Origin: Patescibacteria group bacterium
GTDB taxonomy: Bacteria; Patescibacteriota; Minisyncoccia; Phycocordibacterales; WO2-35-19
DNA: 64,000 bases
NCBI GenBank assembly: GCA_038064735.1
Contig: JBBTSI010000003.1
Span: 21,154 to 85,153 of the forward strand
Direction of reading: 5' to 3'
Shown here: positions 1 through 64,000 of the stretch, piece after piece
How positions within the stretch are numbered: position 1 is the stretch's first letter
Layout: every line of letters starts with the position of its first letter
Position numbers and translations under genes: made by a program
Notes under the pieces: model-generated
What the model was told of the DNA's origin: nothing
Seen by the model: the letters and a program-made list of their open reading frames with translations, nothing else
Database searches by the model: none

Positions 1-81
1 TATGCATGTATTGGCGCTGCCATACTTCTGGGATCGAAGGTTATTGCGACAGCTATACAGGCCACTATTGAACAATTATAA
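1..81 (+). CDS. 3' end of an upstream ORF running into the window (hydrophobic C-terminus ...YACIGAAILLGSKVIATAIQATIEQL)
   Basis: Open frame from nt 1 to TAA at 79-81; hydrophobic tail only, no homology call possible. Confidence 0.25.
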   Translation, partial: YACIGAAILLGSKVIATAIQATIEQL

Positions 82-93
82 TAAAAAAACAAA

Positions 94-369
94 ATGGATT
101 TAACAGGCATAATAAATTTGTTTATAAGCTTAGGTCTCAGAATTATTCCACTTCTAGGTGCTGTGGCTTTCTTGTTTTTCGTTTGGGGTGTAGCCAGGTT
201 TATAAAAGCAGCCGGTAGTGAAAAAGAAGTCAAAGATAGTAAAAATATCATTATCTGGGGACTTATTGGTCTATTTGTTATGATGTCTGTATGGGGCATT
301 ATCTCTTTTATGCGCAGTGAATTTGATTTTGGAGATGGTAGTTTTGGTATTCCGCAAATACATTTTTAA
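94..369 (+). CDS. small two-TM membrane protein, T4SS pilin-like (VirB2/TrbC-like family expanded in CPR), paralog 1
   Basis: 91 aa with two hydrophobic helices; shares the motif FFWGVA(K/R)(Y/F)I..GSEK..KK.MIWGL.GLFVM.SVWGI with the next four ORFs. Confidence 0.5.
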   Translation: MDLTGIINLFISLGLRIIPLLGAVAFLFFVWGVARFIKAAGSEKEVKDSKNIIIWGLIGLFVMMSVWGIISFMRSEFDFGDGSFGIPQIHF

Positions 370-384
370 AATTATAAAAAAATT

Positions 385-702
385 ATGATAGCACTTATAG
401 ATTCAGCATTTGCCTTGATTAATAACATACTTATACCAATGGCTTTTGCTTTTTGTTTGTTTTATTTCTTTTGGGGTGTGGCCAAATATATAAGGACTGG
501 AGCGGGAAGCGAAAAGACAGCCGAAGAGGGCAAAAAAACGATGATTTGGGGCCTTGTTGGTATCTTTGTAGCTTTTTCGGTCTGGGGTATAATTATCTTT
601 ATAAGAAATGAATTAGGAATACCTGGTATAGATAGCATAGAAAGACCAACCAATGAGAATGTTACAACAAGTGTGCATTTTGGTAACCAAAGCAATCCTT
701 AG
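385..702 (+). CDS. T4SS pilin-like small membrane protein, paralog 2
   Basis: 105 aa; same conserved two-TM motif as 94..369; tandem paralog. Confidence 0.5.
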   Translation: MIALIDSAFALINNILIPMAFAFCLFYFFWGVAKYIRTGAGSEKTAEEGKKTMIWGLVGIFVAFSVWGIIIFIRNELGIPGIDSIERPTNENVTTSVHFGNQSNP

Positions 703-729
703 TTATTATTAATTTAGTAGTTTAAAAAC

Positions 730-1194
730 ATGTCAAATAAAATTTATAAAATCAGTTTTGCTTTCTTGATTGCGACGGCTCCTTTTTTTGCTTCTGCTCA
801 ATATCTTCACAGAACAGCTGGTCTTTTGAATGATTTTAGTGGTATTGTGTCAAATATACTTGTTCCTCTGGTTTTTACCTCAGCTCTTCTCTTCTTTTTT
901 TACGGAGTGGCCAAATATATTTGGTCTGCCGGTGATAAAGAAGAAAGCAAAAAAATAATGATTTGGGGTATAGTCGCTCTCTTTGTTATGTCTTCGGTTT
1001 GGGGTATTGTGTATTTCATAAGAGGGGAACTTGGCCTTACTGATGATTCTAATATACCTATACCAACTCTGGGAGATGCGTCTTCTGGTGGCAGTATTGT
1101 TAATAACAGCACTGATAATTCTGATTTTAATGTGAGTGAAGCAGAACAATACGCTCCTTCTACCAACCCTGGAGGTGGCGCATACCAACCGTAA
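730..1194 (+). CDS. T4SS pilin-like small membrane protein, paralog 3 (N-terminal signal-like segment, Gly/Ser/Asn-rich C-tail)
   Basis: 154 aa; conserved core FFFYGVAKYIWSAGDKEESKKIMIWGIVALFVMSSVWGI; tandem paralog. Confidence 0.5.
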   Translation: MSNKIYKISFAFLIATAPFFASAQYLHRTAGLLNDFSGIVSNILVPLVFTSALLFFFYGVAKYIWSAGDKEESKKIMIWGIVALFVMSSVWGIVYFIRGELGLTDDSNIPIPTLGDASSGGSIVNNSTDNSDFNVSEAEQYAPSTNPGGGAYQP

Positions 1195-1295
1195 TCCTGT
1201 GGATTACCTTATTGTGACTGTGTAGATATAGTTGTATTATTAAAGTATTAAAAATGGTCGTTTATTTAATTATTAATTATTAGTTATAAAAAATT

Positions 1296-1634
1296 ATGAA
1301 AAAATTAGCGTTAATTGTTGGAGCTTTGGCACTACCTTTGGTTTCTTTCGCTCAGCTAGATAATGTGAGCAGTTTAATTACCAGCATAGGTAACATTGTA
1401 AATCAAGTCATTCCTATATTGTTTGCTTTGGCTTTGCTCGGTTTCTTCTATGGTTTGGTAATGTATATCTTTGGCAAAGAAGACAACAAAGATCAAGCCA
1501 AAAAGACTATGATTTGGGGCGTAGTCGCTCTCTTCGTTATGGCTTCAGTTTGGGGTTTGGTAGCATGGCTTGGTACTGCTCTTGGTGTTGATCAAACTGG
1601 TGCAGTGGATGTTCAAAATCTTATTCCACAATAA
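1296..1634 (+). CDS. T4SS pilin-like small membrane protein, paralog 4
   Basis: 112 aa; signal peptide-like N-terminus; core GFFYGLVMYIFGKEDNKDQAKKTMIWGVVALFVMASVWGL. Confidence 0.5.
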   Translation: MKKLALIVGALALPLVSFAQLDNVSSLITSIGNIVNQVIPILFALALLGFFYGLVMYIFGKEDNKDQAKKTMIWGVVALFVMASVWGLVAWLGTALGVDQTGAVDVQNLIPQ

Positions 1635-1661
1635 TTTAGTTTTCTTTCGGGTAAAAATAAA

Positions 1662-1705
1662 AAGCGGGGTGTGAAATACACACCTTGCTTTTTATTTTAA
1701 TTTAC
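1662..1705 (+). terminator. rho-independent terminator after pilin paralog 4
   Basis: Imperfect GC stem aagcggggtgtg/cacaccttgctt followed by tttatttta. Confidence 0.4.
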
Positions 1706-1725
1706 TTGAATGCTATAATATATTT

Positions 1726-1992
1726 ATGTCCTCAGTAACTGAACTTTTAGGTAAAATAGCTGTACTTTTCATAAACCCACTTATTATATTGGGTTTTGTG
1801 TTGGCTACTATATATTTGTTTTATGCTGTTGTGCAAATGATATGGGGCGCAGATGATGGCAAGTGGGACGACAAAAAGAAAAGTGTAATGTACGCCGTCA
1901 TTGGTCTTTTTGTAATGTTTTCTGTATATGGTATTTTGGGCGTAGTACTTGAAACTTTCAATATCCCCTGTGAAGGTTTGTTTTTCTGTTAA
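1726..1992 (+). CDS. T4SS pilin-like small membrane protein, divergent paralog 5
   Basis: 88 aa; two TM helices; retains ..KKKSVMYAVIGLFVMFSVYGI.. core. Confidence 0.4.
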   Translation: MSSVTELLGKIAVLFINPLIILGFVLATIYLFYAVVQMIWGADDGKWDDKKKSVMYAVIGLFVMFSVYGILGVVLETFNIPCEGLFFC

Positions 1993-2009
1993 AAATTTTT
2001 AAATAAAAA

Positions 2010-2043
2010 AAGGAGAGGTTACGCTTGCGCGCGTCCTCTCCTT
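2010..2043 (-). terminator. rho-independent terminator for the minus-strand gene 2048..3127
   Basis: 9-bp stem aaggagagg/cctctcctt; on the minus strand it is followed by a T-run (tttttttattt). Confidence 0.45.
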
Positions 2044-2047
2044 GCTG

Positions 2048-3127
2048 TTACTCATTAAACTTCACTACTATGCCGAAGCTTTCCAATTCTCTTGATTTGA
2101 ATTGGAAAGCGCGGACACCGGAAGGAATCTTTGGTTCAGACCCTTCTTCTTTAGGGAAGTCTTCTTCTATCATACCGTTCCAACGAACGGTAAACAGTCT
2201 GGTGTTTTTCGCTCCATCGTCCAAAAAAATATTTCTGGCACCTTTTGGAACTAAGATCACCGGACCATAACGATCTACCGGAGCTTCTGCGATTCTGACA
2301 GCTTTTTCTCCCTCTCTTTCTTCCGTTTTTCGGAAATTATCGCCGAAAGCATTCAGCTTTCGGATTTGAGCCCTGATTAGATCCCTGTCATACATTTGGG
2401 GTCCGAAAGACATTGTCCCAGAAGAAGCTCTTCTAGTTTCTTGCTGACGATTACCGTACCCTAGCATAGCTAGTTTTGGCTCCCAGCAATCCTTACTTTT
2501 AGGATCTGCTTCCCAATGTTTGGTGCCGGATTCTGCATATAGAACTCTGGCGTACCCTTCATTACCAGCTTCAGTCCTGATATCAAATCCCATTTTTTTG
2601 GCACGATCTTCGTGCAGGGAAGCCATGATACCATGTTTGCCGATAGCTGATGAATTAGGATTTTTTATAAGATTTCCTTCATCATCAAACTGACGGCCAC
2701 TGCCGGGTGTCCCATTTCCTGATTCGCAACCTCCGATAACTGATAAAGCGAGGTCTACTGGTGCAGGCAGGGAAGCGATAGTTTTGTTGGCAACATCCTT
2801 TTTGCTTTTAGAGTAAAAATGATGATAAGCACCAAAGCCTATCCACAAAATCAATCCTGCCCCCAAAACAAATCCGAGTATAGGTTTGAAGAAATTCCAG
2901 GCTTCGTTTGGAACCTCTTTTTCTTTTTGTTCCTCCTTTTTTTTGGGTGTAGTAGGGGCGGCAGAAACTGTTTCCGTAGAAACTGTCTCTGCTGTCACTG
3001 GTTTGGTTTTTGGTTCTGGCACTTTCTTTTTGTTTTCGAAAAAAGAAGGAAAGAATTCGTTTCTTTTTTTAAAAAGAACAAATCCTATTAAAGCAATCAC
3101 GATAATTACTGTCCAAGTTATTCCCAT
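2048..3127 (-). CDS. membrane-anchored protein with a possible transglycosylase-like (Rpf/VirB1-like) cell-wall hydrolase domain
   Basis: N-terminal TM, Lys/Glu/Thr-rich linker, second TM, then IGGCESGNG...GRQFD...W..C resembling the transglycosylase-like CESGG core; sits beside the pilin array. Confidence 0.35.
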   Translation of the reverse strand: MGITWTVIIVIALIGFVLFKKRNEFFPSFFENKKKVPEPKTKPVTAETVSTETVSAAPTTPKKKEEQKEKEVPNEAWNFFKPILGFVLGAGLILWIGFGAYHHFYSKSKKDVANKTIASLPAPVDLALSVIGGCESGNGTPGSGRQFDDEGNLIKNPNSSAIGKHGIMASLHEDRAKKMGFDIRTEAGNEGYARVLYAESGTKHWEADPKSKDCWEPKLAMLGYGNRQQETRRASSGTMSFGPQMYDRDLIRAQIRKLNAFGDNFRKTEEREGEKAVRIAEAPVDRYGPVILVPKGARNIFLDDGAKNTRLFTVRWNGMIEEDFPKEEGSEPKIPSGVRAFQFKSRELESFGIVVKFNE

Positions 3128-3264
3128 TTCTCCTCCTAAGATTTTAAAAGTAGTTTTATGTCAATATATTGCAATTCCTTATATATTATAGCATATCCAT
3201 ATAAAAAAGCAACCCCTGATAGCAAAATCATTAAGATTTTCTAAAAGGGGTTGTAAATAGAGGA

Positions 3265-4494
3265 CTAATTTGAAGGAGATTGGGTTGGTTTAGGACTTGA
3301 AGGTACGGTATTAGTCGGTTTGAGAATTTCCGCTGCTCCAGCCAAAATCCCAGTGATGTCAGACAGGTTGCCTGGCACGAAAATCGTCTTGTCACCTTTG
3401 TTGGTTTTCATGACTTCTTTCCATGCTTCTGTCTTTACAATCAGCTCGCCTCCAGGTAAAGCTGCAGCTTTCGCCATAAGTTCCAAGGCTTTAGCTTCAC
3501 CTATACCTTCTTGCTCTAGTTTATGTCTTTTAGCGTCTGCTTGGACTATCATTACATTTGCTTCCGCTGTCCCTGCCTGCTCAGCCTTTTCACGGTCTGA
3601 TTTTGCTGTTCGGACGGTAGCAATTGCTTTTCCATCGGCAGCAGTAATTTCTGCAACGCGATTTGCTAATGCTGTATTTGCTGCGTGCGGAATCCCGATA
3701 TCTTTAATACGGACATCTTCAATATCCACACCCCATGAGTCATTCTCAGAAAGAGTTGGATTTCTTATTCTGGCATTTGGATCTACCACCAGGTCTTCTA
3801 CAGCCTCTTTCATTTTATTGCTGAGCACGTCCAGTTCTTGGCGCGCCTTGGCAAGAAAAGTTTTTCCGGCTTCTTCAGACAAAACGCTTATACACACATT
3901 TTTTATCCGTTCAAGCGCTTCATCCAGTCCGCCAACCCTTTCGAGCAAAAATCTGAGATTACTGATTTTGAATCTATAAAACAGATGCGGATCAGTAGTC
4001 ACTGCTTTAGCAAAAGGCTCGTCTTCGAAGGGCGCTTTATCATCCTTGTCTAGTTTTGATGATTTGATGTCACCCCAACTTATCCGTATTGGCTCTTCCA
4101 TTACAAACCAAGCTTCCGAATCTTTAGATTTTTCCACTGATTTTTTAGCCTTTTCGTCTAAGGTACCAAAATCTACCTGAATCGATTTTTTAGTAGCAGG
4201 GCGTACATAGTAGAAAGGCCATAAAGCGAAATGAGGTCCGGAACTCCATTCGTTAAGAAAAATTCCAAAAAATACTGGAATAGCTCTATCTGTTGGACCA
4301 ACAATCCTTACGCTCAAAATGGCGTGGCAAACCGCTACCGCTATGACAACGATATACCACTTGATTCCGCCAGGGAAGGGTTTCGCATGACCAATGATGA
4401 ACAGTGTTAAAGCGATTGCAAGATAGAGTATCGCGACAACCAAGGGTAACCATTTCGCAAACCACAAAGCAATTCGACTTGTGTTTTTTGCCAT
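3265..4494 (-). CDS. SPFH/band-7 (flotillin/HflK-like) membrane protein
   Basis: ATG at 4494 preceded by AAGGAG; two N-terminal TM helices, SPFH-like core and a coiled-coil Ala/Glu-rich C-terminal segment. Confidence 0.55.
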   Translation of the reverse strand: MAKNTSRIALWFAKWLPLVVAILYLAIALTLFIIGHAKPFPGGIKWYIVVIAVAVCHAILSVRIVGPTDRAIPVFFGIFLNEWSSGPHFALWPFYYVRPATKKSIQVDFGTLDEKAKKSVEKSKDSEAWFVMEEPIRISWGDIKSSKLDKDDKAPFEDEPFAKAVTTDPHLFYRFKISNLRFLLERVGGLDEALERIKNVCISVLSEEAGKTFLAKARQELDVLSNKMKEAVEDLVVDPNARIRNPTLSENDSWGVDIEDVRIKDIGIPHAANTALANRVAEITAADGKAIATVRTAKSDREKAEQAGTAEANVMIVQADAKRHKLEQEGIGEAKALELMAKAAALPGGELIVKTEAWKEVMKTNKGDKTIFVPGNLSDITGILAGAAEILKPTNTVPSSPKPTQSPSN

Positions 4495-4625
4495 AACTTT
4501 TCTCCTTTTTAAATTGTCAATGTTGTAAATAATTACAATTGCAAGTCCTGTTATAAGTATACCATACCTACATAAAAAATGCAAGGGGTGGAGTTGCAGA
4601 GTTTAAATTATGTGCTAAAATAAGG

Positions 4626-4984
4626 GTAGATTCTCATTCCGGACAGTAACTCCGTGAGATAGTTTATAATTATCTTACAGAGAGGAAAGTCCGAACACAC
4701 ATCCCGTAAAATTGCTTTGCAATCACGGGATAGCAGGGTAGCGGGTAACGCCCGTCTGGAGCGATCCAAGAGGTGCGAACAGTGACGCCAGAGCCGAAAG
4801 GTCGAGGGTTCCTTAGGGAATAATCTGATAGAAATATCAGGGTGCAACGACTAAATCCTTACTTGTGTGCAAGGCCGTGTCCCGAGAGCAATCGAGGGAA
4901 GTGCCGCTAGATTCCGATGGTAACATCGGAACAAGATAAATTACTGTAAATCAAACAGAATTCGGCTTACGAGAATGAGAGTCC
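4626..4984 (+). ncRNA. rnpB: RNase P RNA (bacterial type A)
   Basis: AGAGGAAAGUCCGAACAC (GGAAAGUCCGG consensus) near the 5' end and ACAGAAUUCGGCUUAC (ACAGAAcCCGGCUUA consensus) near the 3' end; P1 pairing gattctcattc/gaatgagagtc. Confidence 0.8.
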
Positions 4985-4990
4985 AAAAAT

Positions 4991-5020
4991 GCAAAATCCG
5001 CCCTTACCGGCGGATTTTGC
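4991..5020. terminator. bidirectional rho-independent terminator between rnpB and tRNA-Leu
   Basis: Perfect 12-bp hairpin gcaaaatccgcc/ggcggattttgc with T-runs on both strands. Confidence 0.55.
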
Positions 5021-5024
5021 TTTG

Positions 5025-5105
5025 TGCTGGGGAGAGGACTTGAACCTCCACTCCTTACGGAACTGGTTCCTAAAACCAGCGCGGCTACCATTACGCCACC
5101 CCAGC
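5025..5105 (-). tRNA. tRNA-Leu(UAG), type II with long variable arm
   Basis: Hand-folded cloverleaf: acceptor GCUGGGG/CCCCAGC, anticodon loop UUUAGGA, T-loop UUCAAGU. Confidence 0.75.
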
Positions 5106-5277
5106 AATTTTTTGTCGTCACAAATATTTTTTAATGCTTGTCGTCACAGATAATCTCATTTTCGTCAAAATGAAATTTCCGCGACCCCGACTCGCTTATT
5201 TTTCTTGCTAGAAAAACATCGCTACGCCTCGGACTAGGAATAAAAAATCCAAAGCAGTTTGGATTCTTTATTCCTAG

Positions 5278-5350
5278 TCCGCCCACCAGGGATCGAACCT
5301 GGGACTTTCTCCTTAAGAGGGAGTTACTCTACCAGCTGAGTTATGGGCGG
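5278..5350 (-). tRNA. tRNA-Lys(CUU)
   Basis: Hand-folded: acceptor CCGCCCA/UGGGCGG, anticodon loop CUCUUAA, T-loop UUCGAUC. Confidence 0.65.
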
Positions 5351-5363
5351 AACAAAATTCATT

Positions 5364-6098
5364 TTAATGTAAATTTGTAGGTTTGGCAACATTTTTTAAT
5401 TTGTGCCATCTTTTTTCAATTAAACTGACTTGCGGAGCGATGTCTTTAAGTACTGCTTGTGTCCAGCCGTAAACTTCATATCGGTGGTCAGTTCCTTTTG
5501 GGACTTCAACTCTCATTGTTCCATAATAGAGATTATTTTTTTTATAATTACTACTTAATGGTTTTATGTAGCTTTTGCCAAATTTTTTAACTGGAATTCC
5601 TGTTAAATCTGACCAAAATTTTTTGATTTGTTTTTCTGATTGTTGAGGGTAAATATTTAATCTGGCTGTAAGTTTGTATGGAGGTATTTTAAATATTTTT
5701 TCAACCCATTTTACCCAAAATAAAATTAAATAAGGATCAGAATTGGTCATTTGAAACATTTTGGTTTTGCTGCCCTCTGCCCAATATAATGCCGACCCAA
5801 ATAGACGATAGGTTTCTTCGGTTATTGGTTTTTTTATTTCCAGTTCTGCTTTTTCTATAATAATTGAAACTTCTTTTTCTCTCCTTTGTTTTTGGCAGTA
5901 TTCTCCAGAAGTGAGCATGTGTATTTGTTTGGTATACAATCTCTGCCTGTCTTTGGGCAACAAGGGGACACCTTTAAGCCACAAGCTAAGTGTACTTTTT
6001 GGTATTTTTAGTTTTTTAGATATTTGCCCATAACTCATTCCTTTTTTTCTTAAAACTTCTGCGGGTTCTTTTTTTAAATTTTTATTTACTTCCTCCAT
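5364..6098 (-). CDS. HTH domain + LAGLIDADG-like (single-motif) homing-endonuclease-like protein
   Basis: N-terminal MSYGQISKKLKIPKSTLSLWLKG helix-turn-helix; LFGSALYWAEGSK resembles a LAGLIDADG motif; 14 nt upstream of and co-oriented with tRNA-Lys. Confidence 0.45.
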   Translation of the reverse strand: MEEVNKNLKKEPAEVLRKKGMSYGQISKKLKIPKSTLSLWLKGVPLLPKDRQRLYTKQIHMLTSGEYCQKQRREKEVSIIIEKAELEIKKPITEETYRLFGSALYWAEGSKTKMFQMTNSDPYLILFWVKWVEKIFKIPPYKLTARLNIYPQQSEKQIKKFWSDLTGIPVKKFGKSYIKPLSSNYKKNNLYYGTMRVEVPKGTDHRYEVYGWTQAVLKDIAPQVSLIEKRWHKLKNVAKPTNLH

Positions 6099-6191
6099 AC
6101 CATAGACTATATCACATATAGTCTATGGTCTAAATAAAAAATGTGGATAAGTTTTTCAAAAAGATTTTATCAAAAAATATAAGATAGGGTT

Positions 6192-6947
6192 TTATCTGAA
6201 GTCGTCGGTGAAAAATTCGTAACCGCCGATGAGTACCGGAGTGGAGAGGAAGTACCAAATAATGACGTCGTCGAGTGGGAAAACTTTGCCGAAAATATAA
6301 GTTTTGAATAAATATTCTCCCGGCCACCACCAACTGCCAACGATGAGAGAAATGATTTCATAATAGAAAAATATTAAAGCGAAAAATAGAGTTGGCAAGA
6401 TTACTTTTTTCATAAGGGCAGGTTTGTTCCAGAAAATTATAATTGCCGGTATGAACAAAAGCGGAATGGAAATTGAAAAATAATTTAGAGTGACCAAATC
6501 TTTGTTTATGAAAAAAATCGTATAAATCGTGGCGGCGCCAAAAATATATATCGCGGTGAGCAGTTTGAGTCGCGGTGATATTTTTTTGCTTGAATCTTTG
6601 TCTACGAAATATTCATAAAAGGAGAGAACCCATAAAAAGTTTAAGAAAGCGAAAATCATATTTTCAATTGGGATAAGTCCGAATGGCCGTATGATGACCG
6701 ATTGTACGTCCCAGACGTCTGCTAAACGGGCACAAAGCTCAATAGCTGGGGCTATGATAATAGCTGTAGTTAAAGAAAAGATGAGTATTTTTAGTTTTGA
6801 TTTTTTGAGCCAGAGCCAATTGGTCAGGGCCGGTGGAACCAAAACTAAAATAATAGAGATTAAATATGTTGGTTTAAATATAAAAACAAACAATCCCGCG
6901 ACCAGAACATAACCAAGGAGTAATAATATTTTTTTATTTGAACTCAT
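6192..6947 (-). CDS. polytopic integral membrane protein, unknown function
   Basis: Start set at internal ATG (MSSNKK) because the longer ORF would overlap the tRNA-Leu 3' end; about 8 predicted TM helices. Confidence 0.5.
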
Positions 6948-6951
6948 ACTT

Positions 6952-7037
6952 TGGTGCTCGGGGCGAGACTTGAACTCGCAAGGCCTTGCGGCCAAAGGAT
7001 TTTAAGTCCTTCGTGTATACCATTCCACCACCCGAGC
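6952..7037 (-). tRNA. tRNA-Leu(UAA), CCA encoded
   Basis: Perfect cloverleaf: acceptor GCUCGGG/CCCGAGC, anticodon loop CUUAAAA, variable arm GGCCGCAAGGCC, 3' ACCA in the DNA. Confidence 0.8.
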
Positions 7038-7128
7038 AGTGATTTGTCAAGTCTATAAAATTTCTCAACAAATGAGGCCACGGTGAGAATCGCACTCACG
7101 CATATTCCTTTTGCAGAGGAACGCCTTG

Positions 7129-7863
7129 CTACTTGGCTACGTGGCCTTTATGAAAATCTATGATTTTCTTTACTGTTTTATCAATGTTTACTGGTCTGGC
7201 TTCAAAGTAATCATTGAACGTTTTGTATTTTCTCATAAAAAAAGTATTATGACTAGCTCTTTTGTACATTAGTTTGAATAGCTTTATAGAATCTTTATTA
7301 TTGAATATGAGCTGAAATGACCTGTTGCTTTTATAAATTCTCCCATTTTCAATCTTTTCGTTTGCCAATACAGTGTTCATTTTTTCCAAAAATATCTTAC
7401 TCCCGCTTGTAAAAAATGTTCTAATTCTTTTTATGATTATTTTACCAGTGTCGCTTATCGACTTTTCAAAATAAATACAACCATCACCATCAAAATATCC
7501 TCTTATAAAATGATTTAAATATTTGTTTGGAATATTAGGAAACTGCACAGTTAGAGATTTATTTGGATATAAACCATGTTTAATAAGATCATTATAAATT
7601 TTATGATTACCGATTTTCAATGTATAGAAAGTTTTACCCTTTAAGAATAACGATTTATTTTTGGTTATGTTGTGTTCCGAACCCATCATTTTTTTGATTC
7701 GTTCTGGAGAATCTTTGTCTGTACTTGTGATAGATAAATATAAAGCTCTAATATAGTCGCAATTTATTAATGTGCCGTCAGCATATACATAACCTAGTAC
7801 ATAGGCCATATTTGGAGACCATTTATTAAAAAAATTTTCGTTTAATTTATGTTTTATACCCAC
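7129..7863 (-). CDS. LAGLIDADG homing endonuclease, double-motif
   Basis: Two dodecapeptide motifs [11 protein letters not shown] and [12 protein letters not shown]; free-standing, 91 nt upstream of and co-oriented with tRNA-Leu(UAA). Confidence 0.7.
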
Positions 7864-7914
7864 CCTATAATTATAAGTGGTAATAAAGTATACTGCAAAA
7901 AGGTATGTTGATAA

Positions 7915-8253
7915 CTACTGGTGCTCGTTCAAAAGTTCATCAATCCTTTGGCGGTTGTGTTCGCCGGCGTCTATACAAAACTCTATCCTTGGAACGAAAC
8001 CAAAAGATTTTTTACTCATCACAAATTGACGGAAATCATTGCAACGCCGCTTGGCAAATTCTAAAGTGGCCTCTTCTTTTTCTATTGGTAAAACAGTGAA
8101 ATAAATAATAGCCCTTTTGCCTTTGTTGAGGATTTCAGCTTTGGTAATGGTTAAAAGGGAATCTTTGTTGGATTCCACTAAAAAGTATTCAGCTGCGAAT
8201 TTGGCCAGCAGGGAAGTTTGTTTTTCATCTTTAAATTTAATCGGAGTTTTCAT
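7915..8253 (-). CDS. rbfA: ribosome-binding factor A
   Basis: 112 aa; LLTITKAEILNKGKRAIIYFTVL matches the RbfA core; immediately downstream of infB (conserved infB-rbfA order). Confidence 0.7.
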   Translation of the reverse strand: MKTPIKFKDEKQTSLLAKFAAEYFLVESNKDSLLTITKAEILNKGKRAIIYFTVLPIEKEEATLEFAKRRCNDFRQFVMSKKSFGFVPRIEFCIDAGEHNRQRIDELLNEHQ

Positions 8254-8258
8254 TGGGT

Positions 8259-9752
8259 TTATTCTTGCCTTATCAAAGAAGTGGCTTTGAGCACATCTCC
8301 GGGTACCAAATCGATCTTGGATTCTATCATGGTGCCGAATTCCTGACCTTCTCTGGCAATATCAGCTTTCAGTTTTTGGATTTGGAGTTCTTTTATTTTG
8401 CCGGTACCAATGAAAGATTCTCTGCGGTAAATTTTGATTATGCCACCCGATTTAATTTCTCCCTCTTCGATTTTACCGCCTACAACTTGTTTGTCGCGAT
8501 TTTTGCTGAAGACTCTGATTATCTTAGCGGAGCCGGTTGTTATCTCTACAGTTTCTACCGGAGTAGCTTCTTTTATTTTTTCTTTCACATAATCAACCAG
8601 ATCGTATATAACTTGGTAATTTTTTATTTCTATACCGTCTCGCATAGCCAGTCCCGAAGCACTTTTGTCGGTGCTCACATTGAAGCCGAGTATCAAACTA
8701 TTTTTTATTTTTGCGGTTTTAATGTCGTTTTCGCTCACATCTCCGACATCTTTGGAAATTATTCTGACCGCAATTTTTTCATTACCTAGTTTTTTGAGTT
8801 CATGCTCGACTGCATCAAGTGAACCGAAAGTGTCCGCTTTGATGACCACTCCAAAAGAAATGCAATCATTTTGAAATATGTTACAAATATCATTATTTTG
8901 GTTTGTTTCGGTAGCAAATTTGATAGCCTCTTCTTTTTTGGAGAAAGTTTTGAATTCACTTCCGACTTTTGGTCCGGCACTCCAACCTACAATTTTGATT
9001 GGACTTGAAAAAGTGGCTTCAGAGATATTTTCTTCTTTGTAATTTTCTATGGCTCTTATCGGAGCATAAGCACCACTGGTCGCCACAAACATACCAGTTT
9101 TTAAATAACCATTTTTTATTATGAGATTGGCGGAAATGCCTTGTTTAGGATTGAGATCGCTTTCTATAACGAAACCTTCAGCGGGTATGGATGGGTCGCC
9201 TTCGAGTTCTTCCATATCAGACTGCAAAGCTATCATCTCTAAAAGATCAGGCACTCCAGCACCGGTTTTGGCGGAAATAGCTATAGCTGGGATGTTGCCA
9301 CCCCAACCTTCAACCAAAACTCCGTTTTCGGCTAAATTTTGTTTTACTTTATCTATATTGGCGCCAGGCCTGTCAATTTTGTTTAAAGCGATGATGAAAG
9401 GGATAGCATCTTTATTAATACAATCTAAAGCCTCAAGAGTTTGGGGTTTAACGCCATCTTCAGAAGAAACTACGAGTATAGCTATATCTGCTACTTTGGC
9501 ACCACGCGCTCTGATAGAACAAAAAGCTTCATGTCCTGGGGTGTCTAAAAAAGTTATTTTTCTTTTTTCACCGCCGGCCATTATTTCTACTTCGTAAGCA
9601 GAAATATGCTGAGTGATACCACCAGCCTCGAATTCGGTGGTGTTGGCTTTTCTTATATAATCAAGCAGAGTAGATTTGCCATGGTCAATGTGTCCCATGA
9701 TGACCACTATCGGCGGACGAACTAATTTTTTTGTTTTATTTTTTGGTGTCAT
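8259..9752 (-). CDS. infB: translation initiation factor IF-2 (short form lacking N-terminal domains)
   Basis: GHIDHGKST (G1), DTPGH (G3), NKID (G4) and the C-terminal beta-barrel domains. Confidence 0.9.
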   Translation of the reverse strand: MTPKNKTKKLVRPPIVVIMGHIDHGKSTLLDYIRKANTTEFEAGGITQHISAYEVEIMAGGEKRKITFLDTPGHEAFCSIRARGAKVADIAILVVSSEDGVKPQTLEALDCINKDAIPFIIALNKIDRPGANIDKVKQNLAENGVLVEGWGGNIPAIAISAKTGAGVPDLLEMIALQSDMEELEGDPSIPAEGFVIESDLNPKQGISANLIIKNGYLKTGMFVATSGAYAPIRAIENYKEENISEATFSSPIKIVGWSAGPKVGSEFKTFSKKEEAIKFATETNQNNDICNIFQNDCISFGVVIKADTFGSLDAVEHELKKLGNEKIAVRIISKDVGDVSENDIKTAKIKNSLILGFNVSTDKSASGLAMRDGIEIKNYQVIYDLVDYVKEKIKEATPVETVEITTGSAKIIRVFSKNRDKQVVGGKIEEGEIKSGGIIKIYRRESFIGTGKIKELQIQKLKADIAREGQEFGTMIESKIDLVPGDVLKATSLIRQE

Positions 9753-10236
9753 TTGGCTTAAGTTTATTTTCTTTGGCTTGTTTTATTGCTTTGCTTTCTT
9801 CTTCTGATAGTTGGTGTTCGCTTTGCCATCTTTGAAGTGGTTTAGCAAAAACATTAGTTCTTTCTCTGGTATGCATGGATGTGATGACGACGCCATCTCC
9901 TTCTTCATCTACTAATACCGATGAAAAACTCTGGTTGCCACCAACTCCTTCTCCTTGAAAAGGATTAAATCTGAGAGTTGAAGCGTTTACGGTTTTCTTT
10001 TTTATTCTGCTATCCAAAAATTTCATGTATTCGGTTGATTCTGCTTTGAACTTGACCAAATCTTCAATCGTTTTGGTATGCAAGTTCATGAGCCTTTCTA
10101 TATCGGGGGTGTTGGCGCTTCTAAATATCCTCCTGACTCTTAAGTGCATAACTATCGAGATTGTGAGAGTAATCAAAGAAACCGCTAAAGCAGCAAAAGG
10201 AATAAAAAAAAGAACTAAGTTCCAGTCAATTGTCAT
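9736..10236 (-). CDS. DUF4446-like membrane-anchored protein
   Basis: N-terminal TM; RFNPFQGEGVGGNQSFSSVLVDEEGDGVVITSMHTRERT resembles the DUF4446 signature (from memory). Confidence 0.4.
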   Translation of the reverse strand: MTIDWNLVLFFIPFAALAVSLITLTISIVMHLRVRRIFRSANTPDIERLMNLHTKTIEDLVKFKAESTEYMKFLDSRIKKKTVNASTLRFNPFQGEGVGGNQSFSSVLVDEEGDGVVITSMHTRERTNVFAKPLQRWQSEHQLSEEESKAIKQAKENKLKPNDTKK

Positions 10237-10275
10237 AATCGCTTATTATACACTATTTATGGTATTATCCAAAAT

Positions 10276-11544
10276 ATGAAAAATAAGGTGAAAATTAAAA
10301 AAACCCAGCCTTCGCATAAAGCTACGGCGGGCAAAGATAGGGTATTTTTGGACTATGCATCTGTGACGCCGGTTGATTTGGGTGTAGAAAAAGAAATGCA
10401 GAGGGTTCAAAAGCAATTTTGGGCAAATCCTTCATCCTTGCACAAGGAAGGGGAAGAGGCTAAAAATATTTTGGAAGAATCTAGGACAAAAATTGCCCGA
10501 ATTTTGCATTGCCGTAGTAGTGAAATATTTTTTACAAGCGGGGGTACCGAATCTTTAAATTTGGCTATTTTGGGTGTGGTCAAAAGAAGCCAAAGGGCGT
10601 CTTTACCGCATATAATAGTTTCAACAATAGAACATCCGGCTGTTTTGGAACCAATAAAAAATTTACTTAAAGAAAAAGTGATTGAAGTTTCTTTTATTAC
10701 ACCAAACGAGAAGGGAATAATTAGCCCAGAATCTGTCAAAAAAGAAATGAAAGAAAATACTGTTTTGGTCGTTGTTCAGCATGCTAATAATGAAATAGGA
10801 ACTATCCAACCAATAAGAGAAATTTCAAAAGCTATTAAAAATTTCAAAGAATCAGAAATGGCAAAATTGCAAAAAGCTGCGGATAAATCCCGCTTTTTGA
10901 ATTTTGCCATTTCTGATTCTCAGACTGCTCCATATCTGTTGGTAGATGCGTGTCAGAGTGTTTTGTATGAAGATGTTTCGTTAGAAAGACTCGGCGCTGA
11001 TATCTTAGTTTTGGATGGTATTAAAATGTATGGGCCAAGAGGTGTTGGCGTTTTAGCGGTAAAGCATGGCACCAAAATTTCTCCCATAACTTTTGGCGGG
11101 GGACAGGAGAATGGTTTCAGGCCGGGAACAGAAAATGTGATTGGAGTAGCTGGTTTCGCCAAAGCTTTGGAAATTTCTGTCAAAATGATGGAGAAAGAAT
11201 CAAAACGACTTTTGCAATTATGCGATTATGCTATTTCTAAAATTTTGGAAATACCAAATTCTTCTTTGAATGGCAATAAAGAAAATAGATTACCTAATAA
11301 TATTAATGTTTGTTTTTCCAATCAAGATTCGGAATTTTTGGTTATCAAATTGGATACTCTGGGTTTTGCTGTTTCGGCCGCTTCAGCTTGTCATACTTTG
11401 TCACTTGAAAACGGCTCTTATGTTATTGAGTCTATCGGCAAACCGGAATGTTCAGGTTCTTCTTTGCGTATCACTCTAGGTAGAGACACCAAAAAATCAG
11501 ATTTAGATAAATTTATAGTTGCTCTTAAAAAAATACTTTGTTAA
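10276..11544 (+). CDS. cysteine desulfurase (class V aminotransferase, IscS/NifS family) carrying an in-frame palindromic insertion
   Basis: FLDYASVTPVD, TSGGTESLNLAI, IEHPAVLEP and the active-site region SAASACHT; 25-aa insert KESEMAKLQKAADKSRFLNFAISDS encoded by the palindrome at 10849..10919. Confidence 0.85.
   Translation: MKNKVKIKKTQPSHKATAGKDRVFLDYASVTPVDLGVEKEMQRVQKQFWANPSSLHKEGEEAKNILEESRTKIARILHCRSSEIFFTSGGTESLNLAILGVVKRSQRASLPHIIVSTIEHPAVLEPIKNLLKEKVIEVSFITPNEKGIISPESVKKEMKENTVLVVVQHANNEIGTIQPIREISKAIKNFKESEMAKLQKAADKSRFLNFAISDSQTAPYLLVDACQSVLYEDVSLERLGADILVLDGIKMYGPRGVGVLAVKHGTKISPITFGGGQENGFRPGTENVIGVAGFAKALEISVKMMEKESKRLLQLCDYAISKILEIPNSSLNGNKENRLPNNINVCFSNQDSEFLVIKLDTLGFAVSAASACHTLSLENGSYVIESIGKPECSGSSLRITLGRDTKKSDLDKFIVALKKILC
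10849..10919. repeat. 71-nt perfect palindromic element (family 1) inserted in-frame in the cysteine desulfurase gene
   Basis: gaatcagaaatggcaaaattgcaaaaagc / 14-nt loop / gctttttgaattttgccatttctgattc; second copy at 47326..47396. Confidence 0.85.
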
Positions 11545-11554
11545 AATTAAACAA

Positions 11555-12373
11555 ATGGAAGATCTAACCAAGCATCAACTCATACTTATAGTTTTACTAA
11601 TCACTTTTGTGACTTCTATTGCCACAGGTATTATTACTTTCACCTTACTTTCTGAAGCACCGGTAGAAGTGACTCAAAATATAAATCGTGTAGTGGAAAA
11701 AACTATTGAACAAGTGGCGCCTACTGCTGTTCAGCCCCAAAAGGTAGTGACGACTGTGGTAGTCAATGAAGATGACAGAGTATTAGAAACTATCGCCAAG
11801 AATGAAAAATCAATAGTGAGACTCCGATCTCTTGCGGCTGATGGCTCCAAAATTGTTTCGGGTATGGGGGTAGTGGTTTCTGATAAAGGTGTGATCGTTG
11901 CTGATTCAAGAAGTTTCAACGGGGGTGTTCCTTCGGAAATCCTTTTTTCTGATGGTAAAACTTATCCCACCGGCAAAATTTTTACGGATAGTGCAAACGG
12001 GCTTACTTTCGTGAAAACCAGTGTTCCTCAGAATGATACTTCTCATTATGTATTTTATCCGGCAACTTTCGGTAATTCAGATGGGTTGAAAATAGGCCAG
12101 ACTTTGGTCACCATTAGTGGTTTAGAGTCAAACGCTGCTTCTATTGGTAGAGTGTTTCAGCTTAATTCTGGAGATGATAAAAAAACCGTAAATAATATTG
12201 TTTCTAATATAAAAATTTCAAAGAGCCATTTTGGCAGCCCGGCACTCAACCTTAGTGGAGAGGTGATAGGGTTGGAAGCTCCGTTTATCGAATCCGATAC
12301 TGAATATTCTTATATTCCAATAAATGTTATAAAATCGGCTATCACTAAAGCCTTAGAAGATTTATCCAAATAG
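11555..12373 (+). CDS. membrane-anchored trypsin-like (S1/HtrA-like) serine protease domain protein
   Basis: N-terminal TM; chymotrypsin-fold pattern GNSDG...SHFGSPALN..GEVIGL; start chosen at MEDLTK to avoid overlapping the upstream gene. Confidence 0.45.
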   Translation: MEDLTKHQLILIVLLITFVTSIATGIITFTLLSEAPVEVTQNINRVVEKTIEQVAPTAVQPQKVVTTVVVNEDDRVLETIAKNEKSIVRLRSLAADGSKIVSGMGVVVSDKGVIVADSRSFNGGVPSEILFSDGKTYPTGKIFTDSANGLTFVKTSVPQNDTSHYVFYPATFGNSDGLKIGQTLVTISGLESNAASIGRVFQLNSGDDKKTVNNIVSNIKISKSHFGSPALNLSGEVIGLEAPFIESDTEYSYIPINVIKSAITKALEDLSK

Positions 12374-12394
12374 CCTCATTGTTGATTTTGGGGC

Positions 12395-12422
12395 TTGATT
12401 TAAGCAGATTTTCTGCTATAAT
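12395..12422 (+). promoter_or_regulatory. sigma70-like promoter upstream of clpB
   Basis: TTGATT, 16-nt spacer, TATAAT, about 25 nt before the clpB ATG. Confidence 0.4.
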
Positions 12423-12446
12423 ATAGCAAATTAAGGGTTTTTATTT

Positions 12447-15152
12447 ATGACACCATTTAATAATTTTACAACTAAAGCTAAAGAGGCAATCAGGAAGGCT
12501 CACGAGCTGGTTATTGAACGTGGTCAGGACCATGTCGGTCCACTACATCTACTACTCGCTCTCATTGTGCAAGAAGAGAGTATGGTGGTTTCGATTTTGG
12601 ATAAAATGGGAGTGGATACCATTTTGCTCACAGACTCTCTCTTGGAAGCTATGGAAAGTGGCACATCCAGCAATACCGTGTCTCCTTCCTACCAAATTTA
12701 TCTTACTCCTGAACTGGCTCACATTATCGATCATTCTTCAAAAGTGGCAGCGGGGATGAGTGATGAATTTGTTTCCACCGAGCATTTATTTTTAGCTTGT
12801 CTTGAAGTACCGAGTGCCGCTAAAGATGTTTTGACAAGATTTAAAATTGAAAAAGAAAAAGTCTTATTTTTGATTCAGGAAATAAAACAAGGTCGCCTCA
12901 CGGACGCCAAAGGTACTCAAAAAAATAAAAATCTTATCAAGTATACTCGCTCTCTGACCAAGATGGCCCGTGAAAACAAACTTGATCCGGTTATTGGCAG
13001 AGATGAAGAAATTTCCCGCATCATCCAAATTCTTTCTCGCCGTACCAAAAATAATCCTATTCTGATAGGGGAAGCTGGGGTGGGTAAAACCGCTATTGCT
13101 GAAGGTTTAGCCATGAGAGTAGCTTCTGGGAATGCACCCGAATCTTTGAAAGACAAGGAGATAGTTTCTTTAGACTTGGGACTTTTAGTAGCAGGAACTA
13201 AATACCGTGGTGAATTTGAAGAAAGGTTAAAAAATATTATAAAAGAGATAGAAAAGTCCGATGGCAAAATAATACTTTTTATTGACGAGATTCATACTAT
13301 CATCGGTGCCGGTAGTGCTGAAGGTTCTCTTGATGCTTCCAACATGCTCAAACCACCGCTCGCGAGGGGTGAACTTAGGGCCATCGGCGCTACCACCATC
13401 AAAGAATATCAAAAACATATCGAAAAAGATCCGGCGCTTACTCGTCGTTTTCAGCCTGTGTACGTCTCTGAGCCTTCCATAGAAGATGCTATTACTATAC
13501 TTCGCGGTCTCAAGGAGAAATATGAGTTATATCATGGAGTACATATTACCGATGACGCTATCAAAGCGGCGGTCAATCTCAGTTCCCGTTATATTGCTGA
13601 TAGATTTTTGCCTGACAAAGCGGTAGATCTTATTGACGAAGCAGCTAGTCATCTTAAAATCGCGCTTGAAAATATGCCAACAGTTTTGCAAGAAACCAAC
13701 TCAAAAATAATGAAGCTGGAAATTGAAAAAGAAGCTCTCAAAAAAGAATCAGGTAAGAATGCGAAAGTTAAAAGCCGTCTACAAAATATTGAAAAAGAGA
13801 TTGCTGATTTGAAAGAGAAAACCGCCGAGATAGATTTGAAATGGAAAAATGAAAAAGAGAGTGTGGGCGAAATAAAAAGAATTAAGAAAGAACTTGAAGG
13901 TGCCAGATTGGAAGCTGAAGCGGCTGAAGCTCGGGTAGATTTAGGCAAAGCCGCTGAAGTGCGTTATGGCAAAATACCTGCTTTGGAAAAAGAATTGGAA
14001 TCCAACACTAAAAAATTGAAAAAATTGCAAAGCTCTCGAAGAATTTTGAAAGAAGAAATAACTGAAGATGATATCGCTTCAATTGTCGCCAAATGGACGG
14101 GTATTCCGGTTTCTAGGATGCTCGAAGGCGAGGCGGAAAAATTAGTCAGAATGGAAGATGATTTGAAGAAACGCATAGTCGGCCAAGATGAAGCTGTTAA
14201 GAAAATTTCTGATACTATCAAACGCTCAAGAGCTGGCATCTCTGACCCCAACAGGCCTATTGGCTCTTTCATATTCCTCGGGCCGACCGGAGTAGGTAAG
14301 ACCGAATTGACCAAAGCTTTGGCAGAATTTATGTTTAATGATGATAAAGCGCTCATCAGGGTAGATATGTCCGAATTTATGGAGAGACATTCCGTCTCCA
14401 AGCTTATCGGTGCGCCTCCGGGTTATGTCGGTTTTGATGAGGGTGGGGGACTGACTGATATGGTCAGGCATAGACCTTATTCTATTGTGCTCTTCGATGA
14501 AATTGAAAAGGCTCATCCCGAAGTTTTCAACGTGCTCCTCCAAGTTCTCGACAATGGTCGCCTGACAGACTCCAAGGGTCGCACAGTCAACTTCAAAAAT
14601 ACCATTATCATTATGACTTCAAATATTGGTGCTCAATATATAGATAAGATGGAAAAGATGGGCTTTGGTGAGAGAAGCAGTGGAGACGGAGATTATACCA
14701 ATGTGAAAGAAAAAATATTGGAAGCCATGAAAGATTTCTTCCGACCGGAATTTTTGAACCGAGTTGATGACACTATCATCTTTGATGTTTTGCCGATGGA
14801 AGCTATCCGTGAAATTGTTAAAATTCAAATTGATATGGTGCGTGAAAGATTAGTGGCCAAAGAAATTTCGCTGGAACTTACAGATGAAGTTTATGAATAC
14901 TTAGCTAAAGAAGGTTACAATCCTCAGTACGGTGCCAGACCTCTTAAGAGAGTTATTCAAAATAAAATATTAAATCAAATTGCAACCCTTATAATTTCCA
15001 AGAGTATTTTGAAGGGAGGAATAGTTTCTGTATCACTTAAAACGGGCGCGGGAGTAAATGGAGAAAGCGATCTTGTTTTTGATATAAAAAAGGGGAGAAA
15101 GGGGGCCATCATAGAAGCATCAATATTGGATACTCCTGTTAGTGTAGAATAA
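12447..15152 (+). CDS. clpB: ATP-dependent chaperone ClpB
   Basis: Clp N-domain, two AAA+ modules (GEAGVGKT, GPTGVGKT), long coiled-coil middle domain, GAPPGYVGFDEGG. Confidence 0.9.
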   Translation: MTPFNNFTTKAKEAIRKAHELVIERGQDHVGPLHLLLALIVQEESMVVSILDKMGVDTILLTDSLLEAMESGTSSNTVSPSYQIYLTPELAHIIDHSSKVAAGMSDEFVSTEHLFLACLEVPSAAKDVLTRFKIEKEKVLFLIQEIKQGRLTDAKGTQKNKNLIKYTRSLTKMARENKLDPVIGRDEEISRIIQILSRRTKNNPILIGEAGVGKTAIAEGLAMRVASGNAPESLKDKEIVSLDLGLLVAGTKYRGEFEERLKNIIKEIEKSDGKIILFIDEIHTIIGAGSAEGSLDASNMLKPPLARGELRAIGATTIKEYQKHIEKDPALTRRFQPVYVSEPSIEDAITILRGLKEKYELYHGVHITDDAIKAAVNLSSRYIADRFLPDKAVDLIDEAASHLKIALENMPTVLQETNSKIMKLEIEKEALKKESGKNAKVKSRLQNIEKEIADLKEKTAEIDLKWKNEKESVGEIKRIKKELEGARLEAEAAEARVDLGKAAEVRYGKIPALEKELESNTKKLKKLQSSRRILKEEITEDDIASIVAKWTGIPVSRMLEGEAEKLVRMEDDLKKRIVGQDEAVKKISDTIKRSRAGISDPNRPIGSFIFLGPTGVGKTELTKALAEFMFNDDKALIRVDMSEFMERHSVSKLIGAPPGYVGFDEGGGLTDMVRHRPYSIVLFDEIEKAHPEVFNVLLQVLDNGRLTDSKGRTVNFKNTIIIMTSNIGAQYIDKMEKMGFGERSSGDGDYTNVKEKILEAMKDFFRPEFLNRVDDTIIFDVLPMEAIREIVKIQIDMVRERLVAKEISLELTDEVYEYLAKEGYNPQYGARPLKRVIQNKILNQIATLIISKSILKGGIVSVSLKTGAGVNGESDLVFDIKKGRKGAIIEASILDTPVSVE

Positions 15153-15218
15153 ATTACAACACATCCTAAAAGACAGAAGGGAATCTTCTTCCTTTTTTTA
15201 ATTAATTTTTAGGTGTAA

Positions 15219-15256
15219 AAGGCGCACGGTTGCCAACAACCGTGCGCCTACTTTTG
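15219..15256. terminator. bidirectional terminator (clpB and the convergent membrane-protein gene)
   Basis: 12-bp perfect hairpin ggcgcacggttg/caaccgtgcgcc, T-runs on both strands. Confidence 0.6.
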
Positions 15257-15259
15257 TAA

Positions 15260-15763
15260 TTACCAGGCATTAAAATCGAAAAATCTGGCTAACCATTGAG
15301 CTTCTTTACATGCTGTTTTAGCTACCTTTACTTGGACGTGAAATTTTTTTGCTTCTAAGATTAGTTTTTCAACATTATCAGAAGTGGAGATTTTTTGGAT
15401 CTGTTCATCTTCTTGTTCGAAAAGGGTATCGCGTGTTTTTTTTAAAGATTTTATCTTTTCAGAAACAATTGGTTGATATACTTTCATTGCCAACCAATCT
15501 TTCTTTTTGGGTGGATAAAATCCAAATATTGGATGGAAATATTTTGCTGCTGTCTTTCGCGCAAAAATAAAATGGGTAATCCATGTTGGGTAGTCGAATG
15601 ATAATTCTGTATGCACAAAAATAATTGTAAGAAGTAATCCAGAAATAACTGTGCCAATTGCTATTTCTAGAGGACCAATAAGCAATAATACACTGACAAC
15701 TAAGAACAAAACAATCAACTGGTAAACCAATACCTTAAGACAAATCTTTGTTTTAATCGACAT
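15260..15763 (-). CDS. membrane protein, unknown function
   Basis: Start at second ATG (MSIKTK) preceded by GAGGAG; three TM helices. Confidence 0.5.
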   Translation of the reverse strand: MSIKTKICLKVLVYQLIVLFLVVSVLLLIGPLEIAIGTVISGLLLTIIFVHTELSFDYPTWITHFIFARKTAAKYFHPIFGFYPPKKKDWLAMKVYQPIVSEKIKSLKKTRDTLFEQEDEQIQKISTSDNVEKLILEAKKFHVQVKVAKTACKEAQWLARFFDFNAW

Positions 15764-15987
15764 ATTTTCTCCTCGCATACTTCTTAGGTATGCTATGGTT
15801 AGAGTTTACAAAGAAACTTATTCGAGATTCTTCATCCCAAATTCTGAATATATAATACATACTGTATCAATATTATCAAGTATTGTAACGGTTATTTATC
15901 AAACGCCTAAACGACAGATGTCGTTTAGGCGTTCTTTGATTACTAGCATAAAATGGGAATTTTTGTTAAACTTCTTTGGTTAATATT

Positions 15988-16070
15988 GCGTCGGTGGTAG
16001 AGTGGTCAATTACAACAGACTGTAAATCTGTCGGCTTCGGCCTACGCAGGTTCGAATCCTGCCCGGCGCA
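15988..16070 (+). tRNA. tRNA-Tyr(GUA), type II
   Basis: Acceptor GCGUCGG/CCGGCGC, anticodon loop CUGUAAA, long variable arm, T-loop UUCGAAU. Confidence 0.75.
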
Positions 16071-16084
16071 CAAAATAAAAAAGC

Positions 16085-16120
16085 CGGTTTGGAAAGATAA
16101 TAATCTCCAAACCAGCTCTT
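16085..16120. terminator. bidirectional terminator after tRNA-Tyr and the small minus-strand gene
   Basis: Stem ggtttgga/tccaaacc with T-runs on both strands. Confidence 0.45.
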
Positions 16121-16123
16121 TTG

Positions 16124-16378
16124 TTATTGGCAATTGGGTTTTTTAGGTTTTTCAAAAATAACCAGACCCAAAGTAACAACGAAGATTCCAGACAAAATAA
16201 AAAAGAAAGTACAAGCTATTTCTACGAAAAGCGACCCCTTCCCTTCAATTTTGTGCACGGCACCATAAACAATAAGAGCAATTCCGACGAGAAAAATTAT
16301 TGCTCCCCAAAATTTAGTCATGAAGGACTCGACTGCTTGCACTGAATTCATTGGTGGATATAGTTTTTCTTGGCTCAT
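16124..16378 (-). CDS. small two-TM membrane protein
   Basis: 84 aa, hydrophobic; no recognisable domain. Confidence 0.35.
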   Translation of the reverse strand: MSQEKLYPPMNSVQAVESFMTKFWGAIIFLVGIALIVYGAVHKIEGKGSLFVEIACTFFFILSGIFVVTLGLVIFEKPKKPNCQ

Positions 16379-16426
16379 TGTTTGTACACCTCTCTGAAAT
16401 TATGATACAAGAATTAAAACTAATTG

Positions 16427-17656
16427 TCAAAGAGACATAACTTCGTCTGTCCATTTGTAAATATTGCCAGCACCCATGAGAACAACACAAAGAAGTTTTT
16501 GTGGATTCATTTTTTGTAAAAAATTTTTAAGTTCTTGTGGATTTTCTACAGATTGGGAAGGTTTGGTTTTATTTATAGCTTCGGCGAGGACTTTATTGTT
16601 GGTGGTGCCGTCATCTGTTTCTCTGGTGATTAGGATTGGAGCAATAAAAATTTCATCGGCGATTTTTAAAGCATTCACAAAATCATCAAAAAGCAGTTTC
16701 GTTCGACTTTGTTGATGAGGTTCAAAAACACAAACTATTTTTCGGTCAGGATACTTTTCATGCAGAGTATTGAGGGAGGCTGAGATTTCGGTTGGGTGAT
16801 GAGCATAATCATCATAAAAAATATTTCCATCTTTTTCTCCCTTATATTCAAGTCGTCGCCAAGTGCCTCGAAAATCTTTTAAAAATTCTTTGGATTTTTC
16901 TTGGGGTATGCCCAACAGTTCGGCAGTTTTTATAGCCGCTTGAGCGTCCAAAATATTATGTTCTCCAGAAACAAGTAAGACAAAATCTATTTTTACTTTT
17001 TTATAATCATCTTCTTTTACCACAAACCCATCTTTCGGCACTTTTTGTTCCAATTCTTTGAAAGCACTTTTTATATCATCAAGGTCTTTATAATAATCTA
17101 AATGGTCGGCTTCAATGTTTGTAATTACCAAAATAGTAGGGGATAAGTTTAAAAAAGAGCGTTTGTATTCACAAGCTTCTACTACCAAATATTTGCTTTT
17201 GCCGGCAATAAAATTGGAGTTTTTACCGAGTATTTTTGAACCAACGATAACAGTTGGGTCCAGTCCGGCTTTTTGCATAATATGACCAATCATAGCTGTA
17301 GTGGTGGTTTTGCCATGAGTGCCGGAGATGGCGATGGTAAACATCTCCTTAGAAAGTTCACCAAGTGCTTGTGGGTAAGATACACAAAACAAACCTCTTT
17401 TTTGGGCTTCTAAAATTTCAGGATTGTCTTCCTTTATGGCGATGCTATATATTACTACTTCCACATCTTTTTCCAGATTTTCCGCTCTTTGTCCGATGAA
17501 AATTTTGATTCCCAATTTTTCCAAATCATCGGTTATTTCTGATTGATTGCTGTCTGATCCGGTGACTATTTTACCTTTTAAAGAAAGCATTCTAGCAATA
17601 GCGGAAACTCCTATGCCGCCGATACCAACGAAATGATATTTTTTTTGATTAAACAT
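16427..17656 (-). CDS. murC: UDP-N-acetylmuramate--L-alanine ligase
   Basis: HFVGIGGIGVSAIA N-terminus, GTHGKTTTT P-loop, Mur ligase middle and C-terminal domains. Confidence 0.85.
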   Translation of the reverse strand: MFNQKKYHFVGIGGIGVSAIARMLSLKGKIVTGSDSNQSEITDDLEKLGIKIFIGQRAENLEKDVEVVIYSIAIKEDNPEILEAQKRGLFCVSYPQALGELSKEMFTIAISGTHGKTTTTAMIGHIMQKAGLDPTVIVGSKILGKNSNFIAGKSKYLVVEACEYKRSFLNLSPTILVITNIEADHLDYYKDLDDIKSAFKELEQKVPKDGFVVKEDDYKKVKIDFVLLVSGEHNILDAQAAIKTAELLGIPQEKSKEFLKDFRGTWRRLEYKGEKDGNIFYDDYAHHPTEISASLNTLHEKYPDRKIVCVFEPHQQSRTKLLFDDFVNALKIADEIFIAPILITRETDDGTTNNKVLAEAINKTKPSQSVENPQELKNFLQKMNPQKLLCVVLMGAGNIYKWTDEVMSL

Positions 17657-17720
17657 GTTTATTTGAACGCTTTTCCACAGTTATATTTAATTAATATATC
17701 ACATATGATATGCTTTAGTC

Positions 17721-19238
17721 ATGGGAAAAGTGGATAATCAAATAATTATTGGCAGTTTTATAAAAAAATTAAGAGAAAAGCGTTCTCTGACTCAAGATGA
17801 GCTGACTCAAAGACTTAATACTTCTCAAAGTGCGGTGGCTCGTATTGAAAATGGTGGCCAAAATTTAACCGCTGGCGAACTTCTTAAAATCGGCGATGCT
17901 CTGGAACATAAAATAGTCTCTCTTTCCGATTCTATCGATTTCAAAATTTCCGGTGGTAAAAAACTTAAAGGAAGTATAAAGACAAACTTTTCTAAAAATG
18001 GAGCCATGGGGCTTTTGTGTGCTTCTCTTTTAAATCAAAATACAACTATTCTTCACGGTATACCGAGGATTGAAGAGGTGAGTAGAATGCTCGAAATATT
18101 TTCCGCTCTGGGAGTCAAATACAGATGGCTTAAAAAGCAGTCTTTGGAAATTAATCCTCCTAAAAATTTTAATAAAAACGGTCTGCTTCATTCTTCGGTT
18201 GCCAATGTCAGGTCAAGCCTTATGCTCATACCGGCCATGGTTCATCATTTCAAAAATTTCTCGTTGCTTCACTCTGGGGGTTGCAAGATGGGTGAGAGGA
18301 CTATATCAGCTCATCGTTTTGCTTTTGAAGATTTAGGTATTTCTATTAAAACTATGAATGATAGATACGGTATCTCTTCTGGATCTTTGAAAACAGCCGA
18401 TGTTGTCATGTATGAAGCTAGTGATACGGCTACCGAAAATGCCATAATGATAGCCGCTTTGATTCCTGGGAAAACGATAATACGATTTGCTCCGCCAAAT
18501 TATCAGGTACAGGAAGTTTGTTTTTTCTTGGAAAAATTGGGTGTAAAAATAGAAGGCATAGGTACTACTGATTTGATTGTTCATGGAATAAAAAAAATAA
18601 ACCAGAAGATTGAATATTATAATAGTGAAGACCCAATCGAATCGATGATGTTTTTGAGTGCTGCAATAGCAACAAATTCAAAACTGAAAATAGAAAGGTG
18701 CCCAATAGATTTTTTGCGTCTCGAATTAACCAAATTGAAAGCTATGGGTCTCATGTATAGTCTTTCAAAAGAATATCCAGCTCAAAATGGGAAAACTAAA
18801 CTGGTAGATATAACAGTGTTTCCTTCCAAATTAAAAGCTTTACGTGATAAAATCCATGCCCAGCCTTATCCGGGTATAAACTCAGACAATCTGCCATTTT
18901 TTGTACCAGTAGCTACCTTAGCTGAAGGGACGACCCTTATTCATGATTGGATGTGGGAGAATCGGGCTATATATTTTACTGAGCTCAATCGTTTAGGGGC
19001 TAATATTACTTTAGCCGATCCTCACCGAGTTTTTATAACTGGTCCGACCAAATTGAAACCTGCTCAAGTGGTTTGTCCGCCAGCTTTGCGCCCAGCTATG
19101 ATTATCCTTATCGCGATGCTTGCGGCTCCTGGTGTTTCTATATTGAGGAATGTTTATTCCATAAATCGTGGTTATGAAGATGTGGTTCAAAGATTGAATA
19201 GTATAGGTGCTTCAATAGAAAAAATCACAGGAGCTTGA
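17721..19238 (+). CDS. murA: XRE-family HTH domain fused to UDP-N-acetylglucosamine 1-carboxyvinyltransferase (MurA)
   Basis: Residues 1-70 have an XRE HTH (LTQDELTQRLNTSQSAVARIENG); the remainder aligns to MurA end to end, including the catalytic-loop Cys (SGGCKMGERTISAHR vs E. coli PGGCTIGARPVDLH) and C-terminal NRGYEDVVQRLNSIGASIE. Confidence 0.8.
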   Translation: MGKVDNQIIIGSFIKKLREKRSLTQDELTQRLNTSQSAVARIENGGQNLTAGELLKIGDALEHKIVSLSDSIDFKISGGKKLKGSIKTNFSKNGAMGLLCASLLNQNTTILHGIPRIEEVSRMLEIFSALGVKYRWLKKQSLEINPPKNFNKNGLLHSSVANVRSSLMLIPAMVHHFKNFSLLHSGGCKMGERTISAHRFAFEDLGISIKTMNDRYGISSGSLKTADVVMYEASDTATENAIMIAALIPGKTIIRFAPPNYQVQEVCFFLEKLGVKIEGIGTTDLIVHGIKKINQKIEYYNSEDPIESMMFLSAAIATNSKLKIERCPIDFLRLELTKLKAMGLMYSLSKEYPAQNGKTKLVDITVFPSKLKALRDKIHAQPYPGINSDNLPFFVPVATLAEGTTLIHDWMWENRAIYFTELNRLGANITLADPHRVFITGPTKLKPAQVVCPPALRPAMIILIAMLAAPGVSILRNVYSINRGYEDVVQRLNSIGASIEKITGA

Positions 19239-19280
19239 TTGTATAGCATATATGTGATAAATATAAATGCAGGGAGGGTT

Positions 19281-19448
19281 CTATGAAAACCACAAAAGAT
19301 TTTGATCTTAAGGTTATAGATTATTTTAACACTACAAAACAGCTTCATCCTGAAGTCTGTGATTTGGATTCTGGTACCATTAGTGAACTTATTGATGCCA
19401 TACCAAAAGGAAATCAAGAACTCGTTTGTTTGTTAACAGGACTTTTGT
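19281..19448 (+). CDS. small ORF (55 aa) with strong RBS, possibly the frame-shifted N-terminus of the VanX-like gene
   Basis: GGAGGG then ATG at 19281; MKTTKDFDLKVIDYFNTTKQLHPEV...; ends in a different frame 20 nt inside the VanX-like ORF. Confidence 0.3.
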
Positions 19449-20196
19449 AGAAAGGAGGTATGCAGTGATTCATGAGTTTATGAGTCGTCCTATACCGGAT
19501 CTGTCTCGTTTGCGGTCAGAAAAATCTGCATACCGAAACTATCCGATTTGTCCTATTTCTGAAAAATGTCTGAAAGTAAATAGCGGAATGTTGTGCCGAA
19601 GTTACTATTGGGATTATAAACCAAGGCCAGCTGGAGCAATAGAAGAGATTTTTTTGAGAAAGTCTTTTATTGCTAAATTAAAAGCTATTGATGAAGAACT
19701 TAATTCATTGGGGTTGAGACTTCTAATACAAGAGGGCTATAGACCACTTTTAGTTCAGCGTTTTGTTCAGGAAGTTTCTGTTTTGAAGGGTTTGAGAAAA
19801 GAAAATCCTAATCTCGGGGAAGCAGAACTTTTTGAGAAATTAAAAATGTTTGCTGCTTCAGCAGATATGGATTTACAACTTTCTCCACCACCTCATTTAA
19901 CAGGGGGTGTTGCTGATGTTAATCTAGTTTATTTGGAGACCGGGAAAGTTGTAGATATGGGTAAAAGAGGAGGTTTGTATAATACGGCTTTTCCTGATGC
20001 TTTGGAAAATTATAATTTCAAAACGATGGAACAACCAAAAAGATTCAGAAGGCTTCTTTTTTGGTTAGCTTTTGAACAAGGTATAACTACCAATCCTACG
20101 GAATGGTGGCATATTTCTTGGGGAGATCAAATGTGGGCGTGGATAACTAAATCATCATGCGCTATGTATGGTGCCGCCGATGATTTATTATCTTAA
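19426..20196 (+). CDS. D-alanyl-D-alanine dipeptidase (VanX/DdpX-like, peptidase M15D)
   Basis: GYRP, HLTGGVADVN (HxxGxAxD zinc motif) and EWWHISWGD (EWWH); start uncertain (19426 or later ATG). Confidence 0.7.
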   Translation: MFVNRTFVERRYAVIHEFMSRPIPDLSRLRSEKSAYRNYPICPISEKCLKVNSGMLCRSYYWDYKPRPAGAIEEIFLRKSFIAKLKAIDEELNSLGLRLLIQEGYRPLLVQRFVQEVSVLKGLRKENPNLGEAELFEKLKMFAASADMDLQLSPPPHLTGGVADVNLVYLETGKVVDMGKRGGLYNTAFPDALENYNFKTMEQPKRFRRLLFWLAFEQGITTNPTEWWHISWGDQMWAWITKSSCAMYGAADDLLS

Positions 20197-20199
20197 TAC

Positions 20200-20232
20200 G
20201 ACGGGTCTCAAATTTGAGACCCGTCGCTTTGT
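20200..20232 (+). terminator. rho-independent terminator after the VanX-like gene
   Basis: cgacgggtctcaaatttgagacccgtcg followed by ctttgttt. Confidence 0.55.
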
Positions 20233-20265
20233 TTGGGATATTTTTTAATGTATTATAAGAATAAA

Positions 20266-21606
20266 ATGGAACTGAAAAATAAAAAAGTATTACTTATGGG
20301 ACTGGGGATATTGGGTGGTGGGGTGGCCACTGCTCGCTGGCTTGTAGAGCAGGGGGCAATTTTGACAGTTACTGATATGAAAAATGAAGAAATTCTCAAA
20401 CCTTCTCTGGAAAAGCTGAAAGATTTGGAAGGTAAAGCAAGGTTTGTATTAGGCCGCCACGAAGAAAAAGATTTTTTAGATAACGATATTATTGTTGTTA
20501 ATCCTGATGTCCCGGCTGATAATAAATTTGTAGAATTGGCGAGAAAAGCCGGAAAACAAATTGAGAACGAGCTTACACTCTTTTTCTCTCATTTGAAGAG
20601 TAAGAATGTCGTGGCTATTACCGGCACACGGGGCAAAACTACTACTACTAATTGGACTGCTCATTTTTTAAAAATGCATAATGTCGACACTTTTTTAGTC
20701 GGCAATTCCCCGGAAAAGCCTTTTTTGCAGGAAATTAAAAATATAAATGAAAATAGTTTGGTTGTATTGGAAGTTCCTTCTTATCATTTGGAAATCGTGA
20801 ACGGAAAAAATTTTAAACCTCATGTGGCAGTTATTACCAACCTTTATCGAGATCACATCAATCGTCATAAAACTATGGAAGAATACGCTTCTGCCAAAGC
20901 CAATATATTCAAAGGCCAAAATGAAGATGATTTTTTGATTTTGAATAAAGAAAATGAATGGACAGATTTTTTCTTTGGTCTCAAACCAAAATCACAAGTG
21001 ATTTTTTATGATGTGCAGGATAATTTTTCTCCTGAAGAAACAGAGGAGTTTTTAAAAAAATGGGGCGAACATAATTTACTCAATTTATTTGCTTCTGCCT
21101 CAGCCGCTCTGGCTATGGGGGTATCTGTTGAAGAAATTAAAACTCACATCAGTACTTTGCCTCAAATAAAATTCAGACAAGAAAAGGTTTTTGAAAATGA
21201 AAATTTAGCTATTTTTAACGATACCACCGCTACTTCACCTGAAGCCTCCATGGCAGCAATGGAGAGATTTGCGACAATGAATGAAAATTTGATTTTTATC
21301 GCTGGTGGTACAGATCGTGACCTTGAATTTAAGAAATGGGCGGAAGTTGTAGAAAAAAATATAAAACCCGAACAACTTATATTATTGTCTGGTAGTGCCA
21401 CCGAAAAAATGAAAAAAGAATTAGGTTGGGATAGTTTTAATGAGTTTGAAACCCTAAAAGAGTGCTTAAATAAAGCTTTGGAAATCGCTAAAGGGCAGGA
21501 TAAATCCAATATTGTTTTTTCACCTGGAGCCAAAAGTTTTGAAAAATTCAAAAACGAATTTGATAGGGGAGAGAAATTCAATCTTTTGGTTAAAGAAACG
21601 CTTTAA
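20266..21606 (+). CDS. murD: UDP-N-acetylmuramoylalanine--D-glutamate ligase
   Basis: N-terminal Rossmann fold (KKVLLMGLGILGGGVA), GTRGKTTTT P-loop, Mur ligase domains; start at MELKNKK chosen by alignment (TTG at 20233 and ATG at 20248 are alternatives). Confidence 0.8.
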   Translation: MELKNKKVLLMGLGILGGGVATARWLVEQGAILTVTDMKNEEILKPSLEKLKDLEGKARFVLGRHEEKDFLDNDIIVVNPDVPADNKFVELARKAGKQIENELTLFFSHLKSKNVVAITGTRGKTTTTNWTAHFLKMHNVDTFLVGNSPEKPFLQEIKNINENSLVVLEVPSYHLEIVNGKNFKPHVAVITNLYRDHINRHKTMEEYASAKANIFKGQNEDDFLILNKENEWTDFFFGLKPKSQVIFYDVQDNFSPEETEEFLKKWGEHNLLNLFASASAALAMGVSVEEIKTHISTLPQIKFRQEKVFENENLAIFNDTTATSPEASMAAMERFATMNENLIFIAGGTDRDLEFKKWAEVVEKNIKPEQLILLSGSATEKMKKELGWDSFNEFETLKECLNKALEIAKGQDKSNIVFSPGAKSFEKFKNEFDRGEKFNLLVKETL

Positions 21607-21660
21607 ATAAAGCTTGGATTTAGATTGCGTCAAATTTCATTTCGTGTTACCATATACCCC

Positions 21661-21816
21661 ATGTCACAAGATCAGCTTATAAGATTGGTAAATAAGGACA
21701 CCAAGGAGGTGTATTTTACGCGCAAAAATAAGCGTAAAGTAGAGCGTAAGATAGAACTCAAAAAATACTCTAAAAAACTCCGCAAAAGGATAGTTTTCAA
21801 AGAAGCTAAAAAATAA
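21661..21816 (+). CDS. rpmG: 50S ribosomal protein L33 (non-zinc type)
   Basis: YFTRKNKRKVERKIELKKYSKKLRKRIVFKEAK matches the L33 consensus [34 protein letters not shown]; precedes tRNA-Trp. Confidence 0.7.
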   Translation: MSQDQLIRLVNKDTKEVYFTRKNKRKVERKIELKKYSKKLRKRIVFKEAKK

Positions 21817-21904
21817 GATGCTGTGCATCTTGTTTCAACTACATTCGGATAAAATAAAAATGAATTTTTACTTTACTCCTCATTTGTTGAAATAAAATCA
21901 AAAC

Positions 21905-21930
21905 TAGCCCAATTGGGCTATTTTTGTTAT
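21905..21930 (+). terminator. terminator after rpmG
   Basis: Palindrome agcccaattgggct followed by atttttgtt. Confidence 0.45.
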
Positions 21931-21942
21931 TATTCTTGAGCT

Positions 21943-22014
21943 GGGCTTATAGTTTCAATGGTAAAACATTCCTCTCCAAAAGGAAGGTTCCCCGTTCGAG
22001 TCGGGGTGAGCCCG
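21943..22014 (+). tRNA. tRNA-Trp(CCA)
   Basis: Acceptor GGGCUUA/UGAGCCC, D-stem GUUU/AAAC, anticodon loop CUCCAAA, T-arm CCCCG-UUCGAGU-CGGGG. Confidence 0.75.
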
Positions 22015-22076
22015 CAAATATATAAATAGAAAGGGCTCTGTTTTTTAAACAAAGCCCTTTACAAAACAAACCATCT

Positions 22077-22199
22077 TACTTACGATGTTTACCGAGTTTA
22101 CAGAAGCGTCGTTGGTCACGATATCTTTCGACCAATCCCTGCCACATAAGCGCAAATCTTAATGCCCCCAACATGTCGAGTTCAAGAATTGTCAGCATA
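22077..22199 (-). CDS. small basic protein (41 aa), unknown function
   Basis: AAGAGG RBS then ATG at 22199; MLTILELDMLGALRFALMWQGLVERYRDQRRFCKLGKHRK; followed by a hairpin terminator (22030..22060). Confidence 0.3.
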
Positions 22200-22279
22200 G
22201 GTACCTCTTTCTGGTTCCTGTTTTGAACAATAATTCTTCCAGATATAAATCATACATCGTTTTGGATTTTAGTCAAAGC

Positions 22280-23179
22280 TCAAAATTTTTCAGTAATTTT
22301 TTTGATTTTTGTAATTTCTTTCGGATTAAACCAATTTATTTTTTTATCCCGTTTGAACCAAGTGTTTTGACGCTTAGCATACTGCAAAGTTTCAGTCTGC
22401 ATTCTCTGAAGCATCTCAATTTTTGAAATTTTGTTTTGTAAAAATAAAGAAACTATTTTATATTCCAAACCTATTTCTGCCATTCTTTTCCAAGATAAGC
22501 CTTTTTTGTGTAAATTTTGCACTTCTTTCAGAAGTCCTTGTTTGAACCATTTTTTGATTCTTTTATTTATTTTTTCTTTCAATTCTTCATTTTCAGTTTT
22601 AATTCCTATTTTCAAGACGTTATACGTCTTGTCCCGCGAAGCTTTAGCGAAGTGGGACGGTACCTTTCCTATTGCTTCACAAATCTCAATCGCCCTTACC
22701 AACCGTCTCGGATTTTTTGCATCAATATTTTTAGCTCTGTCAGGGTCTAGATCTCGCAAAATTTTAAAAAGTTCTTCGGTTGTTTTCTTTTCTAATTTTT
22801 CTCGCAGTTTAAGATTTGGTGGCACTTCTGGTATCTGTTTATCTCCAAGTACTGCATCGATATAAAATCCTGTCCCACCACAAATAACAGGCACTTTTTT
22901 ATCGTTTAAAATTTTTTGAATTTCTGTTTCAGCAAGTTTTTTAAAGTCAGAAGCTGAAAATCTTTTTTTGGGAGAAACCACATCAAGCAAATAATGCTTT
23001 ACTCCCAACATTTCTTTTTTAGTAATCTTACCTGTACCAATATTCAGCCCTTTATAAACTTGCCTTGAGTCAGCCGAAATCACCTCACCATTAATTTTTT
23101 TGGCGAGCTTAACCGCGATATCACTCTTGCCACTAGCCGTCGGCCCTAGTACTACTATGATTTTAGGTTTCTCTGACAT
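22280..23179 (-). CDS. miaA: tRNA dimethylallyltransferase
   Basis: IIVVLGPTASGKSD P-loop, ISADSRQVYKGLNIGTGK. Confidence 0.85.
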   Translation of the reverse strand: MSEKPKIIVVLGPTASGKSDIAVKLAKKINGEVISADSRQVYKGLNIGTGKITKKEMLGVKHYLLDVVSPKKRFSASDFKKLAETEIQKILNDKKVPVICGGTGFYIDAVLGDKQIPEVPPNLKLREKLEKKTTEELFKILRDLDPDRAKNIDAKNPRRLVRAIEICEAIGKVPSHFAKASRDKTYNVLKIGIKTENEELKEKINKRIKKWFKQGLLKEVQNLHKKGLSWKRMAEIGLEYKIVSLFLQNKISKIEMLQRMQTETLQYAKRQNTWFKRDKKINWFNPKEITKIKKITEKF

Positions 23180-23417
23180 AGCTAAATCTTGGACCTTTGT
23201 AAGGGATTTCGGGTTTGTCTACTTCTTCTAGAAACATTTTGGCTGGTCTCACCCAAAGCTTATGTTCTCCGTACAAAGCCCTGTAAATTACAATAGGTTC
23301 TTGAGTTTCGGAATCAGTCGCAACCTCTTCTACTATGTATTCATTACCTTTGAAGTGTTTGTAGATACCCTTTTGTATACCTTCAATTGAAGTTTTTGTT
23401 TCTGGTGAATTTTCCAT
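23163..23417 (-). CDS. DUF1653-like small protein
   Basis: Start at MENSPETK; the longer ORF would run through the tRNA-Leu(CAA) gene. YKHFKGNEY...EPIVIYRALYGEHKLWVRP pattern. Confidence 0.45.
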   Translation of the reverse strand: MENSPETKTSIEGIQKGIYKHFKGNEYIVEEVATDSETQEPIVIYRALYGEHKLWVRPAKMFLEEVDKPEIPYKGPRFSYVRET

Positions 23418-23429
23418 ATTTTTAAAACT

Positions 23430-23510
23430 GTGCCGGGGAGAGGACTTGAACCTCCAAGCCTTGCGGCGCACGATTTTGAGTCGTGTGCGGTTACCATTTC
23501 GCCACCCCGG
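23430..23510 (-). tRNA. tRNA-Leu(CAA), type II
   Basis: Acceptor GCCGGGG/CCCCGGC, anticodon loop CUCAAAA, long variable arm, T-loop UUCAAGU. Confidence 0.75.
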
Positions 23511-23600
23511 CATTTCGAAAATATACCTATCAAATATAGCGCAAATATCCCCTAAAATCAAAACTTTGAACTTTTGTTTTTGTCTTTTGTGATGTAAAAT

Positions 23601-24581
23601 ATGATTATGCAAAATATTTCAAATTTTTATCAAAACTCAATATTTTGGGTGGAGGTGGATAAAATAAAACCAAATCCATTTCAGCCAAGACGTGAATTTG
23701 ACGAAGAGGCTTTGAAAGCTTTATCTGATTCTATTAAACAATATGGTGTGCTTCAAGCGTTAGTGGTGACTCGTAAAGAATATGAAAAAGAAGATGGAGG
23801 TTTGGCTGTGGAATACGAGCTTATTGCTGGAGAACGCAGATTGCGCGCTTCCAAATTGGCTGGGCTTTTGCAGGTGCCGGTGATTATCCGTAACGGAGAA
23901 GGAGATGACAATCGGGACGATTTGATGAAGCTTGAACTGGCTATTATTGAAAATGTGCAAAGGGAGGATTTGAATCCAGTGGAACGGGCCAAAGCTTTCA
24001 AAAAATTGGCAGATCAGTTTGGGTTTAAACATCATCAAATCGCTTTGAAAATAGGCAAGAGCCGAGTTTATGTCACCAACTCTATGCGCATTTTGGATTT
24101 GCCAGAAGAGATGCTCACCGCTCTTTCCGAAGGCAAAATTAACGAAGGCCACACCAGACCACTCCTTATGCTTATCGAAAGGCCGGAAGAACAGAAGGTG
24201 CTTTTCCAAGATATTATGATGCACAAAATGAACGTTCGCGATGCCGAACTGGCCGCGCGCAAAATTGCTATTGAAAGAGTTAGGAAATTTAACGCTTCAG
24301 TTGATCCGGAAATCTGCGCTTTGGAAGAGAAGTTTGCCGAATCTTTAGGTACTAGAGTGAGAATTGAAAAGAAAGAAAATGGCGGCAAACTCATGATTGA
24401 ATTTTTCTCTAATGATGATTTGCAAGATATTTTAAATATGCTAAATCAAAATGTTACCCCGATTGATGATAGAGCGCCGGAAGAAATAAAAAAAGATGAA
24501 AACACGCCGATTCCCGACAAAGTAGAAGCGGAGGCTAAAGAGGAGGAAGATTTGTATTCCATCAAAAATTTTAGTATCTAA
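23601..24581 (+). CDS. parB: ParB/Spo0J-family partition (ParB-like nuclease domain) protein
   Basis: ELIAGERRLRASKLAG ParB box, HTH region, acidic C-terminus; no adjacent parA. Confidence 0.7.
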   Translation: MIMQNISNFYQNSIFWVEVDKIKPNPFQPRREFDEEALKALSDSIKQYGVLQALVVTRKEYEKEDGGLAVEYELIAGERRLRASKLAGLLQVPVIIRNGEGDDNRDDLMKLELAIIENVQREDLNPVERAKAFKKLADQFGFKHHQIALKIGKSRVYVTNSMRILDLPEEMLTALSEGKINEGHTRPLLMLIERPEEQKVLFQDIMMHKMNVRDAELAARKIAIERVRKFNASVDPEICALEEKFAESLGTRVRIEKKENGGKLMIEFFSNDDLQDILNMLNQNVTPIDDRAPEEIKKDENTPIPDKVEAEAKEEEDLYSIKNFSI

Positions 24582-26041
24582 TTTTTTTCTAAAGCAGTGC
24601 GGATGTGGCGTTTGGCCATGGTGGTTTTGCAATGTTCAATCCATTTTCTATTTGGTTTTGAGCTTTTTTTGGTTTCAATTTCCACTCTGTCTCCGTTTTG
24701 TAATATGGTGAAAATAGCCACAAATTTTCCATTTACTTTTGCTCCGGATATGTGATTGCCAACATCGGAATGAATCATATAAGCGAAATCTATAACCGAT
24801 GAATCTATCGGCAAATCAATGACGTCGCCATGCGGGGTGAAAACGAAAATCCTCTCTTCCAAAATATCTTTTTTAATATCATCCAAAAATTTGTTGCCAC
24901 TGGCTTCTTGATATTTGACCAGTTCTTTAATCCAGTAAGGAATATCAATAGAATTTTGGCCTGGTAACATATTTTTTATCCAAGATAAGCTGTTTTTTCC
25001 AGCCCCAGCAGTTTTTTCTTTGTAAGAGATATGGGAAGCGATGCCAAATTCAGCTTCTTTATCGATCTCCTCAGTTCTTATTTGGACTTCAATGATGCCA
25101 CCATCTCCGGAAAAAACAGTAGTGTGAATGGAACGGTAACCGTTTGGTTTTGGGGAAGCTATATAGTCTTTGATACGGCCTGGAAGTGGTCTCCATGAAC
25201 CATGAATGATGCCTAATATTCTGTAACAATCGGAAATTTCCGGTACGGTGATCCGGAGAGCCGAAACATCATAAATATTTTCTATGTTGCCTTCGTATTT
25301 TTGTAATTTTTTGTAAAGTGAATAAAGGCTTTTGACTCGGTAATCTATCTTAAAATTTGTGACATTATTTTTTACCAATTCTTTCTTTATTTCTTTTTGA
25401 AATTTATCCAATAAGGTTTCCTGCTCTTCTTTTTTAGCTTTGAAAAGTTGTTTGATATTTTCGTATTCTTTTGGATAGACATAAATGAAAGCCGTATCCT
25501 CAAGGTCTCTTTGTAGTTTTTTGATACCGAGTCTATAAGCCAGAGGCGCAAATATTTCTAGAGTTTCTTTGGCTATGCGCGATTGTTTTTCTTTTGGGAT
25601 ATGTTCTAAAGTTTGAATATTGTGAAGACGGTCACAGAGTTTGATGATGAGGACTCTTATATCTTTTGACATTGCTCCAAAAAGTTTCCTGAGCGATTCA
25701 TTGTATCTATTTGTCCCTATATATCTGATTGTTCCGAGTTTGGTGACTCCCTCAACCAAGAAAAGAATTTCTTTACCAAATTCTTTTTCTATTTCTTCGC
25801 GAGATATGCCGACATCTTCCATACTGTCATGCAAAAATCCAGCTACTATAGTCGTCGTACTCATTCCAAGTTCGGCTATGTTTTTGGCTGTCGCAAAGAG
25901 GTGGTTGAAGTAAGGCTCACCACTGAGACGAACATGGCCTTGGTGGGCTTTTAAAGCAAAATCATAGGCTTTTTGGATGAGTTCCAAATCTTCTTTGGTC
26001 GGATCTTGCATAAGAGAGATAATTTCTTTTATATCAGGCAT
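24578..26041 (-). CDS. (p)ppGpp synthetase/hydrolase, RelA/SpoT family (short form with HD, synthetase and TGS domains)
   Basis: HD motif HDSMED; synthetase motif RIKDYIASPKPNGYRSIHTTV; TGS segment IFVFTPHGDVIDLP. Confidence 0.8.
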   Translation of the reverse strand: MPDIKEIISLMQDPTKEDLELIQKAYDFALKAHQGHVRLSGEPYFNHLFATAKNIAELGMSTTTIVAGFLHDSMEDVGISREEIEKEFGKEILFLVEGVTKLGTIRYIGTNRYNESLRKLFGAMSKDIRVLIIKLCDRLHNIQTLEHIPKEKQSRIAKETLEIFAPLAYRLGIKKLQRDLEDTAFIYVYPKEYENIKQLFKAKKEEQETLLDKFQKEIKKELVKNNVTNFKIDYRVKSLYSLYKKLQKYEGNIENIYDVSALRITVPEISDCYRILGIIHGSWRPLPGRIKDYIASPKPNGYRSIHTTVFSGDGGIIEVQIRTEEIDKEAEFGIASHISYKEKTAGAGKNSLSWIKNMLPGQNSIDIPYWIKELVKYQEASGNKFLDDIKKDILEERIFVFTPHGDVIDLPIDSSVIDFAYMIHSDVGNHISGAKVNGKFVAIFTILQNGDRVEIETKKSSKPNRKWIEHCKTTMAKRHIRTALEKN

Positions 26042-26197
26042 GTTATCATTTTAATGAAATTTAGACAAAAAGAAAGCCGAGTTAATCTCGGCTTTTGTTT
26101 TTGCGATTTTGGTAAATCGCGATTGGTACAAAGAGAATCAAAATAAAAATCCATCCGGCGACAGTTTCCATATGGCTTCTCCTTTTGAATTAATATA

Positions 26198-28393
26198 CTA
26201 TACTTTTCTTTTTCTGCCAAAGGTGCGTTTTTTCTTTTCTTCTGCCAAAATTTCTAGAGCGCGGGGCAGCTCAATAGTATAAACATCATCTGTTTTGAGC
26301 GAGCGGAAATCTTTTTGGTGGACTATGTAAGGGCCAAATCTGCCGATATTGGCACTTATCATTTCTCCAGTTATCGGGTGTTTACCTAATTCTCTAGGTA
26401 GACTCAAATATTTGATGGCTTCAGTCAGAGTGACTTCGCTTGGATTTTTTTCTTTTGGAATACTGGAACGGCGTGGTTTTTTATTTTTTTCATCTTTTAC
26501 ACCGAGTTGGACATAAGGGCCAAACCGGCCATCCATTACGAAGACTGGAAGTCCACTAGTCGGGTCTTCACCTATCGCTTCCGCCTCTTTGATTTCGGAA
26601 CCGTCAATATTTCTCATGCCTTTGCAATTTGGGAATTTTTCGCAACTCAAAAATTTACCTCCTCGTCCGAGTTTTATGATCATGCTTGCACCGCAAACTG
26701 GGCATTTGAGTTTGGGATCGGCGTCCCCAAGAGTTGTTAGTTTGGCGGTCTTTTCTTTTTCTTTGACGTCTTTGGAAAAGGGTTTGTAAAATTCCCTCAG
26801 TGTTGGCTCATACTCTCTTTCTCCATTTGCGATTTGGTCCAACTCATCTTCCATTTCGGCGGTGAAAGTGTCGCTGATATAATCTTTAAAATTATCTTCC
26901 AAAAAAGTGGAAACCACATCGCCGGTGTCAGTTGGTTTGAGAGTCCGGCCATCTTTTTCTACATAACCTCTTTCTATAATAGTGCCAATAATGGAAGCAT
27001 AAGTAGAAGGCCTACCGATACCACGTTTTTCCAACTCTTTGATGAGGCCAGCTTCGCTGTAGCGGTTTGGTGGTTCAGTTTGTTTTTCTTCATTATTTAA
27101 ATTAAGAAGAGAGAGTGGCTCTGAGGCTTTGACCCTGGGTAAAATAACATCTTCACCTTTAGCTGCTGGGTCTGCCAAAAGCCAACCTTCAGATATAACT
27201 CTTGAACCAGTAGCAGAAAAATTTGGAATGTTGCCAACGTCGGACATCGGCAAAATTTTGGTGATTATTTTGGTACGCATCATGAGAGCATCTTGCATCT
27301 GGCTAGCGATAGCTTTTTGCCAAATCAATCTATACAATTCTTTTTGATCGTCAGTGGTACCGCAATTTTCTTTATCAAAATGAGTTGGGCGGATAGCTTC
27401 ATGAGCTTCTTGAGCGTTTTTGGATTTGGTTTTATAAGTTCGAAATTGATGCAATGTGTTGCCATATTTTTTCTCCACCACACCTTTTATCTGCTCCAAA
27501 GCTACCTGAGCCATATTCAAACTATCAGTACGCATATAAGTGATGTGACCAGCTTCATAAAGTTTTTGGGCGGTCATCATGGTACGCTTCGGTGAAAAGC
27601 CTAAGCGAGTCGAAGCTGATTGCTGGAGAGTTGAAGTGGTGAAAGGTGGTTTGGGTGCTCTCTTGACTTCAGTCTCCGTCACATCTTTCACTGTCCAATG
27701 GGCATCTTTGGCGATGTTGTAAATCTCATCAGCTTCTTTTTTGGTTTTCGGTTCTTCTTCGCAAAAAGCTGTAAATTTTTCTTTTTTGCCTGTTTCCAAT
27801 TCTGCGGAAATTACGAAATAAGTCTCTGGCTTAAAAGCTCTGATCTCTCTTTCTTTTTCCATAATGATACGCAAAGCGGGGGACTGGACTCTACCAGCAG
27901 AAAGTCCGTATCGCACTTTTTTCCAAATCAAACCAGAGAGATCATAACCTACCAGTCTATCCAAAACCCTTCTGGCCTCTTGAGCCTTTCTCAAATTTTG
28001 GTCTATCTTGCGCGGATGCTTTAGCGCTTCTTCAATAGCCTCTTTGGTAATCTCATGATAAGTCACTCTTTTAATATCTTTATTTTTTTTCTTTCCGTCA
28101 GAAATTAATTCAGCCAAGTGCCAAGCGATAGCCTCACCTTCACGGTCGGGGTCGGTAGCGAGCAGTATTTCATCAGCTTTCTCTGCTAACTTTTTTATAT
28201 CAGCTACGACATGTTCTTTGCCTTTGGAAATTTCATAATGCGGAATAAAACCACCTTCTATATCAATGGCTTTTTTGTTGGATTTTGGCAAGTCGCGCAC
28301 ATGCCCGACGCTTGCCACCACTTCATATGCATCGCCAATATATTTTCCGATGGTCTTGGCTTTGGCTGGTGATTCTACAATTAATAATTTCAT
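26198..28393 (-). CDS. topA: DNA topoisomerase I
   Basis: Toprim N-terminus LLIVESPAKAKTI, DPDREGEAIAWH, topo IA core, C-terminal zinc ribbon CPVCGASM...CEKFPNC. Confidence 0.9.
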   Translation of the reverse strand: MKLLIVESPAKAKTIGKYIGDAYEVVASVGHVRDLPKSNKKAIDIEGGFIPHYEISKGKEHVVADIKKLAEKADEILLATDPDREGEAIAWHLAELISDGKKKNKDIKRVTYHEITKEAIEEALKHPRKIDQNLRKAQEARRVLDRLVGYDLSGLIWKKVRYGLSAGRVQSPALRIIMEKEREIRAFKPETYFVISAELETGKKEKFTAFCEEEPKTKKEADEIYNIAKDAHWTVKDVTETEVKRAPKPPFTTSTLQQSASTRLGFSPKRTMMTAQKLYEAGHITYMRTDSLNMAQVALEQIKGVVEKKYGNTLHQFRTYKTKSKNAQEAHEAIRPTHFDKENCGTTDDQKELYRLIWQKAIASQMQDALMMRTKIITKILPMSDVGNIPNFSATGSRVISEGWLLADPAAKGEDVILPRVKASEPLSLLNLNNEEKQTEPPNRYSEAGLIKELEKRGIGRPSTYASIIGTIIERGYVEKDGRTLKPTDTGDVVSTFLEDNFKDYISDTFTAEMEDELDQIANGEREYEPTLREFYKPFSKDVKEKEKTAKLTTLGDADPKLKCPVCGASMIIKLGRGGKFLSCEKFPNCKGMRNIDGSEIKEAEAIGEDPTSGLPVFVMDGRFGPYVQLGVKDEKNKKPRRSSIPKEKNPSEVTLTEAIKYLSLPRELGKHPITGEMISANIGRFGPYIVHQKDFRSLKTDDVYTIELPRALEILAEEKKKRTFGRKRKV

Positions 28394-28456
28394 CCCGTTA
28401 GAAGTTTATATAATTAATAATTTGTTATTTTTGATTCCCGTGACTTCTAACGGGAT
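28392..28456. repeat. inverted-repeat element ATCCCGTTAGAAGT...ACTTCTAACGGGAT abutting the topA start codon
   Basis: 14-bp perfect arms separated by 37 nt; the arm ends at the topA ATG; related copies at 29625..29694 and 42006..42085. Confidence 0.7.
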
Positions 28457-28731
28457 TCATATATAAGTACAGAATAAGTTATAAAAATAAAAAAAGCAAA
28501 AACGAGTCTGCAAATAGTCGCCAAAGCAACTGAGATGCAGACTCGCTGTTTCAGAGAGTCTTCGGTCATCACCAATCTTTCTTGCCTCCTGGAAAAACTA
28601 AAATCCAACAATCCACAAGAAAAACAAATGCTATTGTAACTATAAGCCAAAGCAAGTCTACTACTGTAGCCATAGCTTATCCTCCTCTGTCTTTAATAAT
28701 AACACAAATATAGTTATTTGTTTAATTGTGT

Positions 28732-29613
28732 TTAAGAAAGCCTTATTTCACCAAGGGTTTCGCGGATGAGACCTTTGAGTTCGAGGAGCGAGAGGAGAGT
28801 TTGGGTTTCGCCTATGGAGATTTGGTGTCTGTTTTGAGCTTGGCGAAGTATTTCATCACGAGGTAGAGGTTCTATTAAAAGTCTTATAATTAACATTTCT
28901 TTTTCCGAACAATCAAAATATTTTTCCTCATCATCCTCATCTTCACCTCCAATTTTTTCTAAATGTAACGCTTCCAAAATATCATCACTGTCGCGGATCG
29001 GTGTGGCACCAAGTCTGATAAGCATATGTGGACCAGAACTTGTGGTATTGAAAATACTGCCAGGCAGTGCGAGGACATCCCTATTGTATTCTGTAGCTAG
29101 ACGAGAGGTGATAAGGGTACCGGATTTTTTCTCGGCTTCTATCACCAATGTGGCGTGGCTCATACCGGCCATGATACGGTTTCTTTGTGGAAAGCTGTAA
29201 TGAGTGGCTTTGAATTCAGGTTCAAATTCATTCATAAGCATGCCGCCTTTTTCTACGATTTCTTGCGCAAGACGAGTATGAGATTGAGGATGTAAAACTT
29301 CGAGTGATAGGCCAGAACCGGGCACAGAAATAGTAGTCAGATTATTTTTAAGAGCGGCTCGGTGTGCAATAGAATCAATACCCAAAGCTAATCCAGAGAC
29401 AATGGTTATAGGGTAGCCGCGTAAACCTTCGATAAAAGTTTCTACTGCGTCTTTACCGTAATTTGTATATTTGCGGGCGCCGACTACGCAAAGCAATTTG
29501 TTTTTCCAATCAGGAATGGTACCTGCATAGAATAACGTTTTTGGCAGTTGTTTGATTTCTTCTAAAAGCGGCGGCCAGTTTTTGCGTTCAAGTTTTTGAA
29601 TTTTGTAACTCAT
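28732..29613 (-). CDS. dprA: DNA processing protein DprA (Smf)
   Basis: Rossmann-like DprA core LLCVVGARKYTNYG...VSGLALGIDSIAHRAAL...PQRNRIMAGMS. Confidence 0.8.
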   Translation of the reverse strand: MSYKIQKLERKNWPPLLEEIKQLPKTLFYAGTIPDWKNKLLCVVGARKYTNYGKDAVETFIEGLRGYPITIVSGLALGIDSIAHRAALKNNLTTISVPGSGLSLEVLHPQSHTRLAQEIVEKGGMLMNEFEPEFKATHYSFPQRNRIMAGMSHATLVIEAEKKSGTLITSRLATEYNRDVLALPGSIFNTTSSGPHMLIRLGATPIRDSDDILEALHLEKIGGEDEDDEEKYFDCSEKEMLIIRLLIEPLPRDEILRQAQNRHQISIGETQTLLSLLELKGLIRETLGEIRLS

Positions 29614-29624
29614 TTTTGTTGTTG

Positions 29625-29694
29625 TTAACCCCGTTAGAAGTCAGATGCAAAGCATCTGCTGAAGTTAATAACTTCAGACTTCTAACGGGGTTAA
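29625..29694. repeat. inverted-repeat element TTAACCCCGTTAGAAGTC...GACTTCTAACGGGGTTAA between divergent dprA and serS
   Basis: 18-bp perfect arms enclosing two internal hairpins (agatgc/gcatct and ctgaagtt/aacttcag). Confidence 0.7.
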
Positions 29695-29726
29695 CATTTA
29701 TTTTAACAAATGGTAGAATAAAAGAC

Positions 29727-31001
29727 ATGTTGGATATCAAATTTATAAGAGAAAATGCCGAATTGGTCGCCGATGGTGCTAAAAAAAAGCATATTGATTT
29801 TGATGTACAAAAACTCATTGAAGTTGATGATAAAAGAAAGATATTGAGTCAGAAACTTGAAGAAAAGAGAGCCAAACAAAATGAGGTTAGTATCGAAGTG
29901 GCCAAGTTGGGACAAGCCGGTAATATTGCCGAAAAAAGAAAACTCATAGAAGAAATGCAACCTCTCAAAGAGCAGATGCAAAAATTGGAAGAAGAGTTGA
30001 AAGAGGTGATGGCTGAGTGGCAAAAACTAATGGTGGCGGTGCCGAATATTCCTGATATGTCAGTACCGGATGGTGATACCGATAAAGATAATAAAGAAAT
30101 TAAAGTTTGGGGAGAAATTCCAAAATTTAGTTTTGCGCCCAAAGATCATATTGAACTTATGACAAATCTCGGGATGCTCGATCTTAATCGTGGTGCTAAA
30201 GTAGCCGGTTTTCGTGGATACTTTTTGACCGGTGATGGAGCAAGATTACAGTTTGCTCTTTGGCAATTCGTTAATGATTTTTTTAATAAAAAAGGAGGAT
30301 TTATTTCAATGATCGTACCATCGCTTGTCCGTCGAGAGCCGTTTATTGGCACAGGATATTTACCACAAGGCGAAGAGGATTTATATAAAACCCAAGATGG
30401 TGAATATCTATCGGGTACAGCTGAAGTGGCGATGATGAGTTATTTTATGGATGAGGTTTTAGACAAAAAAGATTTGCCAAAAAAAATGTTTGGATTTTCC
30501 AATGCATATCGCCGTGAAGCTGGGGCACACGGTAAAGATACAAAGGGCATCTTGCGTGTACATGAGTTTTATAAATTTGAGCAGGTGGTTTTATGCGAGG
30601 CTAGTCATGAAATCTCGGTTAAATATCATGAAGAAATTCAGGCAAATACGGAAGAAATTATGCAAGCTCTTAAGATACCATATCATGTGGTAATAAATTG
30701 TGCCGGTGATTTGGGTCTGGGCCAGGTTAAAAAATATGATATTGAAGCTTGGTTGCCTTCTGAGAATACATATCGAGAGACTGGATCAGCATCTTATTTT
30801 CATGATTTTCAGACTCGTCGTTTAAATATTCGCTATCGTGATGAAGACGGAAAAATGAAATTTGTCCATTCTTTAAACAACACCGCTCTTTCTGGCAGAC
30901 CTCTTATAATGATTGTAGAAAACAATCAGCAAGCCGATGGCTCTATCGTTATTCCTGAAGTACTCCGACCTTATATGGGAGGGAAAGAAAAAATAGGGTA
31001 A
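29727..31001 (+). CDS. serS: serine--tRNA ligase
   Basis: Start at MLDIKFIREN; N-terminal coiled coil and class II core (motif 2 FRREAG, motif 3 GSALS.R). Confidence 0.9.
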   Translation: MLDIKFIRENAELVADGAKKKHIDFDVQKLIEVDDKRKILSQKLEEKRAKQNEVSIEVAKLGQAGNIAEKRKLIEEMQPLKEQMQKLEEELKEVMAEWQKLMVAVPNIPDMSVPDGDTDKDNKEIKVWGEIPKFSFAPKDHIELMTNLGMLDLNRGAKVAGFRGYFLTGDGARLQFALWQFVNDFFNKKGGFISMIVPSLVRREPFIGTGYLPQGEEDLYKTQDGEYLSGTAEVAMMSYFMDEVLDKKDLPKKMFGFSNAYRREAGAHGKDTKGILRVHEFYKFEQVVLCEASHEISVKYHEEIQANTEEIMQALKIPYHVVINCAGDLGLGQVKKYDIEAWLPSENTYRETGSASYFHDFQTRRLNIRYRDEDGKMKFVHSLNNTALSGRPLIMIVENNQQADGSIVIPEVLRPYMGGKEKIG

Positions 31002-31843
31002 TGCAAAGCAAAAGATATAAAAAATCATCTTCTATAATAGCCAAGAGAAACAAGGTAAGGAGAGTTTTTACTTTGTCTTTGAAAATTGGTTTACCAGTTA
31101 TATTTTTAGTTGGGTTTGTTTTTGTTTTGCGGGCCGATTTTTTACAAGTGAAAAATTTTAAAGTAGTGGGTGAGGTGGGTGTGTCGGTAAAAGATGTTCA
31201 AAAATCGGCTTCAGATTTTATTTCCGGTAATAAACTTTTTGTTATACCAAAATCAAATATTTTTTTGTTAAATAAAGGAAAGATGGCGGCGGCCCTGATT
31301 GCAAACTTCAGCAGAGTTGAGGAGGTTTTTATTAACAAACAATTTTTGAGTTCAAGTATTGATATTAAAATTAAAGAAAGGCAAGCCGACTATCTGTGGT
31401 GTTCTTTAAATGAATGTTTTTTTATGACCAAAGACGGGCTAGTGTTTGAAAAGGCAGGATTTACAAAATCAGATTTTTTAACGTCTTCAGTTAGTTGGGC
31501 AGAACCTTTAAATAAATTAATTTTTGAGGGCAAATTGGAAGGGGAGCCAATCATGAAAAGTTTTGCCACTTCAGAGAGAATGCAAAATTATCTGAGAATG
31601 GTCAAAACTTTTAAAGATGCGGGTTTTGAAATTATTTCTATCAATATTGAGTCAACTGGTAAGGCGACGGCTAAATCAAACTTGGGTGATATTATATTTA
31701 ATCCAGAAGAGATAGATCTTTCTTTGATAGCCCAAAATGCTATCCTTTTGATAAATGATGCTAAAACTAAAAATCCTTCCACTAAATTCAATTATATTGA
31801 TACCCGCTTTGGCAACAAAATATTTTATAAATTAGTACAATAG
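31001..31843 (+). CDS. ftsQ: cell division protein FtsQ/DivIB-like (POTRA domain)
   Basis: N-terminal TM followed by a POTRA-like FLQVKNFKVVG...IDIKIKERQADYLWC; TAATG overlap with serS. Confidence 0.5.
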   Translation: MQSKRYKKSSSIIAKRNKVRRVFTLSLKIGLPVIFLVGFVFVLRADFLQVKNFKVVGEVGVSVKDVQKSASDFISGNKLFVIPKSNIFLLNKGKMAAALIANFSRVEEVFINKQFLSSSIDIKIKERQADYLWCSLNECFFMTKDGLVFEKAGFTKSDFLTSSVSWAEPLNKLIFEGKLEGEPIMKSFATSERMQNYLRMVKTFKDAGFEIISINIESTGKATAKSNLGDIIFNPEEIDLSLIAQNAILLINDAKTKNPSTKFNYIDTRFGNKIFYKLVQ

Positions 31844-31847
31844 ATGT

Positions 31848-32249
31848 ATGTTTGAAGTGTATGAGAGAGATTCATTTTTTTGGGCTTATGTGAAATGGCA
31901 TTATAGTCAAGGACTCAGGGAACTTTTTGGTGTAGCGCACAATTTTTTGTGGTTTGTTGGACACTTTTTTTCTTTTAGACTTTTATTCAAAACATGGTTT
32001 GCACCATGGAAAAGGTTAGGTGAAAATTATAGTGGTGGTTTTGATTTAAAGACCATTTTTTCCAGTTTAGTGGTCAATAGTTTGATGAGAATAGCAGGTT
32101 TTATTTCTAAAACTGTAATTTTGATTGTGGGTTTTATTGCTTATATTTTGGTTTCTATTTTCACTCTTTTTATTTTCATTATCTGGATTTTCCTACCTGC
32201 GATACTTTTAGGTAGTTTCGTTTTAGCGGTTACTTTTTTTCTTATATAA
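31848..32249 (+). CDS. membrane protein, unknown function
   Basis: 133 aa, hydrophobic C-terminal half. Confidence 0.4.
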   Translation: MFEVYERDSFFWAYVKWHYSQGLRELFGVAHNFLWFVGHFFSFRLLFKTWFAPWKRLGENYSGGFDLKTIFSSLVVNSLMRIAGFISKTVILIVGFIAYILVSIFTLFIFIIWIFLPAILLGSFVLAVTFFLI

Positions 32250-32259
32250 ATATAAAATC

Positions 32260-32916
32260 ATGACTTTTAAAGAACTTAAAGAAAAATCTAGACCACATTA
32301 TTATTGTCTTTTTTTGGACAACTTTTTCCCAAAGACTTTGCGGAGCATTTTGAGGGGTTTAATGGCACTTTTAGCTCTGGTTTCTTTTGCCATGTCTTTT
32401 GTAGAGTCGTTGCCTCTTTATTTTAGTCTTGCTGATGGTTTGTTTTTCTTTTTTGTTTTCTTTTATTTGGTACTGTGTTTTTTGGAATTTTTCTACAAAT
32501 CAATGAGAGGTGAAAATATTGATTATGCTCTTTCTAGTATTTTGTTTGTTACGGATGAAATTGATGTTACAAAGGCATTTTTTGAAACAAAAATAGGAAC
32601 AGAAATTTTGACAAGATCTGGTGTTTCTCCGGAATCTTTGAAAGATTTTATTTCTTCCGAAAGGATTCCTATAATGGCTTCTGTTTTAAATTTTGAAAAC
32701 AATTTTGTTGATCTGGTTATTTACACCGTTGCTTTGTACGAAGCTGATAAAAAATTTCAATTATTTCTTTCTCAGAATTCTATAGACAAAGAAAAGTTTA
32801 TAGATTCGGTAAAATGGGTGGCAGATAAAGAAGAAAAAAATCGTCACAAAGAAAGATTTTGGAGTAGAGAAAATTTGGAAGCCATACCATCTATAGTATG
32901 GCTATGTGGGTTTTAG
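32260..32916 (+). CDS. membrane protein, unknown function
   Basis: 218 aa; two TM helices in the N-terminal half. Confidence 0.4.
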   Translation: MTFKELKEKSRPHYYCLFLDNFFPKTLRSILRGLMALLALVSFAMSFVESLPLYFSLADGLFFFFVFFYLVLCFLEFFYKSMRGENIDYALSSILFVTDEIDVTKAFFETKIGTEILTRSGVSPESLKDFISSERIPIMASVLNFENNFVDLVIYTVALYEADKKFQLFLSQNSIDKEKFIDSVKWVADKEEKNRHKERFWSRENLEAIPSIVWLCGF

Positions 32917-32939
32917 CTAGAAATAAGGTAGTATGAATT

Positions 32940-33929
32940 ATGCCAAATTTTTGGGAGAAAATGAAAAAACCAATACTCTGTTTAGCTCCGATGGCTGATG
33001 TCACGGATAGCGCTTTTCGTTATGTTATTGCTAAAAATTCGAAGATTCCTTTTGTTACTTACACTGAATTTGTTTCAGCTGATGGACTTGTGCTTGCGCC
33101 GGAAAAGGGGAAAAAGAAACTTTTGAAAGATTTGGAATTCAATGATATTGAAAGGCCCATTGTAGCTCAACTTTTTTCTAGCGGGCCGGAAATGATGGAA
33201 AAGGCGGCACAGCTTGTGCTAGAGCTTGGTTTTGATGGATTAGATATCAATATGGGTTGTCCGGATAAAAGTATTGAAAAGCAGGGTGCTGGGGCGGCGC
33301 TGATGAAAAACCCAAAATTGGCTCGTGAGATAATCGTGGCTGCAAAACGAGGAGTGAAGGGAAAAATTACAGTCTCTGTTAAAACTAGAATTGGTTATAA
33401 TAAAGATGAATTGGAAACTTGGTTGCCAGAACTTTTGGCAGAAAATCCGGCAGCGATTATCATACATGCTCGCACTCGCAAAGAAATGTCTAAAGTGCCG
33501 GCAAGATGGGATAGAATCAAGAGAGCGGTTGAGATCAGAGATTTTCTAAATTCAAAAACTTTAATTATCGGTAATGGTGATGTGAAAGATATTGCTGATG
33601 CAGAAGAAAAATGTTTTGAGACGGGAGCAGACGGGGCGATGCTCGGTAGAGCGATTTTTGGTAACCCGTGGTTATTTGCAAATTATGAACCAACAAATGA
33701 AGAGCGATTAAAAGTTTTGCTGGAGCATATCAAAATTTTTGATGAAAAATTTAAGGGTATAAAAAGTTTTGCCATCATGAAAAAACATTTCAAAGAATAT
33801 TTGAAAACTCCTGAGCTCACCACTTCGCAAGAGCTTCGCGGTGCAAGTCGGGATTTAAGATTTAAACTTATGAGAACCGAGACTGCCAAAGAAGCGGAGG
33901 ATATGCTTATGGATTTTAATAGCAATTAA
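32940..33929 (+). CDS. dus: tRNA-dihydrouridine synthase
   Basis: LAPMADVTDSAFR, TIM-barrel Dus core, catalytic-Cys region NMGCPD. Confidence 0.85.
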   Translation: MPNFWEKMKKPILCLAPMADVTDSAFRYVIAKNSKIPFVTYTEFVSADGLVLAPEKGKKKLLKDLEFNDIERPIVAQLFSSGPEMMEKAAQLVLELGFDGLDINMGCPDKSIEKQGAGAALMKNPKLAREIIVAAKRGVKGKITVSVKTRIGYNKDELETWLPELLAENPAAIIIHARTRKEMSKVPARWDRIKRAVEIRDFLNSKTLIIGNGDVKDIADAEEKCFETGADGAMLGRAIFGNPWLFANYEPTNEERLKVLLEHIKIFDEKFKGIKSFAIMKKHFKEYLKTPELTTSQELRGASRDLRFKLMRTETAKEAEDMLMDFNSN

Positions 33930-34418
33930 AATCCAAACAAATCCAACAGCGTAGCCAACTAAGACATCAGAGAAATAATGTACTCCCAGATACAGTCTGC
34001 TTATTCCTACTAGAAGAATTAAAGCGACCAGCAAAATCATAAAAGGTTTTTTCAAATAATGTTTGTCGTGCTTCCAAATTATATAAAACAAAAACCCGTA
34101 TAAAGCCATAGCGCCAGTGGCGTGACCACTAGGCAAAGAAAAACCGGTTTCTGGATAAAGCATAAATTCTACAGCTGGTCGTGCCCGCTCTAAAATATGT
34201 TTTAATAAATATGTCGTTATTGTGCTTCCAGCTATGGCTATTAGAAAAGGGAAAATTCTTGATGTGTGTTTGTGAATATAAAAAGAAACAGCTGAAAGAA
34301 AAGCCACACTACTGACTATCATATAACTGCCGGAGTAAGTTATAACCAACATAACAAAAGACAGCCATTCTACCCTATGATTCACAAAAAAATTTAAAAC
34401 AATCTGGTCTATATTCAT
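33855..34418 (-). CDS. PAP2-family phosphatase (undecaprenyl-diphosphatase-like)
   Basis: PSGHA and SRLYLGVHYFSDVLVG PAP2 motifs; 6 TM helices. Confidence 0.7.
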   Translation of the reverse strand: MNIDQIVLNFFVNHRVEWLSFVMLVITYSGSYMIVSSVAFLSAVSFYIHKHTSRIFPFLIAIAGSTITTYLLKHILERARPAVEFMLYPETGFSLPSGHATGAMALYGFLFYIIWKHDKHYLKKPFMILLVALILLVGISRLYLGVHYFSDVLVGYAVGFVWILIAIKIHKHILRFFGSLGSHKFKS

Positions 34419-34446
34419 ACTCGTATTATATGATATCTTAATAGGT

Positions 34447-35190
34447 ATGGAAAAGACAATGGACGGGGTATTACGTTGTAGTCGGTATTCGTTTGGGCCG
34501 AACAGGCTACATTATTGCGGGCCGGATGCCAATAAAGAATTTAAAGAGCTTATTGAAAAAGACGGGGATGATTTTGGCCTGTCACACCTTTTAAAGCAAT
34601 TCAAAACTCTTTTTCCTTACCTTCGGAAAATTGCCGAAGTGAATAATATAAAAGATCCGTTTGATGCAAAAGTAGTTGAAGCATATTGGCTCGGCAATGA
34701 ATTTTTGGAAAATATAGAAAAAAATACTTTGTATAATTTTTTGGTTTATGATTTGAAAGTGAAAGATAAGTTGAAAAGCAGAGAATTCCATTGGTTGGAA
34801 GAAAAAATAAAACAGGGCGCCGTACCCCATCACTCTTTTCATGTTTTCAATATTTGGGGGCAGGAAGGTCACAATGACTTGTTGACTGAGCTAGATAGGA
34901 TGGATGAATGCCGGATTTCTTCAGGTGTCGTCACCTCTATAAACGGCCCAGAAATCGTAGTTTCCACCGAACCTTTGATTTACACAGCTGGCAAATTTAC
35001 TCTCGGCCAAGCGGCCCCCAAGAGCCTAACGAGGCAACTAGAGGCCGAATATGATATTGAACAGATAAAACCTGGGCAGATAGTTTCTATACATTGGAGT
35101 GTACCTTGCGAGGTTATTACTCAAAAACAGGCTGAAACACTCAGAAAGTACACTTTAAAAAATATTGCTTTTGCTAATTTAAATTTGTAA
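34447..35190 (+). CDS. hypothetical protein, translationally coupled to the hydrogenase maturation protease (possible hydrogenase accessory factor)
   Basis: 247 aa; CSRYSFGPNRLHYCGP cysteine pair; stop overlaps the start of the next gene (TAATG). Confidence 0.4.
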   Translation: MEKTMDGVLRCSRYSFGPNRLHYCGPDANKEFKELIEKDGDDFGLSHLLKQFKTLFPYLRKIAEVNNIKDPFDAKVVEAYWLGNEFLENIEKNTLYNFLVYDLKVKDKLKSREFHWLEEKIKQGAVPHHSFHVFNIWGQEGHNDLLTELDRMDECRISSGVVTSINGPEIVVSTEPLIYTAGKFTLGQAAPKSLTRQLEAEYDIEQIKPGQIVSIHWSVPCEVITQKQAETLRKYTLKNIAFANLNL

Positions 35191-35564
35191 TGAAAAAAAT
35201 CTTTGTATTTGGAAATATGGATTTGGAAATGGATAATCTGCCATTACGGATTTTGTCACAGCTTGTCAAAAAGTTTCCAGGTATTGAATTTGTAGTGAAA
35301 GACCCAAACGAAGAATGGGAAGTGCTGGAAGAATTGGTTGTCTTGGATACAGCAGTCGGTATAAAAGAAGTGACAATTTTTGATAGTTTAGAAAAGTTTT
35401 CCAAACCGCCGAGAGTAGGGATGCATGATTTTGACGCTCTAACTAATCTGCGTTTTTTGTGGAAGCTTGGTAAAATAAAAAAAATAAAAATTATTGCGGT
35501 ACCTCAAAATCTAAAAGAGGATGAAGCAGTTTTGGAAGTAAGTAAAATTTTGGAGAAAATATAA
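35190..35564 (+). CDS. [NiFe] hydrogenase maturation endopeptidase (HycI/HyaD family)
   Basis: FVFGNMDLEMDNLPLRI (GNxxxxDDGxG-like) and MHDFDALTNL (His region). Confidence 0.65.
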   Translation: MKKIFVFGNMDLEMDNLPLRILSQLVKKFPGIEFVVKDPNEEWEVLEELVVLDTAVGIKEVTIFDSLEKFSKPPRVGMHDFDALTNLRFLWKLGKIKKIKIIAVPQNLKEDEAVLEVSKILEKI

Positions 35565-35577
35565 AAAGTTTGGGCGC

Positions 35578-35603
35578 CATCTTGCGACAGCGCCCTGTTT
35601 CAG
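35578..35603. terminator. bidirectional terminator
   Basis: gggcgc/gcgccc stem with T-rich flanks on both strands. Confidence 0.4.
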
Positions 35604-36040
35604 TCCTCATCTTTTTCCACAATAATTGAGTTGTGGATAAAGACTAAATCTTCTTTTCTTAAAATCAGTTTGTAAGGATTGATGGCGTTTTCGGCTTCAC
35701 CATCGCTGATCACTTTCACTATTCCATTATCGTCTATCATACAAACGATGGCATGTTTTACAGGAGTTGGGCCATCATGATTGTAACGCCAATAATTGAT
35801 GACTGACTCTCTAGAGAAATTATCCTTACGTTTAAATTCTAGACAGAAACGTTTGTAGTCTGTTACCGCATTCGGAAAACATTTTTCGAGTAGCAAAATC
35901 GGGGGTACATCATTTTCTTCGATGATCACTTCCATTCTTTCATAGGAACATTTATCAATTTTCCCTGCTTTCATTTTTTCTTCGGCACATGGCCTGAAAG
36001 CATAACGCAAAAAGATTTGCGGACCTGACAATAATTTCAT
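35600..36040 (-). CDS. hypothetical protein downstream of the hydrogenase large subunit
   Basis: 146 aa, Cys-containing, no recognisable domain. Confidence 0.35.
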   Translation of the reverse strand: MKLLSGPQIFLRYAFRPCAEEKMKAGKIDKCSYERMEVIIEENDVPPILLLEKCFPNAVTDYKRFCLEFKRKDNFSRESVINYWRYNHDGPTPVKHAIVCMIDDNGIVKVISDGEAENAINPYKLILRKEDLVFIHNSIIVEKDED

Positions 36041-36081
36041 AAAAAGAGCTCCTTTCTCCTTTTTCTATTATAACATTATTT

Positions 36082-37395
36082 TTATAACCATTCAACTTTG
36101 AGGAAGTGCGCGGCGCAAGACATACAAGGGTCATAAGCGCGGATAAGTTTTTCTATTTCAAAGACAATCTTGTCTTTGTCCAGCTGAGCTTCAGCGGAGT
36201 TGGACTGGTCCAAAAGATTTTGAACTAAGACAGCTACGTCACGCTCGATATTTATTTGATTTTGACCTGTCGGCACTATCACTTCGCCACCAGAGACTTT
36301 GCCATCTTCTCCTATGATTATTTTATGATAAAGAGTACCTCTAGGCGCTTCGATGACTCCAATGCCTACTGCTCCGGATTTTGCTTCAGCTTTGATTAAA
36401 GGCTCAGGAGTAAATTTGTTGTTTGAAAGTATATCTATGGATTCGTCTACACAATGCAACGTTTCAATCGCTTGAGCCAAGTTGTTATAAAAAATATCTG
36501 TGGAAGGGAAAAGATTCAAAACTTCAGATGCAGATTCTTTAGTCTTTGGATGGAGTTTATCTTTGGCTAAGTTGATGCGAGCCAAAGCACCAACCATATA
36601 ACCTTCACCTTCATAAGTGTAACCAACTGCCTGTGAATAAGGGATTACGGTCTTTTCAAGATGGTCGCGGAAATCTTTTTCTTCTATTTTTTGACCATCA
36701 CTTGCTCCAATAACACCTTGTATGTATCCGAAAGAATTTTCTGGTACTAATGCTATATATTTGGTTTTGCGATCAAAATGAAATGGTGCGTTTTTGAAAA
36801 CTTCTATAAGTCGCAATACTCCGGACCTGACGTTTTGAAGTTTTTGGATAGCTTCAGCAATACCAGCTTCATCGGGGAATTTGAGGAAACCGCCTATGAC
36901 TGGGTAAGTAGCGTGGACACTTCGGCCCGCGATGAGTGTAGCCAAAAAATTGCCGGCAGACTTTACCTCAAAACCGTCGTGCAAAAGTTGGTGCTGGTAC
37001 GGATCACTTTCATCAAAATCTAAAAACGCATCTTTGTTGAAAATATCCGGCATAGAAAATAGATACAAATGCAAAGCGTGGTCGCGAATCATAAGACCAT
37101 TCATCACAAGAGTTCGCAAAAGTTTGGTTTGTTCTGTTGGCTTTATGTCCAGAGCATTTTCAGAAGCTTCAATACTGCACATTATGTGAGAATTGGAACA
37201 GGTACCGCAGATACGGGCGAGATGTTGGGGGATAGCAACCAAGTCTTTGCCTTTCATGGCTTCGGTGAAAAAGCGTTTGTATTCGTCGGTAGCAAATTTT
37301 ATATCGGTGACTTTGCCGTCTTCTACTTTGAGCTTGAGCGAAGCATTACCTTCTATCTTGGTGATGTGCTCCATTGATAAATCAAAACTATGCAT
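36082..37395 (-). CDS. [NiFe] hydrogenase large (alpha) subunit, cytoplasmic group 3-like
   Basis: N-terminal RICGTCSNSH (RxCGxCxxxH) and C-terminal DPCMSCAAH (DPCxxCxxH) nickel-binding motifs. Confidence 0.85.
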   Translation of the reverse strand: MHSFDLSMEHITKIEGNASLKLKVEDGKVTDIKFATDEYKRFFTEAMKGKDLVAIPQHLARICGTCSNSHIMCSIEASENALDIKPTEQTKLLRTLVMNGLMIRDHALHLYLFSMPDIFNKDAFLDFDESDPYQHQLLHDGFEVKSAGNFLATLIAGRSVHATYPVIGGFLKFPDEAGIAEAIQKLQNVRSGVLRLIEVFKNAPFHFDRKTKYIALVPENSFGYIQGVIGASDGQKIEEKDFRDHLEKTVIPYSQAVGYTYEGEGYMVGALARINLAKDKLHPKTKESASEVLNLFPSTDIFYNNLAQAIETLHCVDESIDILSNNKFTPEPLIKAEAKSGAVGIGVIEAPRGTLYHKIIIGEDGKVSGGEVIVPTGQNQINIERDVAVLVQNLLDQSNSAEAQLDKDKIVFEIEKLIRAYDPCMSCAAHFLKVEWL

Positions 37396-37876
37396 GTTGT
37401 TTGAATTCAGCTACTAATAAATTTACTTTTTCTAAGAAATTTTCTGGACTCATCGGACAACCAGGGATTTCTACGTCAACTTTGACTACTTCAGAAACTC
37501 TTTTGACTTTAGGGAAAGCACCAAATTTCATAACTAGGAAATCTATATTGGCGTGCTGTTCTTCGGTGAAATTGTTGCGGTTGCCGGCGGGGATGCCTAT
37601 CACAGCGCAAGAGCCGACGGTGACCAGTTTTTTGGAACGACTGCGGATATCTTTTATTTCTGCTTCTTGTTTTTCGGAAGCGACCGCGCCCTCAATGAAA
37701 GCTATATCAAATTCGTCAAAAATGTTGTTTTTCTTCAAAACTCTGACATGACGGAAATCAAATATCTTTTTCCATTCCTGCCAATGGTTATTTAAAACTT
37801 CGGTCATCACTACTGTATTATCTTCACAACAACTGTATGAAAACCACCCTATTTTTATTTTTTTAAATTCTTCCAT
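37388..37876 (-). CDS. [NiFe] hydrogenase small (delta) subunit
   Basis: SYSCCED, GSCAVIG and PGCPMSP cysteine motifs of the short Fe-S small subunit. Confidence 0.8.
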   Translation of the reverse strand: MEEFKKIKIGWFSYSCCEDNTVVMTEVLNNHWQEWKKIFDFRHVRVLKKNNIFDEFDIAFIEGAVASEKQEAEIKDIRSRSKKLVTVGSCAVIGIPAGNRNNFTEEQHANIDFLVMKFGAFPKVKRVSEVVKVDVEIPGCPMSPENFLEKVNLLVAEFKQHA

Positions 37877-37900
37877 ATTTTTATTGTATCACGATTAAAT

Positions 37901-38554
37901 TTAATCAAAAGTGTCAAAGATGCCCTTTGACACTATCCTTTTGTAAAGTTTTGTGTTTTCATTTATAAAATTTTTTGTGTTGCCAAATATTTCAGTTAAG
38001 AATTGTTTATGAATTATTTTATTTTTTCTATTGCTTATAAAATCAACATAGCTACTCCATTTGTATTTTTCAGGTTTATCGATAAAACCATCTTTAATTG
38101 GATTCATATGTATATAAGAAGAAATCAGCATAAGTTGCGGATTTGTTTCGATTTGGACAGATTTAAATTGATCTTGGAAAACATGGCCAACTCTTTTGTA
38201 TTTAAGATTTATGTATTTTGCAAAACTGGTAAATACTCTGGACATAAGTTTTGAAATTGATTCATCACCGCACTGCTCTATCAATAGGTGAATATGGTTT
38301 GGCATTAAACAAAAAGCATGAAGTTTAAAATTTTCTGGTTTTAAACTAGTGATCCTTATCCTTGATTTAGGGGATTTGGTTATTTCGCATTCATTCAAAT
38401 CTTTAATATCAAATCCAAGACCTAATCCTAATCTAAAAAGAAAAGTTCTGTAATCTTGTTCATCTCTGAATATTATTTCTTTATTATCACCACGATTATA
38501 GATGTGGTGAATAGAATCTTTGGTGAAATTTTTATAATCTCTATTTCTTCCCAT
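37901..38554 (-). CDS. Y1 HUH transposase, IS200/RAYT-like
   Basis: HUH motif CLMPNHIHLLIE and catalytic-Tyr region SSYIHMNPIKDG; start at ATG 38554 (MGRNRD) with TGTGGTATAAT 7 nt upstream. Confidence 0.7.
   Translation of the reverse strand: MGRNRDYKNFTKDSIHHIYNRGDNKEIIFRDEQDYRTFLFRLGLGLGFDIKDLNECEITKSPKSRIRITSLKPENFKLHAFCLMPNHIHLLIEQCGDESISKLMSRVFTSFAKYINLKYKRVGHVFQDQFKSVQIETNPQLMLISSYIHMNPIKDGFIDKPEKYKWSSYVDFISNRKNKIIHKQFLTEIFGNTKNFINENTKLYKRIVSKGIFDTFD
37911..37933. repeat. 23-nt perfect palindrome GTGTCAAAGATGCCCTTTGACAC (REP-like), copy a
   Basis: Within the 3' codons of the transposase gene and 35 nt upstream of the hydrogenase small-subunit ATG. Confidence 0.8.
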
Positions 38555-38577
38555 ATTAAAATTATACCACAAGTAAA

Positions 38578-38600
38578 ATGTCAAAGGGCATCTTTGACAT
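38578..38600. repeat. 23-nt perfect palindrome ATGTCAAAGGGCATCTTTGACAT (REP-like), copy b, centre inverted
   Basis: Between the hypothetical gene stop and the transposase start. Confidence 0.8.
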
Positions 38601-38611
38601 GTCGAAGAGTT

Positions 38612-39634
38612 CTAAGACTCAGAAGATTTGTTTTCGGTGTTTGTGTTTGGTTCAGTTTCAGTTTTTTCTTTTTCAAGGTTTTCGTGAAGCTCTTTGCCCG
38701 CTTCTTCTCCGATTTCTTTTAAATCATTTACATACCCAAGAGCTCTTTTTCTTTGTTCTGGGTGTTTGACTATGCTTCCGATCATTTTATCTTTCAAATA
38801 TCTTTTTTGGTCTTCTGTTTGTGTACTTGTTTCTACAGTTATATCTGAATAATGTTTACTGGTAGGTAGTCTGCTTTTTATTGTGGAAATTTTCTTATTA
38901 TCTGGATGTTCCTTTGTTCCAATCAAAATTTCTTTTATAGCTTGTTGAAAACCGTAAATTTTAGGATTTTTATCTTTTAATATTCTTGAAAGAAATCTCA
39001 TTGTGTTTTGAAGACTGTTGCTACATGAAAGATAAACATCATCAATTTTACTCACATGTTTTCCATTAAATTCAAAAAATCGTTTTTTAAAAGTAGCTTC
39101 TTCTTTTTCGTTTGGCCAACGTACATTGTCTGCAATGCTACCCTCATCAAATACCATTATTACTGGATTATCCTTATCAATTCTTTGTCCAATATAATCA
39201 AGAGCTTCTGGGATATCTCGTGCTTCTTGTTTAAGAATTTCTTTTAGATTTTGGTCTTTTGTCTTTTTGATTTCTGTTTTATTAACGGGTTCATAATTTG
39301 TCCACCATAGACGATGATTTTTAGGAACTATTCTGTAAAATCTAGGGTTTTCTTCTTCGGTGTAAGCATTTTTCCAAGTTTCCTTTAAAACATAACCATA
39401 AGGAATGGCACCAGTTTCGGTTAAAAAAATATAATCTGGTTGTATTTCATCGTGCCATTGTTTTACAACTCTTTCCGCCCAATTTTTTATTTTTTCAATT
39501 TGTTCTGGAGCAAGTTGTTCTTTCCACCCTTTTTCTATATCCATTTCTGGCACTTTCTTTTCTTCAGAAATTTTGTTTTCTGAATTTTCAGGGGAGATAT
39601 CTGGTATTTTTGGTTCATTTTGAAAACCTTCCAT
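38612..39634 (-). CDS. hypothetical protein (acidic, Lys/Glu-rich termini)
   Basis: 340 aa, no recognisable domain; bracketed by REP-like palindromes. Confidence 0.5.
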   Translation of the reverse strand: MEGFQNEPKIPDISPENSENKISEEKKVPEMDIEKGWKEQLAPEQIEKIKNWAERVVKQWHDEIQPDYIFLTETGAIPYGYVLKETWKNAYTEEENPRFYRIVPKNHRLWWTNYEPVNKTEIKKTKDQNLKEILKQEARDIPEALDYIGQRIDKDNPVIMVFDEGSIADNVRWPNEKEEATFKKRFFEFNGKHVSKIDDVYLSCSNSLQNTMRFLSRILKDKNPKIYGFQQAIKEILIGTKEHPDNKKISTIKSRLPTSKHYSDITVETSTQTEDQKRYLKDKMIGSIVKHPEQRKRALGYVNDLKEIGEEAGKELHENLEKEKTETEPNTNTENKSSES

Positions 39635-39672
39635 AAATATATATTAACACAAGTATTCCATTATCTTAACAA

Positions 39673-39695
39673 ATGTCAAAGATGCCCTTTGACAT
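39673..39695. repeat. 23-nt perfect palindrome ATGTCAAAGATGCCCTTTGACAT (REP-like), copy c
   Basis: 38 nt upstream of the 38612..39634 gene start. Confidence 0.8.
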
Positions 39696-39746
39696 GGTAT
39701 TGGGGATTAGGAGAGATTATTTAATAGAAGATGATATAATAAATCT

Positions 39747-41219
39747 ATGTCGGAGAATTTAAATAATGAAATATTTACCATAGGCATCGGTGGGGCGGCT
39801 GGAGAGGGTGTCAAATATGTAGGCAATAACATCGGATTACTTTTACGTGATTTGGGTTTTCAAATTTATCTATCATTGGATTATCCATCACTCATTCGGG
39901 GTGGGCACAATTTCGTCAGATTGAGTGCTAGTGTGGATAAGATTTGGAATGATCACGCCAAGTTGGATATTTTGATATGTTTAAATGAAAAAACTGCGGA
40001 AATTCATAAAAGTGAGCTCAAAGAAGGTGCATGGGTACTCGAGGGTTTAAATAATGAAGAAATTTTGGGTAAAGTCAGAGAATTTTTGAGTACCAAAGGA
40101 TTAGCCGACTTCGCTTCAGGCTCCGTCGCGCCGAAGGGTGAACTAATTGATGGTAATACCGCTTTTGCCAAAGGTTTGCAGATGGCAGGTTTGGATTTTT
40201 ATTTTGCTTATCCTATGACACCATCGACTTCTATTTTGCATTATCTCGCCAGCAAGCAAACTAAAGAAGGACTTAAGGTTATTCAGCCAGAAAATGAAAT
40301 CGCTGTCATCAATATGGCGCTCGGTAGTGTTTATACTGGCAAAAGAGTGGCAGTAGGGACGGCGACTGGCGGTTTTGCTTTGATGCAGGAAGCTTTTAGT
40401 TTCAGTGGTATGGCTGAACTTCCACTTGTGTTAGCTGTGGTGCAAAGGCAAGGGCCAGCGACTGGTGTACCGACGAGAAGTTCCCAATCAGATTTGCGTT
40501 TTGTGATCCATGCTGGTCATGGAGAATTTCCAAGAATTGTTTTAGCACCAGGAGATCCAGAGGAATGTTTTAAAGCAGGAATAGAAGCAATGGATTTAGC
40601 TTGGAAATTTAAATCACCAGTTATTGTTTTGCTTGATAAAGCTTTGTCGGAACACATAATGACTGTGGACATTGAAAGATTGACCCAGCTTTCGCTAAAA
40701 GCTACGGCGGGCGAAGAAAATGCAAATATAATTTTTCCTGGTACTCCAGAAAAGGTAGTAAAAGTTACTAGTTATGAACACGATGAAGAAGGTATCACTG
40801 TTGATAAACCCGAAGATGTTAAGACAGCGATGGATAGGAGGTTTGCTAAGGGAGAGAAGATCAAGGAAGAAATGAATAACAGAGAAACTATCAAAATATA
40901 TGGAGATACGTCAAGCAAAAATACAATTGTGTTTTTTGGTTCTAGCAAGAGTCCGATACTTGAAGCGGCGAAACTTTTAGAAAAAAATATTAAATTGGTT
41001 CAAATTTTGTGGCTTGAACCGTTTGATTCAGAGAAACTTAAGAAAGAATTTGAGGGAATGAATAAAATAATTTGTGTGGAGGCCAATCACAGTGGGCAAT
41101 TAGCAAGTTTAATCAGAGAGAGGACAGGTATTGAAGTTACTGATAAAATTTTGAGATATGATTCATTACCATTTGAACCGGAAGAACTCGCTCTGCAAAT
41201 TAATTCAATTTTAAAATAA
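39747..41219 (+). CDS. korA: 2-oxoacid:ferredoxin oxidoreductase, fused gamma+alpha subunit
   Basis: N-terminal gamma-like GGAAGEGVKYVGNNIG and a POR/KOR alpha core. Confidence 0.8.
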   Translation: MSENLNNEIFTIGIGGAAGEGVKYVGNNIGLLLRDLGFQIYLSLDYPSLIRGGHNFVRLSASVDKIWNDHAKLDILICLNEKTAEIHKSELKEGAWVLEGLNNEEILGKVREFLSTKGLADFASGSVAPKGELIDGNTAFAKGLQMAGLDFYFAYPMTPSTSILHYLASKQTKEGLKVIQPENEIAVINMALGSVYTGKRVAVGTATGGFALMQEAFSFSGMAELPLVLAVVQRQGPATGVPTRSSQSDLRFVIHAGHGEFPRIVLAPGDPEECFKAGIEAMDLAWKFKSPVIVLLDKALSEHIMTVDIERLTQLSLKATAGEENANIIFPGTPEKVVKVTSYEHDEEGITVDKPEDVKTAMDRRFAKGEKIKEEMNNRETIKIYGDTSSKNTIVFFGSSKSPILEAAKLLEKNIKLVQILWLEPFDSEKLKKEFEGMNKIICVEANHSGQLASLIRERTGIEVTDKILRYDSLPFEPEELALQINSILK

Positions 41220-41220
41220 A

Positions 41221-42015
41221 ATGGCAGAATTAAATTTATCTACAAAAGCAAAAATAACATGGTGTCCAGGGTGTCCAAACTCGCAGATTTTGGTGGCTTT
41301 CAGAAAAGCCGTGACTGAGATGGTAGAGAATGGTTCACTCAAGATTGAAAATTTGGTGGCTTTTGCTGGTATTGGATGTCACGGTAAAATTTCTGATTAT
41401 ATAAATGTCAACACTTTCACTTCACTTCACGGCAGACTTATCCCAGCTATGACAGGTAGCAAATGCGCTAATCCAAATCTTAATGTTATAGGTTTTTCTG
41501 GTGATGGTGATTCTTTGGATGAAGGTATAGAGCACCTCATTCATGCTGCTAAAAGGAATTCGGATATAACTTTGTTTATGCATGACAACAGAGTTTTTGC
41601 TTTGACGACCGGCCAGTTTGATGCTCTCAGTCCCAAAGGTTTTAAAGGTAAATCTTCTCCGTTTGGTAGTATTGAAGAACCATTAAATCCACTTTTACTT
41701 TTGCTTTCTGCTGGGGCTACTTTTATTGCTAGGACTTATGCTGGTGATATTGCCGGTACTAAAAAAATAATGCAGGCCGCTATGAACCACAAAGGTTTTG
41801 CTTTTGTCGACATTATCCAACCTTGTATCACTTTTTTTGATACTCGTGATTATTTTAAAGATAAGATTTATTGGATGGATGAAGGTTTACCCAAAAATGA
41901 TTTGAAATTTTCTATAGAAAAAGTTTCTGAAAATCAAAATGAAAAAGTACCTTTAGGAATATTTTATCAAGTCGAAAGATCAACTTTTGAAGAAGAATTA
42001 TATAAATCCCGTTAG
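41221..42015 (+). CDS. korB: 2-oxoacid:ferredoxin oxidoreductase beta subunit (TPP-binding)
   Basis: CPGCPN, GIGCHGK and GDGDSLDEG (TPP/Mg motif). Confidence 0.8.
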   Translation: MAELNLSTKAKITWCPGCPNSQILVAFRKAVTEMVENGSLKIENLVAFAGIGCHGKISDYINVNTFTSLHGRLIPAMTGSKCANPNLNVIGFSGDGDSLDEGIEHLIHAAKRNSDITLFMHDNRVFALTTGQFDALSPKGFKGKSSPFGSIEEPLNPLLLLLSAGATFIARTYAGDIAGTKKIMQAAMNHKGFAFVDIIQPCITFFDTRDYFKDKIYWMDEGLPKNDLKFSIEKVSENQNEKVPLGIFYQVERSTFEEELYKSR

Positions 42016-42085
42016 AAATACCAAATTATGTTCATTATGCAAAAAAATTATTGTCGATTATTAAAAGTTAGATTTCTAACGGGAT
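42006..42085. repeat. inverted-repeat element ATCCCGTTAGAAAT...ATTTCTAACGGGAT between korB and the acd gene
   Basis: 14-bp perfect arms, 52-nt spacer; left arm contains the korB stop codon; right arm ends 7 nt before the next ATG. Confidence 0.7.
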
Positions 42086-42092
42086 AAATAAT

Positions 42093-44147
42093 ATGAATTT
42101 AGAAAATTTTTTTAATCCAAAATCAGTAGCGGTTATTGGTGCTTCATCTGACACTAAAAAAGTGGGTTTTGCTCTAATTTCAAATCTTTTGAAAAATAAT
42201 CCGCCAACTGATGGAAGAAAAATTTTCCCTGTTACTCTCTCAGAAAAAGAAATTTTAGGTATGGAGACTTTCTCTTCTATTTTAAATATTCCAGATCAGG
42301 TTGATTTGGCGATAATAGCTGTAAGAGCTGATATAGTACCCAATATTTTAGTCGAATGTAGTGAAAAACATGTTTCTAATGCAATAATAATTTCTTCTGG
42401 CTTTAAAGAAATGGGGATTAAAGGTAAAGAACTCGAAAACGAAATTTCAAAAATAGCTAAAGAAAAAAATATCACTCTTTTGGGACCAAACTGTCTCGGT
42501 GTTATCGATACGAAAAAAAATTTGAATGCTTCTTTCGGTGGTCGGCAACCGCTTCCAGGTAGTATTGCTTTCTTATCCCAATCCGGTGCGCTCGGTACTG
42601 CTCTTATAGATTGGTCTATAGATGAAGGTATCGGTTTTTCCAAAATCATAAGTTTGGGTAACGAAGCACAGCTTACCGAAATCGATTTTTTGGAATTTTT
42701 AGAAAATGATCCTGAAACTTCTGCAATTTTGATGTATTTGGAAAATATAAATGATGGACCGAAATTTTTGGAAACTGTAAAAAGAATTACCTTGAAGAAG
42801 CCTGTGGTTATAATAAAAGCAGGTATGGGTAATCATGGAAATTTGGCTGTCATGTCTCACACTGGAGCTTTGGCACCGCAACCTGCAGTGTTCATTTCTG
42901 CTTGTCGACAAGCGGGTGCTACTACTGTGTCATCAGTGCGGGGATTTTTTAATATTATTAAAATATTGTCTCAAATAGGATTTAAAAAAGATCCTATTCA
43001 ACATTTGATTATTTTGACAAATGGTGGTGGACCGTCTGTCGTTGCTGCTGATCTTATCGACCGTTCTCGTTCTCTATCTCTCGCAGTTTTTTCTGAAAAT
43101 ATTAAAGAGGAATTGCGCGCTACTTTACCTAAAATGGCTGCTATCGGGAATCCAGTTGATATTATAGGTGACGCTCTTGCAGACCGATATGACAAAGCCC
43201 TCGAAATTTTATGCAAAGCGGAAGATTGTGATGCAATCATGGTGATACTTACTCCTCAAATGATGACAGAAGCAGCAGAGACTGCGAAAGTACTTGCTAA
43301 GTATAAAGATAAAAAAATAATATTTCCGGTTTTTATAGGCGGAGAGGGGATACAAGCTGGACGCAATGAACTCATAAAATCTGGTTTGGTTCACTTTGTT
43401 TTCCCTAGAGATGTTATCGATAGTTTAGATTATTTGGCTCAAAGTTCTCCTAAACGCAAACCCAATTCCGGTCACCATAGCTTTGGACATCATGGTGAAC
43501 TTATGACTTCGGTAAGAAATGGAGAGATGATGGAATTTAAATCAACACTAGAATTACTTTCTCAATACAATATTTCTATTGAAGGCCGATTTTTAACTAG
43601 AAAAGAAGATTTAGGAAATGCTTTAAATTCACTCGGTAGCGGTCCTTATACAATGAAAGCGATTTCCAAAGAAGCGGTTCATAAAACCGAAACAGGAGCA
43701 GTTAAATTAAATATTTTAAGTGTAGATGAAGCCAACTGGATATGGGAAGATATGTGGACGAAAATTCCAAAAGTGGAGGGTATTATTGTTCAGAAAATGG
43801 AAAAAGGTAGGGAAATAATAATCGGTATGAAAAGAGACAACACTTTTGGTCCGACGATACTTTTTGGTTTGGGTGGGATTTTTGCCGAAGCAATAAAGGA
43901 TACAGTGCTACGTGTTGCCCCAATTGGAAAAATTGAGGCTCTAGAAATGATGCAAGAAATAAAGGGTATCAAAATTTTGCAAGGTCTGCGTGGCCAACCA
44001 CCAGTAAACTTTGAAATGCTGGCCGATATTCTCGTAAATCTCTCTAAACTTTCTCTTGATCATCCGGAAATAAAAGAAATTGACTTTAACCCTGTTATGG
44101 CTACTGAAAATTCCGCCATCATTGTGGATGTGAGGATAATGATTTGA
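42093..44147 (+). CDS. acetyl-CoA synthetase (ADP-forming), fused alpha-beta (NDP-forming acyl-CoA synthetase)
   Basis: CoA-binding N-terminus KSVAVIGAS, succinyl-CoA-synthetase-like flavodoxin domain, ATP-grasp C-terminal half. Confidence 0.8.
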   Translation: MNLENFFNPKSVAVIGASSDTKKVGFALISNLLKNNPPTDGRKIFPVTLSEKEILGMETFSSILNIPDQVDLAIIAVRADIVPNILVECSEKHVSNAIIISSGFKEMGIKGKELENEISKIAKEKNITLLGPNCLGVIDTKKNLNASFGGRQPLPGSIAFLSQSGALGTALIDWSIDEGIGFSKIISLGNEAQLTEIDFLEFLENDPETSAILMYLENINDGPKFLETVKRITLKKPVVIIKAGMGNHGNLAVMSHTGALAPQPAVFISACRQAGATTVSSVRGFFNIIKILSQIGFKKDPIQHLIILTNGGGPSVVAADLIDRSRSLSLAVFSENIKEELRATLPKMAAIGNPVDIIGDALADRYDKALEILCKAEDCDAIMVILTPQMMTEAAETAKVLAKYKDKKIIFPVFIGGEGIQAGRNELIKSGLVHFVFPRDVIDSLDYLAQSSPKRKPNSGHHSFGHHGELMTSVRNGEMMEFKSTLELLSQYNISIEGRFLTRKEDLGNALNSLGSGPYTMKAISKEAVHKTETGAVKLNILSVDEANWIWEDMWTKIPKVEGIIVQKMEKGREIIIGMKRDNTFGPTILFGLGGIFAEAIKDTVLRVAPIGKIEALEMMQEIKGIKILQGLRGQPPVNFEMLADILVNLSKLSLDHPEIKEIDFNPVMATENSAIIVDVRIMI

Positions 44148-45417
44148 GGTCGAAGTTGGGGTCACTAAGCTCTGATTCATGGCCGGAGACTTTAAAATTT
44201 GATTCTATAAGTTTATTTATGGTAGCCATATCTTTGGAACGGTTAATGAAAGTGGCGCCAATGATTTCATCTTTTTCATCAACGATAATGCGAGCGAAAG
44301 AATTTATTTCCGGAGAACCACGTTTAATTATTTTATATTCCGGTTTGACACGCACATCTCCAGACATGGCAATATTTAAACCAAAACCAATCGCAGTATA
44401 AAAAGAAACCATTTTGAATGGTTTGCGATTGCCGAGCATATTATTTGCTACAGTGCGGCCTTGCATTTGAGCGTTGACCCAGTTGCCGAGCTGGACTTTT
44501 TCACCAAGTATGAGGTCAGTGAATTCGGCGACGTCGCCAGCAGTATAAATATCTGGGATATTAGTCTCTAAATATTCATTGGCCAAAATACCTTTGTTGG
44601 TTTCTATACCAGCTTCTTTGATCCAATCTAGGTTGCAAATGAGTCCTATGCCGATGATTGCCAGCTGACAGTCTATTTTTGCTTGCCCCGCCGTAGCTTC
44701 ATGCGAAGGCTGGGTGCCTTTTACAATTACTCCTTCTATTCTTTCATTGCCCAAAATTTCAGAAACTTCTGCTTCGCGTAAAATTTTTACTCCCTCTTTC
44801 TCTAAAGCATTTTCAATCATTTTGGCGGACTCAATATCTAAAAGCGGATACCAAAAATATGGTTCGCGCATCACCATAGTCACTTCTAAACCTGCCAATT
44901 TCATCATCTCGCACATTTCAAAACCGACGAAACCAGAACCTACTGCGATAGCTTGTTTGGAAGTTTTGATATTTTCTATAAGTTCGTTGACTTGGCTTAG
45001 ATCGCGGACATAACAGATGCCTTTTTTATCTGCTCCAGTGATAGGCCACTGTCTAGCTTCTCCACCAGTGGCCAGAAGCAGTTTTTCATATTGCAAAATT
45101 TTGCCTGTCCCAACCGAAGCGTCGGGGCCGCCTGAAAGTGTGACGGACTTTGATTTTGTATCAAGTTTGGTTGCGAGTACTCCTTCAATAAAATCAATCT
45201 TATTTTCTGTGTACCACTCTTTTTGTCTAAGCCAAACACTATCAAAAGGAATTTTACCTAAAAAGAAATTGGGTTTGGAGAGCATAATACGCGAATAATA
45301 ACGCGGTTCGTCAGAGACGATAGCGATACTACCTTCTTTGTCAGTTTGACGCAAAGTTTCAGCTGTCGTAGTACCAGCTGCCCCTCCACCAATGATTAAA
45401 TATTTGTATGGTTGCAT
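44119..45417 (-). CDS. FAD-dependent pyridine nucleotide-disulfide oxidoreductase (ferredoxin/rubredoxin-NAD(P)+ reductase or NADH oxidase-like)
   Basis: IIGGGAAG FAD and AVGSGFVGFE NAD(P) dinucleotide-binding motifs. Confidence 0.7.
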   Translation of the reverse strand: MQPYKYLIIGGGAAGTTTAETLRQTDKEGSIAIVSDEPRYYSRIMLSKPNFFLGKIPFDSVWLRQKEWYTENKIDFIEGVLATKLDTKSKSVTLSGGPDASVGTGKILQYEKLLLATGGEARQWPITGADKKGICYVRDLSQVNELIENIKTSKQAIAVGSGFVGFEMCEMMKLAGLEVTMVMREPYFWYPLLDIESAKMIENALEKEGVKILREAEVSEILGNERIEGVIVKGTQPSHEATAGQAKIDCQLAIIGIGLICNLDWIKEAGIETNKGILANEYLETNIPDIYTAGDVAEFTDLILGEKVQLGNWVNAQMQGRTVANNMLGNRKPFKMVSFYTAIGFGLNIAMSGDVRVKPEYKIIKRGSPEINSFARIIVDEKDEIIGATFINRSKDMATINKLIESNFKVSGHESELSDPNFDLKSLSSHPQ

Positions 45418-45425
45418 TTTAACCT

Positions 45426-45461
45426 CACCCCCAGCCCCTCTCCTAGAAGCAGGAGAGGGGA
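45426..45461 (-). promoter_or_regulatory. intercistronic hairpin between the ferredoxin and oxidoreductase genes
   Basis: 10-bp perfect stem cccctctcct/aggagagggg, loop agaagc; no T-run; an RBS-like GGGGTGAGG follows before the ATG. Confidence 0.35.
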
Positions 45462-45479
45462 GAAGGAAAAAACTAACTA

Positions 45480-45749
45480 CTACTTAGGGAATACTTGCTT
45501 GCCTTCTTTATCAAACAAAAGTATAGCTTTGGTAGGGCAGGATTCTGCTGACATAAGTAGAGTAGCGTCATCGGCTGCGTTGGCTCCGGCTCCTGCACTT
45601 ACAACCACTGCTTTATTTTCATTATCAAGTTCCCAAGTCTCTCCTGAGACGGCGATGCAGGAAGCGGCGCCGATGCAGAGGTCGCGGTCAACCACTATCT
45701 TGCTAATATTGGAACCTTCTTTGTTACGAGCGTATTCTTGTGTTGCCAT
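45480..45749 (-). CDS. ferredoxin (single [4Fe-4S]/[3Fe-4S] cluster type)
   Basis: CIGAASCIAV...ESCP cysteine pattern. Confidence 0.7.
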   Translation of the reverse strand: MATQEYARNKEGSNISKIVVDRDLCIGAASCIAVSGETWELDNENKAVVVSAGAGANAADDATLLMSAESCPTKAILLFDKEGKQVFPK

Positions 45750-45758
45750 TTTTTTAAT

Positions 45759-45980
45759 TTAATTTTCAATAATAATATTTTTAATTTCGGGAACTTCTTC
45801 TTTGATCATACTGCCGAGCATACCGTCATAAGTCTCATTGGCGAGTTCGCAACCGACGCATGCTCCGGTCACTTTAATTTTAACAATTCCGTCAGTAATA
45901 TCCAAGAGCGTCACATCCCCACCATGCATTTGTATATAAGGTCGTATTTTCTCAATTATTTTTTCAATCTTTTCTTGCAT
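45759..45980 (-). CDS. NifU-like C-terminal domain (Nfu) Fe-S carrier protein
   Basis: HGGDVTLLDITDGIVKIKVTGACVGC matches the Nfu CxxC motif region. Confidence 0.7.
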   Translation of the reverse strand: MQEKIEKIIEKIRPYIQMHGGDVTLLDITDGIVKIKVTGACVGCELANETYDGMLGSMIKEEVPEIKNIIIEN

Positions 45981-45988
45981 TTTATTTA

Positions 45989-46687
45989 TTATATACCAGG
46001 ACCAAAATATTTTTCACGATAGAAGCGGATGAGTTGTTCGACTTTGGGGACGAGGTCGGGGTGGCCGACGGCGACTTTGGTGCGTTTTTGGACATCGACT
46101 AAAGTGACAGCGCCTTCGAGGACGGCTTCTTCAATATCAGCTTCAGTGGTTTTGGTATCTGGGTCTAAAATTTGTTGACCATCGGTGACGATTCTTTTAA
46201 GCTGGCCGGTTTTTTTGAACCAATCATTGAGTGCGGCGCGGAGCGCTTTGTCGCCGAGGACCGAGCAATGGATTTTCCTATCTGGCAGACTGCCCAATCT
46301 TTTTATAATATCTTGCGGTCTGATTTGCAAAGCTTTGTCGATCTTCATACCACCCCCGCCCGAACGACTGTTCAGTCGGGCAGGTTTCTCGCCAATCATC
46401 ACAGAAAGCATCGAAGTGGTGGCGATAGCCGAAGCACAACCGAAAGTGCGCCATTTCATTTCTTTTATTCTATCCGTTTTCTTATCAATTTTAAGCCAAA
46501 TGCGCATCACATCTCCGCAAGCCGGTGAGCCGACGATACCCGAAGCATCATATTTGGCCTCTTTCGGATCTTCTAGAAGCAAGTTTCTGGGTTTGAAGAA
46601 GTGCTCTTTCACTTCTTTGGTGTAAACCCAAGAATTGCCAGTAAACTTATTAACCACGTCAGGTTTATTTTTTTTCATATAATTCAA
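45989..46687 (-). CDS. IscU/NifU-N-like Fe-S cluster scaffold with N- and C-terminal extensions
   Basis: Three scaffold cysteines: SPACGDV, RTFGCASAIA, HCSVLGD. Confidence 0.65.
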   Translation of the reverse strand: MNYMKKNKPDVVNKFTGNSWVYTKEVKEHFFKPRNLLLEDPKEAKYDASGIVGSPACGDVMRIWLKIDKKTDRIKEMKWRTFGCASAIATTSMLSVMIGEKPARLNSRSGGGGMKIDKALQIRPQDIIKRLGSLPDRKIHCSVLGDKALRAALNDWFKKTGQLKRIVTDGQQILDPDTKTTEADIEEAVLEGAVTLVDVQKRTKVAVGHPDLVPKVEQLIRFYREKYFGPGI

Positions 46688-47915
46688 AAGGGGAAATTTG
46701 TCTTAACCTCTTCACAACTTCCGGCAAATGCTTTAGCACATATTTAACATCTTCAGATGTGCTGTATTTACCCAAAGTGAAGCGCAGACTACCATGAATA
46801 TATTCGTATGGGTTGCCAAGTGCAGAAAGAATATAAGATGGCTCCAAACTTTGGGAATTGCAGGCACTACCGGTGGAGACCATTATACCAAGCTCGTCCA
46901 GATATAAAAGCAGAGCCTCGCCTTCCACATCCAAAATAGAAATATTGAGGAAATTTGGTAAGCGTTTGGCTGGGTGGCCATTCAAAATAACTTTGGGAAT
47001 AATTTTAAAAATACCTTTTTCTAAAGTGTCGCGAAGTTTTTTGATACGAGCGGTTTCTGTTTTTCTTTTTTTAGTGACTAACTCTAGTGCCTTGACGAAG
47101 CCAACAATGCCAGCGACATTTTCGGTACCACTACGCAATCTTTGCTGACCACCACCATAAATAATAGGGGAAATTTGGGTGCCCTTTTTCACATACAAAC
47201 CGCCGACACCTTTGGGTCCGTAAATTTTGTGAGAAGAAATAGTCATTAAATCTGCGCCAAGTTTCTCTACATCCAAATCCAAAAATTTTGCTGATTGGCT
47301 TGCGTCGGTATGAAGGTGGGGGAAAGAATCTGAAAAAGCAAAATTGCAAAAAGCTGCGGATAAATCCCGCTTTTTGAATTTTGCTTTTTCAGATTCTTTG
47401 AATTCCTTAATTATTTTCGAAATCTCTGCAATCGGTTGAATGGTGCCAGTCTCACTATCAGCCATAGTGATGGAAATTAAAATAGTTTTTGCATCCAATT
47501 CTTTTTTTAATACTTCCAAATCTACTAAGCCGTTTTTCAAAACCGGCAACCTTACAATTTTAAAATTATCCTTTTCTAAAGCATCGCAAGTTTTCAAAAC
47601 CGCTTTGTGTTCAATTTGGGTAGTTATGATTTTGCCCCCTTTTTCTTTATTAGCTTTGGCAACGCCAAGTATAGCCAGATTATCCGCTTCAGTAGCCGAA
47701 CCAGTAAATACAAATTCATCGGGTCGGCAATTTAAAATTTTGGCGATGGTTTTAGTTGATTTAGTGATAGCAAATTTAGATTTTTGGCCCAATCTATACA
47801 GACTCCCAGGATTACCAAAATCTTCCTTAAAATAAGGGAGCATCGCAGAGACGACCTGTTTGTCTACAGGAGTAGTCGCGGCATAATCAAAATACCTCTG
47901 CTTTTTCATGAGCAT
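46665..47915 (-). CDS. cysteine desulfurase (IscS/NifS family) carrying an in-frame palindromic insertion
   Basis: FDYAATTPVD, TGSATEADNLAI, SSHKIYGPKGVG (PLP Lys), STGSACNS (catalytic Cys); insert KESEKAKFKKRDLSAAFCNFAFSDS encoded by the palindrome at 47326..47396. Confidence 0.85.
   Translation of the reverse strand: MLMKKQRYFDYAATTPVDKQVVSAMLPYFKEDFGNPGSLYRLGQKSKFAITKSTKTIAKILNCRPDEFVFTGSATEADNLAILGVAKANKEKGGKIITTQIEHKAVLKTCDALEKDNFKIVRLPVLKNGLVDLEVLKKELDAKTILISITMADSETGTIQPIAEISKIIKEFKESEKAKFKKRDLSAAFCNFAFSDSFPHLHTDASQSAKFLDLDVEKLGADLMTISSHKIYGPKGVGGLYVKKGTQISPIIYGGGQQRLRSGTENVAGIVGFVKALELVTKKRKTETARIKKLRDTLEKGIFKIIPKVILNGHPAKRLPNFLNISILDVEGEALLLYLDELGIMVSTGSACNSQSLEPSYILSALGNPYEYIHGSLRFTLGKYSTSEDVKYVLKHLPEVVKRLRQISPFELYEKK
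47326..47396. repeat. 71-nt perfect palindromic element (family 1), second copy, in-frame in the second cysteine desulfurase
   Basis: Central 44 nt identical to the copy at 10849..10919; outer stem differs at 3 positions per arm, all compensatory. Confidence 0.85.
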
Positions 47916-48148
47916 ACTTTATCATAAAAAATGAGAAGCGGGTTGTTTTAAGCCAAAAGTTTATAAACCAAAAATGCTGGCCAAACTATAGCTTTAAGTA
48001 AACCTACCGCTCCAGCCCAAAAACCATCAGCGTGTTGGATGAAATACACCGCAGCGCCGATAAATCCTAGGCCATATACTGCTCCATTTGAACCTTTACA
48101 CATACTTTAATTATAACAAAGATACTTAAATTTTTAAATATTATCAGA

Positions 48149-48598
48149 TTATCTCTCGAGCCTTTTTCTTAGTTCATCTATGACCGCTTTCTCCCAATAT
48201 TTCATGGAAAACCAACCAATAAGTGGCCGTGCAACTATACGGAGCCAGAGTTTATGGATGGCGACTTGATAAGTATAATTGATGATGGTTCCTTCAGGAT
48301 CTTCAGATAGCAAAAATTCTTCGTGGCCGGAAGTTCCAAATTTAGGGCTTTCATTATCTGAAATAAACCCTTTTCCGGGGAGGATTTGATATTTCATTTT
48401 CACTGGAAACTTTTGGCCAAATGATTTCACGCTTGCATCCATTTCTAAATTATTTCCTTCGCGTTTAACGACTCGTATAGATTCCGCGACTTTCGGAAAA
48501 TATTCAGGCCATTTTTCAAAGTCAGTCATTATGTTAAATACATCCATTAGAGGAGCTTTGATAAGCCACTTGGCCTGGAGAGTGATGTTGTCTTTCAT
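48149..48598 (-). CDS. SRPBCC (START/polyketide cyclase-like) family protein
   Basis: Start at ATG MKDNITLQ with TGTGGTATAAT 6 nt upstream (possible leaderless transcript); Bet v1-like fold pattern. Confidence 0.5.
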   Translation of the reverse strand: MKDNITLQAKWLIKAPLMDVFNIMTDFEKWPEYFPKVAESIRVVKREGNNLEMDASVKSFGQKFPVKMKYQILPGKGFISDNESPKFGTSGHEEFLLSEDPEGTIINYTYQVAIHKLWLRIVARPLIGWFSMKYWEKAVIDELRKRLER

Positions 48599-48851
48599 AT
48601 AAAAATTATACCACACAACTTTGCTCCACTTGGTAGAGGATGTTATTGTATCCCGCCGTAGCTCTATAAGAGCGAAGGAGGAGAAATTGTTTTGAAAATT
48701 TTAAATAAAAAGCCACCGCTTGGTCGGTGGCATCGCAAATTGGTTATTGGGAGAAATGAATAAAAAAGAAAGGATATTTTTACATAATCAAGAACGGCTC
48801 AACGATATTTATCGTTGAGCCGTTCCACATGTTTACCAAATAATCACTAAG

Positions 48852-49158
48852 CTCCGCGGGTTGGATTCGAACCAACGACCAATCGCTTACATAGAATCTC
48901 CTATTACTAGAAGTATGGACTATATCATCCCCATGTCTTTTGATTTAGGGGCGAGGGGCTTCGAACGTGAAATAAACACGTCCTACTCCATAAAGGATAG
49001 TCTCTACACCTTCCCTGACTTTTGTCTGGGCTTGGCTCGGGATTGCCCGCTTTTTAAAGCTTGGGTTTCCCCGAATTCACCTCGTTTTTCATCCAAAATT
49101 TCTTTTGGAAGCTGCATTATAAATACAGGCGACTGCGCTACCGCTGCGCCACCGCGGA
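48852..49158 (-). tRNA. tRNA-Asn(GUU) interrupted by a 235-nt group I intron in the anticodon loop
   Basis: Exons: 5' UCCGCGGUGGCGCAGCGGUAGCGCAGUCGCCUGU (49158..49125), 3' UAAGCGAUUGGUCGUUGGUUCGAAUCCAACCCGCGGAG (48889..48852). Spliced anticodon loop CUGUUAA, U1-A72 and G73 as in E. coli tRNA-Asn. Confidence 0.7.
48890..49124 (-). mobile_element. group I intron, subgroup IC3-like (Azoarcus/Anabaena tRNA-intron type)
   Basis: P7 strands AGACUA / UAGUC; near-identical matches to the Azoarcus core: CGAGCCAAGC, GAAGGUGUAGAGACUA, GUGAAUUCGGGGAAACC. 5' splice site after U (U.G with IGS GCAG); last intron nt G. Confidence 0.75.
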
Positions 49159-49167
49159 GCTTAATGA

Positions 49168-49461
49168 TTATTTATTTTTCAAGTTACAAATCTCTTTCGG
49201 GATTTTTGTGATCTCATCATGGACTTCCATATGACAATTCGCACAAAGCAACACACATTTGTCTATTTCTTTGCGAAGCCTTTCCCACGAACGTGTTAAA
49301 CCCTTAGAAGACATATCGAAGTCTTTGTTTTTAGGATTTACATGGTGGAAACTCAATGCTCGTGAGCATTTATTGTAACCACATATCGCGCATTTGTTGC
49401 CTTTATAAGATCTAGCCATTTCACGCAGTTTTATTCTTCTGCGTTTAACAGCCATAACCAT
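49168..49461 (-). CDS. HNH endonuclease
   Basis: CAICGY...HHVNP...CANCHMEVH (HNH zinc-finger nuclease motif); stop codon 9 nt upstream of the intron-bearing tRNA-Asn; start uncertain (49461 or upstream 49548). Confidence 0.65.
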   Translation of the reverse strand: MVMAVKRRRIKLREMARSYKGNKCAICGYNKCSRALSFHHVNPKNKDFDMSSKGLTRSWERLRKEIDKCVLLCANCHMEVHDEITKIPKEICNLKNK

Positions 49462-49611
49462 ATACTTTGCTCGATCGGCATAAGTCCTTGTCTCTTTTCT
49501 TATTTTGGTATACACAACATAAGTATACCACATAAATTTAAAGAACATTGCTATTGTAGCAAAAATCTATACGGTTGCAATAACGAAAATATATTTGGTA
49601 TACTTATATGT

Positions 49612-50049
49612 ATGTTATACAAAGATTATTTAAAAACATTTACTGGCTGTCCATTTTGTGGACATGTAGATGATAGATTTATAAAAGAAGAAGATGAAGC
49701 TTTTTTGACGTATTCTATTGCTCCTTATCACAAACATCATATGCTGGTGATACCAAAGCGTCACGTGGCAAAATATGAAGATTTGAATGAACAAGAAGTA
49801 AGAGCGATGGAAAAACTTTTGCTAAGCGGAATCAAAACTATAAAAGCTTTGGGATATGAAAATTACACTATTTTGCTACGAAATGGAGAAGATGCGGGCA
49901 AAAGCGTAGAACACTTGCATTATCATATTGTTCCGACAGTTATTGTTGGAGATCTTGATCATAAAGGGGAAGAAAGAAGAGTAATGACTAAAGAAGAAAT
50001 TGAAGAATTTTTTGAAGATTTCAAAAAAGTGGAAGTTTCTAATGGGTAA
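49612..50049 (+). CDS. HIT-family (histidine triad) hydrolase
   Basis: VEHLHYHIVP histidine triad; N-terminal CPFCGH zinc-binding-like pair. Confidence 0.7.
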   Translation: MLYKDYLKTFTGCPFCGHVDDRFIKEEDEAFLTYSIAPYHKHHMLVIPKRHVAKYEDLNEQEVRAMEKLLLSGIKTIKALGYENYTILLRNGEDAGKSVEHLHYHIVPTVIVGDLDHKGEERRVMTKEEIEEFFEDFKKVEVSNG

Positions 50050-50092
50050 ATGTTTTTCAAATGGCAGTGTAACTTTATGGTAGAATTATATT

Positions 50093-50950
50093 ATGATTCC
50101 CAAACAGTATAAACACGAAAAAATAGTCACTATTATTGTGGCAATATTGGCGGTTTTGGGCTTATTTGTGGCCGGATATTTTTACCAACTTACATATAAA
50201 GGGATTTTGCAAAATATCGCCGATTCGGAAACAGTTATCGTTGGTTTTGAAAATATAAATGCGAACCTTCGAAATTCACTCGGTACAGAACGCTACATAA
50301 ACAGCACTTTTTCCGGGCAAATAAATCAAATAGCTAATACCGTCGGCAAACTTGATCAACTTTCCAAGACCGATAAAGAGCTTCTGCAAAAATATTCTAA
50401 GGTTTACTTTTTAAATGAAAATTATATACCGGAAGATTTGACCAACATTCCATCTAATTATGTTTACGAGAAAGATAAAGAAATAAAATTTCACACTAAA
50501 GCTTTTCCTTTTTTACAAGATATGATAAATGCGGCCACTCGAAGCGGTATTAATTTGGAGATAATTTCCGGTTTTAGATCATTTAGCGACCAAAGCAGTT
50601 TAAAGAATGCTTACACCTTCACCTATGGGACTGGCGCCAACAAATTTTCAGCCGACCAAGGATATTCCGAACACCAATTGGGTACAACTATTGATTTTAC
50701 TACTCCTGATTTAGGTTCAGGTTATACTGATTTTGAAAAAGCAGCCGCTTATGATTGGCTTTTAAGTAACGCTTTTAAATATGGCTTTGTCATATCTTAT
50801 CTCAAAGGCAATGCTTATTATCAGTTTGAACCTTGGCATTGGCGTTTTGTAGGCAGAAGTTTGGCAAATATGCTTCGTCAAGAAAATAAGAATTTTTATG
50901 ATATTCCACAACGCACCATAGATGCATATCTTATAAATATTTTTGATTAA
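50093..50950 (+). CDS. membrane-anchored D-alanyl-D-alanine carboxypeptidase (VanY-like, peptidase M15B)
   Basis: SGFRSFSDQ, SEHQLGTTIDF and EPWHWRFVG (VanY zinc-ligand motifs); N-terminal TM. Confidence 0.7.
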   Translation: MIPKQYKHEKIVTIIVAILAVLGLFVAGYFYQLTYKGILQNIADSETVIVGFENINANLRNSLGTERYINSTFSGQINQIANTVGKLDQLSKTDKELLQKYSKVYFLNENYIPEDLTNIPSNYVYEKDKEIKFHTKAFPFLQDMINAATRSGINLEIISGFRSFSDQSSLKNAYTFTYGTGANKFSADQGYSEHQLGTTIDFTTPDLGSGYTDFEKAAAYDWLLSNAFKYGFVISYLKGNAYYQFEPWHWRFVGRSLANMLRQENKNFYDIPQRTIDAYLINIFD

Positions 50951-50978
50951 TAATTATTAAAAAATTAAAATAAAAAGT

Positions 50979-51344
50979 ATGAAGATAAACACAAAGGCCA
51001 CAGGTATTACTCTTACTCCTTCCATTTCAGATTATATAGAAAAGAAAGTTCAAATGCTGGAAAAGTTTTTACAAGGAGCTCAAGAAGTTTTGGTCAATGT
51101 GGAAGTAGGTAAGACTACTAAGCATCATAAATCAGGTGACGTTTTTATGGCGGAAATCCAAATTATTGCCGGGGGGCAGACTTATTATGCTAAAGAAGAG
51201 ACCAATGATTTATATGCGGCGATTGATGAAGTCAAAGATGAAATCGCTTACAAACTTTCTGGTGAAAAGAAAAAAACTCTGCATCTCTTAAGACGTGGTG
51301 GAGCTAAGATAAAAAATCTAATGAAGGGTTTTGGTAAAAAATAA
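50979..51344 (+). CDS. hpf: ribosome hibernation promoting factor (RaiA/HPF, S30AE family)
   Basis: 121 aa; beta-alpha-beta-beta-beta-alpha pattern with DLYAAIDEVKDEIAYKL. Confidence 0.65.
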   Translation: MKINTKATGITLTPSISDYIEKKVQMLEKFLQGAQEVLVNVEVGKTTKHHKSGDVFMAEIQIIAGGQTYYAKEETNDLYAAIDEVKDEIAYKLSGEKKKTLHLLRRGGAKIKNLMKGFGKK

Positions 51345-51355
51345 AAATAGTTAAC

Positions 51356-52330
51356 CTATCTTTGTCCTCGTAGAAAATCTTCAAAAGACATTTCATTTTT
51401 ACCTTCAGGTTTAACTTTCAAAATTTTTAGCTTGTTATCTTCAATCATGGCGTCAGTTATGATGATACGTTTATTGTTTAGGAAAAAGTAAGCAGTGGGC
51501 CATTCTTCAAACGCTTTTATTTTGAGCAAATTTTCATGAGCGTTTTTTTCTAAGTTTTCCAAATCTATTTTGAGTTCACCGTCTTCTTTTTTTATTTTTT
51601 GGCAATATGTCGCTTCTGTTTCTCTTTGCATAATTGGATCAATGGCACCGATGAGCCATTCAGGTAAAATGTGAGCAAAAAGTCTTGCTCCTTCTATGGC
51701 CAAATGTTTTTCTAATTCTTTGCGACCAAGTGGCCAGAGAGTTCTTGAAGTTGCAAGTTCAGAAATGCCTTGCGAGGCTGACTGAGCTGAGCACGAGGAA
51801 TTTTCTAGCAAGAAAATATCCGTGCATTTATGGGCTTGCGACGGAAAGAACTCGATTTTTCTTTGCACTACTATTGCTCCCGTATCCATACCTTCATCAA
51901 TTTTCATAATACTCACACCCACTTCTTGAGCATCTTCTAAAATCTGGCTTTGAATAGGAGAAGCTCCGCGGTATTTTGGAAGTAGAGAAGGATGAATGTT
52001 CAAAGTTTTGTGTTTTGGAATCTCAAAAACTTCAGGCGGAATTATTTTGCCGTAGGAGGCGACTAAGAAAAGCTCTGAGCTGAGAGCTTTGAGTTGAGAG
52101 ATTAAGTTCGGATTATTTTTGAGAGAGGCGGGTTCAATAACTTCAATATTATTTTCTTTAGCCCAAATTTTTACTGGAGTAGGAGTGAGCACTAGTTTTC
52201 GCCCTTTAGGTTTGTCTGGAGTAGTGATAATCAGAGAAGGTAAAATATTATGGATTTTTAATTCATCCAAAACATAAACACTAAATTCAGATGAGCCAAA
52301 AAACACCCAATTTATTTTTTTTGTAATCAT
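51356..52330 (-). CDS. fmt: methionyl-tRNA formyltransferase, carrying an in-frame palindromic insertion (family 2)
   Basis: Formyltransferase N-domain HPSLLPKYRGASPIQ; def-fmt order; insert ...KCTDIFLLENSSCSAQSASQGISEL... Confidence 0.85.
   Translation of the reverse strand: MITKKINWVFFGSSEFSVYVLDELKIHNILPSLIITTPDKPKGRKLVLTPTPVKIWAKENNIEVIEPASLKNNPNLISQLKALSSELFLVASYGKIIPPEVFEIPKHKTLNIHPSLLPKYRGASPIQSQILEDAQEVGVSIMKIDEGMDTGAIVVQRKIEFFPSQAHKCTDIFLLENSSCSAQSASQGISELATSRTLWPLGRKELEKHLAIEGARLFAHILPEWLIGAIDPIMQRETEATYCQKIKKEDGELKIDLENLEKNAHENLLKIKAFEEWPTAYFFLNNKRIIITDAMIEDNKLKILKVKPEGKNEMSFEDFLRGQR
51759..51832. repeat. ~70-nt palindromic element (family 2) inserted in-frame in fmt
   Basis: Core CACGGATATTTTCTTGCTAGAAAATTCCTCGTGCTCAGCTCAGTCAGCCTCGCAAGGCATTTCTGAA (coding sense); second copy at 61506..61578. 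Confidence 0.8.
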
Positions 52331-52890
52331 TTTTTTTCTGGCACCATTTCTTTTAAACCAGTAGCTTTATCGGTAAAAAGAACTCCGTCCAAATGATCGG
52401 TCTCGTGTTGGAAAGCTTGAGAGAGAAGGCCGGTGCCACCCATAGTGAAGGGTTTACCATTTTCATCGTAGGCTTTGACTAGGGTTTTTTCTGCTCTTTC
52501 TACTTTGCCATAGAGCCAGCGTACCGAAAGACAACCTTCTTCCATCGGCATTTTTTTCTTAGAAGTTTTTAATATTTGAGGGTTAATAAAAACCATATCT
52601 TTGTAACCCACTTGTTCTTCTGCAAAAGTTTCCAATTTTTCTCTTTTGGAAGCGGTGCTTTTCATTTTTTCTTCTGCCATTATTTCAAATATTTTTTTAG
52701 AAACTACAAAAATGCGCAAATTTTCTCCGATTTGCGGGGCAGCGATAGCGACGCCATCATCTTGACTGTCCAAAGCTTTTATCATTCTTCTTATAATGGT
52801 TTCTATCTTCCGGCTCCCAATTTCTTCAATAGGGACTTCTTTAGCTATTTTTCTTAATATTTTATTGTCTTTTTGTACGATTTCGTTCAT
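52327..52890 (-). CDS. def: peptide deformylase
   Basis: GVAIAAPQIG, EGCLS and HETDHLDG metal-binding motifs. Confidence 0.9.
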   Translation of the reverse strand: MNEIVQKDNKILRKIAKEVPIEEIGSRKIETIIRRMIKALDSQDDGVAIAAPQIGENLRIFVVSKKIFEIMAEEKMKSTASKREKLETFAEEQVGYKDMVFINPQILKTSKKKMPMEEGCLSVRWLYGKVERAEKTLVKAYDENGKPFTMGGTGLLSQAFQHETDHLDGVLFTDKATGLKEMVPEKK

Positions 52891-52931
52891 ATCCTCATTC
52901 TACCACGAAAATTTCATCCCGTCCTATGGGT

Positions 52932-54836
52932 TTAGAGTAGATTATCCGGATCAACTTTAACATCAAAATGAGGGGGCAAGGATTTCAAAATTGAGAGCAG
53001 GGAAGAGTCAGGCCAATCTTTCCTTGGAAGTTTAATGACAGCGTTTACAGCTGCTTGTTCACCTCTTTTTTCGTGAGTGGAGGGGAAAACAGTGGCTCCT
53101 TTATCTGTGAGAATATTTTTTAAATTTTCTGCTTCCCTGTTGACGAAATTTTTGGTACCTCGTACCGTGATTTTTATGAAAATACCAAATGGCGGATAAC
53201 CTAAAACTTGTCGGTCTTCAATTTCTTTTTTATAAAATTCCACTAAGTTTCCAGTGATGCCAAATTCTACAGTGGAATCTTCCGGATTTCTGGTTTGAAT
53301 TATAAAATTTTCTTTGGCAATACTTTTAGTTTGTAAAATCAAACGGAATATTTTTTCTCGAATGCGGAAATCGGGGATGGAAAACAGAGAATCAAAAGAA
53401 CATATAGCGGAACTACCAACTTTTTTATATAAGTAAGGAAAAGCCATTTCGGTGCCCAAAAGTATACTACCTTTGTTTTCGTAAAAACTTTTAGAAACAC
53501 TTGTTGCTTGGACACTGGTTTCCGTAGCATCTTTATGAATTTCAAAAAGATTTATATTAGGGATTTCTTTTCTTATCTCTTCCGCTACTCGGTCAATGCC
53601 GGCGCCAAAAGCTGCCAATTTCCAACTGCCACAATTTTGGCAGATTTCAGCTGCATCACGAGTCTCACCACATTGATGACATTTGAAAGCTCCACCTGTT
53701 TTGGTTTTGTACAAAATCACTGGTGCAAAACAATTAGAACACTTGACTTGTTCACCGCAATCTCGGCACACAGTAACAGAAGAAATGCCTTTTCTAGCGG
53801 CAAAAATAAACATGTTGGAACTTTTTTCAATTACTTCTTTTATGAGTTTCAAAAGTTCCGGAGAAATGGTTTTAAATTCTCCTCCTTTTTCTTTCTTGGT
53901 GTTTTCTTTTAAGTTCACTACTGAAGTTTTAATTTCGCTAGGTAACCGCCATTTTACGTTTTCAAATTCCGAAATTTCTCCTTGTTTGTATCTGTACAAA
54001 GTTTCTGTCCGGAGGAAAGAATCACCGATAACCAAACGGATGTTGTTTGCTTTTGTTAAAGCTTCCATGAAAAATCTTAAATCTATGAAAGGTTTAGCTA
54101 GAGTTTTCCAACCACCTTCATTTTCTTTGTCCATAATGATGGTACCAAAATCATTCCTTGGTAAAAATAACCACTGAGAAGTGCTAATAATAAATACAGG
54201 ATGCTCTGTTTGGCAGGCTTTTTTCCATTCTTTAACCAAATCTTTTTTATTCATTTCATTATGAAAGACGCAAACGAATGATTCTATACCACGCTCCAAT
54301 TTATCTTTAGCTCGCCTCACATCTTCATTTTGGGGTAAGCACAAAAAAACGGATTTCTTTTTAGCAAATTCTTCTCTGACGAGCAGTCGATAAAGATCCA
54401 TCCTTTCTTCATTTGGAGCTTGTAGGATAGAGACTTCATTTTTTGTACCGGAAGTATTTTTTGGAAGTTGCTTTTTAGATGATATTTTCGATATGGTTTC
54501 CGGATTTTCCAAAACGAAAGAGGGAATTAAGTGAGGAAGTATATTACCCAAATTAGCCGAAAAGTATTTAGCCGTCACTTTAACTGCTTCCAAAAATTCT
54601 TTTTGCAAAAAAGGTTTTGATGTAAAAGCGGAAATTTTTTTTAATTGAAAATTTGCTGATTTTATTTCCGTTTTCATTTCGGTCACATCTCGACTTTTTG
54701 TGACCAAGGCCGGTACGCTTTTGTTTCTTATATTTATTTTGATGAGAGAGCCGGGCTCTAAATATTTTGGCCCAAAATAAGATAGGGACTCTTTATTCAG
54801 ACCTTTTGAAAATGGTAAACAATCTATTATGAACAT
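52932..54836 (-). CDS. priA: primosomal protein N' (PriA)-like replication restart protein
   Basis: Cys-rich zinc ribbon CRDCGEQVKCSNC...CHQCGE...CQNCGS typical of the PriA helicase C-lobe; Walker motifs degenerate. Confidence 0.55.
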   Translation of the reverse strand: MFIIDCLPFSKGLNKESLSYFGPKYLEPGSLIKINIRNKSVPALVTKSRDVTEMKTEIKSANFQLKKISAFTSKPFLQKEFLEAVKVTAKYFSANLGNILPHLIPSFVLENPETISKISSKKQLPKNTSGTKNEVSILQAPNEERMDLYRLLVREEFAKKKSVFLCLPQNEDVRRAKDKLERGIESFVCVFHNEMNKKDLVKEWKKACQTEHPVFIISTSQWLFLPRNDFGTIIMDKENEGGWKTLAKPFIDLRFFMEALTKANNIRLVIGDSFLRTETLYRYKQGEISEFENVKWRLPSEIKTSVVNLKENTKKEKGGEFKTISPELLKLIKEVIEKSSNMFIFAARKGISSVTVCRDCGEQVKCSNCFAPVILYKTKTGGAFKCHQCGETRDAAEICQNCGSWKLAAFGAGIDRVAEEIRKEIPNINLFEIHKDATETSVQATSVSKSFYENKGSILLGTEMAFPYLYKKVGSSAICSFDSLFSIPDFRIREKIFRLILQTKSIAKENFIIQTRNPEDSTVEFGITGNLVEFYKKEIEDRQVLGYPPFGIFIKITVRGTKNFVNREAENLKNILTDKGATVFPSTHEKRGEQAAVNAVIKLPRKDWPDSSLLSILKSLPPHFDVKVDPDNLL

Positions 54837-54902
54837 AGAAGAATTGTGGCAGAGATTTGGGTAAAGCTCAATATTGCTCTAGAGAGGAGTTACTTGTAGT
54901 AT

Positions 54903-55922
54903 TTGAGTATGACTTTTTTATCTAAAAAACTCGGCATTGATTTGGGTACAGTCAATACTCTGGTTTTTGTGCCTGGCAAAGGTGTGGTACTCAACGAACC
55001 GTCAGTAGTCGCGATACTTTTGGAAAATAAAAGAATTTTGGCAGTGGGCAATGAGGCCAAAGAAATGATCGGTAGGACTCCGGAAGCGATAATGGCTTAC
55101 AGACCAATGAAAGACGGAGTTATCGCTGATTATAAAGTGACCGAAGCCATGCTCTCTTATTATATGAAAAAAGCTTTGGGGGGATGGAGTTTCGTTAAAC
55201 CTGAGGTTTTGATTTCGGTGCCGGCCGGCATCACCTCTACTGAAAGGCGGGCAGTGATAGAAGCAGCTATTAAATCTGGGGCTAGAAGTGCTTATGTGAT
55301 TAAGGAACCGATCTTGGCCGCTATCGGAGCCGGTGTTCCTATTTATGAAGCTCGAGGTCACATTATTATGGATATCGGTGGGGGTACGACCGATGTAGCT
55401 GTGATTTCTCTTGGGGGCATCGTCGCTTCTACATCTGTCAAATGTGCTGGTAACAAAATCGATGAGAGTATAGCTGATTACATCAAAAAAACTTTCAACT
55501 TGGCTATTGGAGACAAAACTGCCGAAGATATAAAAATAAAAGTAGGTTCAGCATTACCGATAGACGAAGAGCTTTCTGTGATGATAAAAGGCCGTGACCT
55601 GATTTCGGGACTGCCGAGATCGGTAGAAATAAAAACTAACGAAATTGTAAAAGCGATTTCTCGCGAGCTCAGAGAAATAATAAAAGCGGTTAAAGATGTC
55701 TTACAGGAAACCCCACCAGAACTTGCGGCCGATATTATAGATTATGGCATTATTATGACTGGTGGTACTTCATCTTTGCGAAATCTCCAAGAACTTATTT
55801 TCAGAAGGGTCGGAGTGAAAACTACTCTTGCCGAAGATCCGCTTTATTGTGTGGCCAAAGGTACCGGTATCGCACTAGAACATTTGGACGCTTACAAGAG
55901 GATGGTGGTTGGTAAAAAATAG
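54903..55922 (+). CDS. mreB: rod shape-determining protein MreB
   Basis: GIDLGTVNTLVFV, EPSVVA, actin-fold ATPase motifs. Confidence 0.85.
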   Translation: MSMTFLSKKLGIDLGTVNTLVFVPGKGVVLNEPSVVAILLENKRILAVGNEAKEMIGRTPEAIMAYRPMKDGVIADYKVTEAMLSYYMKKALGGWSFVKPEVLISVPAGITSTERRAVIEAAIKSGARSAYVIKEPILAAIGAGVPIYEARGHIIMDIGGGTTDVAVISLGGIVASTSVKCAGNKIDESIADYIKKTFNLAIGDKTAEDIKIKVGSALPIDEELSVMIKGRDLISGLPRSVEIKTNEIVKAISRELREIIKAVKDVLQETPPELAADIIDYGIIMTGGTSSLRNLQELIFRRVGVKTTLAEDPLYCVAKGTGIALEHLDAYKRMVVGKK

Positions 55923-55963
55923 TTCGACAAGCTCACTATAAATAATTAGAGACAAAAATAAAA

Positions 55964-56647
55964 ATGGACCAAAATAAAGAATTGCATCATGCGAGCGTTG
56001 TTATAGGAGATGATTGCCGTAGTTTTGTTTTGGAAATTTTGATCAATAGATTGAATTTTAATACAAAAGCCAATCCAGATTTTTTGCTTATAGAAAATCA
56101 AAGTTTTGGCATTGATGAAGTACGTAATCTCGAAAGATGGGCCATAGGTAAACCACTTGTCGGTGATGTCAAAGCTTCTTTAATAATAGTTAATTCCATC
56201 ACTTTTGAAGCTCAAAACGCTTTACTCAAAATTTTAGAAGAACCACCTTTGGGAACATATTTTTTTATAAATCTTCAAAGTCTGGGTGGATTACTTCCAA
56301 CTTTTCTTTCGAGAGTTAGAATTTTGTTTTTGAGGTCAGACCTTGAAAAAAAGTCCCAAAGGTCTGACCTCGGGGACGGCAATGCAAAAAAATTTTTACT
56401 TTCCCAAATTAAAGAAAAATTTTCTATGATACGTTCTCTTTCAAAAAAAGAAGACCCTACTTCGCTAAAGCTTCGAGGGGCAAGTAAAAATGAAATGAAA
56501 GAATTAATTAAAAATTTAGAGGAGATTGCTTACAAAAATAATTTTAAAGCTCAAGACTTAAAAAACATATTAATTGCTAAAACCTTCGCTTCTGTTAGGG
56601 GTTCTTCTCCCAAAATGCTTCTGGAGTGGCTTTCATGTGTGTTATAA
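55964..56647 (+). CDS. holB: DNA polymerase III delta-prime-like subunit (degenerate AAA+)
   Basis: AQNALLKILEEPP signature box; no intact Walker A. Confidence 0.6.
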   Translation: MDQNKELHHASVVIGDDCRSFVLEILINRLNFNTKANPDFLLIENQSFGIDEVRNLERWAIGKPLVGDVKASLIIVNSITFEAQNALLKILEEPPLGTYFFINLQSLGGLLPTFLSRVRILFLRSDLEKKSQRSDLGDGNAKKFLLSQIKEKFSMIRSLSKKEDPTSLKLRGASKNEMKELIKNLEEIAYKNNFKAQDLKNILIAKTFASVRGSSPKMLLEWLSCVL

Positions 56648-56665
56648 TTTTATCCACATAAATCT

Positions 56666-58489
56666 ATGGAAAAACACCCCCTTCACCTCAAAATCCCAGA
56701 ACTGCAAAAGTCAGAAGAAGTAGAATTAGCTGTAGAAAAACAGGAACGTCTAACTGAGGAAAAAATACCCAACAATCCCAACGAAAGAATAGAAGCATAC
56801 ATGGATCGTTTGGAAAACATCTTCCTCAACCCCAACGAACGGGTAAGAGAAAGGAACCTGGAGATGGTCAAAAACAAGATATACGATAACCTCCTCATCA
56901 AGAAAGAAAACTTCCCTGAGTCATACTTCGAACTCCAAAAAAGAGTAGCTAGAGAACAAGGTCACGGTGATATAGAAATCACTCCGGAAATGCGTGACCA
57001 AATGATGAATGTAGCTATCGAAGACCAAAAACATTCTCTAGACCAATGGACAGACTACCTCACATCAGAAGATGCTGTCTATCCGGCTTGGTTTAAATAC
57101 TACGCTTGGAGCCAAGTCATTAAGTTATCTCAATTTGATAAAGAAAGAGGTGAATTCAAAAAACGCACTGACTCTACCGTCGCTCCATACCCCGATATAT
57201 ACCGCGAACCCCTAGCTGAACTCTGCGACCTTTACGAAAAAGTTAAGGAAGATAACAAGGCTCTCAAAGATGATGAAGTCAAAAGACTCTTTTCTGAAAG
57301 ATTTCCTTCTGCTTACGCCGAACTCATTCAAAAATCCCTCGCTTCTCAAATTGAAAATCAAGAAGAAATCAAAGGAGAATGGATAAAGTATGAACAAGGT
57401 GATATGAGACAAGCCGAGAAACTCTACGAATCTCTGGAAGGCAAAGGCACTGGTTGGTGTACTGCAGGCAAGTCAACCGCTAAAACTCAAGTTGAACAAG
57501 GAGATTTTTATGTATATTACACTAACGATTCAGAAGATAAACCCACTCAACCCAGATTAGCTATCCGTATGAACGGTCAAAACAAAATTGGTGAAATTCG
57601 AGGTATTTTACCTCATCAAAACGTTGAATCTATGATGCAAGATGTATTAGACAGAAAACTCAACACCTTTGGTGACGCTGGTGATATCTACAGAGAAAAA
57701 AGCTATGATATGCAACGTCTCACTAAGATTGAGGAAAAGACCAAATCAAACCAAGAACTTTCAAAAGAAGACCTCATCTTTCTCTACGAAATCAACAGAA
57801 AGATTGAAGGGTTTGGGTATGACAAAGATCCGAGAATTGAGGAGATTAGAGGAGAGAGGAATATAAAAGAAGACGCGCCAATCATACTTGAATGCAAACC
57901 TGAAGAAATCGCTACCAATGAAAGTGAAATAACAGAAAACACCAAAGCCTACATTGGCAAACTTTTTCCCAACATATTTAAAACCAACATTAACCCAGAT
58001 AATATTTATACTTCTTTTCCTGAAGGCAAAATTCAAAAATATGAGACTCAGATTGGAGGAAAAACTAAAGATGAATTAATGCTAGAAATGCAAGAAAAAA
58101 ATATCAATATTTCAGATTATGCTAAGGATATGTTAAACAGCCAAGATTTTACTACTCAAACAAATCAAGAAAACCTCAATCTCGTCAGACTAACTGTCAA
58201 AGACTTGGGATTCCCAAATGGCACTACTACAGATGAAATTTACAAGAAAGCCGAAGAATTCGGTTTAGAACTCTGTCCCGCTGAAGTCGGCCCATCCCTC
58301 AGACTCTCATATTTAGGGAAAGATTATATGGTTATCGCTATGAAGCAAATCACAGACCGCGACGGCCGCCTGAGAGTGTTTGACCTCTACTGGTATGGCG
58401 GCAAGCTCGTACTGAGCACGTTTTACGCTAAGCCTTCGAATAGGTGGGATGACTACCACAAGTTCATTTTTCGTTCCCGCAAGTCTTAG
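56666..58489 (+). CDS. DGR target (variable) protein, 607 aa, C-terminal C-type-lectin/FGE-like variable region
   Basis: C-terminal 44 codons form the variable repeat (VR), homologous to the downstream template repeat with adenine-specific differences; the rest has no recognisable domain. Confidence 0.75.
   Translation: MEKHPLHLKIPELQKSEEVELAVEKQERLTEEKIPNNPNERIEAYMDRLENIFLNPNERVRERNLEMVKNKIYDNLLIKKENFPESYFELQKRVAREQGHGDIEITPEMRDQMMNVAIEDQKHSLDQWTDYLTSEDAVYPAWFKYYAWSQVIKLSQFDKERGEFKKRTDSTVAPYPDIYREPLAELCDLYEKVKEDNKALKDDEVKRLFSERFPSAYAELIQKSLASQIENQEEIKGEWIKYEQGDMRQAEKLYESLEGKGTGWCTAGKSTAKTQVEQGDFYVYYTNDSEDKPTQPRLAIRMNGQNKIGEIRGILPHQNVESMMQDVLDRKLNTFGDAGDIYREKSYDMQRLTKIEEKTKSNQELSKEDLIFLYEINRKIEGFGYDKDPRIEEIRGERNIKEDAPIILECKPEEIATNESEITENTKAYIGKLFPNIFKTNINPDNIYTSFPEGKIQKYETQIGGKTKDELMLEMQEKNINISDYAKDMLNSQDFTTQTNQENLNLVRLTVKDLGFPNGTTTDEIYKKAEEFGLELCPAEVGPSLRLSYLGKDYMVIAMKQITDRDGRLRVFDLYWYGGKLVLSTFYAKPSNRWDDYHKFIFRSRKS
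58353..58485 (+). repeat. DGR variable repeat (VR)
   Basis: 133-nt alignment to the TR; 18 mismatches, 17 at positions where the TR has A. Confidence 0.8.
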
Positions 58490-58827
58490 AGATTTGGATA
58501 CTTAGTTTCTTAATTCCAATTTTCCTTATTTAGATTTTTTGAAATTTTGATACTTTGGTTTTTATTTTTTTAAAATTCTGTATACTAAATTCAGATTGGT
58601 TATTTTGGACGGTCACGGCTTTCCAAAACCTTTCCGATACAAATAAATTGAGATTATAAACGGCCACGGCTTTTTATAGAGTAATTTATTTTGTATTCTA
58701 AAAAGAAATATACTTGGTATATGGTGCTGTGTGATTTGAGATCATGCATAAAATTAAACTCAAGTTTTTGTTTTTCATTAAATAATCACAAGAGAAGAAC
58801 GGTGTAATAGATGGCGCTGTATACAAA

Positions 58828-58960
58828 CAGACCGCGACGGCAACCTGAAAGTGTTTAACCTCAACTGGAATGGCGACAAGCTCAAACTGAACACGAACAA
58901 CGCTAAGCCTTCGAATAGGTGGAATGACAACAACAAGTTCATTTTTCGTTCCCGAAAGTC
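58828..58960 (+). repeat. DGR template repeat (TR)
   Basis: Rich in AAC/AAT codons in the VR reading frame (N L K V F N L N W N G D K L K L N T N N ...); non-coding copy 340 nt downstream of the VR. Confidence 0.8.
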
Positions 58961-58981
58961 ACTTCTTTTCCTTGCTGGATT

Positions 58982-59383
58982 TTATCTCGCAAGGTTTTTC
59001 TTTTCCGGATTTTCTAAATTTTTCCTCCAACCACCAAACATTTTACCGATTTCTTTCAATTTTTCTCCAATTTCTGCGTATTGTTTATGAGAAATTAGTT
59101 TACCTTCCCAAGTTATATGAATCAAAAATTTGATGGCGTCCAAATCTAAAATACACTGGTTTATCCTTTCTATTTTCTTATCTTTTTCGATAAAATAGGC
59201 TATATATGAAAGTTCCAGCAAATCCAAAAATTTATTCTCAATGCGAGCACCAATGCTGTGGCGTTGGCCTTTAGGCACATGATCAAGAATACTTACCCAA
59301 AGCAAATATGCCTCTTTGATGCGTTGAAGTATCGAGGCGTTAACGAGAGAGAGAGAGAGAGAGAGAGTAGAAAATTGCGCCAT
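58982..59383 (-). CDS. avd: Avd-like accessory protein (four-helix-bundle, 23S rRNA IVS-protein family)
   Basis: 133 aa; pattern ...HVPKGQRHSIGARIENKFLDLLELSYIAYF...YAEIGEKLKEIGKMFGGWRK typical of the TIGR02436/Avd family; N-terminus LSLSLSLS encoded by a (GA)n repeat. Confidence 0.6.
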   Translation of the reverse strand: MAQFSTLSLSLSLVNASILQRIKEAYLLWVSILDHVPKGQRHSIGARIENKFLDLLELSYIAYFIEKDKKIERINQCILDLDAIKFLIHITWEGKLISHKQYAEIGEKLKEIGKMFGGWRKNLENPEKKNLAR

Positions 59384-60367
59384 AAATATAACGATACCAT
59401 ATCAGTAGAAAATTTGCTCCACTCTTGGCAGGAATTTTTGTGTGGCAAGAAAAAACGCAAAGATGTAGCCGAATTTTTATTAAATTTTTCTGATAATATT
59501 TTTGATTTGCGTCAAGAACTCAAAAACAAAACTTACAAACACGGTGGATATCATGCTTTCAAAATAAATGACCCAAAACCAAGGAGTATTCATAAAGCTA
59601 GTGTCAGAGACAGACTTTTACACCATGTAATTTATAATGCTCTGTATCCGTATTTTGACCGGAAATTTATTTTTGATTCGTATTCTTGTAGGTTTGGGAA
59701 GGGGACACATAAGGCTATAAATCGTTTCAGAGAATTTGGCCGCAAAGTCTCAACAAATCATACTAAAACCTGTTGGGTATTGAAGTGTGATATCAGGAAG
59801 TTTTTTGCTAGTATTAATCATAATCTTTTGAAAGATATTCTTGATAAAAATATCAAAGACCCAGACATTTTTTGGCTACTTAATCAGGTTATAGATAGCT
59901 TTAATACAGAAAACAAAGTTGATGTCGGTTTGCCTCTCGGTAACCTTACAAGTCAGATTTTTGTAAACATTTATATGGACAAATTTGATCAGTTTATGAA
60001 AAGAGAAATCAAAGCCAAATATTATATAAGATACGCAGATGATTTTGTGATTTTAAGCGAAAACAAAAATTATCTTTTAAAACTTATACCTAAAATCGCT
60101 AGTTTTTTAGAAGAAAAATTAAAATTAGAATTGCACCCAAACAAACTTTTTGTTAAAACCTTATCTTCAGGGATTGATTTTCTGGGCTGGGTGCATTTTC
60201 CTAAGTATAGAGTTTTGAGAACTAGCACCAAAAATAGAATGTTTAGAAGACTAGCAGGGGAATTTAAAAAAGAAACAGGGGCTTCGTATTCAGGACTATT
60301 GAGTCATGGGAACGGGTTTAAGTTGGGGGAGAGAATTAAGTTGTTGCAAAAGCAAAATTTGGTATAA
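59258..60367 (+). CDS. DGR reverse transcriptase
   Basis: RT motifs: SYSCRFGKGTHKA, LKCDIRKFFASINH, GLPLGNLTSQIFVNIYM (DGR-specific SQ motif 4), YIRYADDFVIL (motif 5). True start uncertain; the listed ORF start overlaps avd in antisense. Confidence 0.8.
   Translation: MALAFRHMIKNTYPKQICLFDALKYRGVNERERERESRKLRHKYNDTISVENLLHSWQEFLCGKKKRKDVAEFLLNFSDNIFDLRQELKNKTYKHGGYHAFKINDPKPRSIHKASVRDRLLHHVIYNALYPYFDRKFIFDSYSCRFGKGTHKAINRFREFGRKVSTNHTKTCWVLKCDIRKFFASINHNLLKDILDKNIKDPDIFWLLNQVIDSFNTENKVDVGLPLGNLTSQIFVNIYMDKFDQFMKREIKAKYYIRYADDFVILSENKNYLLKLIPKIASFLEEKLKLELHPNKLFVKTLSSGIDFLGWVHFPKYRVLRTSTKNRMFRRLAGEFKKETGASYSGLLSHGNGFKLGERIKLLQKQNLV
59345..59365. repeat. (GA)10 dinucleotide microsatellite
   Basis: gagagagagagagagagagag inside the avd 5' coding region and the RT upstream frame. 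Confidence 0.9.
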
Positions 60368-60376
60368 TGGGGACTT

Positions 60377-60679
60377 ATGGCAAATCTAGATGTAGAAAAA
60401 ATAATAAAAAGGGTCCAAAACGAGTCTGATAAAAAGATGAAAGAGTATATGGAACGATACGTTGGATCCCTACAGGAACATACTAATGACAGATTTAAAA
60501 TTATTAAAGAGGGGATGGATGGTATAAATCAAAGATTAGATTCTCATACAGAAATGATAAGTTCTCTTGCGGAAGATATAACAGAAATAAAAAATGGTAT
60601 GAGGCAAAAAGTTGAACGCTATGAATTTGAAGCGCTTACAAAAAGAGTTTCTGTTGTTGAAAGAAAAATCACACACTAA
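60377..60679 (+). CDS. hypothetical coiled-coil protein downstream of the DGR RT
   Basis: 100 aa, charged, helical heptad pattern; no domain. Confidence 0.4.
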   Translation: MANLDVEKIIKRVQNESDKKMKEYMERYVGSLQEHTNDRFKIIKEGMDGINQRLDSHTEMISSLAEDITEIKNGMRQKVERYEFEALTKRVSVVERKITH

Positions 60680-60696
60680 ATTTAAAAAATATATTT

Positions 60697-61245
60697 ATGT
60701 TTGATTTTTCAGAATTAAAAACAAAAAGCAAAGAAGTGGAAAATTGGCTGTCCAAAGAGCTTTCAGTTATCCGTACTGGCAGAGCCAATTCTTCTATTCT
60801 TGATTTCGTCCAAGTTGAAGCTTACGGTTCAAAAATGTCCATCAAAGAATTGGCCAATATTACTGTAGAAGATGCCAAGACAGTGAGGATAGAGCCTTGG
60901 GATATGACAGTCGGCAAAAGTATTGAAAAGGCGATCAGCACTTCAAATCTTGGACTTTCAGTTGCAGCTTTTGATAAAGGTTTGCGTATTATTTTTCCAG
61001 AACTTACAGCTGAAAGAAGAGAGCAGTTCGTCAAAGTAGCCAAAGGACAACTTGAAGAAGCTAAAATGTCTTTGCGAAGTTTGCGTGATAAAACCGGTAA
61101 AGCTATTGAAGAAAAAGAAAAAGCTGGTGGTATGGGTGAAGATGACAAATTCAGATTAAAAGAAGAGATGCAAAAGATTATAGATGCAAGTGTTAGTATG
61201 TTAGAACAAATGGCTGAGAAAAAAGAGAAAGAAATAAAGAGTTAA
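60697..61245 (+). CDS. frr: ribosome recycling factor
   Basis: LSVIRTGRANSSILD...FPELTAERREQFVKVAK... RRF signature. Confidence 0.85.
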   Translation: MFDFSELKTKSKEVENWLSKELSVIRTGRANSSILDFVQVEAYGSKMSIKELANITVEDAKTVRIEPWDMTVGKSIEKAISTSNLGLSVAAFDKGLRIIFPELTAERREQFVKVAKGQLEEAKMSLRSLRDKTGKAIEEKEKAGGMGEDDKFRLKEEMQKIIDASVSMLEQMAEKKEKEIKS

Positions 61246-61250
61246 AATAA

Positions 61251-62444
61251 ATGACAATTATAATCTTTCTAATTATCTTGGGAGTACTCGTGTTTGTTCA
61301 TGAGCTTGGGCATTTTTTGTTTGCTAAAGGTGCTGGAGTCAGAGTGGATGAATTTGGTTTTGGTTATCCACCGAGAGCTTTGAAATTGGGCAAAAAGTGG
61401 GGAACTTTATTTTCTTTAAATTGGATTCCTTTTGGTGGTTTCGTTAAAATTTTCGGTGAAAATTATGATGAGGAGGAAGATGAAAGTTTTCCTTCACCCC
61501 AAGATCAGAAATCCACGGATATTTTTCTGCTGAAAAATTCCTCGTGCTCGGCTCAGTCAGCCTCGCAAGGGATTTCTGATTCTCGGGGTTCGAAAAACCT
61601 ACCATTTACAAAAGTTTCTAAAAAATGGCAGGCATCTATACTTTTTGCCGGCATCTTTTTTAATATTCTTTTTGCTTGGTTTTTGTTTAGTGTTGGGTTT
61701 TTGATTGGTGTACCTTCTCCGGTAGATAATGATTTTGGTGCGGAAGTTAAAAATCCAATCTTAACGGTAGTTGGACTGGTCCCAGAATTTCCCGCTCAAA
61801 AAGCAGGATTAAAAACAGGTGATAAAGTTTTGAATATATCTTTAAATAATGGAAAAGTTTTGCAAAACCCAACTTCAGAAAATGTTTCCGATTTTATAAA
61901 TCAATCTTCCGGTCAAATTAATGTGCAAATCGATAGGGGGGCAAAAATTTTGGATTTCAAAATCACACCGGAAACTAATACAACTTCAAACAAAAAAATA
62001 ATAGGCATAGAAATGGACACGATAGGCACATTAAAACTTCCTATACACAAAGCTATTTATGAAGGAGGCAGGACCACGATAAGACTTTCTTATCTGACAG
62101 TTGAGAGTATTGCCGGTTTGATAAAAGGTGTACTCACAGGTAAAGCCAATATTTCTGAAGTGACCGGTCCGGTTGGCATCGTGGGTTTGGTGGGGGATGC
62201 ATCAAGGCTCGGCTTCTCGTATCTCCTTACTTTTACCGCTCTAATTTCCATAAATCTTGCTGTAGTGAACTTGGTGCCATTCCCAGCTCTTGATGGTGGG
62301 CGCATTCTTTTTGTAGCTATTGAAGGCATCACCCGCCGAAAAATAAATCCAAAAGTAGCCAATACTTTGAACACTGTCGGTTTCACTCTTCTCATCATTG
62401 TCATGCTCATCGTCACTTATCGTGATATTCTTAAACTTTTCTAA
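61251..62444 (+). CDS. rseP: RIP metalloprotease RseP (site-2 protease, M50 family), carrying an in-frame palindromic insertion (family 2)
   Basis: HELGHF zinc motif, PDZ domain, C-terminal LDGG; insert ...KSTDIFLLKNSSCSAQSASQGISDS... Confidence 0.8.
   Translation: MTIIIFLIILGVLVFVHELGHFLFAKGAGVRVDEFGFGYPPRALKLGKKWGTLFSLNWIPFGGFVKIFGENYDEEEDESFPSPQDQKSTDIFLLKNSSCSAQSASQGISDSRGSKNLPFTKVSKKWQASILFAGIFFNILFAWFLFSVGFLIGVPSPVDNDFGAEVKNPILTVVGLVPEFPAQKAGLKTGDKVLNISLNNGKVLQNPTSENVSDFINQSSGQINVQIDRGAKILDFKITPETNTTSNKKIIGIEMDTIGTLKLPIHKAIYEGGRTTIRLSYLTVESIAGLIKGVLTGKANISEVTGPVGIVGLVGDASRLGFSYLLTFTALISINLAVVNLVPFPALDGGRILFVAIEGITRRKINPKVANTLNTVGFTLLIIVMLIVTYRDILKLF
61506..61578. repeat. ~70-nt palindromic element (family 2) inserted in-frame in rseP
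   Basis: cagaaatccacgg...caagggatttctg; differs from the fmt copy at 6 positions including a compensatory g/c swap in the terminal stem. Confidence 0.8.
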
Positions 62445-62490
62445 GATATTTTATTTTGCTCAAAAACAGGGTTTGAGGTATTATTAAAAT

Positions 62491-63720
62491 ATGAGACAAT
62501 CACAACTTTTTACAAAGACTAGGCGTGAAGCGCCGTCTGATGAGACCTCTAAAAACGCAGAGCTTCTGATACGCGGTGGTTATATTCATAAAGAAATGGC
62601 GGGAGTTTATTCATACTTGCCACTTGGTTTGAATGTGATAAAAAAAATTGAAAATATAATTAGAGAAGAAATGAACGTTATTGGAGGTATAGAAATGAAA
62701 ACATCAATACTCCAAAATAAAGAAGTGTGGGAAAAGTCAAATAGATGGGATGATAGTGTAGTAGACAATTGGTTTAAAACTAAATTAAAAAATGGTGCAG
62801 ATGTTGGATTATCTTGGACTAATGAAGAAAGCTATACCAATGTGTTGAAACAATATATAAATTCCTATAAAGATTTACCCGTGTATCCATATGATTTTAA
62901 AGAGATTTTCAGAAATGAAGCCAGAAGTAAATCTGGCATTATGAGAGGCAGAGAGTTTTATTGGAAAGCTTTGTATTCGTTTTCTAGAGATGAAGCTGAA
63001 CACAATGTTTTTTATGAAAAGGCAAAAATAGCATATCAAAATATTTTTGAAAGAGTGGGTGTTGGTAGCTCAACCTACATAACTTTTTCGTCCGGGGGCA
63101 CTTTTTCTAAATTTTCTCACGAATTTCAGACTATTACCGAGGCGGGCGAAGATACTATTTATGTTGATGAAAAAAATAAAATAGCTGTGAATAGAGAAGT
63201 TTATACTGATGAAGTTATTGAAAGTTTGAATTTGAAAAAAGATGAGCTTGTGGAGAAAAAAGCTATTGAAGTTGGAAACATATTTACCCTTGGAACTAAA
63301 TTTTCAGAACCTTTTGATCTGAAATACAAAAATGAAAAAGGAGAATTTGAAATGGTCTTCATGGGTTGTTACGGTATTGGTTTGGGAAGACTTATGGGAA
63401 CTGTGGTGGAATTTCTTTCCGATGACAAAGGCATCATTTGGCCAGAGAGTGTTGCGCCGTTTAAATACAGTTTGATTGAAATTCCTTCAGAAAAACCAGA
63501 AGTGAAAGAAATGGCGGAAAAAATTTATAAAAAATTTGGTGAAAATAATGTTTTATATGATGACAGGAATGCTAGGGCTGGAGAGAAGTTTGCAGATGCA
63601 GATTTGCTTGGTATGCCTTATCAAATTATTGTTAGTGAAAAAAATGTAGCAATCGGAAAATTGGAATTAAAAAATAGAAAAACCGGAGAGGTAAAAATGG
63701 TCACAGAAGACGAACTCTAA
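62491..63720 (+). CDS. proS: proline--tRNA ligase (bacterial type lacking the INS editing domain)
   Basis: N-terminus MRQSQLFTKTRREAPSDE almost identical to E. coli ProRS; class II motif 2 MRGREFYWKALYSF, motif 3 GCYGIGLGRL. Confidence 0.85.
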   Translation: MRQSQLFTKTRREAPSDETSKNAELLIRGGYIHKEMAGVYSYLPLGLNVIKKIENIIREEMNVIGGIEMKTSILQNKEVWEKSNRWDDSVVDNWFKTKLKNGADVGLSWTNEESYTNVLKQYINSYKDLPVYPYDFKEIFRNEARSKSGIMRGREFYWKALYSFSRDEAEHNVFYEKAKIAYQNIFERVGVGSSTYITFSSGGTFSKFSHEFQTITEAGEDTIYVDEKNKIAVNREVYTDEVIESLNLKKDELVEKKAIEVGNIFTLGTKFSEPFDLKYKNEKGEFEMVFMGCYGIGLGRLMGTVVEFLSDDKGIIWPESVAPFKYSLIEIPSEKPEVKEMAEKIYKKFGENNVLYDDRNARAGEKFADADLLGMPYQIIVSEKNVAIGKLELKNRKTGEVKMVTEDEL

Positions 63721-63732
63721 AATTTGTGCTAA

Positions 63733-64000
<268 letters not shown>

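Follow-up and report, generated by a model that had tools for sequence, protein, structure and literature searches.

We consider it likely that a 64-kb stretch of a Patescibacteria (Paceibacteria-like) genome, referred to here as the window, carries three independent selfish cassettes of the homing-endonuclease type, each tied to one tRNA gene. Direct support for this reading comes from the anatomy of the loci, the specificity of each gene for one tRNA, presence/absence polymorphism, a foreign tRNA-Cys allele, the preservation of catalytic motifs and the descent of one of the genes from an intron. The three genes (ORF1, ORF2 and HNH) and their partner tRNAs all lie on the minus strand (Table 1). 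This arrangement, with each gene directly 5′ of a co-oriented tRNA, is that of the original prediction made from the sequence, except that one partner had to be corrected. The pairings of ORF1 with tRNA-Lys(CUU), of ORF2 with tRNA-Cys(GCA) and of HNH with tRNA-Asn(GUU) were confirmed as real. With eight tRNA genes in the 64 kb, a given ORF would end no more than approximately 35 nt ahead of a tRNA of the same orientation with a probability of about 0.002, and because of this low per-ORF value the occurrence of three out of three ORFs at such positions is not attributable to chance. The pairings also recur at each of the related loci examined. The five remaining tRNA genes (tRNA-Tyr, Trp, Leu-CAA, Leu-UAG, and Leu-UAA) have no endonuclease neighbor in the window.

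Table 1. Positions of the three genes, their tRNA partners and associated sequence elements in the window.
Feature	Positions	Strand	Description
ORF1	5364..6098	-	244 aa; N-terminal helix-turn-helix (HTH) and C-terminal domain of predicted LAGLIDADG-like fold
tRNA-Lys(CUU)	5277..5350	-	Partner of ORF1
Promoter-like site for ORF1	6106..6134	-	TTTAGA-17-TATAGT with TG; 7 nt from -10 end to ATG
Promoter-like site upstream of tRNA-Lys	5361..5389	-	TTGCCA-17-TAAAAT in last ORF1 codons and stop; 10 nt upstream of tRNA-Lys
ORF2	7129..7863	-	Putative double-motif LAGLIDADG endonuclease, 244 aa, GTG start
tRNA-Cys(GCA)	7074..7146	-	Partner of ORF2; ARAGORN and Rfam (61 bits)
tRNA-Leu(UAA)	6952..7037	-	Intron-less; conserved right flank, where homology with empty-site genomes resumes
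rbfA	7915..8253	-	Conserved left flank
Promoter of ORF2	7870..7899	-	TTTGCA/TTGCAG-17/18-TATAAT; 6 nt from -10 end to GTG start
Promoter-like site upstream of tRNA-Cys	7155..7184	-	TTGATA-18-TAGATT within ORF2 3′ end; 8 nt upstream of tRNA-Cys
HNH	49168..49515	-	Putative HNH endonuclease gene; motif CxxC..HH..N..CxxCH intact
Extended -10 element of HNH	49522..49530	-	TGGTATACT; 6 nt before GTG start
Degenerate copy of intron guide-sequence/P2 segment	49187..49212	-	ATCACAAAAATCCCGAAAGAGATTTG; 3′ end of HNH ORF
tRNA-Asn(GUU) 5′ exon	49125..49158	-	tRNA positions 1-35
Group I intron	48890..49124	-	ORF-less, 235 nt, tRNA position 35/36
tRNA-Asn(GUU) 3′ exon	48852..48889	-

ORF2 had originally been described as ending 91 nt before tRNA-Leu(UAA). 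The distance is right but the partner is not, as the tRNA-Cys(GCA) at 7074-7146 had been missed. The last 18 nt of ORF2, including its TAG stop codon, are located inside tRNA-Cys(GCA), and this overlap identifies tRNA-Cys as the true partner. The tRNA-Leu(UAA), a classic intron host, was correctly reported as intact, with no intron at 6952-7037, and plays no role here. The assignment of ORF2 as a probable endonuclease draws on matches to PF14528 (31.5 bits, cut-off 22.5) and to phrog_4645, annotated as “endonuclease” (E = 1e-43); its nearest solved relative is the rRNA-intron enzyme I-Tsp061I (PDB 2dch, E = 3e-4). The acidic residues of its motifs LGYVYADG (D29) and IRGYFDGDG (D127) are invariant in 29 aligned relatives, and D125-G-D-G is likewise invariant in the family alignment. 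Homologs with 49-67% identity occur in the order IF2, RbfA, ORF2, tRNA-Cys in five of five lineages, with the stop codon 18 nt into tRNA-Cys, and in about 100 of the 120 closest homologs the C-terminal peptide is the translated 5′ end of tRNA-Cys (for example, GHVVK in 53 members and GVVAKW in 11, each followed by the stop). The promoter of ORF2 has been kept in all five carrier lineages and is therefore considered part of the cassette. The second promoter-like site, within the ORF2 3′ end, matches the promoter pattern at 9 of 12 positions and is weak taken alone.

The original prediction proposed a synteny comparison to ask whether the ORFs are conserved housekeeping neighbors of these tRNAs. 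The outcome favors the prediction: they are missing at the same sites in nearly all relatives, including the closest ones. Among 80 related species genomes retrieved with IF2, ORF2 was present at 0 of 71 rbfA/tRNA-Cys sites (loci where tRNA-Cys was found) and ORF1 at 1 of about 50 tRNA-Lys sites, with the closest relatives lacking both. In empty-site genomes, rbfA is followed by tRNA-Cys within approximately 10-100 nt. On the IF2 tree the carriers occupy dispersed positions, every one of them with a sister that lacks the cassette; presence/absence polymorphism was observed for all three genes. With its D-loop AGUAG and T-loop UGCGAUU, the window tRNA-Cys represents a variant allele, and it shares only 67-68% identity with its counterparts in sister genomes. 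More generally, ORF2 carriers and their cassette-free sisters are 63-70% identical in tRNA-Cys and 74-100% identical in tRNA-Leu(UAA), while carriers L001, L004, L008, and L011 share 84-92% identity in tRNA-Cys with an IF2 identity of only 46-60%. Lineages L008 and L055 are 94% identical in IF2 and 67% identical in tRNA-Cys, and differ by an insertion of about 770 nt that starts at the last rbfA codons. Thus, the tRNA-Cys beside ORF2 is foreign to its host lineage and common to distant carriers, as co-conversion would predict. Around 10% of ORF2 relatives are linked to an ordinary tRNA-Cys type (the GVVAKW ending), so the variant allele is not the sole source of immunity.

These distributions bear on whether a single old insertion in an ancestor of the Paceibacteria, followed by many losses and without present-day mobility, could account for the data. 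The ORF2 identities among the five carriers do group roughly as those of IF2, and the carriers do not differ in their insertion junctions. Protein identity gave no decisive signal of horizontal transfer, as ORF2 is only modestly above IF2/RbfA and the five taxa group in agreement with IF2. However, the low site occupancy reported above would demand many independent and precise deletions, each accompanied by a swap of tRNA-Cys such as that separating L008 from L055, and the tRNA-Cys genes of distant carriers (84-92%) are more alike than their tRNA-Leu(UAA) genes (74-78%). ORF1, moreover, is found in at least five unrelated neighborhoods, and every copy is intact: a frame-independent HMM search of the 900 nt upstream of six tRNA species at all loci found no decayed endonuclease remnants. 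We regard a history of old insertion and loss as rather improbable.

As originally noted, ORF1 stops just before tRNA-Lys, with the end of its stop codon at 5364, the start of the tRNA at 5350 and 13 nt between them. Its homologs end 0-22 nt before tRNA-Lys(CUU) in eight of eight lineages, and the unit formed by ORF1 and tRNA-Lys(CUU) recurs in the neighborhoods mentioned above with both the upstream and the downstream genes differing. A search of viral contigs yielded no ORF1 relative. The promoter-like site embedded in the ORF1 3′ end matches the promoter pattern at 10 of 12 positions, and this arrangement is kept in L012, L015, L016, and L055. At the other end of the gene, the -10 element is likewise placed 6-7 nt ahead of the start codon in the ORF1 family members of L012, L015, and L016. 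A C-terminal “ARPVN” motif shared by ORF1 and ORF2 was considered as a sign of common descent; it probably does not reflect protein homology, and its ORF1 copy falls on the -35 box of the tRNA-Lys promoter. A comparison of the two families by hhalign gave an E-value of 0.67. A resistant tRNA-Lys allele in ORF1 carriers was also considered. No consistent difference was found between the tRNA-Lys alleles of carriers and non-carriers, the one signal being that a variant of the 31-39 pair is weakly enriched in carriers (4/8 vs. 6/49, p = 0.03).

The only features of ORF1 that would agree with the label “LAGLIDADG-like” given by the original prediction are the motif LYWAEGSK and the predicted fold; sequence models do not support it: Pfam searches returned only HTH families, and no LAGLIDADG model, in all 31 aligned members, and the PDB profile search likewise returned only HTH matches. 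The best structural match of the predicted ORF1 model is WhiA. WhiA (DUF199), the product of a conserved housekeeping gene, is a LAGLIDADG-derived transcription factor with two degenerate LAGLIDADG domains ahead of a C-terminal HTH. ORF1 resembles WhiA in apparently combining an HTH with a LAGLIDADG-like fold, as judged from the model, but its HTH is N-terminal, it has a single predicted LAGLIDADG-like domain with an invariant acidic residue, and its distribution is sporadic. The resemblance raises the alternative that ORF1, and perhaps ORF2, are domesticated host regulators of the adjacent tRNA gene that have ceased to be selfish nucleases. Such a role would fit the N-terminal HTH of ORF1, the tRNA promoter inside the 3′ end of the gene, the strong conservation of the family (approximately 60% identity across lineages whose IF2 identity is about 47%) and the lack of decayed copies. 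It would not lead one to expect that the genes are missing in nearly all relatives, since the tRNA to be regulated is essential. Nor does it fit with the conservation of an acidic residue at the catalytic motif position of ORF1 (E108 in LYWAEGSK, invariant across the family), the retention of both catalytic aspartates in ORF2, or the replacement of the neighboring tRNA allele in carriers, which is a signature of break repair. Domestication therefore appears unlikely, and our findings support the view that ORF1 and ORF2 behave as free-standing, presumptive endonuclease cassettes tied to intron-less tRNA genes.

One might also ask whether tRNA clusters are generic landing pads that tolerate any mobile gene, with endonucleases that do not recognize tRNA genes at all. 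The stretch between tRNA-Leu(UAA) and tRNA-Lys indeed differs among relatives in what it contains and in its length, from 28 nt to 2.6 kb, and in the window it has also received an unrelated membrane ORF (6192-6947). A generic landing pad is nevertheless very unlikely, because each family is associated with one tRNA identity at a fixed distance (-18 nt for tRNA-Cys, 0 to +22 nt for tRNA-Lys), these distances hold across different neighborhoods, distinct paralogs pair with other tRNAs, and no neighbor of this kind accompanies the five other tRNA genes in the window. In searches with both family HMMs, covering 181 loci, every match abutted a co-oriented tRNA, and the matches included paralogs at tRNA-Leu(UAG) and tRNA-Tyr(GUA).

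The third gene had been predicted to lie 9 nt from an intron-bearing tRNA-Asn. We confirmed this by locating the two exons and an RF00028 intron, with the HNH stop codon 9 nt before the 5′ exon. The intron scored 67 bits over model positions 1-253, above the gathering score of 50 for the family. Its junctions are CUGU/AUU and ...AUG/UAA, the 5′ exon ending in U and the intron in G, and the spliced sequence was called as a canonical tRNA-Asn(gtt) by ARAGORN; self-splicing has been shown for related introns. ARAGORN with default settings missed the unspliced gene, in line with the report that standard tRNA finders miss the intron-bearing tRNA-Asn gene (PMC13011429). The HNH reading frame is open from 49548, and the family alignment favors the GTG at 49515 as the start. 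The protein matches the Pfam HNH family PF01844 (22.1 bits, cut-off 21.4) and phrog_2255 (E = 9e-28), and residues C53, C56, H68, H69, C102, N104, C105, H106, and H110 are invariant in 20 sequences.

In approximately 83 of 86 loci the HNH family is found beside or inside tRNA-Asn(GUU), and the gene occurs with both intron-containing and intron-less tRNA-Asn. The order 5′ exon, HNH, ribozyme core, 3′ exon was clear in 56 of these loci and probable in 15 others. The order HNH, 5′ exon, ORF-less intron was observed in 7 of 86, including the window, and these are distributed over several separate branches of the HNH tree. The window HNH is closest to intron-borne copies (75-81% identity), its extended -10 element is kept in them, and the window intron shares 76-92% identity with the portion of HNH-containing introns that follows the ORF. 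The remnant at the end of the HNH ORF reads ATCACAAAAATCCCGAAAGAGATTTG, compared with ATCACGCAGCTTCCCAAAGAAATTTG in the intron-borne homolog L102. At the level of sequence, these comparisons establish that the candidate endonuclease gene is of intron origin and is now located outside an ORF-less intron. No one-step mechanism that would carry the gene across the 5′ exon could be derived from the sequences compared. The original prediction had offered two readings, free-standing endonucleases and remnants of intron homing; both apply, to different genes. That the three genes are instead anti-phage defense nucleases lying near tRNA genes by coincidence is extremely improbable: weak PADLOC matches were obtained for ORF2 (to “homing endonuclease,” E = 2e-4) and HNH (to an effector endonuclease, E = 9e-4), but these are matches to generic nuclease domains, the adjacent genes include no defense-system partner, and the HNH family is mostly intron-encoded.

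In vitro splicing has been demonstrated for group I introns at position 35/36 of Patescibacteria tRNA-Asn(GUU), four of which carry an HNH gene (Nakagawa et al., mSystems 2026; PMC13011429). The window locus agrees with these introns in phylum, in host gene, in being interrupted after U35 and in its HNH family (PF01844), and most relatives of the window HNH are intron-encoded as in that study. It differs in that HNH is located outside, upstream of the 5′ exon, leaving the intron without an ORF, and such loci would therefore count as endonuclease-less in that survey. In collaborative homing, described for F-CphI with the cyanophage psbA intron and for mobE with the T4 nrdB intron (PMC2988022), a free-standing endonuclease gene borders an intron that lacks one. 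The window HNH is similarly placed: the group I intron that it flanks has no ORF and belongs to the same host gene region, so that joint movement is possible. In the collaborative homing scenario, however, a free-standing gene is heading into an intron, while the remnant in the window HNH indicates an exit from one.

Among the closest parallels to ORF1 and ORF2 are phage T4 SegB and the other seg/mob endonucleases, which are free-standing and undergo “intronless homing” (reviewed in PMC2988022). As in those systems, a free-standing candidate endonuclease gene is found among tRNA genes, flanking markers are co-converted during inheritance, as seen for ORF2, and promoters of host genes in or beside the endonuclease gene would disfavor its deletion. 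SegB, on the other hand, is a phage GIY-YIG enzyme that acts during co-infection, whereas the window genes are putatively of LAGLIDADG type, reside in cellular genomes of an uncultivated phylum and are each confined to the 5′ boundary of a single tRNA gene, with one of them reading into it. LAGLIDADG enzymes in rRNA introns or insertions of Patescibacteria/CPR are attributed to Tsurumaki et al. (2024) by the articles that cite it (PMC13011429, PMC11809585). As portrayed there, these enzymes share the phylum and the enzyme superfamily with the window genes, which differ in being free-standing before an intron-less tRNA, rather than in an intron or in rRNA.

Taking these patterns together, we infer nuclease activity, cleavage targets, the direction of transfer and the roles of the promoters as follows. 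The ORF2 cassette consists of its own promoter, ORF2 and usually its own tRNA-Cys allele, placed between rbfA and tRNA-Leu(UAA). The enzyme would cut the resident tRNA-Cys region on a cassette-free chromosome, and break repair would copy the cassette from a carrier with the rbfA 3′ end and tRNA-Leu(UAA) as homology arms, so that the resident tRNA-Cys is swapped for the variant allele. ORF1 is inserted directly upstream of tRNA-Lys(CUU) and would recognize the tRNA-Lys gene region; deleting it would be costly, we propose, because its last codons contain the tRNA-Lys promoter. The HNH family normally resides in the P1 loop of the published 35/36 tRNA-Asn(GUU) intron, and a rearrangement has placed the window gene upstream of the 5′ exon and left the intron ORF-less. 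The HNH protein may still mobilize this intron in trans (“collaborative” homing), which is possible because the gene and the intron are separated by only 43 nt and co-conversion is expected.

More tentatively, Patescibacteria may hold a whole class of “tRNA-gene drive” cassettes composed of free-standing LAGLIDADG-type families, each dedicated to one tRNA (Cys-GCA, Lys-CUU, Tyr-GUA, or Leu-UAG), a generalization that we consider possible but doubtful. In such a drive the enzyme would destroy the resident tRNA gene, and repair would install the endonuclease gene together with a tRNA promoter and, in the case of tRNA-Cys, a resistant replacement allele (D-loop A18 with T-loop G55). Expression of ORF2 might also be throttled by tRNA-Cys itself: given that the stop codon is inside the tRNA, RNase P cleavage of a transcript spanning both would yield an mRNA lacking any stop. 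In all three genes the -10 element is 6-7 nt before the start, and leaderless messages are therefore predicted.

What is new in these data is the existence of two extensive protein families, for which 2161 and 795 relatives were detectable; the members of each are positioned at the 5′ boundary of a particular tRNA gene that has no intron. T4-like phages and organelles have provided well-studied examples of free-standing homing endonucleases. To our knowledge, such enzymes are poorly documented in cellular bacterial genomes, and we are aware only of LAGLIDADG genes of rRNA introns and, recently, HNH genes of tRNA-Asn introns as having been described in Patescibacteria. The ORF2 family travels with a replacement tRNA allele, which means that even an essential tRNA gene, present as a single copy in a minimal genome, can be overwritten by a selfish element. 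Having the tRNA promoter inside an endonuclease gene is a plausible retention device. The intron endonuclease gene has on repeated occasions left the intron for a position close by, and surveys restricted to introns would therefore underestimate intron mobility. If “tRNA-gene drive” is true, selfish nucleases partly shape the diversity of tRNA alleles in reduced genomes, and the published view of tRNA introns in this phylum as poorly mobile would have to be revised, given that an endonuclease can be encoded outside its intron.

The window belongs to a Patescibacteria (CPR) genome of the Paceibacteria type, and the ORF2 protein is 100% identical to an NCBI protein assigned to a Patescibacteria group bacterium. 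All three putative endonuclease genes of the window lie on the minus strand, as do their partner tRNA genes, and each sits at the 5′ side of a tRNA, an arrangement noticed in the original prediction that proved real and well outside what chance would produce. The tRNA assigned there to ORF2, tRNA-Leu(UAA), does follow, but the tRNA-Cys(GCA) that ORF2 overlaps had been missed. No endonuclease neighbour was found at the window's five other tRNA genes.

Features of the three endonuclease-tRNA neighbourhoods in the window
Feature	Position	Strand	Remarks
Hairpin	4991-5020		Perfect 12 bp, T runs on both strands; just past tRNA-Leu(UAG)
tRNA-Lys(CUU)	5277-5350	-	Downstream of ORF1
ORF1	5364-6098	-	Ends 13 nt before tRNA-Lys(CUU)
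Membrane ORF	6192-6947		251 aa, multi-pass; starts 4 nt past tRNA-Leu(UAA), before ORF1
tRNA-Leu(UAA)	6952-7037	-	Next after tRNA-Cys(GCA)
tRNA-Cys(GCA)	7074-7146	-	Between ORF2 and tRNA-Leu(UAA)
ORF2	7129-7863	-	3′ end overlaps initial 18 nt of tRNA-Cys(GCA)
HNH ORF	Open 49168-49548; GTG start probably 49515	-	9 nt before split tRNA-Asn(GUU)
tRNA-Asn(GUU) exons	49158-49125 + 48889-48852	-	Joined exons are tRNA-Asn(gtt) by ARAGORN
Group I intron of tRNA-Asn(GUU)	Between exons	-	235 nt; 67 bits, Rfam group I model (gathering score 50)

By family, and as judged from sequence, ORF2 is a true LAGLIDADG enzyme with two motifs: its PF14528 match exceeds the cut-off, it matches a phage 'endonuclease' family (E 1e-43), its closest relative with a solved structure is I-Tsp061I, and both catalytic aspartates are invariant among 29 relatives. 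In the HNH protein the CxxC..HH..N..CxxCH motif is intact, and it does not vary among 20 relatives. For all three genes we infer nuclease activity, targets, which way transfer ran and what the promoters do. The membrane ORF has no family match and occupies a variable spot, filled in relatives by unrelated sequence of 28 nt to 2.6 kb. The hairpin resembles a bidirectional terminator, and the tRNA transcription unit probably stops there.

Each family is faithful to one tRNA. The order IF2, RbfA, ORF2, tRNA-Cys, tRNA-Leu(UAA) was found for all four ORF2 homologues on long contigs (49-67% identity), and the homologues have their stop codon 18 nt within tRNA-Cys, with one reading through. Using C-terminal peptides of the 120 closest members as a proxy for the neighbouring gene, we found the 5′ end of tRNA-Cys, translated in frame as G[HVL]V[VA]K(W), to form the terminus of at least 83, and about 16 more to read tRNA-Cys via a variant first codon or another frame. 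A stop codon within tRNA-Cys (7129-7146 in the window) is seen in about 100 of these 120 homologues; if ORF2 and tRNA-Cys are co-transcribed, RNase P cleavage would strip the message of its stop, which could limit endonuclease expression. For ORF1 homologues, tRNA-Lys(CUU) begins 0-22 nt downstream in 8/8 lineages, within varying neighbourhoods (pilus genes and tRNA-Arg; RecG; rpsO and CCA-adding enzyme; tRNA-Leu). Family HMMs were built and run against all ORFs of 181 loci, and a co-oriented tRNA directly adjoined each complete hit. Distant paralogues comprised a LAGLIDADG ORF overlapping tRNA-Leu(UAG) by 13 nt (locus L030, 9846-10499) and an ORF1-like ORF overlapping tRNA-Tyr(GUA) by 6 nt (locus L087, 300-932); a weak LAGLIDADG-like match ends 7 nt before tRNA-Tyr(GUA) (locus L029, 572-1411).

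The original prediction had named the alternative that these genes are conserved neighbours of their tRNAs, lacking presence/absence polymorphism. We examined this by a scan with the window's IF2 as query, taking one genome per species, which gave 80 loci. Widespread among these was the order IF2, RbfA, tRNA-Cys, tRNA-Leu(UAA) ... tRNA-Lys, tRNA-Leu(UAG). ORF2 was present at none of the 71 sites where a tRNA-Cys gene was found and ORF1 at 1 of about 50 tRNA-Lys sites. Both genes are missing from the genomes closest to the window (IF2 identity 73% and 71%). By IF2, Zambryskibacteria-like genomes are nearest to the window. In an IF2 neighbour-joining tree the carriers are scattered, each with a cassette-free sister, and a search for decayed endonuclease copies at empty sites found none. 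This pattern supports mobility, or at minimum turnover. One locus (L072, 8836-10076) contains an inverted repeat of the tRNA cluster, rbfA and the infB end inside 1.2 kb, representing either a true duplication or an assembly artefact.

The ORF2 insertion could be delimited by comparing a carrier (L008) with an empty-site relative (L055), whose IF2 proteins are 94% identical. Their DNA is ~86% identical as far as the last codons of rbfA, where a ~770-nt insertion begins in the carrier, and homology returns just before tRNA-Leu(UAA). Between carrier and sister (five pairs), tRNA-Cys is 63-70% identical, versus 74-100% for tRNA-Leu(UAA), while among four carriers (L001, L004, L008, L011) tRNA-Cys is 84-92%, IF2 46-60% and tRNA-Leu(UAA) 74-78% identical. 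All five carrier tRNA-Cys alleles combine an unusual D-loop (AGUAG or AGAAG) with the T-loop UGCRAWU, a type found in 12/71 empty-site genomes (Fisher p = 3e-4, phylogeny ignored). The variant class, with D-loop AGUAG rather than AGUGG and T-loop UGCRAWU rather than UUCGAWU, includes the window's tRNA-Cys and those of L022, L030, L032, L041, L058, L076, L089, L097 and L099. The change looks like covariation of the 18/55 tertiary pair, from G18-psi55 to A18-G55. Variant alleles in non-carriers could be resistant alleles remaining after loss of the endonuclease gene. The mobile unit would comprise the promoter, ORF2 and usually the tRNA-Cys allele, swapped through recombination within tRNA-Leu(UAA) and the conserved 3′ end of rbfA; as suggested by the allele pattern and by free-standing T4 endonucleases (PMC2988022), the enzyme would cut the resident tRNA-Cys gene. 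Because about one in ten ORF2 relatives accompanies a tRNA-Cys of the ordinary type (GVVAKW*), the variant allele is not the whole explanation of immunity. Alleles of tRNA-Lys showed no clear distinction between ORF1 carriers and non-carriers.

The ORF2 promoter (TTGCAG-17-TATAAT, 6 nt ahead of the GTG start) is kept in 5/5 carrier lineages. The stop and final codons of ORF1 contain a promoter-like TTGCCA-17-TAAAAT, 10 nt ahead of tRNA-Lys, which is kept in L012, L015, L016 and L055 and probably accounts for the conserved ORF1 C-terminal peptide VA(K/R)P.N; the ORF2 counterpart is weaker (TTGATA-18-TAGATT). Host promoters embedded in T4 endonuclease genes are a known retention device (PMC2988022). 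All three endonuclease genes also have a good -10 hexamer whose end lies 6-7 nt ahead of the start codon, extended by TG in two (window 7863-7899, 6098-6134 and 49513-49530; also L001, L004, L008, L011, L012, L015, L016, L102 and L104). Since this leaves no space for a ribosome-binding site, leaderless messages are predicted, two beginning with GUG.

The HNH gene belongs to a family of at least 953 relatives (~55-80% identity). We located tRNA-Asn halves by nucleotide HMM at 86 HNH loci (80 metagenomic from family-alignment retrieval, five from protein look-ups, and the window). The gene lies in the intron P1 loop, in the order 5′ exon, HNH, ribozyme core, 3′ exon, at 56 loci and probably at 15 more (contig ends or weakly detected exon). 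At seven, including the window, HNH precedes a complete 5′ exon, an ORF-less intron and the 3′ exon. The others comprise a tandem tRNA-Asn pair (one), an intron-less tRNA-Asn beside the gene (three), a divergent intron-containing tRNA-Asn (one) and no resolved arrangement (three). The tandem (L153, 139-1221), in which the first intron carries HNH and the second is ORF-less, is a possible intermediate toward the gene-outside-intron arrangement. HNH genes of this family beside intron-less tRNA-Asn (L019 and L020, 2836-3324; L161, 2326-2815) lie either 100 nt downstream of it or, divergently, 70 nt upstream, indicating that the gene can persist without the intron.

In intron-borne copies, the C-terminal ITQLP codons double as internal guide sequence (GCAG) and P2, a dual coding of protein and ribozyme seen in L017 (3380-3420), L102 and L104; ITQLP has drifted to ITKIP in the window. 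The window's HNH 3′ end retains a degenerate guide-sequence/P2 copy, with the functional copy after the 5′ exon. The U preceding the intron pairs with a G of the guide sequence, and the last intron base is G. The closest relatives of the window's protein are intron-borne (75-81% identity), and the introns that carry those copies match the window's intron, in the part after the ORF, at 76-92% identity. This sequence evidence identifies the gene as one displaced from an intron. The HNH tree shows the outside arrangement on several separate branches, with differing junctions. A syntenic relative (L173) with exons and flanks identical to those of the window has, at the same junction, another HNH gene (56% identity) and another intron subtype.

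The tRNA-Asn 35/36 intron itself is already known in Patescibacteria from a 2026 publication, which showed splicing in vitro and gave four examples that encode HNH (PMC13011429). That study sought endonuclease genes only within long introns; its conclusions were limited transfer and an absence of such genes from most tRNA introns. The window's intron would score as endonuclease-less, yet an HNH gene lies 9 nt outside the tRNA. We found no paper on LAGLIDADG-type genes before intron-less tRNA genes in this phylum, in a literature whose coverage is incomplete. In function, the nearest parallels are collaborative or trans homing and T4 SegB, an endonuclease that stands free within a tRNA cluster (PMC2988022). 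The homing-endonuclease interpretation first proposed is supported. The two genes at 5364-7863 extend a known class of element, in a new form, and the HNH gene shows an already published system (PMC13011429) newly arranged, with the gene outside the intron.

Follow-up and report, generated by a model that had tools for sequence, protein, structure and literature searches.

Rickettsia palindromic elements (RPEs) are 100–150 bp long, and dozens of copies lie scattered in unrelated genes, in RNA genes and in spacers. REPINs are multi-copy and occur outside genes; their arms are conserved and their centre is variable, and they match the REPs beside their own RAYT. RPEs were reportedly described by Ogata et al. 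in 2000, and REP/REPIN elements with RAYT transposases are said to have been treated by Nunvar in 2010 and by Bertels and Rainey in 2011. MITEs are also met within genes, for example the enterobacterial RU/ERIC elements in ORFs (PMC2759123; reviewed in PMC10969869). Another process is replication template switching at quasi-palindromes, described by the Ripley model, which can homogenise arms, create or expand them and invert the spacer (PMC8604942, PMC8794818, PMC5941160). In a study of yeast coding regions, the arms were at least 7 bp long, and 10–16 bp in the examples given, with inverted spacers differing at 2–5 bases (PMC8604942).

The locus that we compare with these systems belongs to a tiny groundwater bacterium of the Paceibacteria, within the CPR. 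The window, by which we mean the whole stretch of 64,000 nt that was analysed, contains two cysteine desulfurase paralogues. The first, G1 (10276..11544, + strand; 422 aa, Aminotran_5), has orthologues that are annotated as cysteine desulfurase and match PF00266; it is preceded by genes for DUF4446, IF-2 and RbfA and followed by those for a Trypsin_2 protease and ClpB. The second, G2 (46665..47915, − strand; 416 aa), lies directly upstream of a gene with a NifU_N domain (nifU, 45989–46687, − strand), and its best solved relative is IscS of A. fulgidus (4EB5/4R5F, E = 1e-103). The two proteins are 43% identical, rather than the 35–40% that a first-pass annotation of this DNA had judged by eye.

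A hairpin insert in two paralogous genes

Both genes carry an in-frame insert at the homologous site after GTIQPI.EISK.IK.FK, as the first-pass annotation had noticed, and its assignment of the copies to these genes stands. Copy 1 occupies 10849–10919 on the + strand, within the + strand gene G1; its left outer stem (10849–10868) pairs with the right outer stem (10900–10919), a G is bulged at 10869, and the inner stems (10870–10877 and 10892–10899) enclose the tip (10878–10891). Copy 2 occupies 47326–47396, also on the + strand but within the − strand gene G2, with outer stems at 47326–47345 and 47377–47396, a bulged G at 47346, inner stems at 47347–47354 and 47369–47376 and the tip at 47355–47368; its pairing extends to 47323–47399, with arms of 29 nt. 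The two copies thus have the same orientation in the window and opposite orientations relative to their genes, copy 2 being inverted with respect to its own. Read in gene sense, copy 1 encodes ESEMAKLQKAADKSRFLNFAISD and copy 2 encodes ESEKAKFKKRDLSAAFCNFAFSD, and the peptides differ with orientation (AKLQKAADKSRFLNFA vs AKFKKRDLSAAFCNFA).

A repeat comparison within the window finds the copies 92% identical across 75 nt. They share an identical core of 47 nt, not the 44 nt originally counted, at 10861–10907 and 47338–47384 (both + strand; GCAAAATTGCAAAAAGCTGCGGATAAATCCCGCTTTTTGAATTTTGC); it is present twice in the window against 0.00 occurrences expected by chance. Outside the core the outer stems differ at three positions in each arm, and all three pairs of differences are mirrored, as had been claimed. 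The term ‘perfect palindrome’ has to be abandoned, given that the sequence equals its reverse complement in register at only 50 of 71 positions and includes bulges and an imperfect tip. The predicted fold has a perfect outer stem of 20 bp, the single bulged G, an inner stem of 8 bp and, at the tip, a 4-nt loop and two bulges of 1 nt each, amounting to 33 bp in all. The hairpin is strong: its predicted folding energy lies between −41 and −43 kcal/mol, with z between −8.6 and −11 (copy 1, −42.3 kcal/mol, z = −11), and none of 200 shuffles was as stable. Element length ranges from 71 to 77 nt. No Rfam family reaches its gathering score for the element; a permissive search returned only sub-threshold eukaryotic miRNA hairpin models, because the element is a generic long hairpin.

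Several other accounts were considered and rejected. An assembly artefact does not fit the data: an independent assembly (L126) reproduces copy 1 and its flanks without a difference, proteins with both inserts are on record on three contigs, and the carriers come from five separate samples. As to a strand-specific orientation rule, the window copies share one absolute orientation and lie in a single replichore, GC skew being positive all along, and the two copies of GCA_964459755.1 are both in gene sense, which would place them in opposite absolute orientations if synteny is conserved. A parS site was also considered; none of canonical form occurs, and the core bears no relation to parS.

The loop that receives the insert

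The insert takes the place of a 5-residue helix-to-strand connection in the solved IscS (4EB5). The first-pass annotation had asked whether it sits in a surface loop, and the structure model agrees, placing it at this link as a helix extension followed by a short return helix (residues 181–200, block-mean pLDDT 67–73). On the model, insertion in frame appears compatible with the fold in both genes, and the protein would tolerate it because it only lengthens the helix-to-strand connection. The loop is the strongest of three to four indel hot spots in both families: the spacing between the GTIQPI and DA(C/S)QS anchors runs from 25 to 67 aa in G1 orthologues and from 28 to 76 aa in G2 orthologues, and other types of insert recur there in both families. 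One of these others, checked as DNA, is an imperfect palindrome built of heptamer repeats. In gene sense the element is bordered by TTCAAA|...|TCTCAG in G1 and by TTCAAA|...|TTTCCC in G2, and neither the G1 nor the G2 flanks contain a direct repeat that would represent a target-site duplication.

It might be supposed that selection on the peptide maintains what is simply an ordinary loop of the protein, with the palindrome incidental. In favour of this, the reading frame is kept, the insert is modelled as a helix extension plus a short helix, and loop length varies in all relatives. Against this, the central peptide differs between the two orientations, most orthologues are without the peptide, the hairpin is far more stable than shuffled sequence (z = −9 to −11), and third codon positions are invariant within the core as against 53–54% identity gene-wide. 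We regard this explanation as very improbable.

Distribution and the question of mobility

Seven copies are known from DNA or peptide evidence: G1, G2, L001/P0002, L002/P0003, L003/P0124, L128/P0242 and P0128. All lie in this single loop, in one or other of the paralogue families, and both families are represented among four further orthologues from other metagenomes that carry the element. It is present in both paralogues in the window genome and in GCA_964459755.1 (L001 and L128). In a syntenic sister genome, by contrast, neither gene has an intact element; L087 is an empty site, and L088 retains a decayed half-element comprising the left arm and tip only, which is identical at 28 of 45 nt, a value equalled by none of 100,000 shuffles. 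L087 and L088 nest among the carriers by pairwise gene identity, which was used in place of neighbour-joining trees of the top 30 orthologues, these being star-like. Most orthologues of both families have other inserts at the loop or none. The outcome that the first-pass annotation had named as fatal to its proposal, an insert universal among orthologues with ordinary protein-level conservation, is therefore not the case: presence varies among relatives, most orthologues are without the insert, and the core is conserved as nucleotides.

Searches for the element elsewhere were negative. Only the G1 and G2 copies were found in the approximately 82 kb of the genome inspected, roughly 10% of the whole if the genome is assumed to be smaller than 1 Mb, so that it may contain additional copies or a master copy, and approximately 42 kb of the sister genome contained no copy. 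The exact core had no match in 185,000 species genomes or in JGI metagenome contigs, a result that describes other sampled species only, the source genomes lying outside both collections; related genes among the species-genome matches listed were distant NifS only, at no more than 49% identity. The sole gapped match to the arm pattern (L123) is attributed to chance in AT-rich intergenic DNA. A phage source was likewise rejected, viral contigs having given only chance matches with no similarity extending beyond them. The insert peptide had no match among 1.84 billion protein cluster representatives, and a local phmmer search with the open frames of the element recovers the known carriers. The label ‘RPE-like’, with the dispersal that it implies, is consequently not supported: seven copies occupy one loop of two paralogue families, with none elsewhere in the DNA searched.

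The element could still be a non-autonomous mobile hairpin of MITE, REPIN or RPE type, its core moved in trans by an enzyme specific for hairpins (an HUH/Y1 transposase, for example), if it has a strong preference for the loop site or if only insertions in the loop survive. The core is identical across species and paralogues while flanks and outer stems vary, two orientations occur, the element sits at different codons in the G2 family, and it is present or absent among close relatives. A RAYT-like Y1 transposase gene is found in the window at 37901–38584. A separate 35-nt repeat lies in frame within two unrelated genes of the same genome, so small repeats evidently do enter coding DNA here. 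The objections are of several kinds. The only two copies in approximately 82 kb are both at homologous sites of paralogues; the core is missing from the genome, metagenome and viral sequences searched and the peptide from the cluster representatives; and there is no target-site duplication, nor, across the window and the additional loci retrieved, a parent IS with the same ends. The RAYT-like ORF was rejected as mobiliser, since the palindromes flanking it (TGTCAAAG-ATGCC-CTTTGACA) bear no relation to this one. Furthermore, REPIN and MITE anatomy is the opposite of what is seen here, where the centre is conserved and the outer arms vary, and the common position, orientation and arms of G1, L001 and L002 are what descent, not reinsertion, would lead one to expect. 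On this evidence we consider mobility of this kind unlikely.

Changes in the arms

The outer stems differ between carriers yet stay complementary. Across the alignment 98.8% of stem cells are paired, with 2 of 165 unpaired, and 10 of 33 pairs have changed on both sides. These ten, which constitute mirrored arm differences between lineages, are all in the outer stem; none of 500 shuffles reached this number, and slid controls gave at most three. L002 has two fresh changes, both in the left arm, one leaving a G·U pair and the other an unpaired position. In L003 and L128 the same core is enclosed by an outer stem of quite another sequence (AAAACTCGGGGAA / TTCCCCGAGTTTT), and part of the left arm is repeated upstream as a direct copy. 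The first-pass annotation had taken mirrored changes to mean that selection acts on the hairpin and not on the peptide. Its contention that the nucleotide sequence is what is conserved holds; selection on the hairpin does not follow from the mirrored changes, because template switching mirrors changes without selection.

The left outer arm can be aligned with native codons in element-free relatives (AAAGAATCTGAAAAAG vs AAAGAATCTAAAAAAG and AGAGCCTCCAAAAAG), the sequences compared being those of L087, L003 and L128, and the right outer arm has no counterpart in those relatives. Comparison of the sequences suggests a left outer arm that is native and a right arm that is apparently its inverted copy, the ancestral state of the arm being read from just two element-free relatives. 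The central 31 nt are inverted relative to the gene in G2 as compared with G1, L001, L003 and P0128, between arms of identical type. The opposite orientation does not require an independent insertion.

The invariant core

The core is without substitution in G1, G2, L001, L003 and L128, although the host genes have diverged by 9–29% in nucleotide sequence, and L002 shares a 40-nt identical run with it. For G1 and L001, the chance of so long an identical run is approximately 5e-5; between L128 and L003, a 140-nt tract without differences spans the element, the next longest being 41 nt (P ~4e-5). Synonymous and unpaired positions are invariant across genomes. By our reading of its codons and base pairing, the core has room for three or more mirrored changes that are fully synonymous, and for changes at four unpaired synonymous sites, and none has been used. 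These comparisons support the view that conservation acts on the nucleotide sequence and not on the peptide, which does not appear to be conserved because the two orientations encode different peptides. A neutral palindrome seems insufficient, because unbiased homogenisation of arms should not lower the substitution rate. The invariance hints at an extra, sequence-specific constraint, whether a function or a mobilisation signal.

One form that such a constraint might take is a cis-acting hairpin, selected for some putative function common to both Fe-S/thiolation desulfurase genes: an RNase III substrate, an intragenic attenuator or terminator that comes into play on stalling of translation, or a DNA palindrome to which a protein binds. 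This reading concerns function and is compatible with an origin by template switching. The invariance, as noted, extends to unpaired and synonymous sites; the element occurs in both functionally linked genes, and the sister genome has it intact in neither. The remnant in L088, which has lost its right arm, has decayed fast (62% identity vs 82% gene-wide). The outer stem would provide a perfect 20-bp stretch of double-stranded RNA, and the tip, which reads as a GC stem followed by a T-run, is flagged in each copy as terminator-like on the − strand (GCGGGATTTATCCGC AGCTTTTTGC), the sense strand of G2 and the antisense strand of G1. The number of such terminator-like flags is, however, not above that in shuffles. 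Further objections are that most orthologues in both families manage without the element, that the flipped copy complements the loop and bulges in the mRNA, whereby a loop-specific RNA function is not conserved, that Rfam offers only the generic models mentioned above, and that no candidate binding factor has been identified. We give a cis-acting role of this sort a low probability. The tip resembles intergenic hairpins of this genome, for example the one at 1654–1698. In a broader formulation, the core would be a sequence-specific cis element hitherto undescribed in CPR bacteria, either homing to the desulfurase loop or forming a putative regulatory hairpin (for RNA processing or attenuation, or as a DNA-binding site) within the coding sequence of both genes, which selection would retain whichever way round it lies; this we think rather less likely than not.

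A proposed origin by template switching

The homogenisation of arms, the creation of arms and the inversion of spacers are all documented outcomes of template switching (PMC8604942, PMC8794818). Our preferred reading, to which we would assign slightly less than an even chance, is that the element is a self-maintaining quasi-palindrome of approximately 75 nt, confined, so far as the sequences covered show, to one hypervariable desulfurase loop in a small clade of Paceibacteria, which behaves by template switching and has been copied from G1 to G2. We infer that it is ancestral in the G1 lineage. From there repeated copying would have carried it to the corresponding loop of G2 in the same genome, by ectopic template switching or short-patch conversion, probably guided by the short shared sequence TTCAAAGAATC..AAAAAG / GAAGCAAAA. 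The continuous identity available for transfer between the paralogues is only approximately 11 nt, which counts against copying. Once in place, one arm would template the other, such that changes appear on both at once. A nascent hairpin that folds back may copy upstream native sequence and so lengthen the arms with sequence specific to the locus, and an intermolecular switch could invert the stretch between the arms to give the flipped G2 copy. The product would be tolerated in that the connection which it lengthens lies at the far side of the PLP fold, as the structural comparison in part shows. The invariant 47-nt core lies outside the template-switch model and is not explained by it.

The original observation, then, is real but was overstated, and is partly confirmed. 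If the mutational reading is right, the locus is an unusually clear natural bacterial example of template switching, in which the process builds, lengthens, flips and maintains a long palindrome in essential-type genes and adds approximately 25 residues to the proteins; it also means that ‘compensatory’ stem changes need not signify structural selection. If the core is instead functional or site-specifically mobile, it is a new cis element tied to genes for Fe-S clusters and thiolation in Patescibacteria. To our knowledge, almost nothing has been established about the regulatory or mobile-DNA biology of that group. In the two desulfurase families, surface loops of Paceibacteria proteins have been repeatedly colonised by short repeats and palindromes, which affects annotation and comparisons of protein length in these genomes.

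Comparison with known systems

The element resembles the RPEs in being a stable hairpin that adds a peptide where the fold tolerates it, in a small reduced genome. It differs in its length of approximately 75 nt, in having all copies in one loop of two paralogues, and in having a conserved centre with variable outer arms. Neither its length range nor the Rfam search places it in the RPE family. With REPINs it shares a long hairpin whose stems are kept paired, and the window has a RAYT-like gene with short palindromes of its own; unlike REPINs, it lies inside genes, is represented twice per genome region and combines an invariant centre with variable outer arms, and the palindrome beside the RAYT-like gene is a different one. 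MITEs are similar as small inverted repeats that can sit in frame and add a peptide, but the target-site duplication, large copy number and parent IS that MITEs have are not seen for this element. The tip recalls bidirectional intrinsic terminators in its short GC stem-loop between an A-run and a T-run, whereas the element lies mid-gene in two essential-type genes and has 33 bp of pairing. Compared with the yeast cases of template switching, the arms are longer (20–29 bp) and 31 nt are inverted, and the mechanism alone does not predict an invariant, complex core in two paralogues and several species. The likenesses to template switching are these: multi-base arm differences that are mirrored, the same arms around an inverted centre, one arm that appears to be copied, as a reverse complement, from native sequence beside it, and a position within coding DNA where several adjacent residues are changed.

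The insert and its host genes

The window belongs to a Patescibacteria/CPR genome, of the Paceibacteria and close to Ca. Zambryskibacteria, that was recovered from Hainich groundwater. Its two paralogous cysteine desulfurases of the class-V aminotransferase fold are encoded by G1 (10276-11544, + strand), which is preceded by DUF4446, IF-2 and RbfA and followed by a protease and ClpB, and by G2 (46665-47915, - strand), which lies directly upstream of nifU; the products share 43% identity, rather than the 35-40% estimated in the first-pass annotation. As that annotation stated, both genes carry an in-frame, hairpin-forming insert of 71 nt at the homologous position, after the motif GTIQPI.EISK.IK.FK (10849-10919 in G1, 47326-47396 in G2). 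It is not the perfect palindrome then described, as only 50 of the 71 positions equal their own reverse complement in register. The predicted fold consists of a perfect outer stem of 20 bp, a bulged G, a stem of 8 bp and a tip in which a loop of 4 nt is accompanied by two single-base bulges. At -41 to -43 kcal/mol (z = -8.6 to -11), it is more stable than every one of 200 shuffled sequences.

The two copies are 92% identical over 75 nt. The identity of their centres was confirmed, at a length of 47 nt instead of 44 (the core, 10861-10907 and 47338-47384; 0.00 second copies expected by chance), and the outer arms do show three differences each, every one mirrored. The opposite orientations also hold: because the copies read alike on the + strand and the genes lie on opposite strands, the element is in the sense of G1 and inverted relative to G2.

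Position in the protein

The best structural reference is IscS from A. fulgidus (4EB5/4R5F, E = 1e-103), where residues 164-170 of the chain align with 169-201 of the query; the insert takes the place of five residues between a helix and the strand leading to the PLP-binding Asp. In an AlphaFold model (mean pLDDT 88; block means of 67-73 over residues 181-200), the native helix is lengthened to residue 182 and followed by a short helix (187-194) and a strand (200-204). The insert is modelled as a helix extension plus a short helix, and the fold suggests that it would lie on the surface, far from the cofactor.

Each orthologue family has three or four indel hot spots, of which the insertion loop is the main one; the distance between the anchors GTIQPI and DA(C/S)QS is 25-67 residues among G1 orthologues and 28-76 among G2 orthologues. 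The remaining hot spots hold other repeat-like peptides, and several insert types recur across both families by peptide similarity (PPQPLPxGEGRRGG, KLKIENS, HNSYPIIHT and RVALGQN). A second type was checked at the DNA level: an AT-rich imperfect palindrome of AAGAATC/GATTCTT-like heptamers, arranged as (AAGAATC)n ... (CATAATT)n and encoding peptides such as RIKNYELSKKNSYSKFHDSYFINHNS, occupies the same loop in three other metagenomes (L084, 3935-4078, G2 family; L085, 1090-1233, and L086, 4898-5038, G1 family). Separately, a 35-nt repeat, ACCCAGCYTTCGCWWAAAGCTACGGCGGGCRAAGA, lies in frame in two unrelated genes of the window as copies of 89% identity, one at the N-terminus of G1 (10303-10337, TQPSHKATAGKD) and one in the alpha subunit of pyruvate:ferredoxin oxidoreductase (40683-40717, TQLSLKATAGEE), where it is a net insertion of 7 residues relative to the sister-genome orthologue. 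Peptides like those of this repeat (PS.KA.AGK, SPK.SAKAG, SHFAKASRDES, SQGSPLKNFAPKGDPL) fill other desulfurase indel hot spots.

Copies in related genomes

Among 240 orthologous sequences screened, the element was found in P0002 and P0003 of the G1 family and in P0124 and P0128 of the G2 family; P0242, a cluster mate of P0124, is a further carrier. DNA was examined for four carriers, namely L001 and L002 (G1 family) and L003 and L128 (G2 family). Like the window genome, GCA_964459755.1 has a copy in each paralogue (L001 and L128). The core is the same at 47 of 47 nt in G1, G2, L001, L003 and L128, and in L002 a single arm has changed, at two positions, of which one now forms a G·U pair and the other is unpaired. 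The centre is flipped relative to the gene in G2 only; at the protein level, P0128 has the peptide in the G1 sense with one substitution. The outer stems vary among copies and keep their complementarity, the left arm being GAATCAGAAATG in G1, GAATCTGAAAAA in G2, GAGTCAGAAAAA in L001 and AAAACTCGGGGAA in L003 and L128. In a five-sequence alignment, 98.8% of cells are paired; 10 of 33 pairs have changed on both sides, all of them among the 12 outermost, and 20 pairs, including all 18 innermost, never vary. These values were reached by none of 500 shuffles, and slid controls gave 36-59% pairing with at most three double changes.

The position varies within the G2 family. The copy in G2 is flipped and comes after KESEK; in L003 and L128 the element comes after KESKKVKEETE, its outer stem is of another sequence, and part of the left arm recurs upstream as a direct copy. 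Such differences in codons, orientation and stem argue that copying into G2 happened more than once.

History of the element

Aligning the orthologues for presence or absence of the insert, as had been proposed, gave carriers in both families and also a sister genome lacking an intact copy in either paralogue. This genome (ERZ2647956, 442-kb contig) is syntenic, with both genes about 44 kb apart on opposite strands, and is nested among the carriers by gene identity. In nucleotides, L001 and L002 match its G1 orthologue, L088, at 82%, against 74% between L001 and G1; L003 and L128 match its G2 orthologue, L087, at 81-82%, against 71-72% with G2. L087 is an empty site. L088 retains homology to the left arm and tip only, the right arm being missing, and the remnant agrees in register at 28 of 45 nt, a score that none of 100,000 shuffles reached. 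The element therefore predates the split of L001, L002 and L088; G1 falls outside that group, and the simplest history would place the element before the divergence of G1 as well. The broken palindrome of L088 has decayed faster than its gene (62% against 82% identity).

Conservation of the core

The core is conserved far more than its host genes. G1 and L001 share 76% of amino acids, 73.7% of nucleotides and 54% of third positions, and the longest identical run between them is the 47-nt core itself (runner-up 20 nt; simulated P ~5e-5). Similarly, L128 and L003 diverge by 9%, and a tract of 140 nt free of differences spans the element (runner-up 41 nt, P ~4e-5). The core appears to offer at least three mirrored changes that would be fully synonymous and four unpaired sites where a change would be synonymous, none of which has been used; in the outer stem, by contrast, even mirrored changes that replace an amino acid (K to M, F to I) were accepted. 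The central peptide is AKLQKAADKSRFLNFA in one orientation and AKFKKRDLSAAFCNFA in the other, and the conservation therefore concerns the nucleic acid and not the protein, as the first-pass annotation held. Selection on the peptide is contradicted by these data; we rank it last and regard it as highly improbable. That the hairpin is a selected cis-regulatory element is a possibility to which we give limited weight, and it is compatible with the self-maintaining palindrome favoured below.

Origin and maintenance

The left outer arm appears to be native: AAAGAATCTGAAAAAG of G2 aligns with AAAGAATCTAAAAAAG of L003 and L128 and with AGAGCCTCCAAAAAG of the empty L087, and TTCAAAGAATC is common to G1 and G2. 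No counterpart of the right outer arm was seen in the element-free genes compared. Arm creation or expansion, arm homogenisation and spacer inversion are described as outcomes of replication template switching in inverted repeats (PMC8604942, PMC8794818, PMC13100816). A core lying between a native X and its inverted copy X', with X differing by locus, would correspond to arm creation or expansion; mirrored multi-base differences would correspond to arm homogenisation, and the same arms around a reverse-complemented centre to spacer inversion. Because of this match, mirrored changes and opposite orientation alone prove neither selection on the hairpin nor independent insertion, and the earlier argument that all changes are compensatory, hence selected, does not stand, arm homogenisation giving the same pattern. 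Template switching does not explain the invariance of the core.

The reading that we tentatively rank first is that of a palindrome that maintains itself, was ancestral in G1 and has been copied into G2 repeatedly, with the constraint on the core left unexplained; the copying from G1 to G2 would proceed by microhomology-guided switching or by conversion.

Search for dispersed copies

A mobile hairpin with a preference for this site ranks second and seems unlikely to us, with the same limited weight as a cis-regulatory hairpin. No third copy was detected in the 64-kb window, even at 3 mismatches or by short-word BLAST, nor any in about 18 kb of further flank of the same genome or in about 42 kb of the sister genome and the other fetched loci; roughly a tenth of the window genome was covered, assuming a genome of <1 Mb. 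The core had no match in 185,579 species-representative genomes, none in JGI metagenome contigs apart from one chance match, and chance matches only in IMG/VR, all three being collections that exclude the source genomes; the insert peptide was absent from the representatives of 1.84 billion protein clusters. By these searches the element is not dispersed, and a scattering like that of Rickettsia palindromic elements (RPEs), with which the first-pass annotation drew a parallel, was not borne out.

Other features of the window

A diversity-generating retroelement (56666-60367) comprises a reverse transcriptase (RVT_1, ~59258-60367, +), a bAvd-like ORF (58982-59383, -), a template repeat (58827-58960) and a variable repeat (58352-58485) at the 3' end of a 607-aa ORF (56666-58489); of the 18 differences between the two repeats, 17 fall on template-repeat adenines. 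A group I intron (Rfam RF00028, 67 bits, 48897-49134) splits the anticodon loop of a tRNA gene (48862-49159, -) that ARAGORN did not call, and adjoins an ORF (49168-49548, -) with a weak HNH-nuclease match just over the Pfam cut-off. A free-standing ORF with a LAGLIDADG_3 domain (7129-7863, -) stands just after tRNA-Cys in a tRNA gene cluster. Small paralogous ORFs, several matching the T4SS_pilin/TrbC families, lie in a row at 1-1634 and at 11136-13807 of L126, an independent assembly locus of the same genome, and share the 74-nt repeat family D1 (229-302, 520-593, 937-1010, 1488-1561). Two intergenic inverted repeats have in common the motif TTCTAACGGG / CCCGTTAGAA, a possible operator or RNA element of both loci; one lies upstream of seryl-tRNA synthetase (29623-29696), and the other (41982-42109) separates the gene of the POR beta subunit from one that resembles acetyl-CoA synthetase (ADP-forming).

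Comparison with known systems

The window has a RAYT-like HUH/Y1 transposase ORF (37901-38584, -; motifs HIHLLI and YIHMNP), with 42 bits to Pfam Y1_Tnp and 67.9 bits to NCBIfam REP_Tyr_transpos, under the cut-off of 80. A 21-nt palindrome, TGTCAAAG-ATGCC-CTTTGACA, occurs three times, at 37912, at 38579 with the loop inverted, and at 39674; copies one and two bracket this ORF, and copies two and three an adjoining 340-aa ORF that matched no family. The region 37901-39694 is arranged like a REPtron, here in a CPR genome. The block at ~34.4-39.7 kb (DUF6390, NiFe hydrogenase subunits, RAYT) is missing from the sister genome between POR and PAP2/Dus.

These palindromes are unrelated to the desulfurase element, which does not qualify as part of a REPIN/RAYT system, nor as a MITE, a target-site duplication and a parent IS both being absent. 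Its tip is similar to the bidirectional terminators of the window genome, but terminator-like hits in the scan were no more numerous than in shuffles. Rfam has no family for it, and a full-text literature search found no paper on in-frame palindromic inserts in CPR genes. With RPEs it shares the character of an in-frame palindrome at a tolerated site, but it differs in dispersal, length and copy number. The element is a statistically solid variant of two known phenomena, in-frame palindromic inserts and inverted repeats driven by template switching, and a single property of it is genuinely unexplained: the 47-nt core that both desulfurase paralogues share, invariant, across species.

Follow-up and report, generated by a model that had tools for sequence, protein, structure and literature searches.

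The 33-nt segment shared by a cysteine desulfurase gene and an FAD-dependent oxidoreductase gene in a groundwater Patescibacteria genome is genuine, and is one copy of a tiny, GC-rich hairpin repeat found in the correct frame in loops and linkers of essential genes; we consider it probable that the segment belongs to a family of ~30–33-nt GC-rich imperfect-hairpin repeats that are non-autonomous insertion modules, akin to REP and RPE sequences. Both copies were found where the initial annotation had placed them in the window (the entire 64-kb stretch of DNA analysed), with the start of copy 1 as given there but its end one base short of 33 nt, at 10334 rather than the true 10335. The two copies (Table 1) are identical at 31 of 34 nt in an ungapped alignment (91%), their likeness stops exactly at the module borders, and a degenerate 33-nt pattern found no match in 100 dinucleotide-preserving shuffles. 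A third copy, absent from the initial annotation, is in the same reading frame as the first two. A further, diverged copy, spanned by no ORF of at least 60 aa, has one mismatch to AAGCTACGGCGGG and only a partial nhmmer match (E=5.3); its assignment to the family is weak. The second family includes modules with complementary arms GTCCC/GGGAC (in the MiaA-like gene) and CACC/GGTG (in the dihydrouridine synthase-like gene). The 64 kb hold four family-1 and three family-2 copies. Three of the family-1 copies are near-consensus, and the window holds almost no intermediate decay products.

Table 1. Hairpin modules in the 64-kb window and the genes that carry them.
Module	Position	Strand	Host ORF or context	In-frame peptide	Sequence
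Family 1, copy 1	10303..10335	+	Cysteine desulfurase, 10276-11544(+), N-terminal extension	TQPSHKATAGK	ACCCAGCCTTCGCATAAAGCTACGGCGGGCAAA
Family 1, copy 2	44683..44715	-	FAD-dependent oxidoreductase, 44119-45417(-)	TQPSHEATAGQ	ACCCAGCCTTCGCATGAAGCTACGGCGGGGCAA
Family 1, copy 3	40683..40715 (or 40717)	+	KorA-like (2-oxoacid:ferredoxin oxidoreductase alpha-like), 39747-41219	TQLSLKATAGE	
Family 1, diverged (weak assignment)	48640..48680	-	Apparently intergenic; longer loop		CCTCCTTCGCTCTTATAGAGCTACGGCGGGA
Family 2 (~30 nt)	22626..22658	-	MiaA-like, 22280-23179	SHFAKASRDK	GTCCCACTTCGCTAAAGCTTCGCGGGACAAG
Family 2	56454..56486	+	DNA polymerase III delta'-like (HolB-like), 55964-56647	PTSLKLRGAS	CCCTACTTCGCTAAAGCTTCGAGGGGCAAG
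Family-2-like	33815..33850	+	tRNA-dihydrouridine synthase-like (Dus), 32940-33929, near C-terminus	TTSQELRGAS	CACCACTTCGCAAGAGCTTCGCGGTGCAAG

Family-1 modules are ~30–33 nt long with complementary arms and follow one plan, in which a 5′ arm, CC(A)GCC, leads into a conserved interior, TTCGC-NNN-AAGCTAC, followed by a 3′ arm, GGC(NN)GG(G), and then a short tail resembling (N)CAAG; the core can be written TTCGC-N3-AAGCTACG with GC arms. The 33-nt segment itself is an imperfect palindrome, CCC-A-GCC ... GGC-GGG. Arms from the same copy pair over 3.54 bp, compared with 2.62 bp for arms taken from different copies, and none of 5,000 permutations reached the observed value, which indicates that the arms covary. 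The segment is thus an imperfect hairpin with covarying arms, and the initial annotation was inaccurate in stating that it is not an obvious palindrome. We used this covariation as evidence for the hairpin since the folding energy of single-copy DNA was unremarkable, being not significantly better than that of shuffled sequences (z 0 to −1.9). Variation in the module clusters in two places, the apical NNN and the NN facing the bulged A. Its reverse strand reads CCCGCC-GTAG-CTTTATGCGAAGGCTGGG, in which the GTAG separates the outer arm from the inner stem, away from either end; CGTC does not occur in the module. A known RNA family as the identity of the module was rejected after searches of Rfam, which gave no match at the window copies (Rfam 15, gathering thresholds) or at copies in nine copy-bearing loci (E up to 0.1). 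Comparison by eye, together with Rfam, with tRNA 5′ ends, tmRNA, 23S rRNA segments, CRISPR repeats and small ribozymes yielded no convincing match.

Comparison with orthologues revealed the module to be additional sequence. In the FAD oxidoreductase, copy 2 lengthens a beta-turn by 9–10 residues compared with PDB 3fg2 and 4h4t; about 60 orthologues read KDG-TKIDC with no insert, while the module is present in P0005 and decayed in P0004. Codon alignment with two empty orthologues leaves a 30-nt gap at the module point, which may be read as a 33-nt block put into a Thr codon with the loss of one neighbouring codon. In the AF2 model of this protein, residues 237–243 form a loop of pLDDT <50 between strands 229–234 and 245–249, placing the module in what is predicted to be a low-confidence surface loop. 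For the desulfurase, homology to solved structures begins only at residue 24, and 99 of the 110 classifiable orthologues are devoid of the module, reading MKNKxKxR[VI]FLDYA instead; nine carry it at the identical codon, and in an NJ tree the filled sites are scattered over at least about six positions among the 99 empty ones. Copy 3 occupies a variable linker between SEHxMT and FPGTP of the KorA-like protein, where three KorA orthologues (L124, L125 and L127) have no module.

We therefore find almost no room for the idea that TQPSH.ATAG. is a conserved functional peptide motif common to both protein families, the finding that the initial annotation had named as refuting its own reading: the peptide is missing from most orthologues of both proteins and from all solved homologues. 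As such a motif would predict, the three window copies do share one frame, which most intragenic copies in other genomes also use, but identity extends to the nucleotide level, synonymous positions included, this stretch of DNA falls between genes in other phyla, and structural modelling gives the residues as a disordered loop.

The sites also record gain and decay. Among orthologues, sites are empty in P0125, P0002 and P0003 and near-consensus in W, L114, P0150 and P0005, while copies decayed by GC→AT substitution occupy the same codon in P0127 (22/33) and P0004; in P0122, a 30-nt family-2 module is nested in a decayed family-1 copy. Several lineages have kept the host gene while the module in it decayed. 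Comparison of filled and empty sites gave no target-site duplication beyond a 1-nt ambiguity, and no target motif was evident at the sites, the A-rich flanks in CPR genomes matching the genomic background; polymorphism between near-identical genomes, which would mark recent transposition, was not observed. These comparisons show the module joining pre-existing sequence at precise points, with no target-site duplication, and being lost, or decaying by GC→AT substitution, in other lineages.

Intragenic copies in this window of an AT-rich, gene-dense genome lie in loops, linkers or N-terminal extensions, and in verified hosts elsewhere (UvrC, KsgA, RsmE, FemAB, IleRS and an M24 peptidase) the module is either interdomain or N-terminal. 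Among copies in ORFs of at least 140 codons on low-GC contigs, 13 of 17 use a single sense frame, …PS[HL][KE]ATAG… (P = 1.2e-5 at p = 0.25), and the bias persists when orthologous sites are counted once (11/15, P = 1.2e-4). The small, hydrophilic loop peptide encoded in this frame, TQPSHKATAGK, has a high content of Pro, Ser, Thr, Ala and Gly. Sense orientation holds for 14 of the 17 intragenic copies; those antisense within genes are in L003, L038 and L061. Selection against disruptive insertions would account for the frame, the length (3n) and the position of surviving copies.

CPR genomes are among the smallest and most streamlined known. If our reading is right, Patescibacteria join Rickettsia and a few REP-rich bacteria in having essential proteins ‘decorated’ by selfish hairpin DNA; such inserts would inflate apparent protein divergence, create spurious ‘CPR-specific’ indels and, in high-copy lineages, break assemblies.

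The module is by no means confined to this genome. Species-representative genomes and metagenomes each yielded at least 120 loci, hundreds in all; these counts are lower bounds, and the sampling of copies was also constrained by the search patterns. A handful of hits from GC-rich genomes, such as FAGSYGG in L011, L020 and L047, were left out as native coding sequence. The same sequence occurs in CPR bacteria, Verrucomicrobia, Lentisphaeria, Planctomycetes, Omnitrophica, Dependentiae and others, intergenic in distant phyla, and the 33-mer is almost identical between CPR/Patescibacteria and Verrucomicrobia or Lentisphaeria. Dozens of contigs bear the module in single Lentisphaeria or Victivallaceae MAGs, and copies are frequently at contig ends. 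One ~33-nt sequence is thus common to phyla that otherwise exchange little, and is absent from the phage contigs and plasmids searched: 2.9 million viral contigs held no strict match and one match to a looser pattern, and 72,556 plasmids held none, leaving a phage or plasmid vector unsupported. A literature search with the sequence itself returned unrelated primer matches only, with no description of the repeat, and keyword searches on repeats of CPR or PVC genomes turned up nothing specific.

This distribution refutes the suggestion, also made in the initial annotation, of a recombination or gene-conversion footprint left by direct exchange between the desulfurase and FAD oxidoreductase genes, which we now regard as highly improbable. 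Both genes do lie in the same 64-kb window and share 31 of 34 nt, but the module is also carried by a third window gene, by unrelated genes of other genomes (UvrC, KsgA, RsmE, IleRS and others) and by intergenic DNA of distant phyla, and the abrupt end of the likeness at the module borders is likewise at odds with such an exchange.

The module also interrupts other repeats. Some copies of a ~230-nt MITE-like repeat in Lentisphaeria and Victivallaceae have an additional ~33-nt module, and in soil contigs a 33-nt module sits within the loop of another copy. A 32-nt module splits the HUH motif of a Y1 transposase gene, leaving a pseudogene, and its removal restores VIMGNHFHLLLET and a match to PF01797; this copy falls outside the 3n constraint and destroys the gene. 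The module can enter coding DNA, other repeats and the loop of another copy. The notion of a mobile mini-element put forward in the initial annotation is supported by insertion relative to most orthologues, by a dispersed multi-copy family, by nesting in repeats and by the interrupted transposase gene.

The conservation of some copies is well beyond what decaying junk would show. Copy 1 and its orthologous copy in L114 (W versus L114) are identical at 35 of 36 nt, whereas identity is 71% across the rest of the gene and 49% at third positions, and none of the remaining 12-codon windows of the two desulfurase genes exceeds 31/36; for the FAD oxidoreductase, W and P0005 share 32 of 36 nt at the module compared with 72% for the gene. 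Given this conservation and the near-identity of the 33-mer across phyla, a selected function or gene conversion fits at least as well as pure selfishness.

One such function would be that of a cis-acting signal, an mRNA structure or a DNA site for a conserved factor, held by purifying selection, with the peptide as a tolerated by-product. We judge this unlikely, even though the module at orthologous sites is far more conserved in nucleotide sequence than the gene around it (with synonymous sites near saturation), and is almost identical between CPR and Verrucomicrobia or Lentisphaeria; variation falls only at positions predicted to be unpaired while the arms covary; most intragenic copies are in sense orientation; and the window holds three near-consensus copies with almost no intermediate decay. 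A required signal fits poorly with the absence of the module from most orthologues of every host gene examined, with its decay in several lineages that kept the gene, with functionally unrelated hosts and with the three antisense intragenic copies. Nor would it be expected to inactivate a gene, to ride as a passenger in a MITE or to nest in itself, and the weak predicted stability and the lack of an Rfam match also speak against it; repeated insertion at a hot spot, or gene conversion within a large set of identical copies, could explain the conservation just as well. More speculatively, the module may represent a previously undescribed, cross-phylum class of ultra-small (~32–33 nt) hairpins with a conserved interior, rather than simply a lineage-specific REP. 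We hold this possibility tentatively: such hairpins would be precisely inserted and excised by a hairpin-recognising enzyme of very broad host range, or would act as a functional DNA or RNA signal, even in essential coding sequence, and their cross-phylum near-identity and above-synonymous conservation would reflect recognition by a conserved factor.

Returning to the reading of REP/RPE-like insertion modules that we favour, we wondered which enzyme might mobilise them. The mobile form would be single-stranded DNA folded into the hairpin, on which a putative hairpin-recognising enzyme of the HUH/Y1 (RAYT/IS200) type or similar would act in trans. The window contains a RAYT-like Y1 gene (37901-38554(-)) that scores 42 bits against PF01797 and 68 bits against NF047646, the latter below that model's cut-off of 80. 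A hairpin other than the module, TGTCAAAG-loop-CTTTGACA, flanks this gene and also its homologues in L253 and L255; as the cognate hairpin is thus not the module in any of the three genomes, we rejected the gene as the mobiliser. A phmmer search with the window Y1 protein found no intact Y1 gene near motif copies in ~1.5 Mb of sequence, and no mobilising enzyme for the module was found. Inverted, REPIN-type pairs were likewise not the rule: among 17 neighbouring pairs less than 400 nt apart, 16 were in the same orientation and one was convergent. If the favoured reading is right, the module offers a tractable handle on the movement of such minimal elements and on their possible co-option by hosts.

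Among known systems, the REP/REPIN-RAYT elements resemble the module in being short (20–40 nt) imperfect palindromes with many dispersed copies and coexisting families, some of them in linkers, loops and N-termini of housekeeping genes, where they add 7–12 residues; there is no target duplication, and a conserved single-copy RAYT-like gene resides in the same genome. Intragenic REPs have been documented in linkers and N-termini of housekeeping genes (PMC3733652), with GTAG- and CGTC-tagged examples in Opitutus terrae and others (Di Nocera et al. 2013, PMC3733652). The module differs, however, in having no terminal GTAG or CGTC tag, its GTAG being internal and on the complementary strand; its copies are single or tandem instead of inverted pairs, it does not flank the RAYT-like gene, its interior (‘loop’) is conserved while its arms are variable, and the same sequence spans several phyla. 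Identity with the published intragenic REPs was rejected, as the peptides in Additional file 3 of PMC3733652 match no frame of the module.

Also comparable to the module are elements found in-frame in housekeeping genes at permissive sites, with a strong one-frame bias, in an AT-rich small genome, the Rickettsia palindromic elements (RPE); unlike them, the module is ~33 nt long, unrelated in sequence and hosted by CPR, PVC, Dependentiae and other phyla. RPEs are palindromic selfish DNA, lying in-frame in essential genes and tolerated as surface segments, and RPE-1 is 100–150 bp long and is known from Rickettsia only; they were reportedly described by Ogata et al. in 2000. RPE-4 and RPE-6 have been classed as CGTC REPs (PMC3733652).

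The module shares with the GC clusters of yeast mitochondria its short, GC-rich, palindromic form and its scattering through an AT-rich genome, but theirs is an organellar genome and their sequence families are other than the module's. Those clusters are sometimes coding (var1) and are polymorphic for presence or absence. MITEs are 50–500 bp long, with terminal inverted repeats matching an IS and a target-site duplication; those such as Correia/NEMIS, ERIC and RUP are, like the module, non-autonomous and multi-copy, can be co-transcribed and are sometimes found in ORFs, whereas the module has 30–33 nt and neither IS terminal inverted repeats nor target-site duplication, and in Lentisphaeria is itself the passenger of a true MITE-like repeat. 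DNA uptake sequences (USS/DUS) arise by substitution in existing sequence, at ~1 per kb, and are lineage-specific; the module, in contrast, adds ~10–12 codons relative to orthologues, has a density of ~1 per 10–15 kb and is found across phyla.

Reading the window directly confirmed that the 33-nt segment which the initial annotation had placed in both a cysteine desulfurase and an FAD oxidoreductase is present in both genes, and a repeat finder located a third copy, in the same reading frame, in a KorA-like gene. The degenerate 33-mer had no match in 100 dinucleotide-preserving shuffles. A looser search returned a diverged copy of this family (family 1) and three modules of a related family 2, of ~30 nt with the core CTTCGC-TAAAGCT-TCG; because the G+C content of the window is only 36-41%, the modules are conspicuous as GC-rich islands. 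The three genic family-1 copies are oriented with the gene strand (+,+,-), and all but 2 of 16 4-kb bins show positive GC skew, a pattern that, with n only 3, agrees better with selection acting on protein or mRNA than with a replication-strand rule.

Modules, inserts and neighbouring features in the window
Feature	Position	Strand	Sequence, peptide and host
Family-1 copy 1	10303-10335	+	ACCCAGCCTTCGCATAAAGCTACGGCGGGCAAA, TQPSHKATAGK; nine codons past the ATG of cysteine desulfurase ORF 10276-11544(+)
Family-1 copy 2	44683-44715	-	ACCCAGCCTTCGCATGAAGCTACGGCGGGGCAA, TQPSHEATAGQ; within FAD-dependent oxidoreductase ORF 44119-45417(-)
Family-1 copy 3	40683-40717	+	TQLSLKATAGE; 2-oxoacid:ferredoxin oxidoreductase alpha-like (KorA-like) ORF 39747-41219
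Diverged family-1 copy	48640-48680	-	Apparently intergenic
Family-2 module	22626-22658	-	MiaA-like gene
Family-2 module	33815-33850	+	Dihydrouridine synthase-like gene
Family-2 module	56454-56486	+	DNA polymerase III delta'-like gene
Y1 protein gene	37901-38554	-
Inverted hairpins around the Y1 gene	37909-37932, 38576-38599, 39671-39694		TGTCAAAG-ATGCC-CTTTGACA
75-nt palindrome	10846-10920		Desulfurase ORF 10276-11544(+)
75-nt palindrome, second copy	47323-47397		Second desulfurase ORF 46665-47915(-)
GC-rich hairpin insert	45100-45138	-	CCCGAC-GCTTCG-GTTGGG, LSGGPDASVGTGK; FAD oxidoreductase
Palindromic in-frame insert	56327-56380	+	GAGGTCAGACC...GGTCTGACCTC, encoding LRSDLEKKSQRSDLG; HolB-like gene
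GC-rich stretch	40101-40142	+	LADFASGSVAPKGE with core-like TTCGCTTCAGGCTCCG; KorA
Group I catalytic intron	48897-49134	-	Rfam RF00028, 67 bits, E = 8e-15
GC-rich tRNA-like fragments	~49125-49164

The module comprises a 5' arm CC(A)GCC, an interior TTCGC-NNN-AAGCTAC, a 3' arm GGC(NN)GG(G) and a tail (N)CA(A/G)G. When the 3' arm is held constant, the 5' arm is CCCGCC (the perfect complement), CCAGCC, CCCTCC or similarly C-rich; when CCAGCC is imposed as the 5' arm, the 3' arm takes the form GGC-NN-GG, its NN freely variable, and the apical NNN is mainly ATA or GTA, so variation clusters where bases are predicted to be unpaired. Searching by the core only, both arms unconstrained, brought up copies whose arms differ yet complement each other (CCAGCC/GGCTGG, CCTCC/GGAGG, TCCGCC/GGCGGA, GTCCC/GGGAC, ATCCC/GGGAT, CACC/GGTG), with 3.54 bp paired within a copy versus 2.62 bp across copies, a difference somewhat inflated by subfamily descent (0 of 5000 permutations as high). 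An inner helix, AGCYTT/AARGCT, could form instead; it is perfectly paired in window copy 3 as well as in TTCGCCAAGGCT variants. Folding statistics were weak, the folding energy of single copies not being significant.

The segment is an insertion and no native motif of its hosts: the FAD-oxidoreductase and desulfurase sites are both found with and without the module. In the FAD oxidoreductase, a protein recorded identically in Hainich groundwater assemblies labelled Patescibacteria, it accounts for 9-10 additional residues at a beta-turn relative to solved homologues, and AlphaFold2 (mean pLDDT 85.7) placed residues 237-243 in a loop of pLDDT <50 between strands 229-234 and 245-249. Some 60 of the closest homologues (57-80% identity) read K-D-G-T-K-I-D-C here with no insert, while one orthologue (P0005) carries NQPSLEATAGQ and another (P0004) IQSSHEVMMSE at identical codons, the latter encoded by a GC→AT-decayed copy, CAGTCTTCGCATGAAGTTATGATGAGCGAAG. 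Codon alignment with two empty orthologues (P0002, P0003) gave a 30-nt gap; we read it as a 33-nt block (CCAGCC…GGGGCAAGC) that would have entered within a Thr codon without target duplication, with the adjacent Asp codon lost.

The desulfurase aligns to solved homologues only from residue 24, and 99 of 120 homologues begin MKNKxKxR[VI]FLDYA with no module, whereas nine carry one at exactly one shared codon, their peptides ranging from intact TQPSRKATAGK to decayed TQPSPKAMASK, VQPSLKAMSGK and IQTALKATANK. At the DNA level this site is empty in P0125, near-consensus in the window, L114 and P0150 (which differ solely at family-variable positions), decayed to 22/33 in P0127, and in P0122 holds a 30-nt family-2 module nested within a decayed family-1 copy. 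Sites with a module are scattered over at least about six positions among empty ones in a crude neighbour-joining tree, indicating that there has been repeated precise loss or else repeated insertion at a single preferred point. In KorA, the stretch between SEHxMT and FPGTP is a variable linker; it holds the module in the window but not in three orthologues. The possibility that the peptide is a conserved functional motif of both protein families, which the initial annotation had set against a mobile element, clearly does not hold: most orthologues of both proteins have no module.

Several arrangements elsewhere bear on what moves. In Lentisphaeria and Victivallaceae (for example, loci L042, L051, L032 and L066), the motif is internal to a ~230-nt MITE-like repeat with 15-nt terminal inverted repeats, GAGGYAATTTCAAAA, some copies of which hold one additional ~33-nt module; this repeat is present in very high copy and breaks assemblies. 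Numerous soil contigs have one module in the loop of another, TTCGCCAA[CCAGCC…GGCGGGTCGAGA]GGCTACGGCGG. In L162, a soil or freshwater metagenome contig, a 32-nt family-1 module (1267-1298) interrupts a Y1 transposase gene within its catalytic HUH motif, with clean borders, no duplication beyond one ambiguous T, and a resulting frameshift and stop; once the module is taken out, …VIMGNHFHLLLET… reappears and PF01797 is matched above the gathering score. Together with the nested P0122 site, these cases are evidence that the ~30-33-nt module itself is the unit of insertion. A length of 32 nt is no multiple of 3 and so breaks the L162 gene; that copies inside genes have a 3n length is therefore due to survivorship and is not intrinsic.

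On contigs of ≤45% G+C, 17 of 44 copies lay within ORFs of at least 140 codons, and 13 of these 17 used the sense frame …PS[HL][KE]ATAG… (P = 1.2e-5; 11/15, P = 1.2e-4, with orthologous sites counted once; four frames are always open). This frame gives the most hydrophilic and least charged peptide, the remaining open frames being Arg-rich or encoding hydrophobic peptides with Cys or Trp. Bona fide hosts elsewhere include UvrC, KsgA, RsmE, a FemAB-family protein, IleRS and an M24 peptidase, in which the module is N-terminal or between domains.

Two orthologous sites have a module that is far better conserved than its host gene. Between the window and L114, the desulfurase module matches at 35/36 nt, versus 71% for the gene overall and 49% at third positions, and no other 12-codon window exceeds 31/36; between the window and P0005, the FAD-oxidoreductase module matches at 32/36 versus 72% overall, a level reached in only 4.8% of windows, with differences at variable positions. 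The 33-mer is nearly identical between phyla, and at the same two host sites it has been left to decay in other lineages. Such excess conservation may reflect selection for a role as DNA or RNA, gene conversion between the many copies that are identical, or re-insertion at a hot spot; because all three fit, a functional element keeps some probability, although we consider it unlikely.

One scan of species-representative genomes gave at least 120 loci matching TTCGCNNNAAGCTACGGCGGG, and a metagenome scan with CCAGCNTTCGCNNNAAGCTACG, in which the window's 5' arm is fixed and the 3' arm free, also at least 120; the search patterns held portions of the motif constant, which shaped this sample of copies. 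Among the genome matches listed, by the taxonomic labels of the sequence records, were Lentisphaeria and Victivallaceae (dozens of contigs per MAG, copies frequently at contig ends), Verrucomicrobia, Pirellulales, Kiritimatiellota, Omnitrophica, Babeliales, Bdellovibrionales and, within the CPR, Saccharibacteria, Gottesman-, Zambryski- and Campbellbacteria and Paceibacterota. A few matches in GC-rich genomes were rejected as unrelated native coding sequence (FAGSYGG). The motif had no strict match in 2.9 million viral contigs (one with a looser pattern), none in 72,556 plasmids and none in Rfam, and we found no description of it in the searchable literature.

Rickettsia palindromic elements (RPEs) are a further example of palindromes inside housekeeping genes. 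REP-type stem-loops occur in such genes at linkers and N-termini, adding ~7-12 residues, with intragenic GTAG and CGTC REPs in Opitutus terrae and others (PMC3733652); the 33-nt motif matches none of the peptides listed there. REPs are defined by a GTAG or CGTC tag at one end, a neighbouring REP-associated tyrosine transposase (RAYT) and inverted pairs, whereas the 33-nt motif has neither tag nor RAYT and its adjacent copies are in tandem; unusually, its interior is conserved while its arms vary, and it spans several phyla. We class the family as working like a REP or RPE without being a demonstrated member of either. Intragenic REP-type repeats are an established phenomenon, and the 33-nt sequence family is the new part.

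The window's Y1 protein matches best the NCBIfam model 'REP-associated tyrosine transposase' (NF047646; 68 bits, below the cut-off of 80) and also PF01797 (42 bits). Its identity is 79-85% across genomes in which the FAD oxidoreductase shares only 71-74% with that of the window, a pattern typical of a domesticated, vertically inherited RAYT; it is also better conserved than adjoining housekeeping genes. Hairpins of the form TGTCAAAG-loop-CTTTGACA flank the window's gene and also its homologues in L253 and L255, two genomes of which one is non-syntenic, so this RAYT has its own REP, not the 33-nt motif. The hairpins are themselves dispersed, with extra copies in L253 and L255, some inside POR-alpha and Dus genes, and with the RAYT-like gene they form a separate REP-RAYT-like system in these Patescibacteria. 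No intact Y1 gene was found in ~1.5 Mb around motif copies. Tentatively, the module could move as a single-stranded hairpin by HUH-type chemistry, as its hairpin form, precise borders without duplication and insertion into hairpin loops hint.

Other inserts lie nearby. The two 75-nt palindromes (27-nt arms, 19-nt spacer; 92% identical) lie in frame after ...ISKxIKxF, a structurally equivalent place in the paralogous desulfurases, in opposite orientation relative to the gene, and their ~28-residue segment is missing from PDB homologues. The second hairpin insert of the FAD oxidoreductase occupies another beta-turn (residues 99-103, pLDDT <50) and is missing from PDB homologues and the orthologue consensus. 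The L114 desulfurase has a PRSDLELPRSQRSDLGL insert, similar to that of the HolB-like gene, where the window protein has RSQRAS alone. FAD-oxidoreductase orthologues P0004, P0051, P0056, P0032 and P0066 have short inserts at other loops (PARHASQGDAGGG, PARLTSESVVGGG, DPSNTSGQ), a sign that proteins across Paceibacteria are decorated by several families of GC-rich mini-inserts. The GC-rich KorA stretch is probably native or a very old fixed insert, since orthologue L124 has GLVDFTSGSIA at the protein level. Finally, because tRNA-like fragments accompany the group I intron, this is probably an intron-containing tRNA gene, one that ARAGORN did not call.
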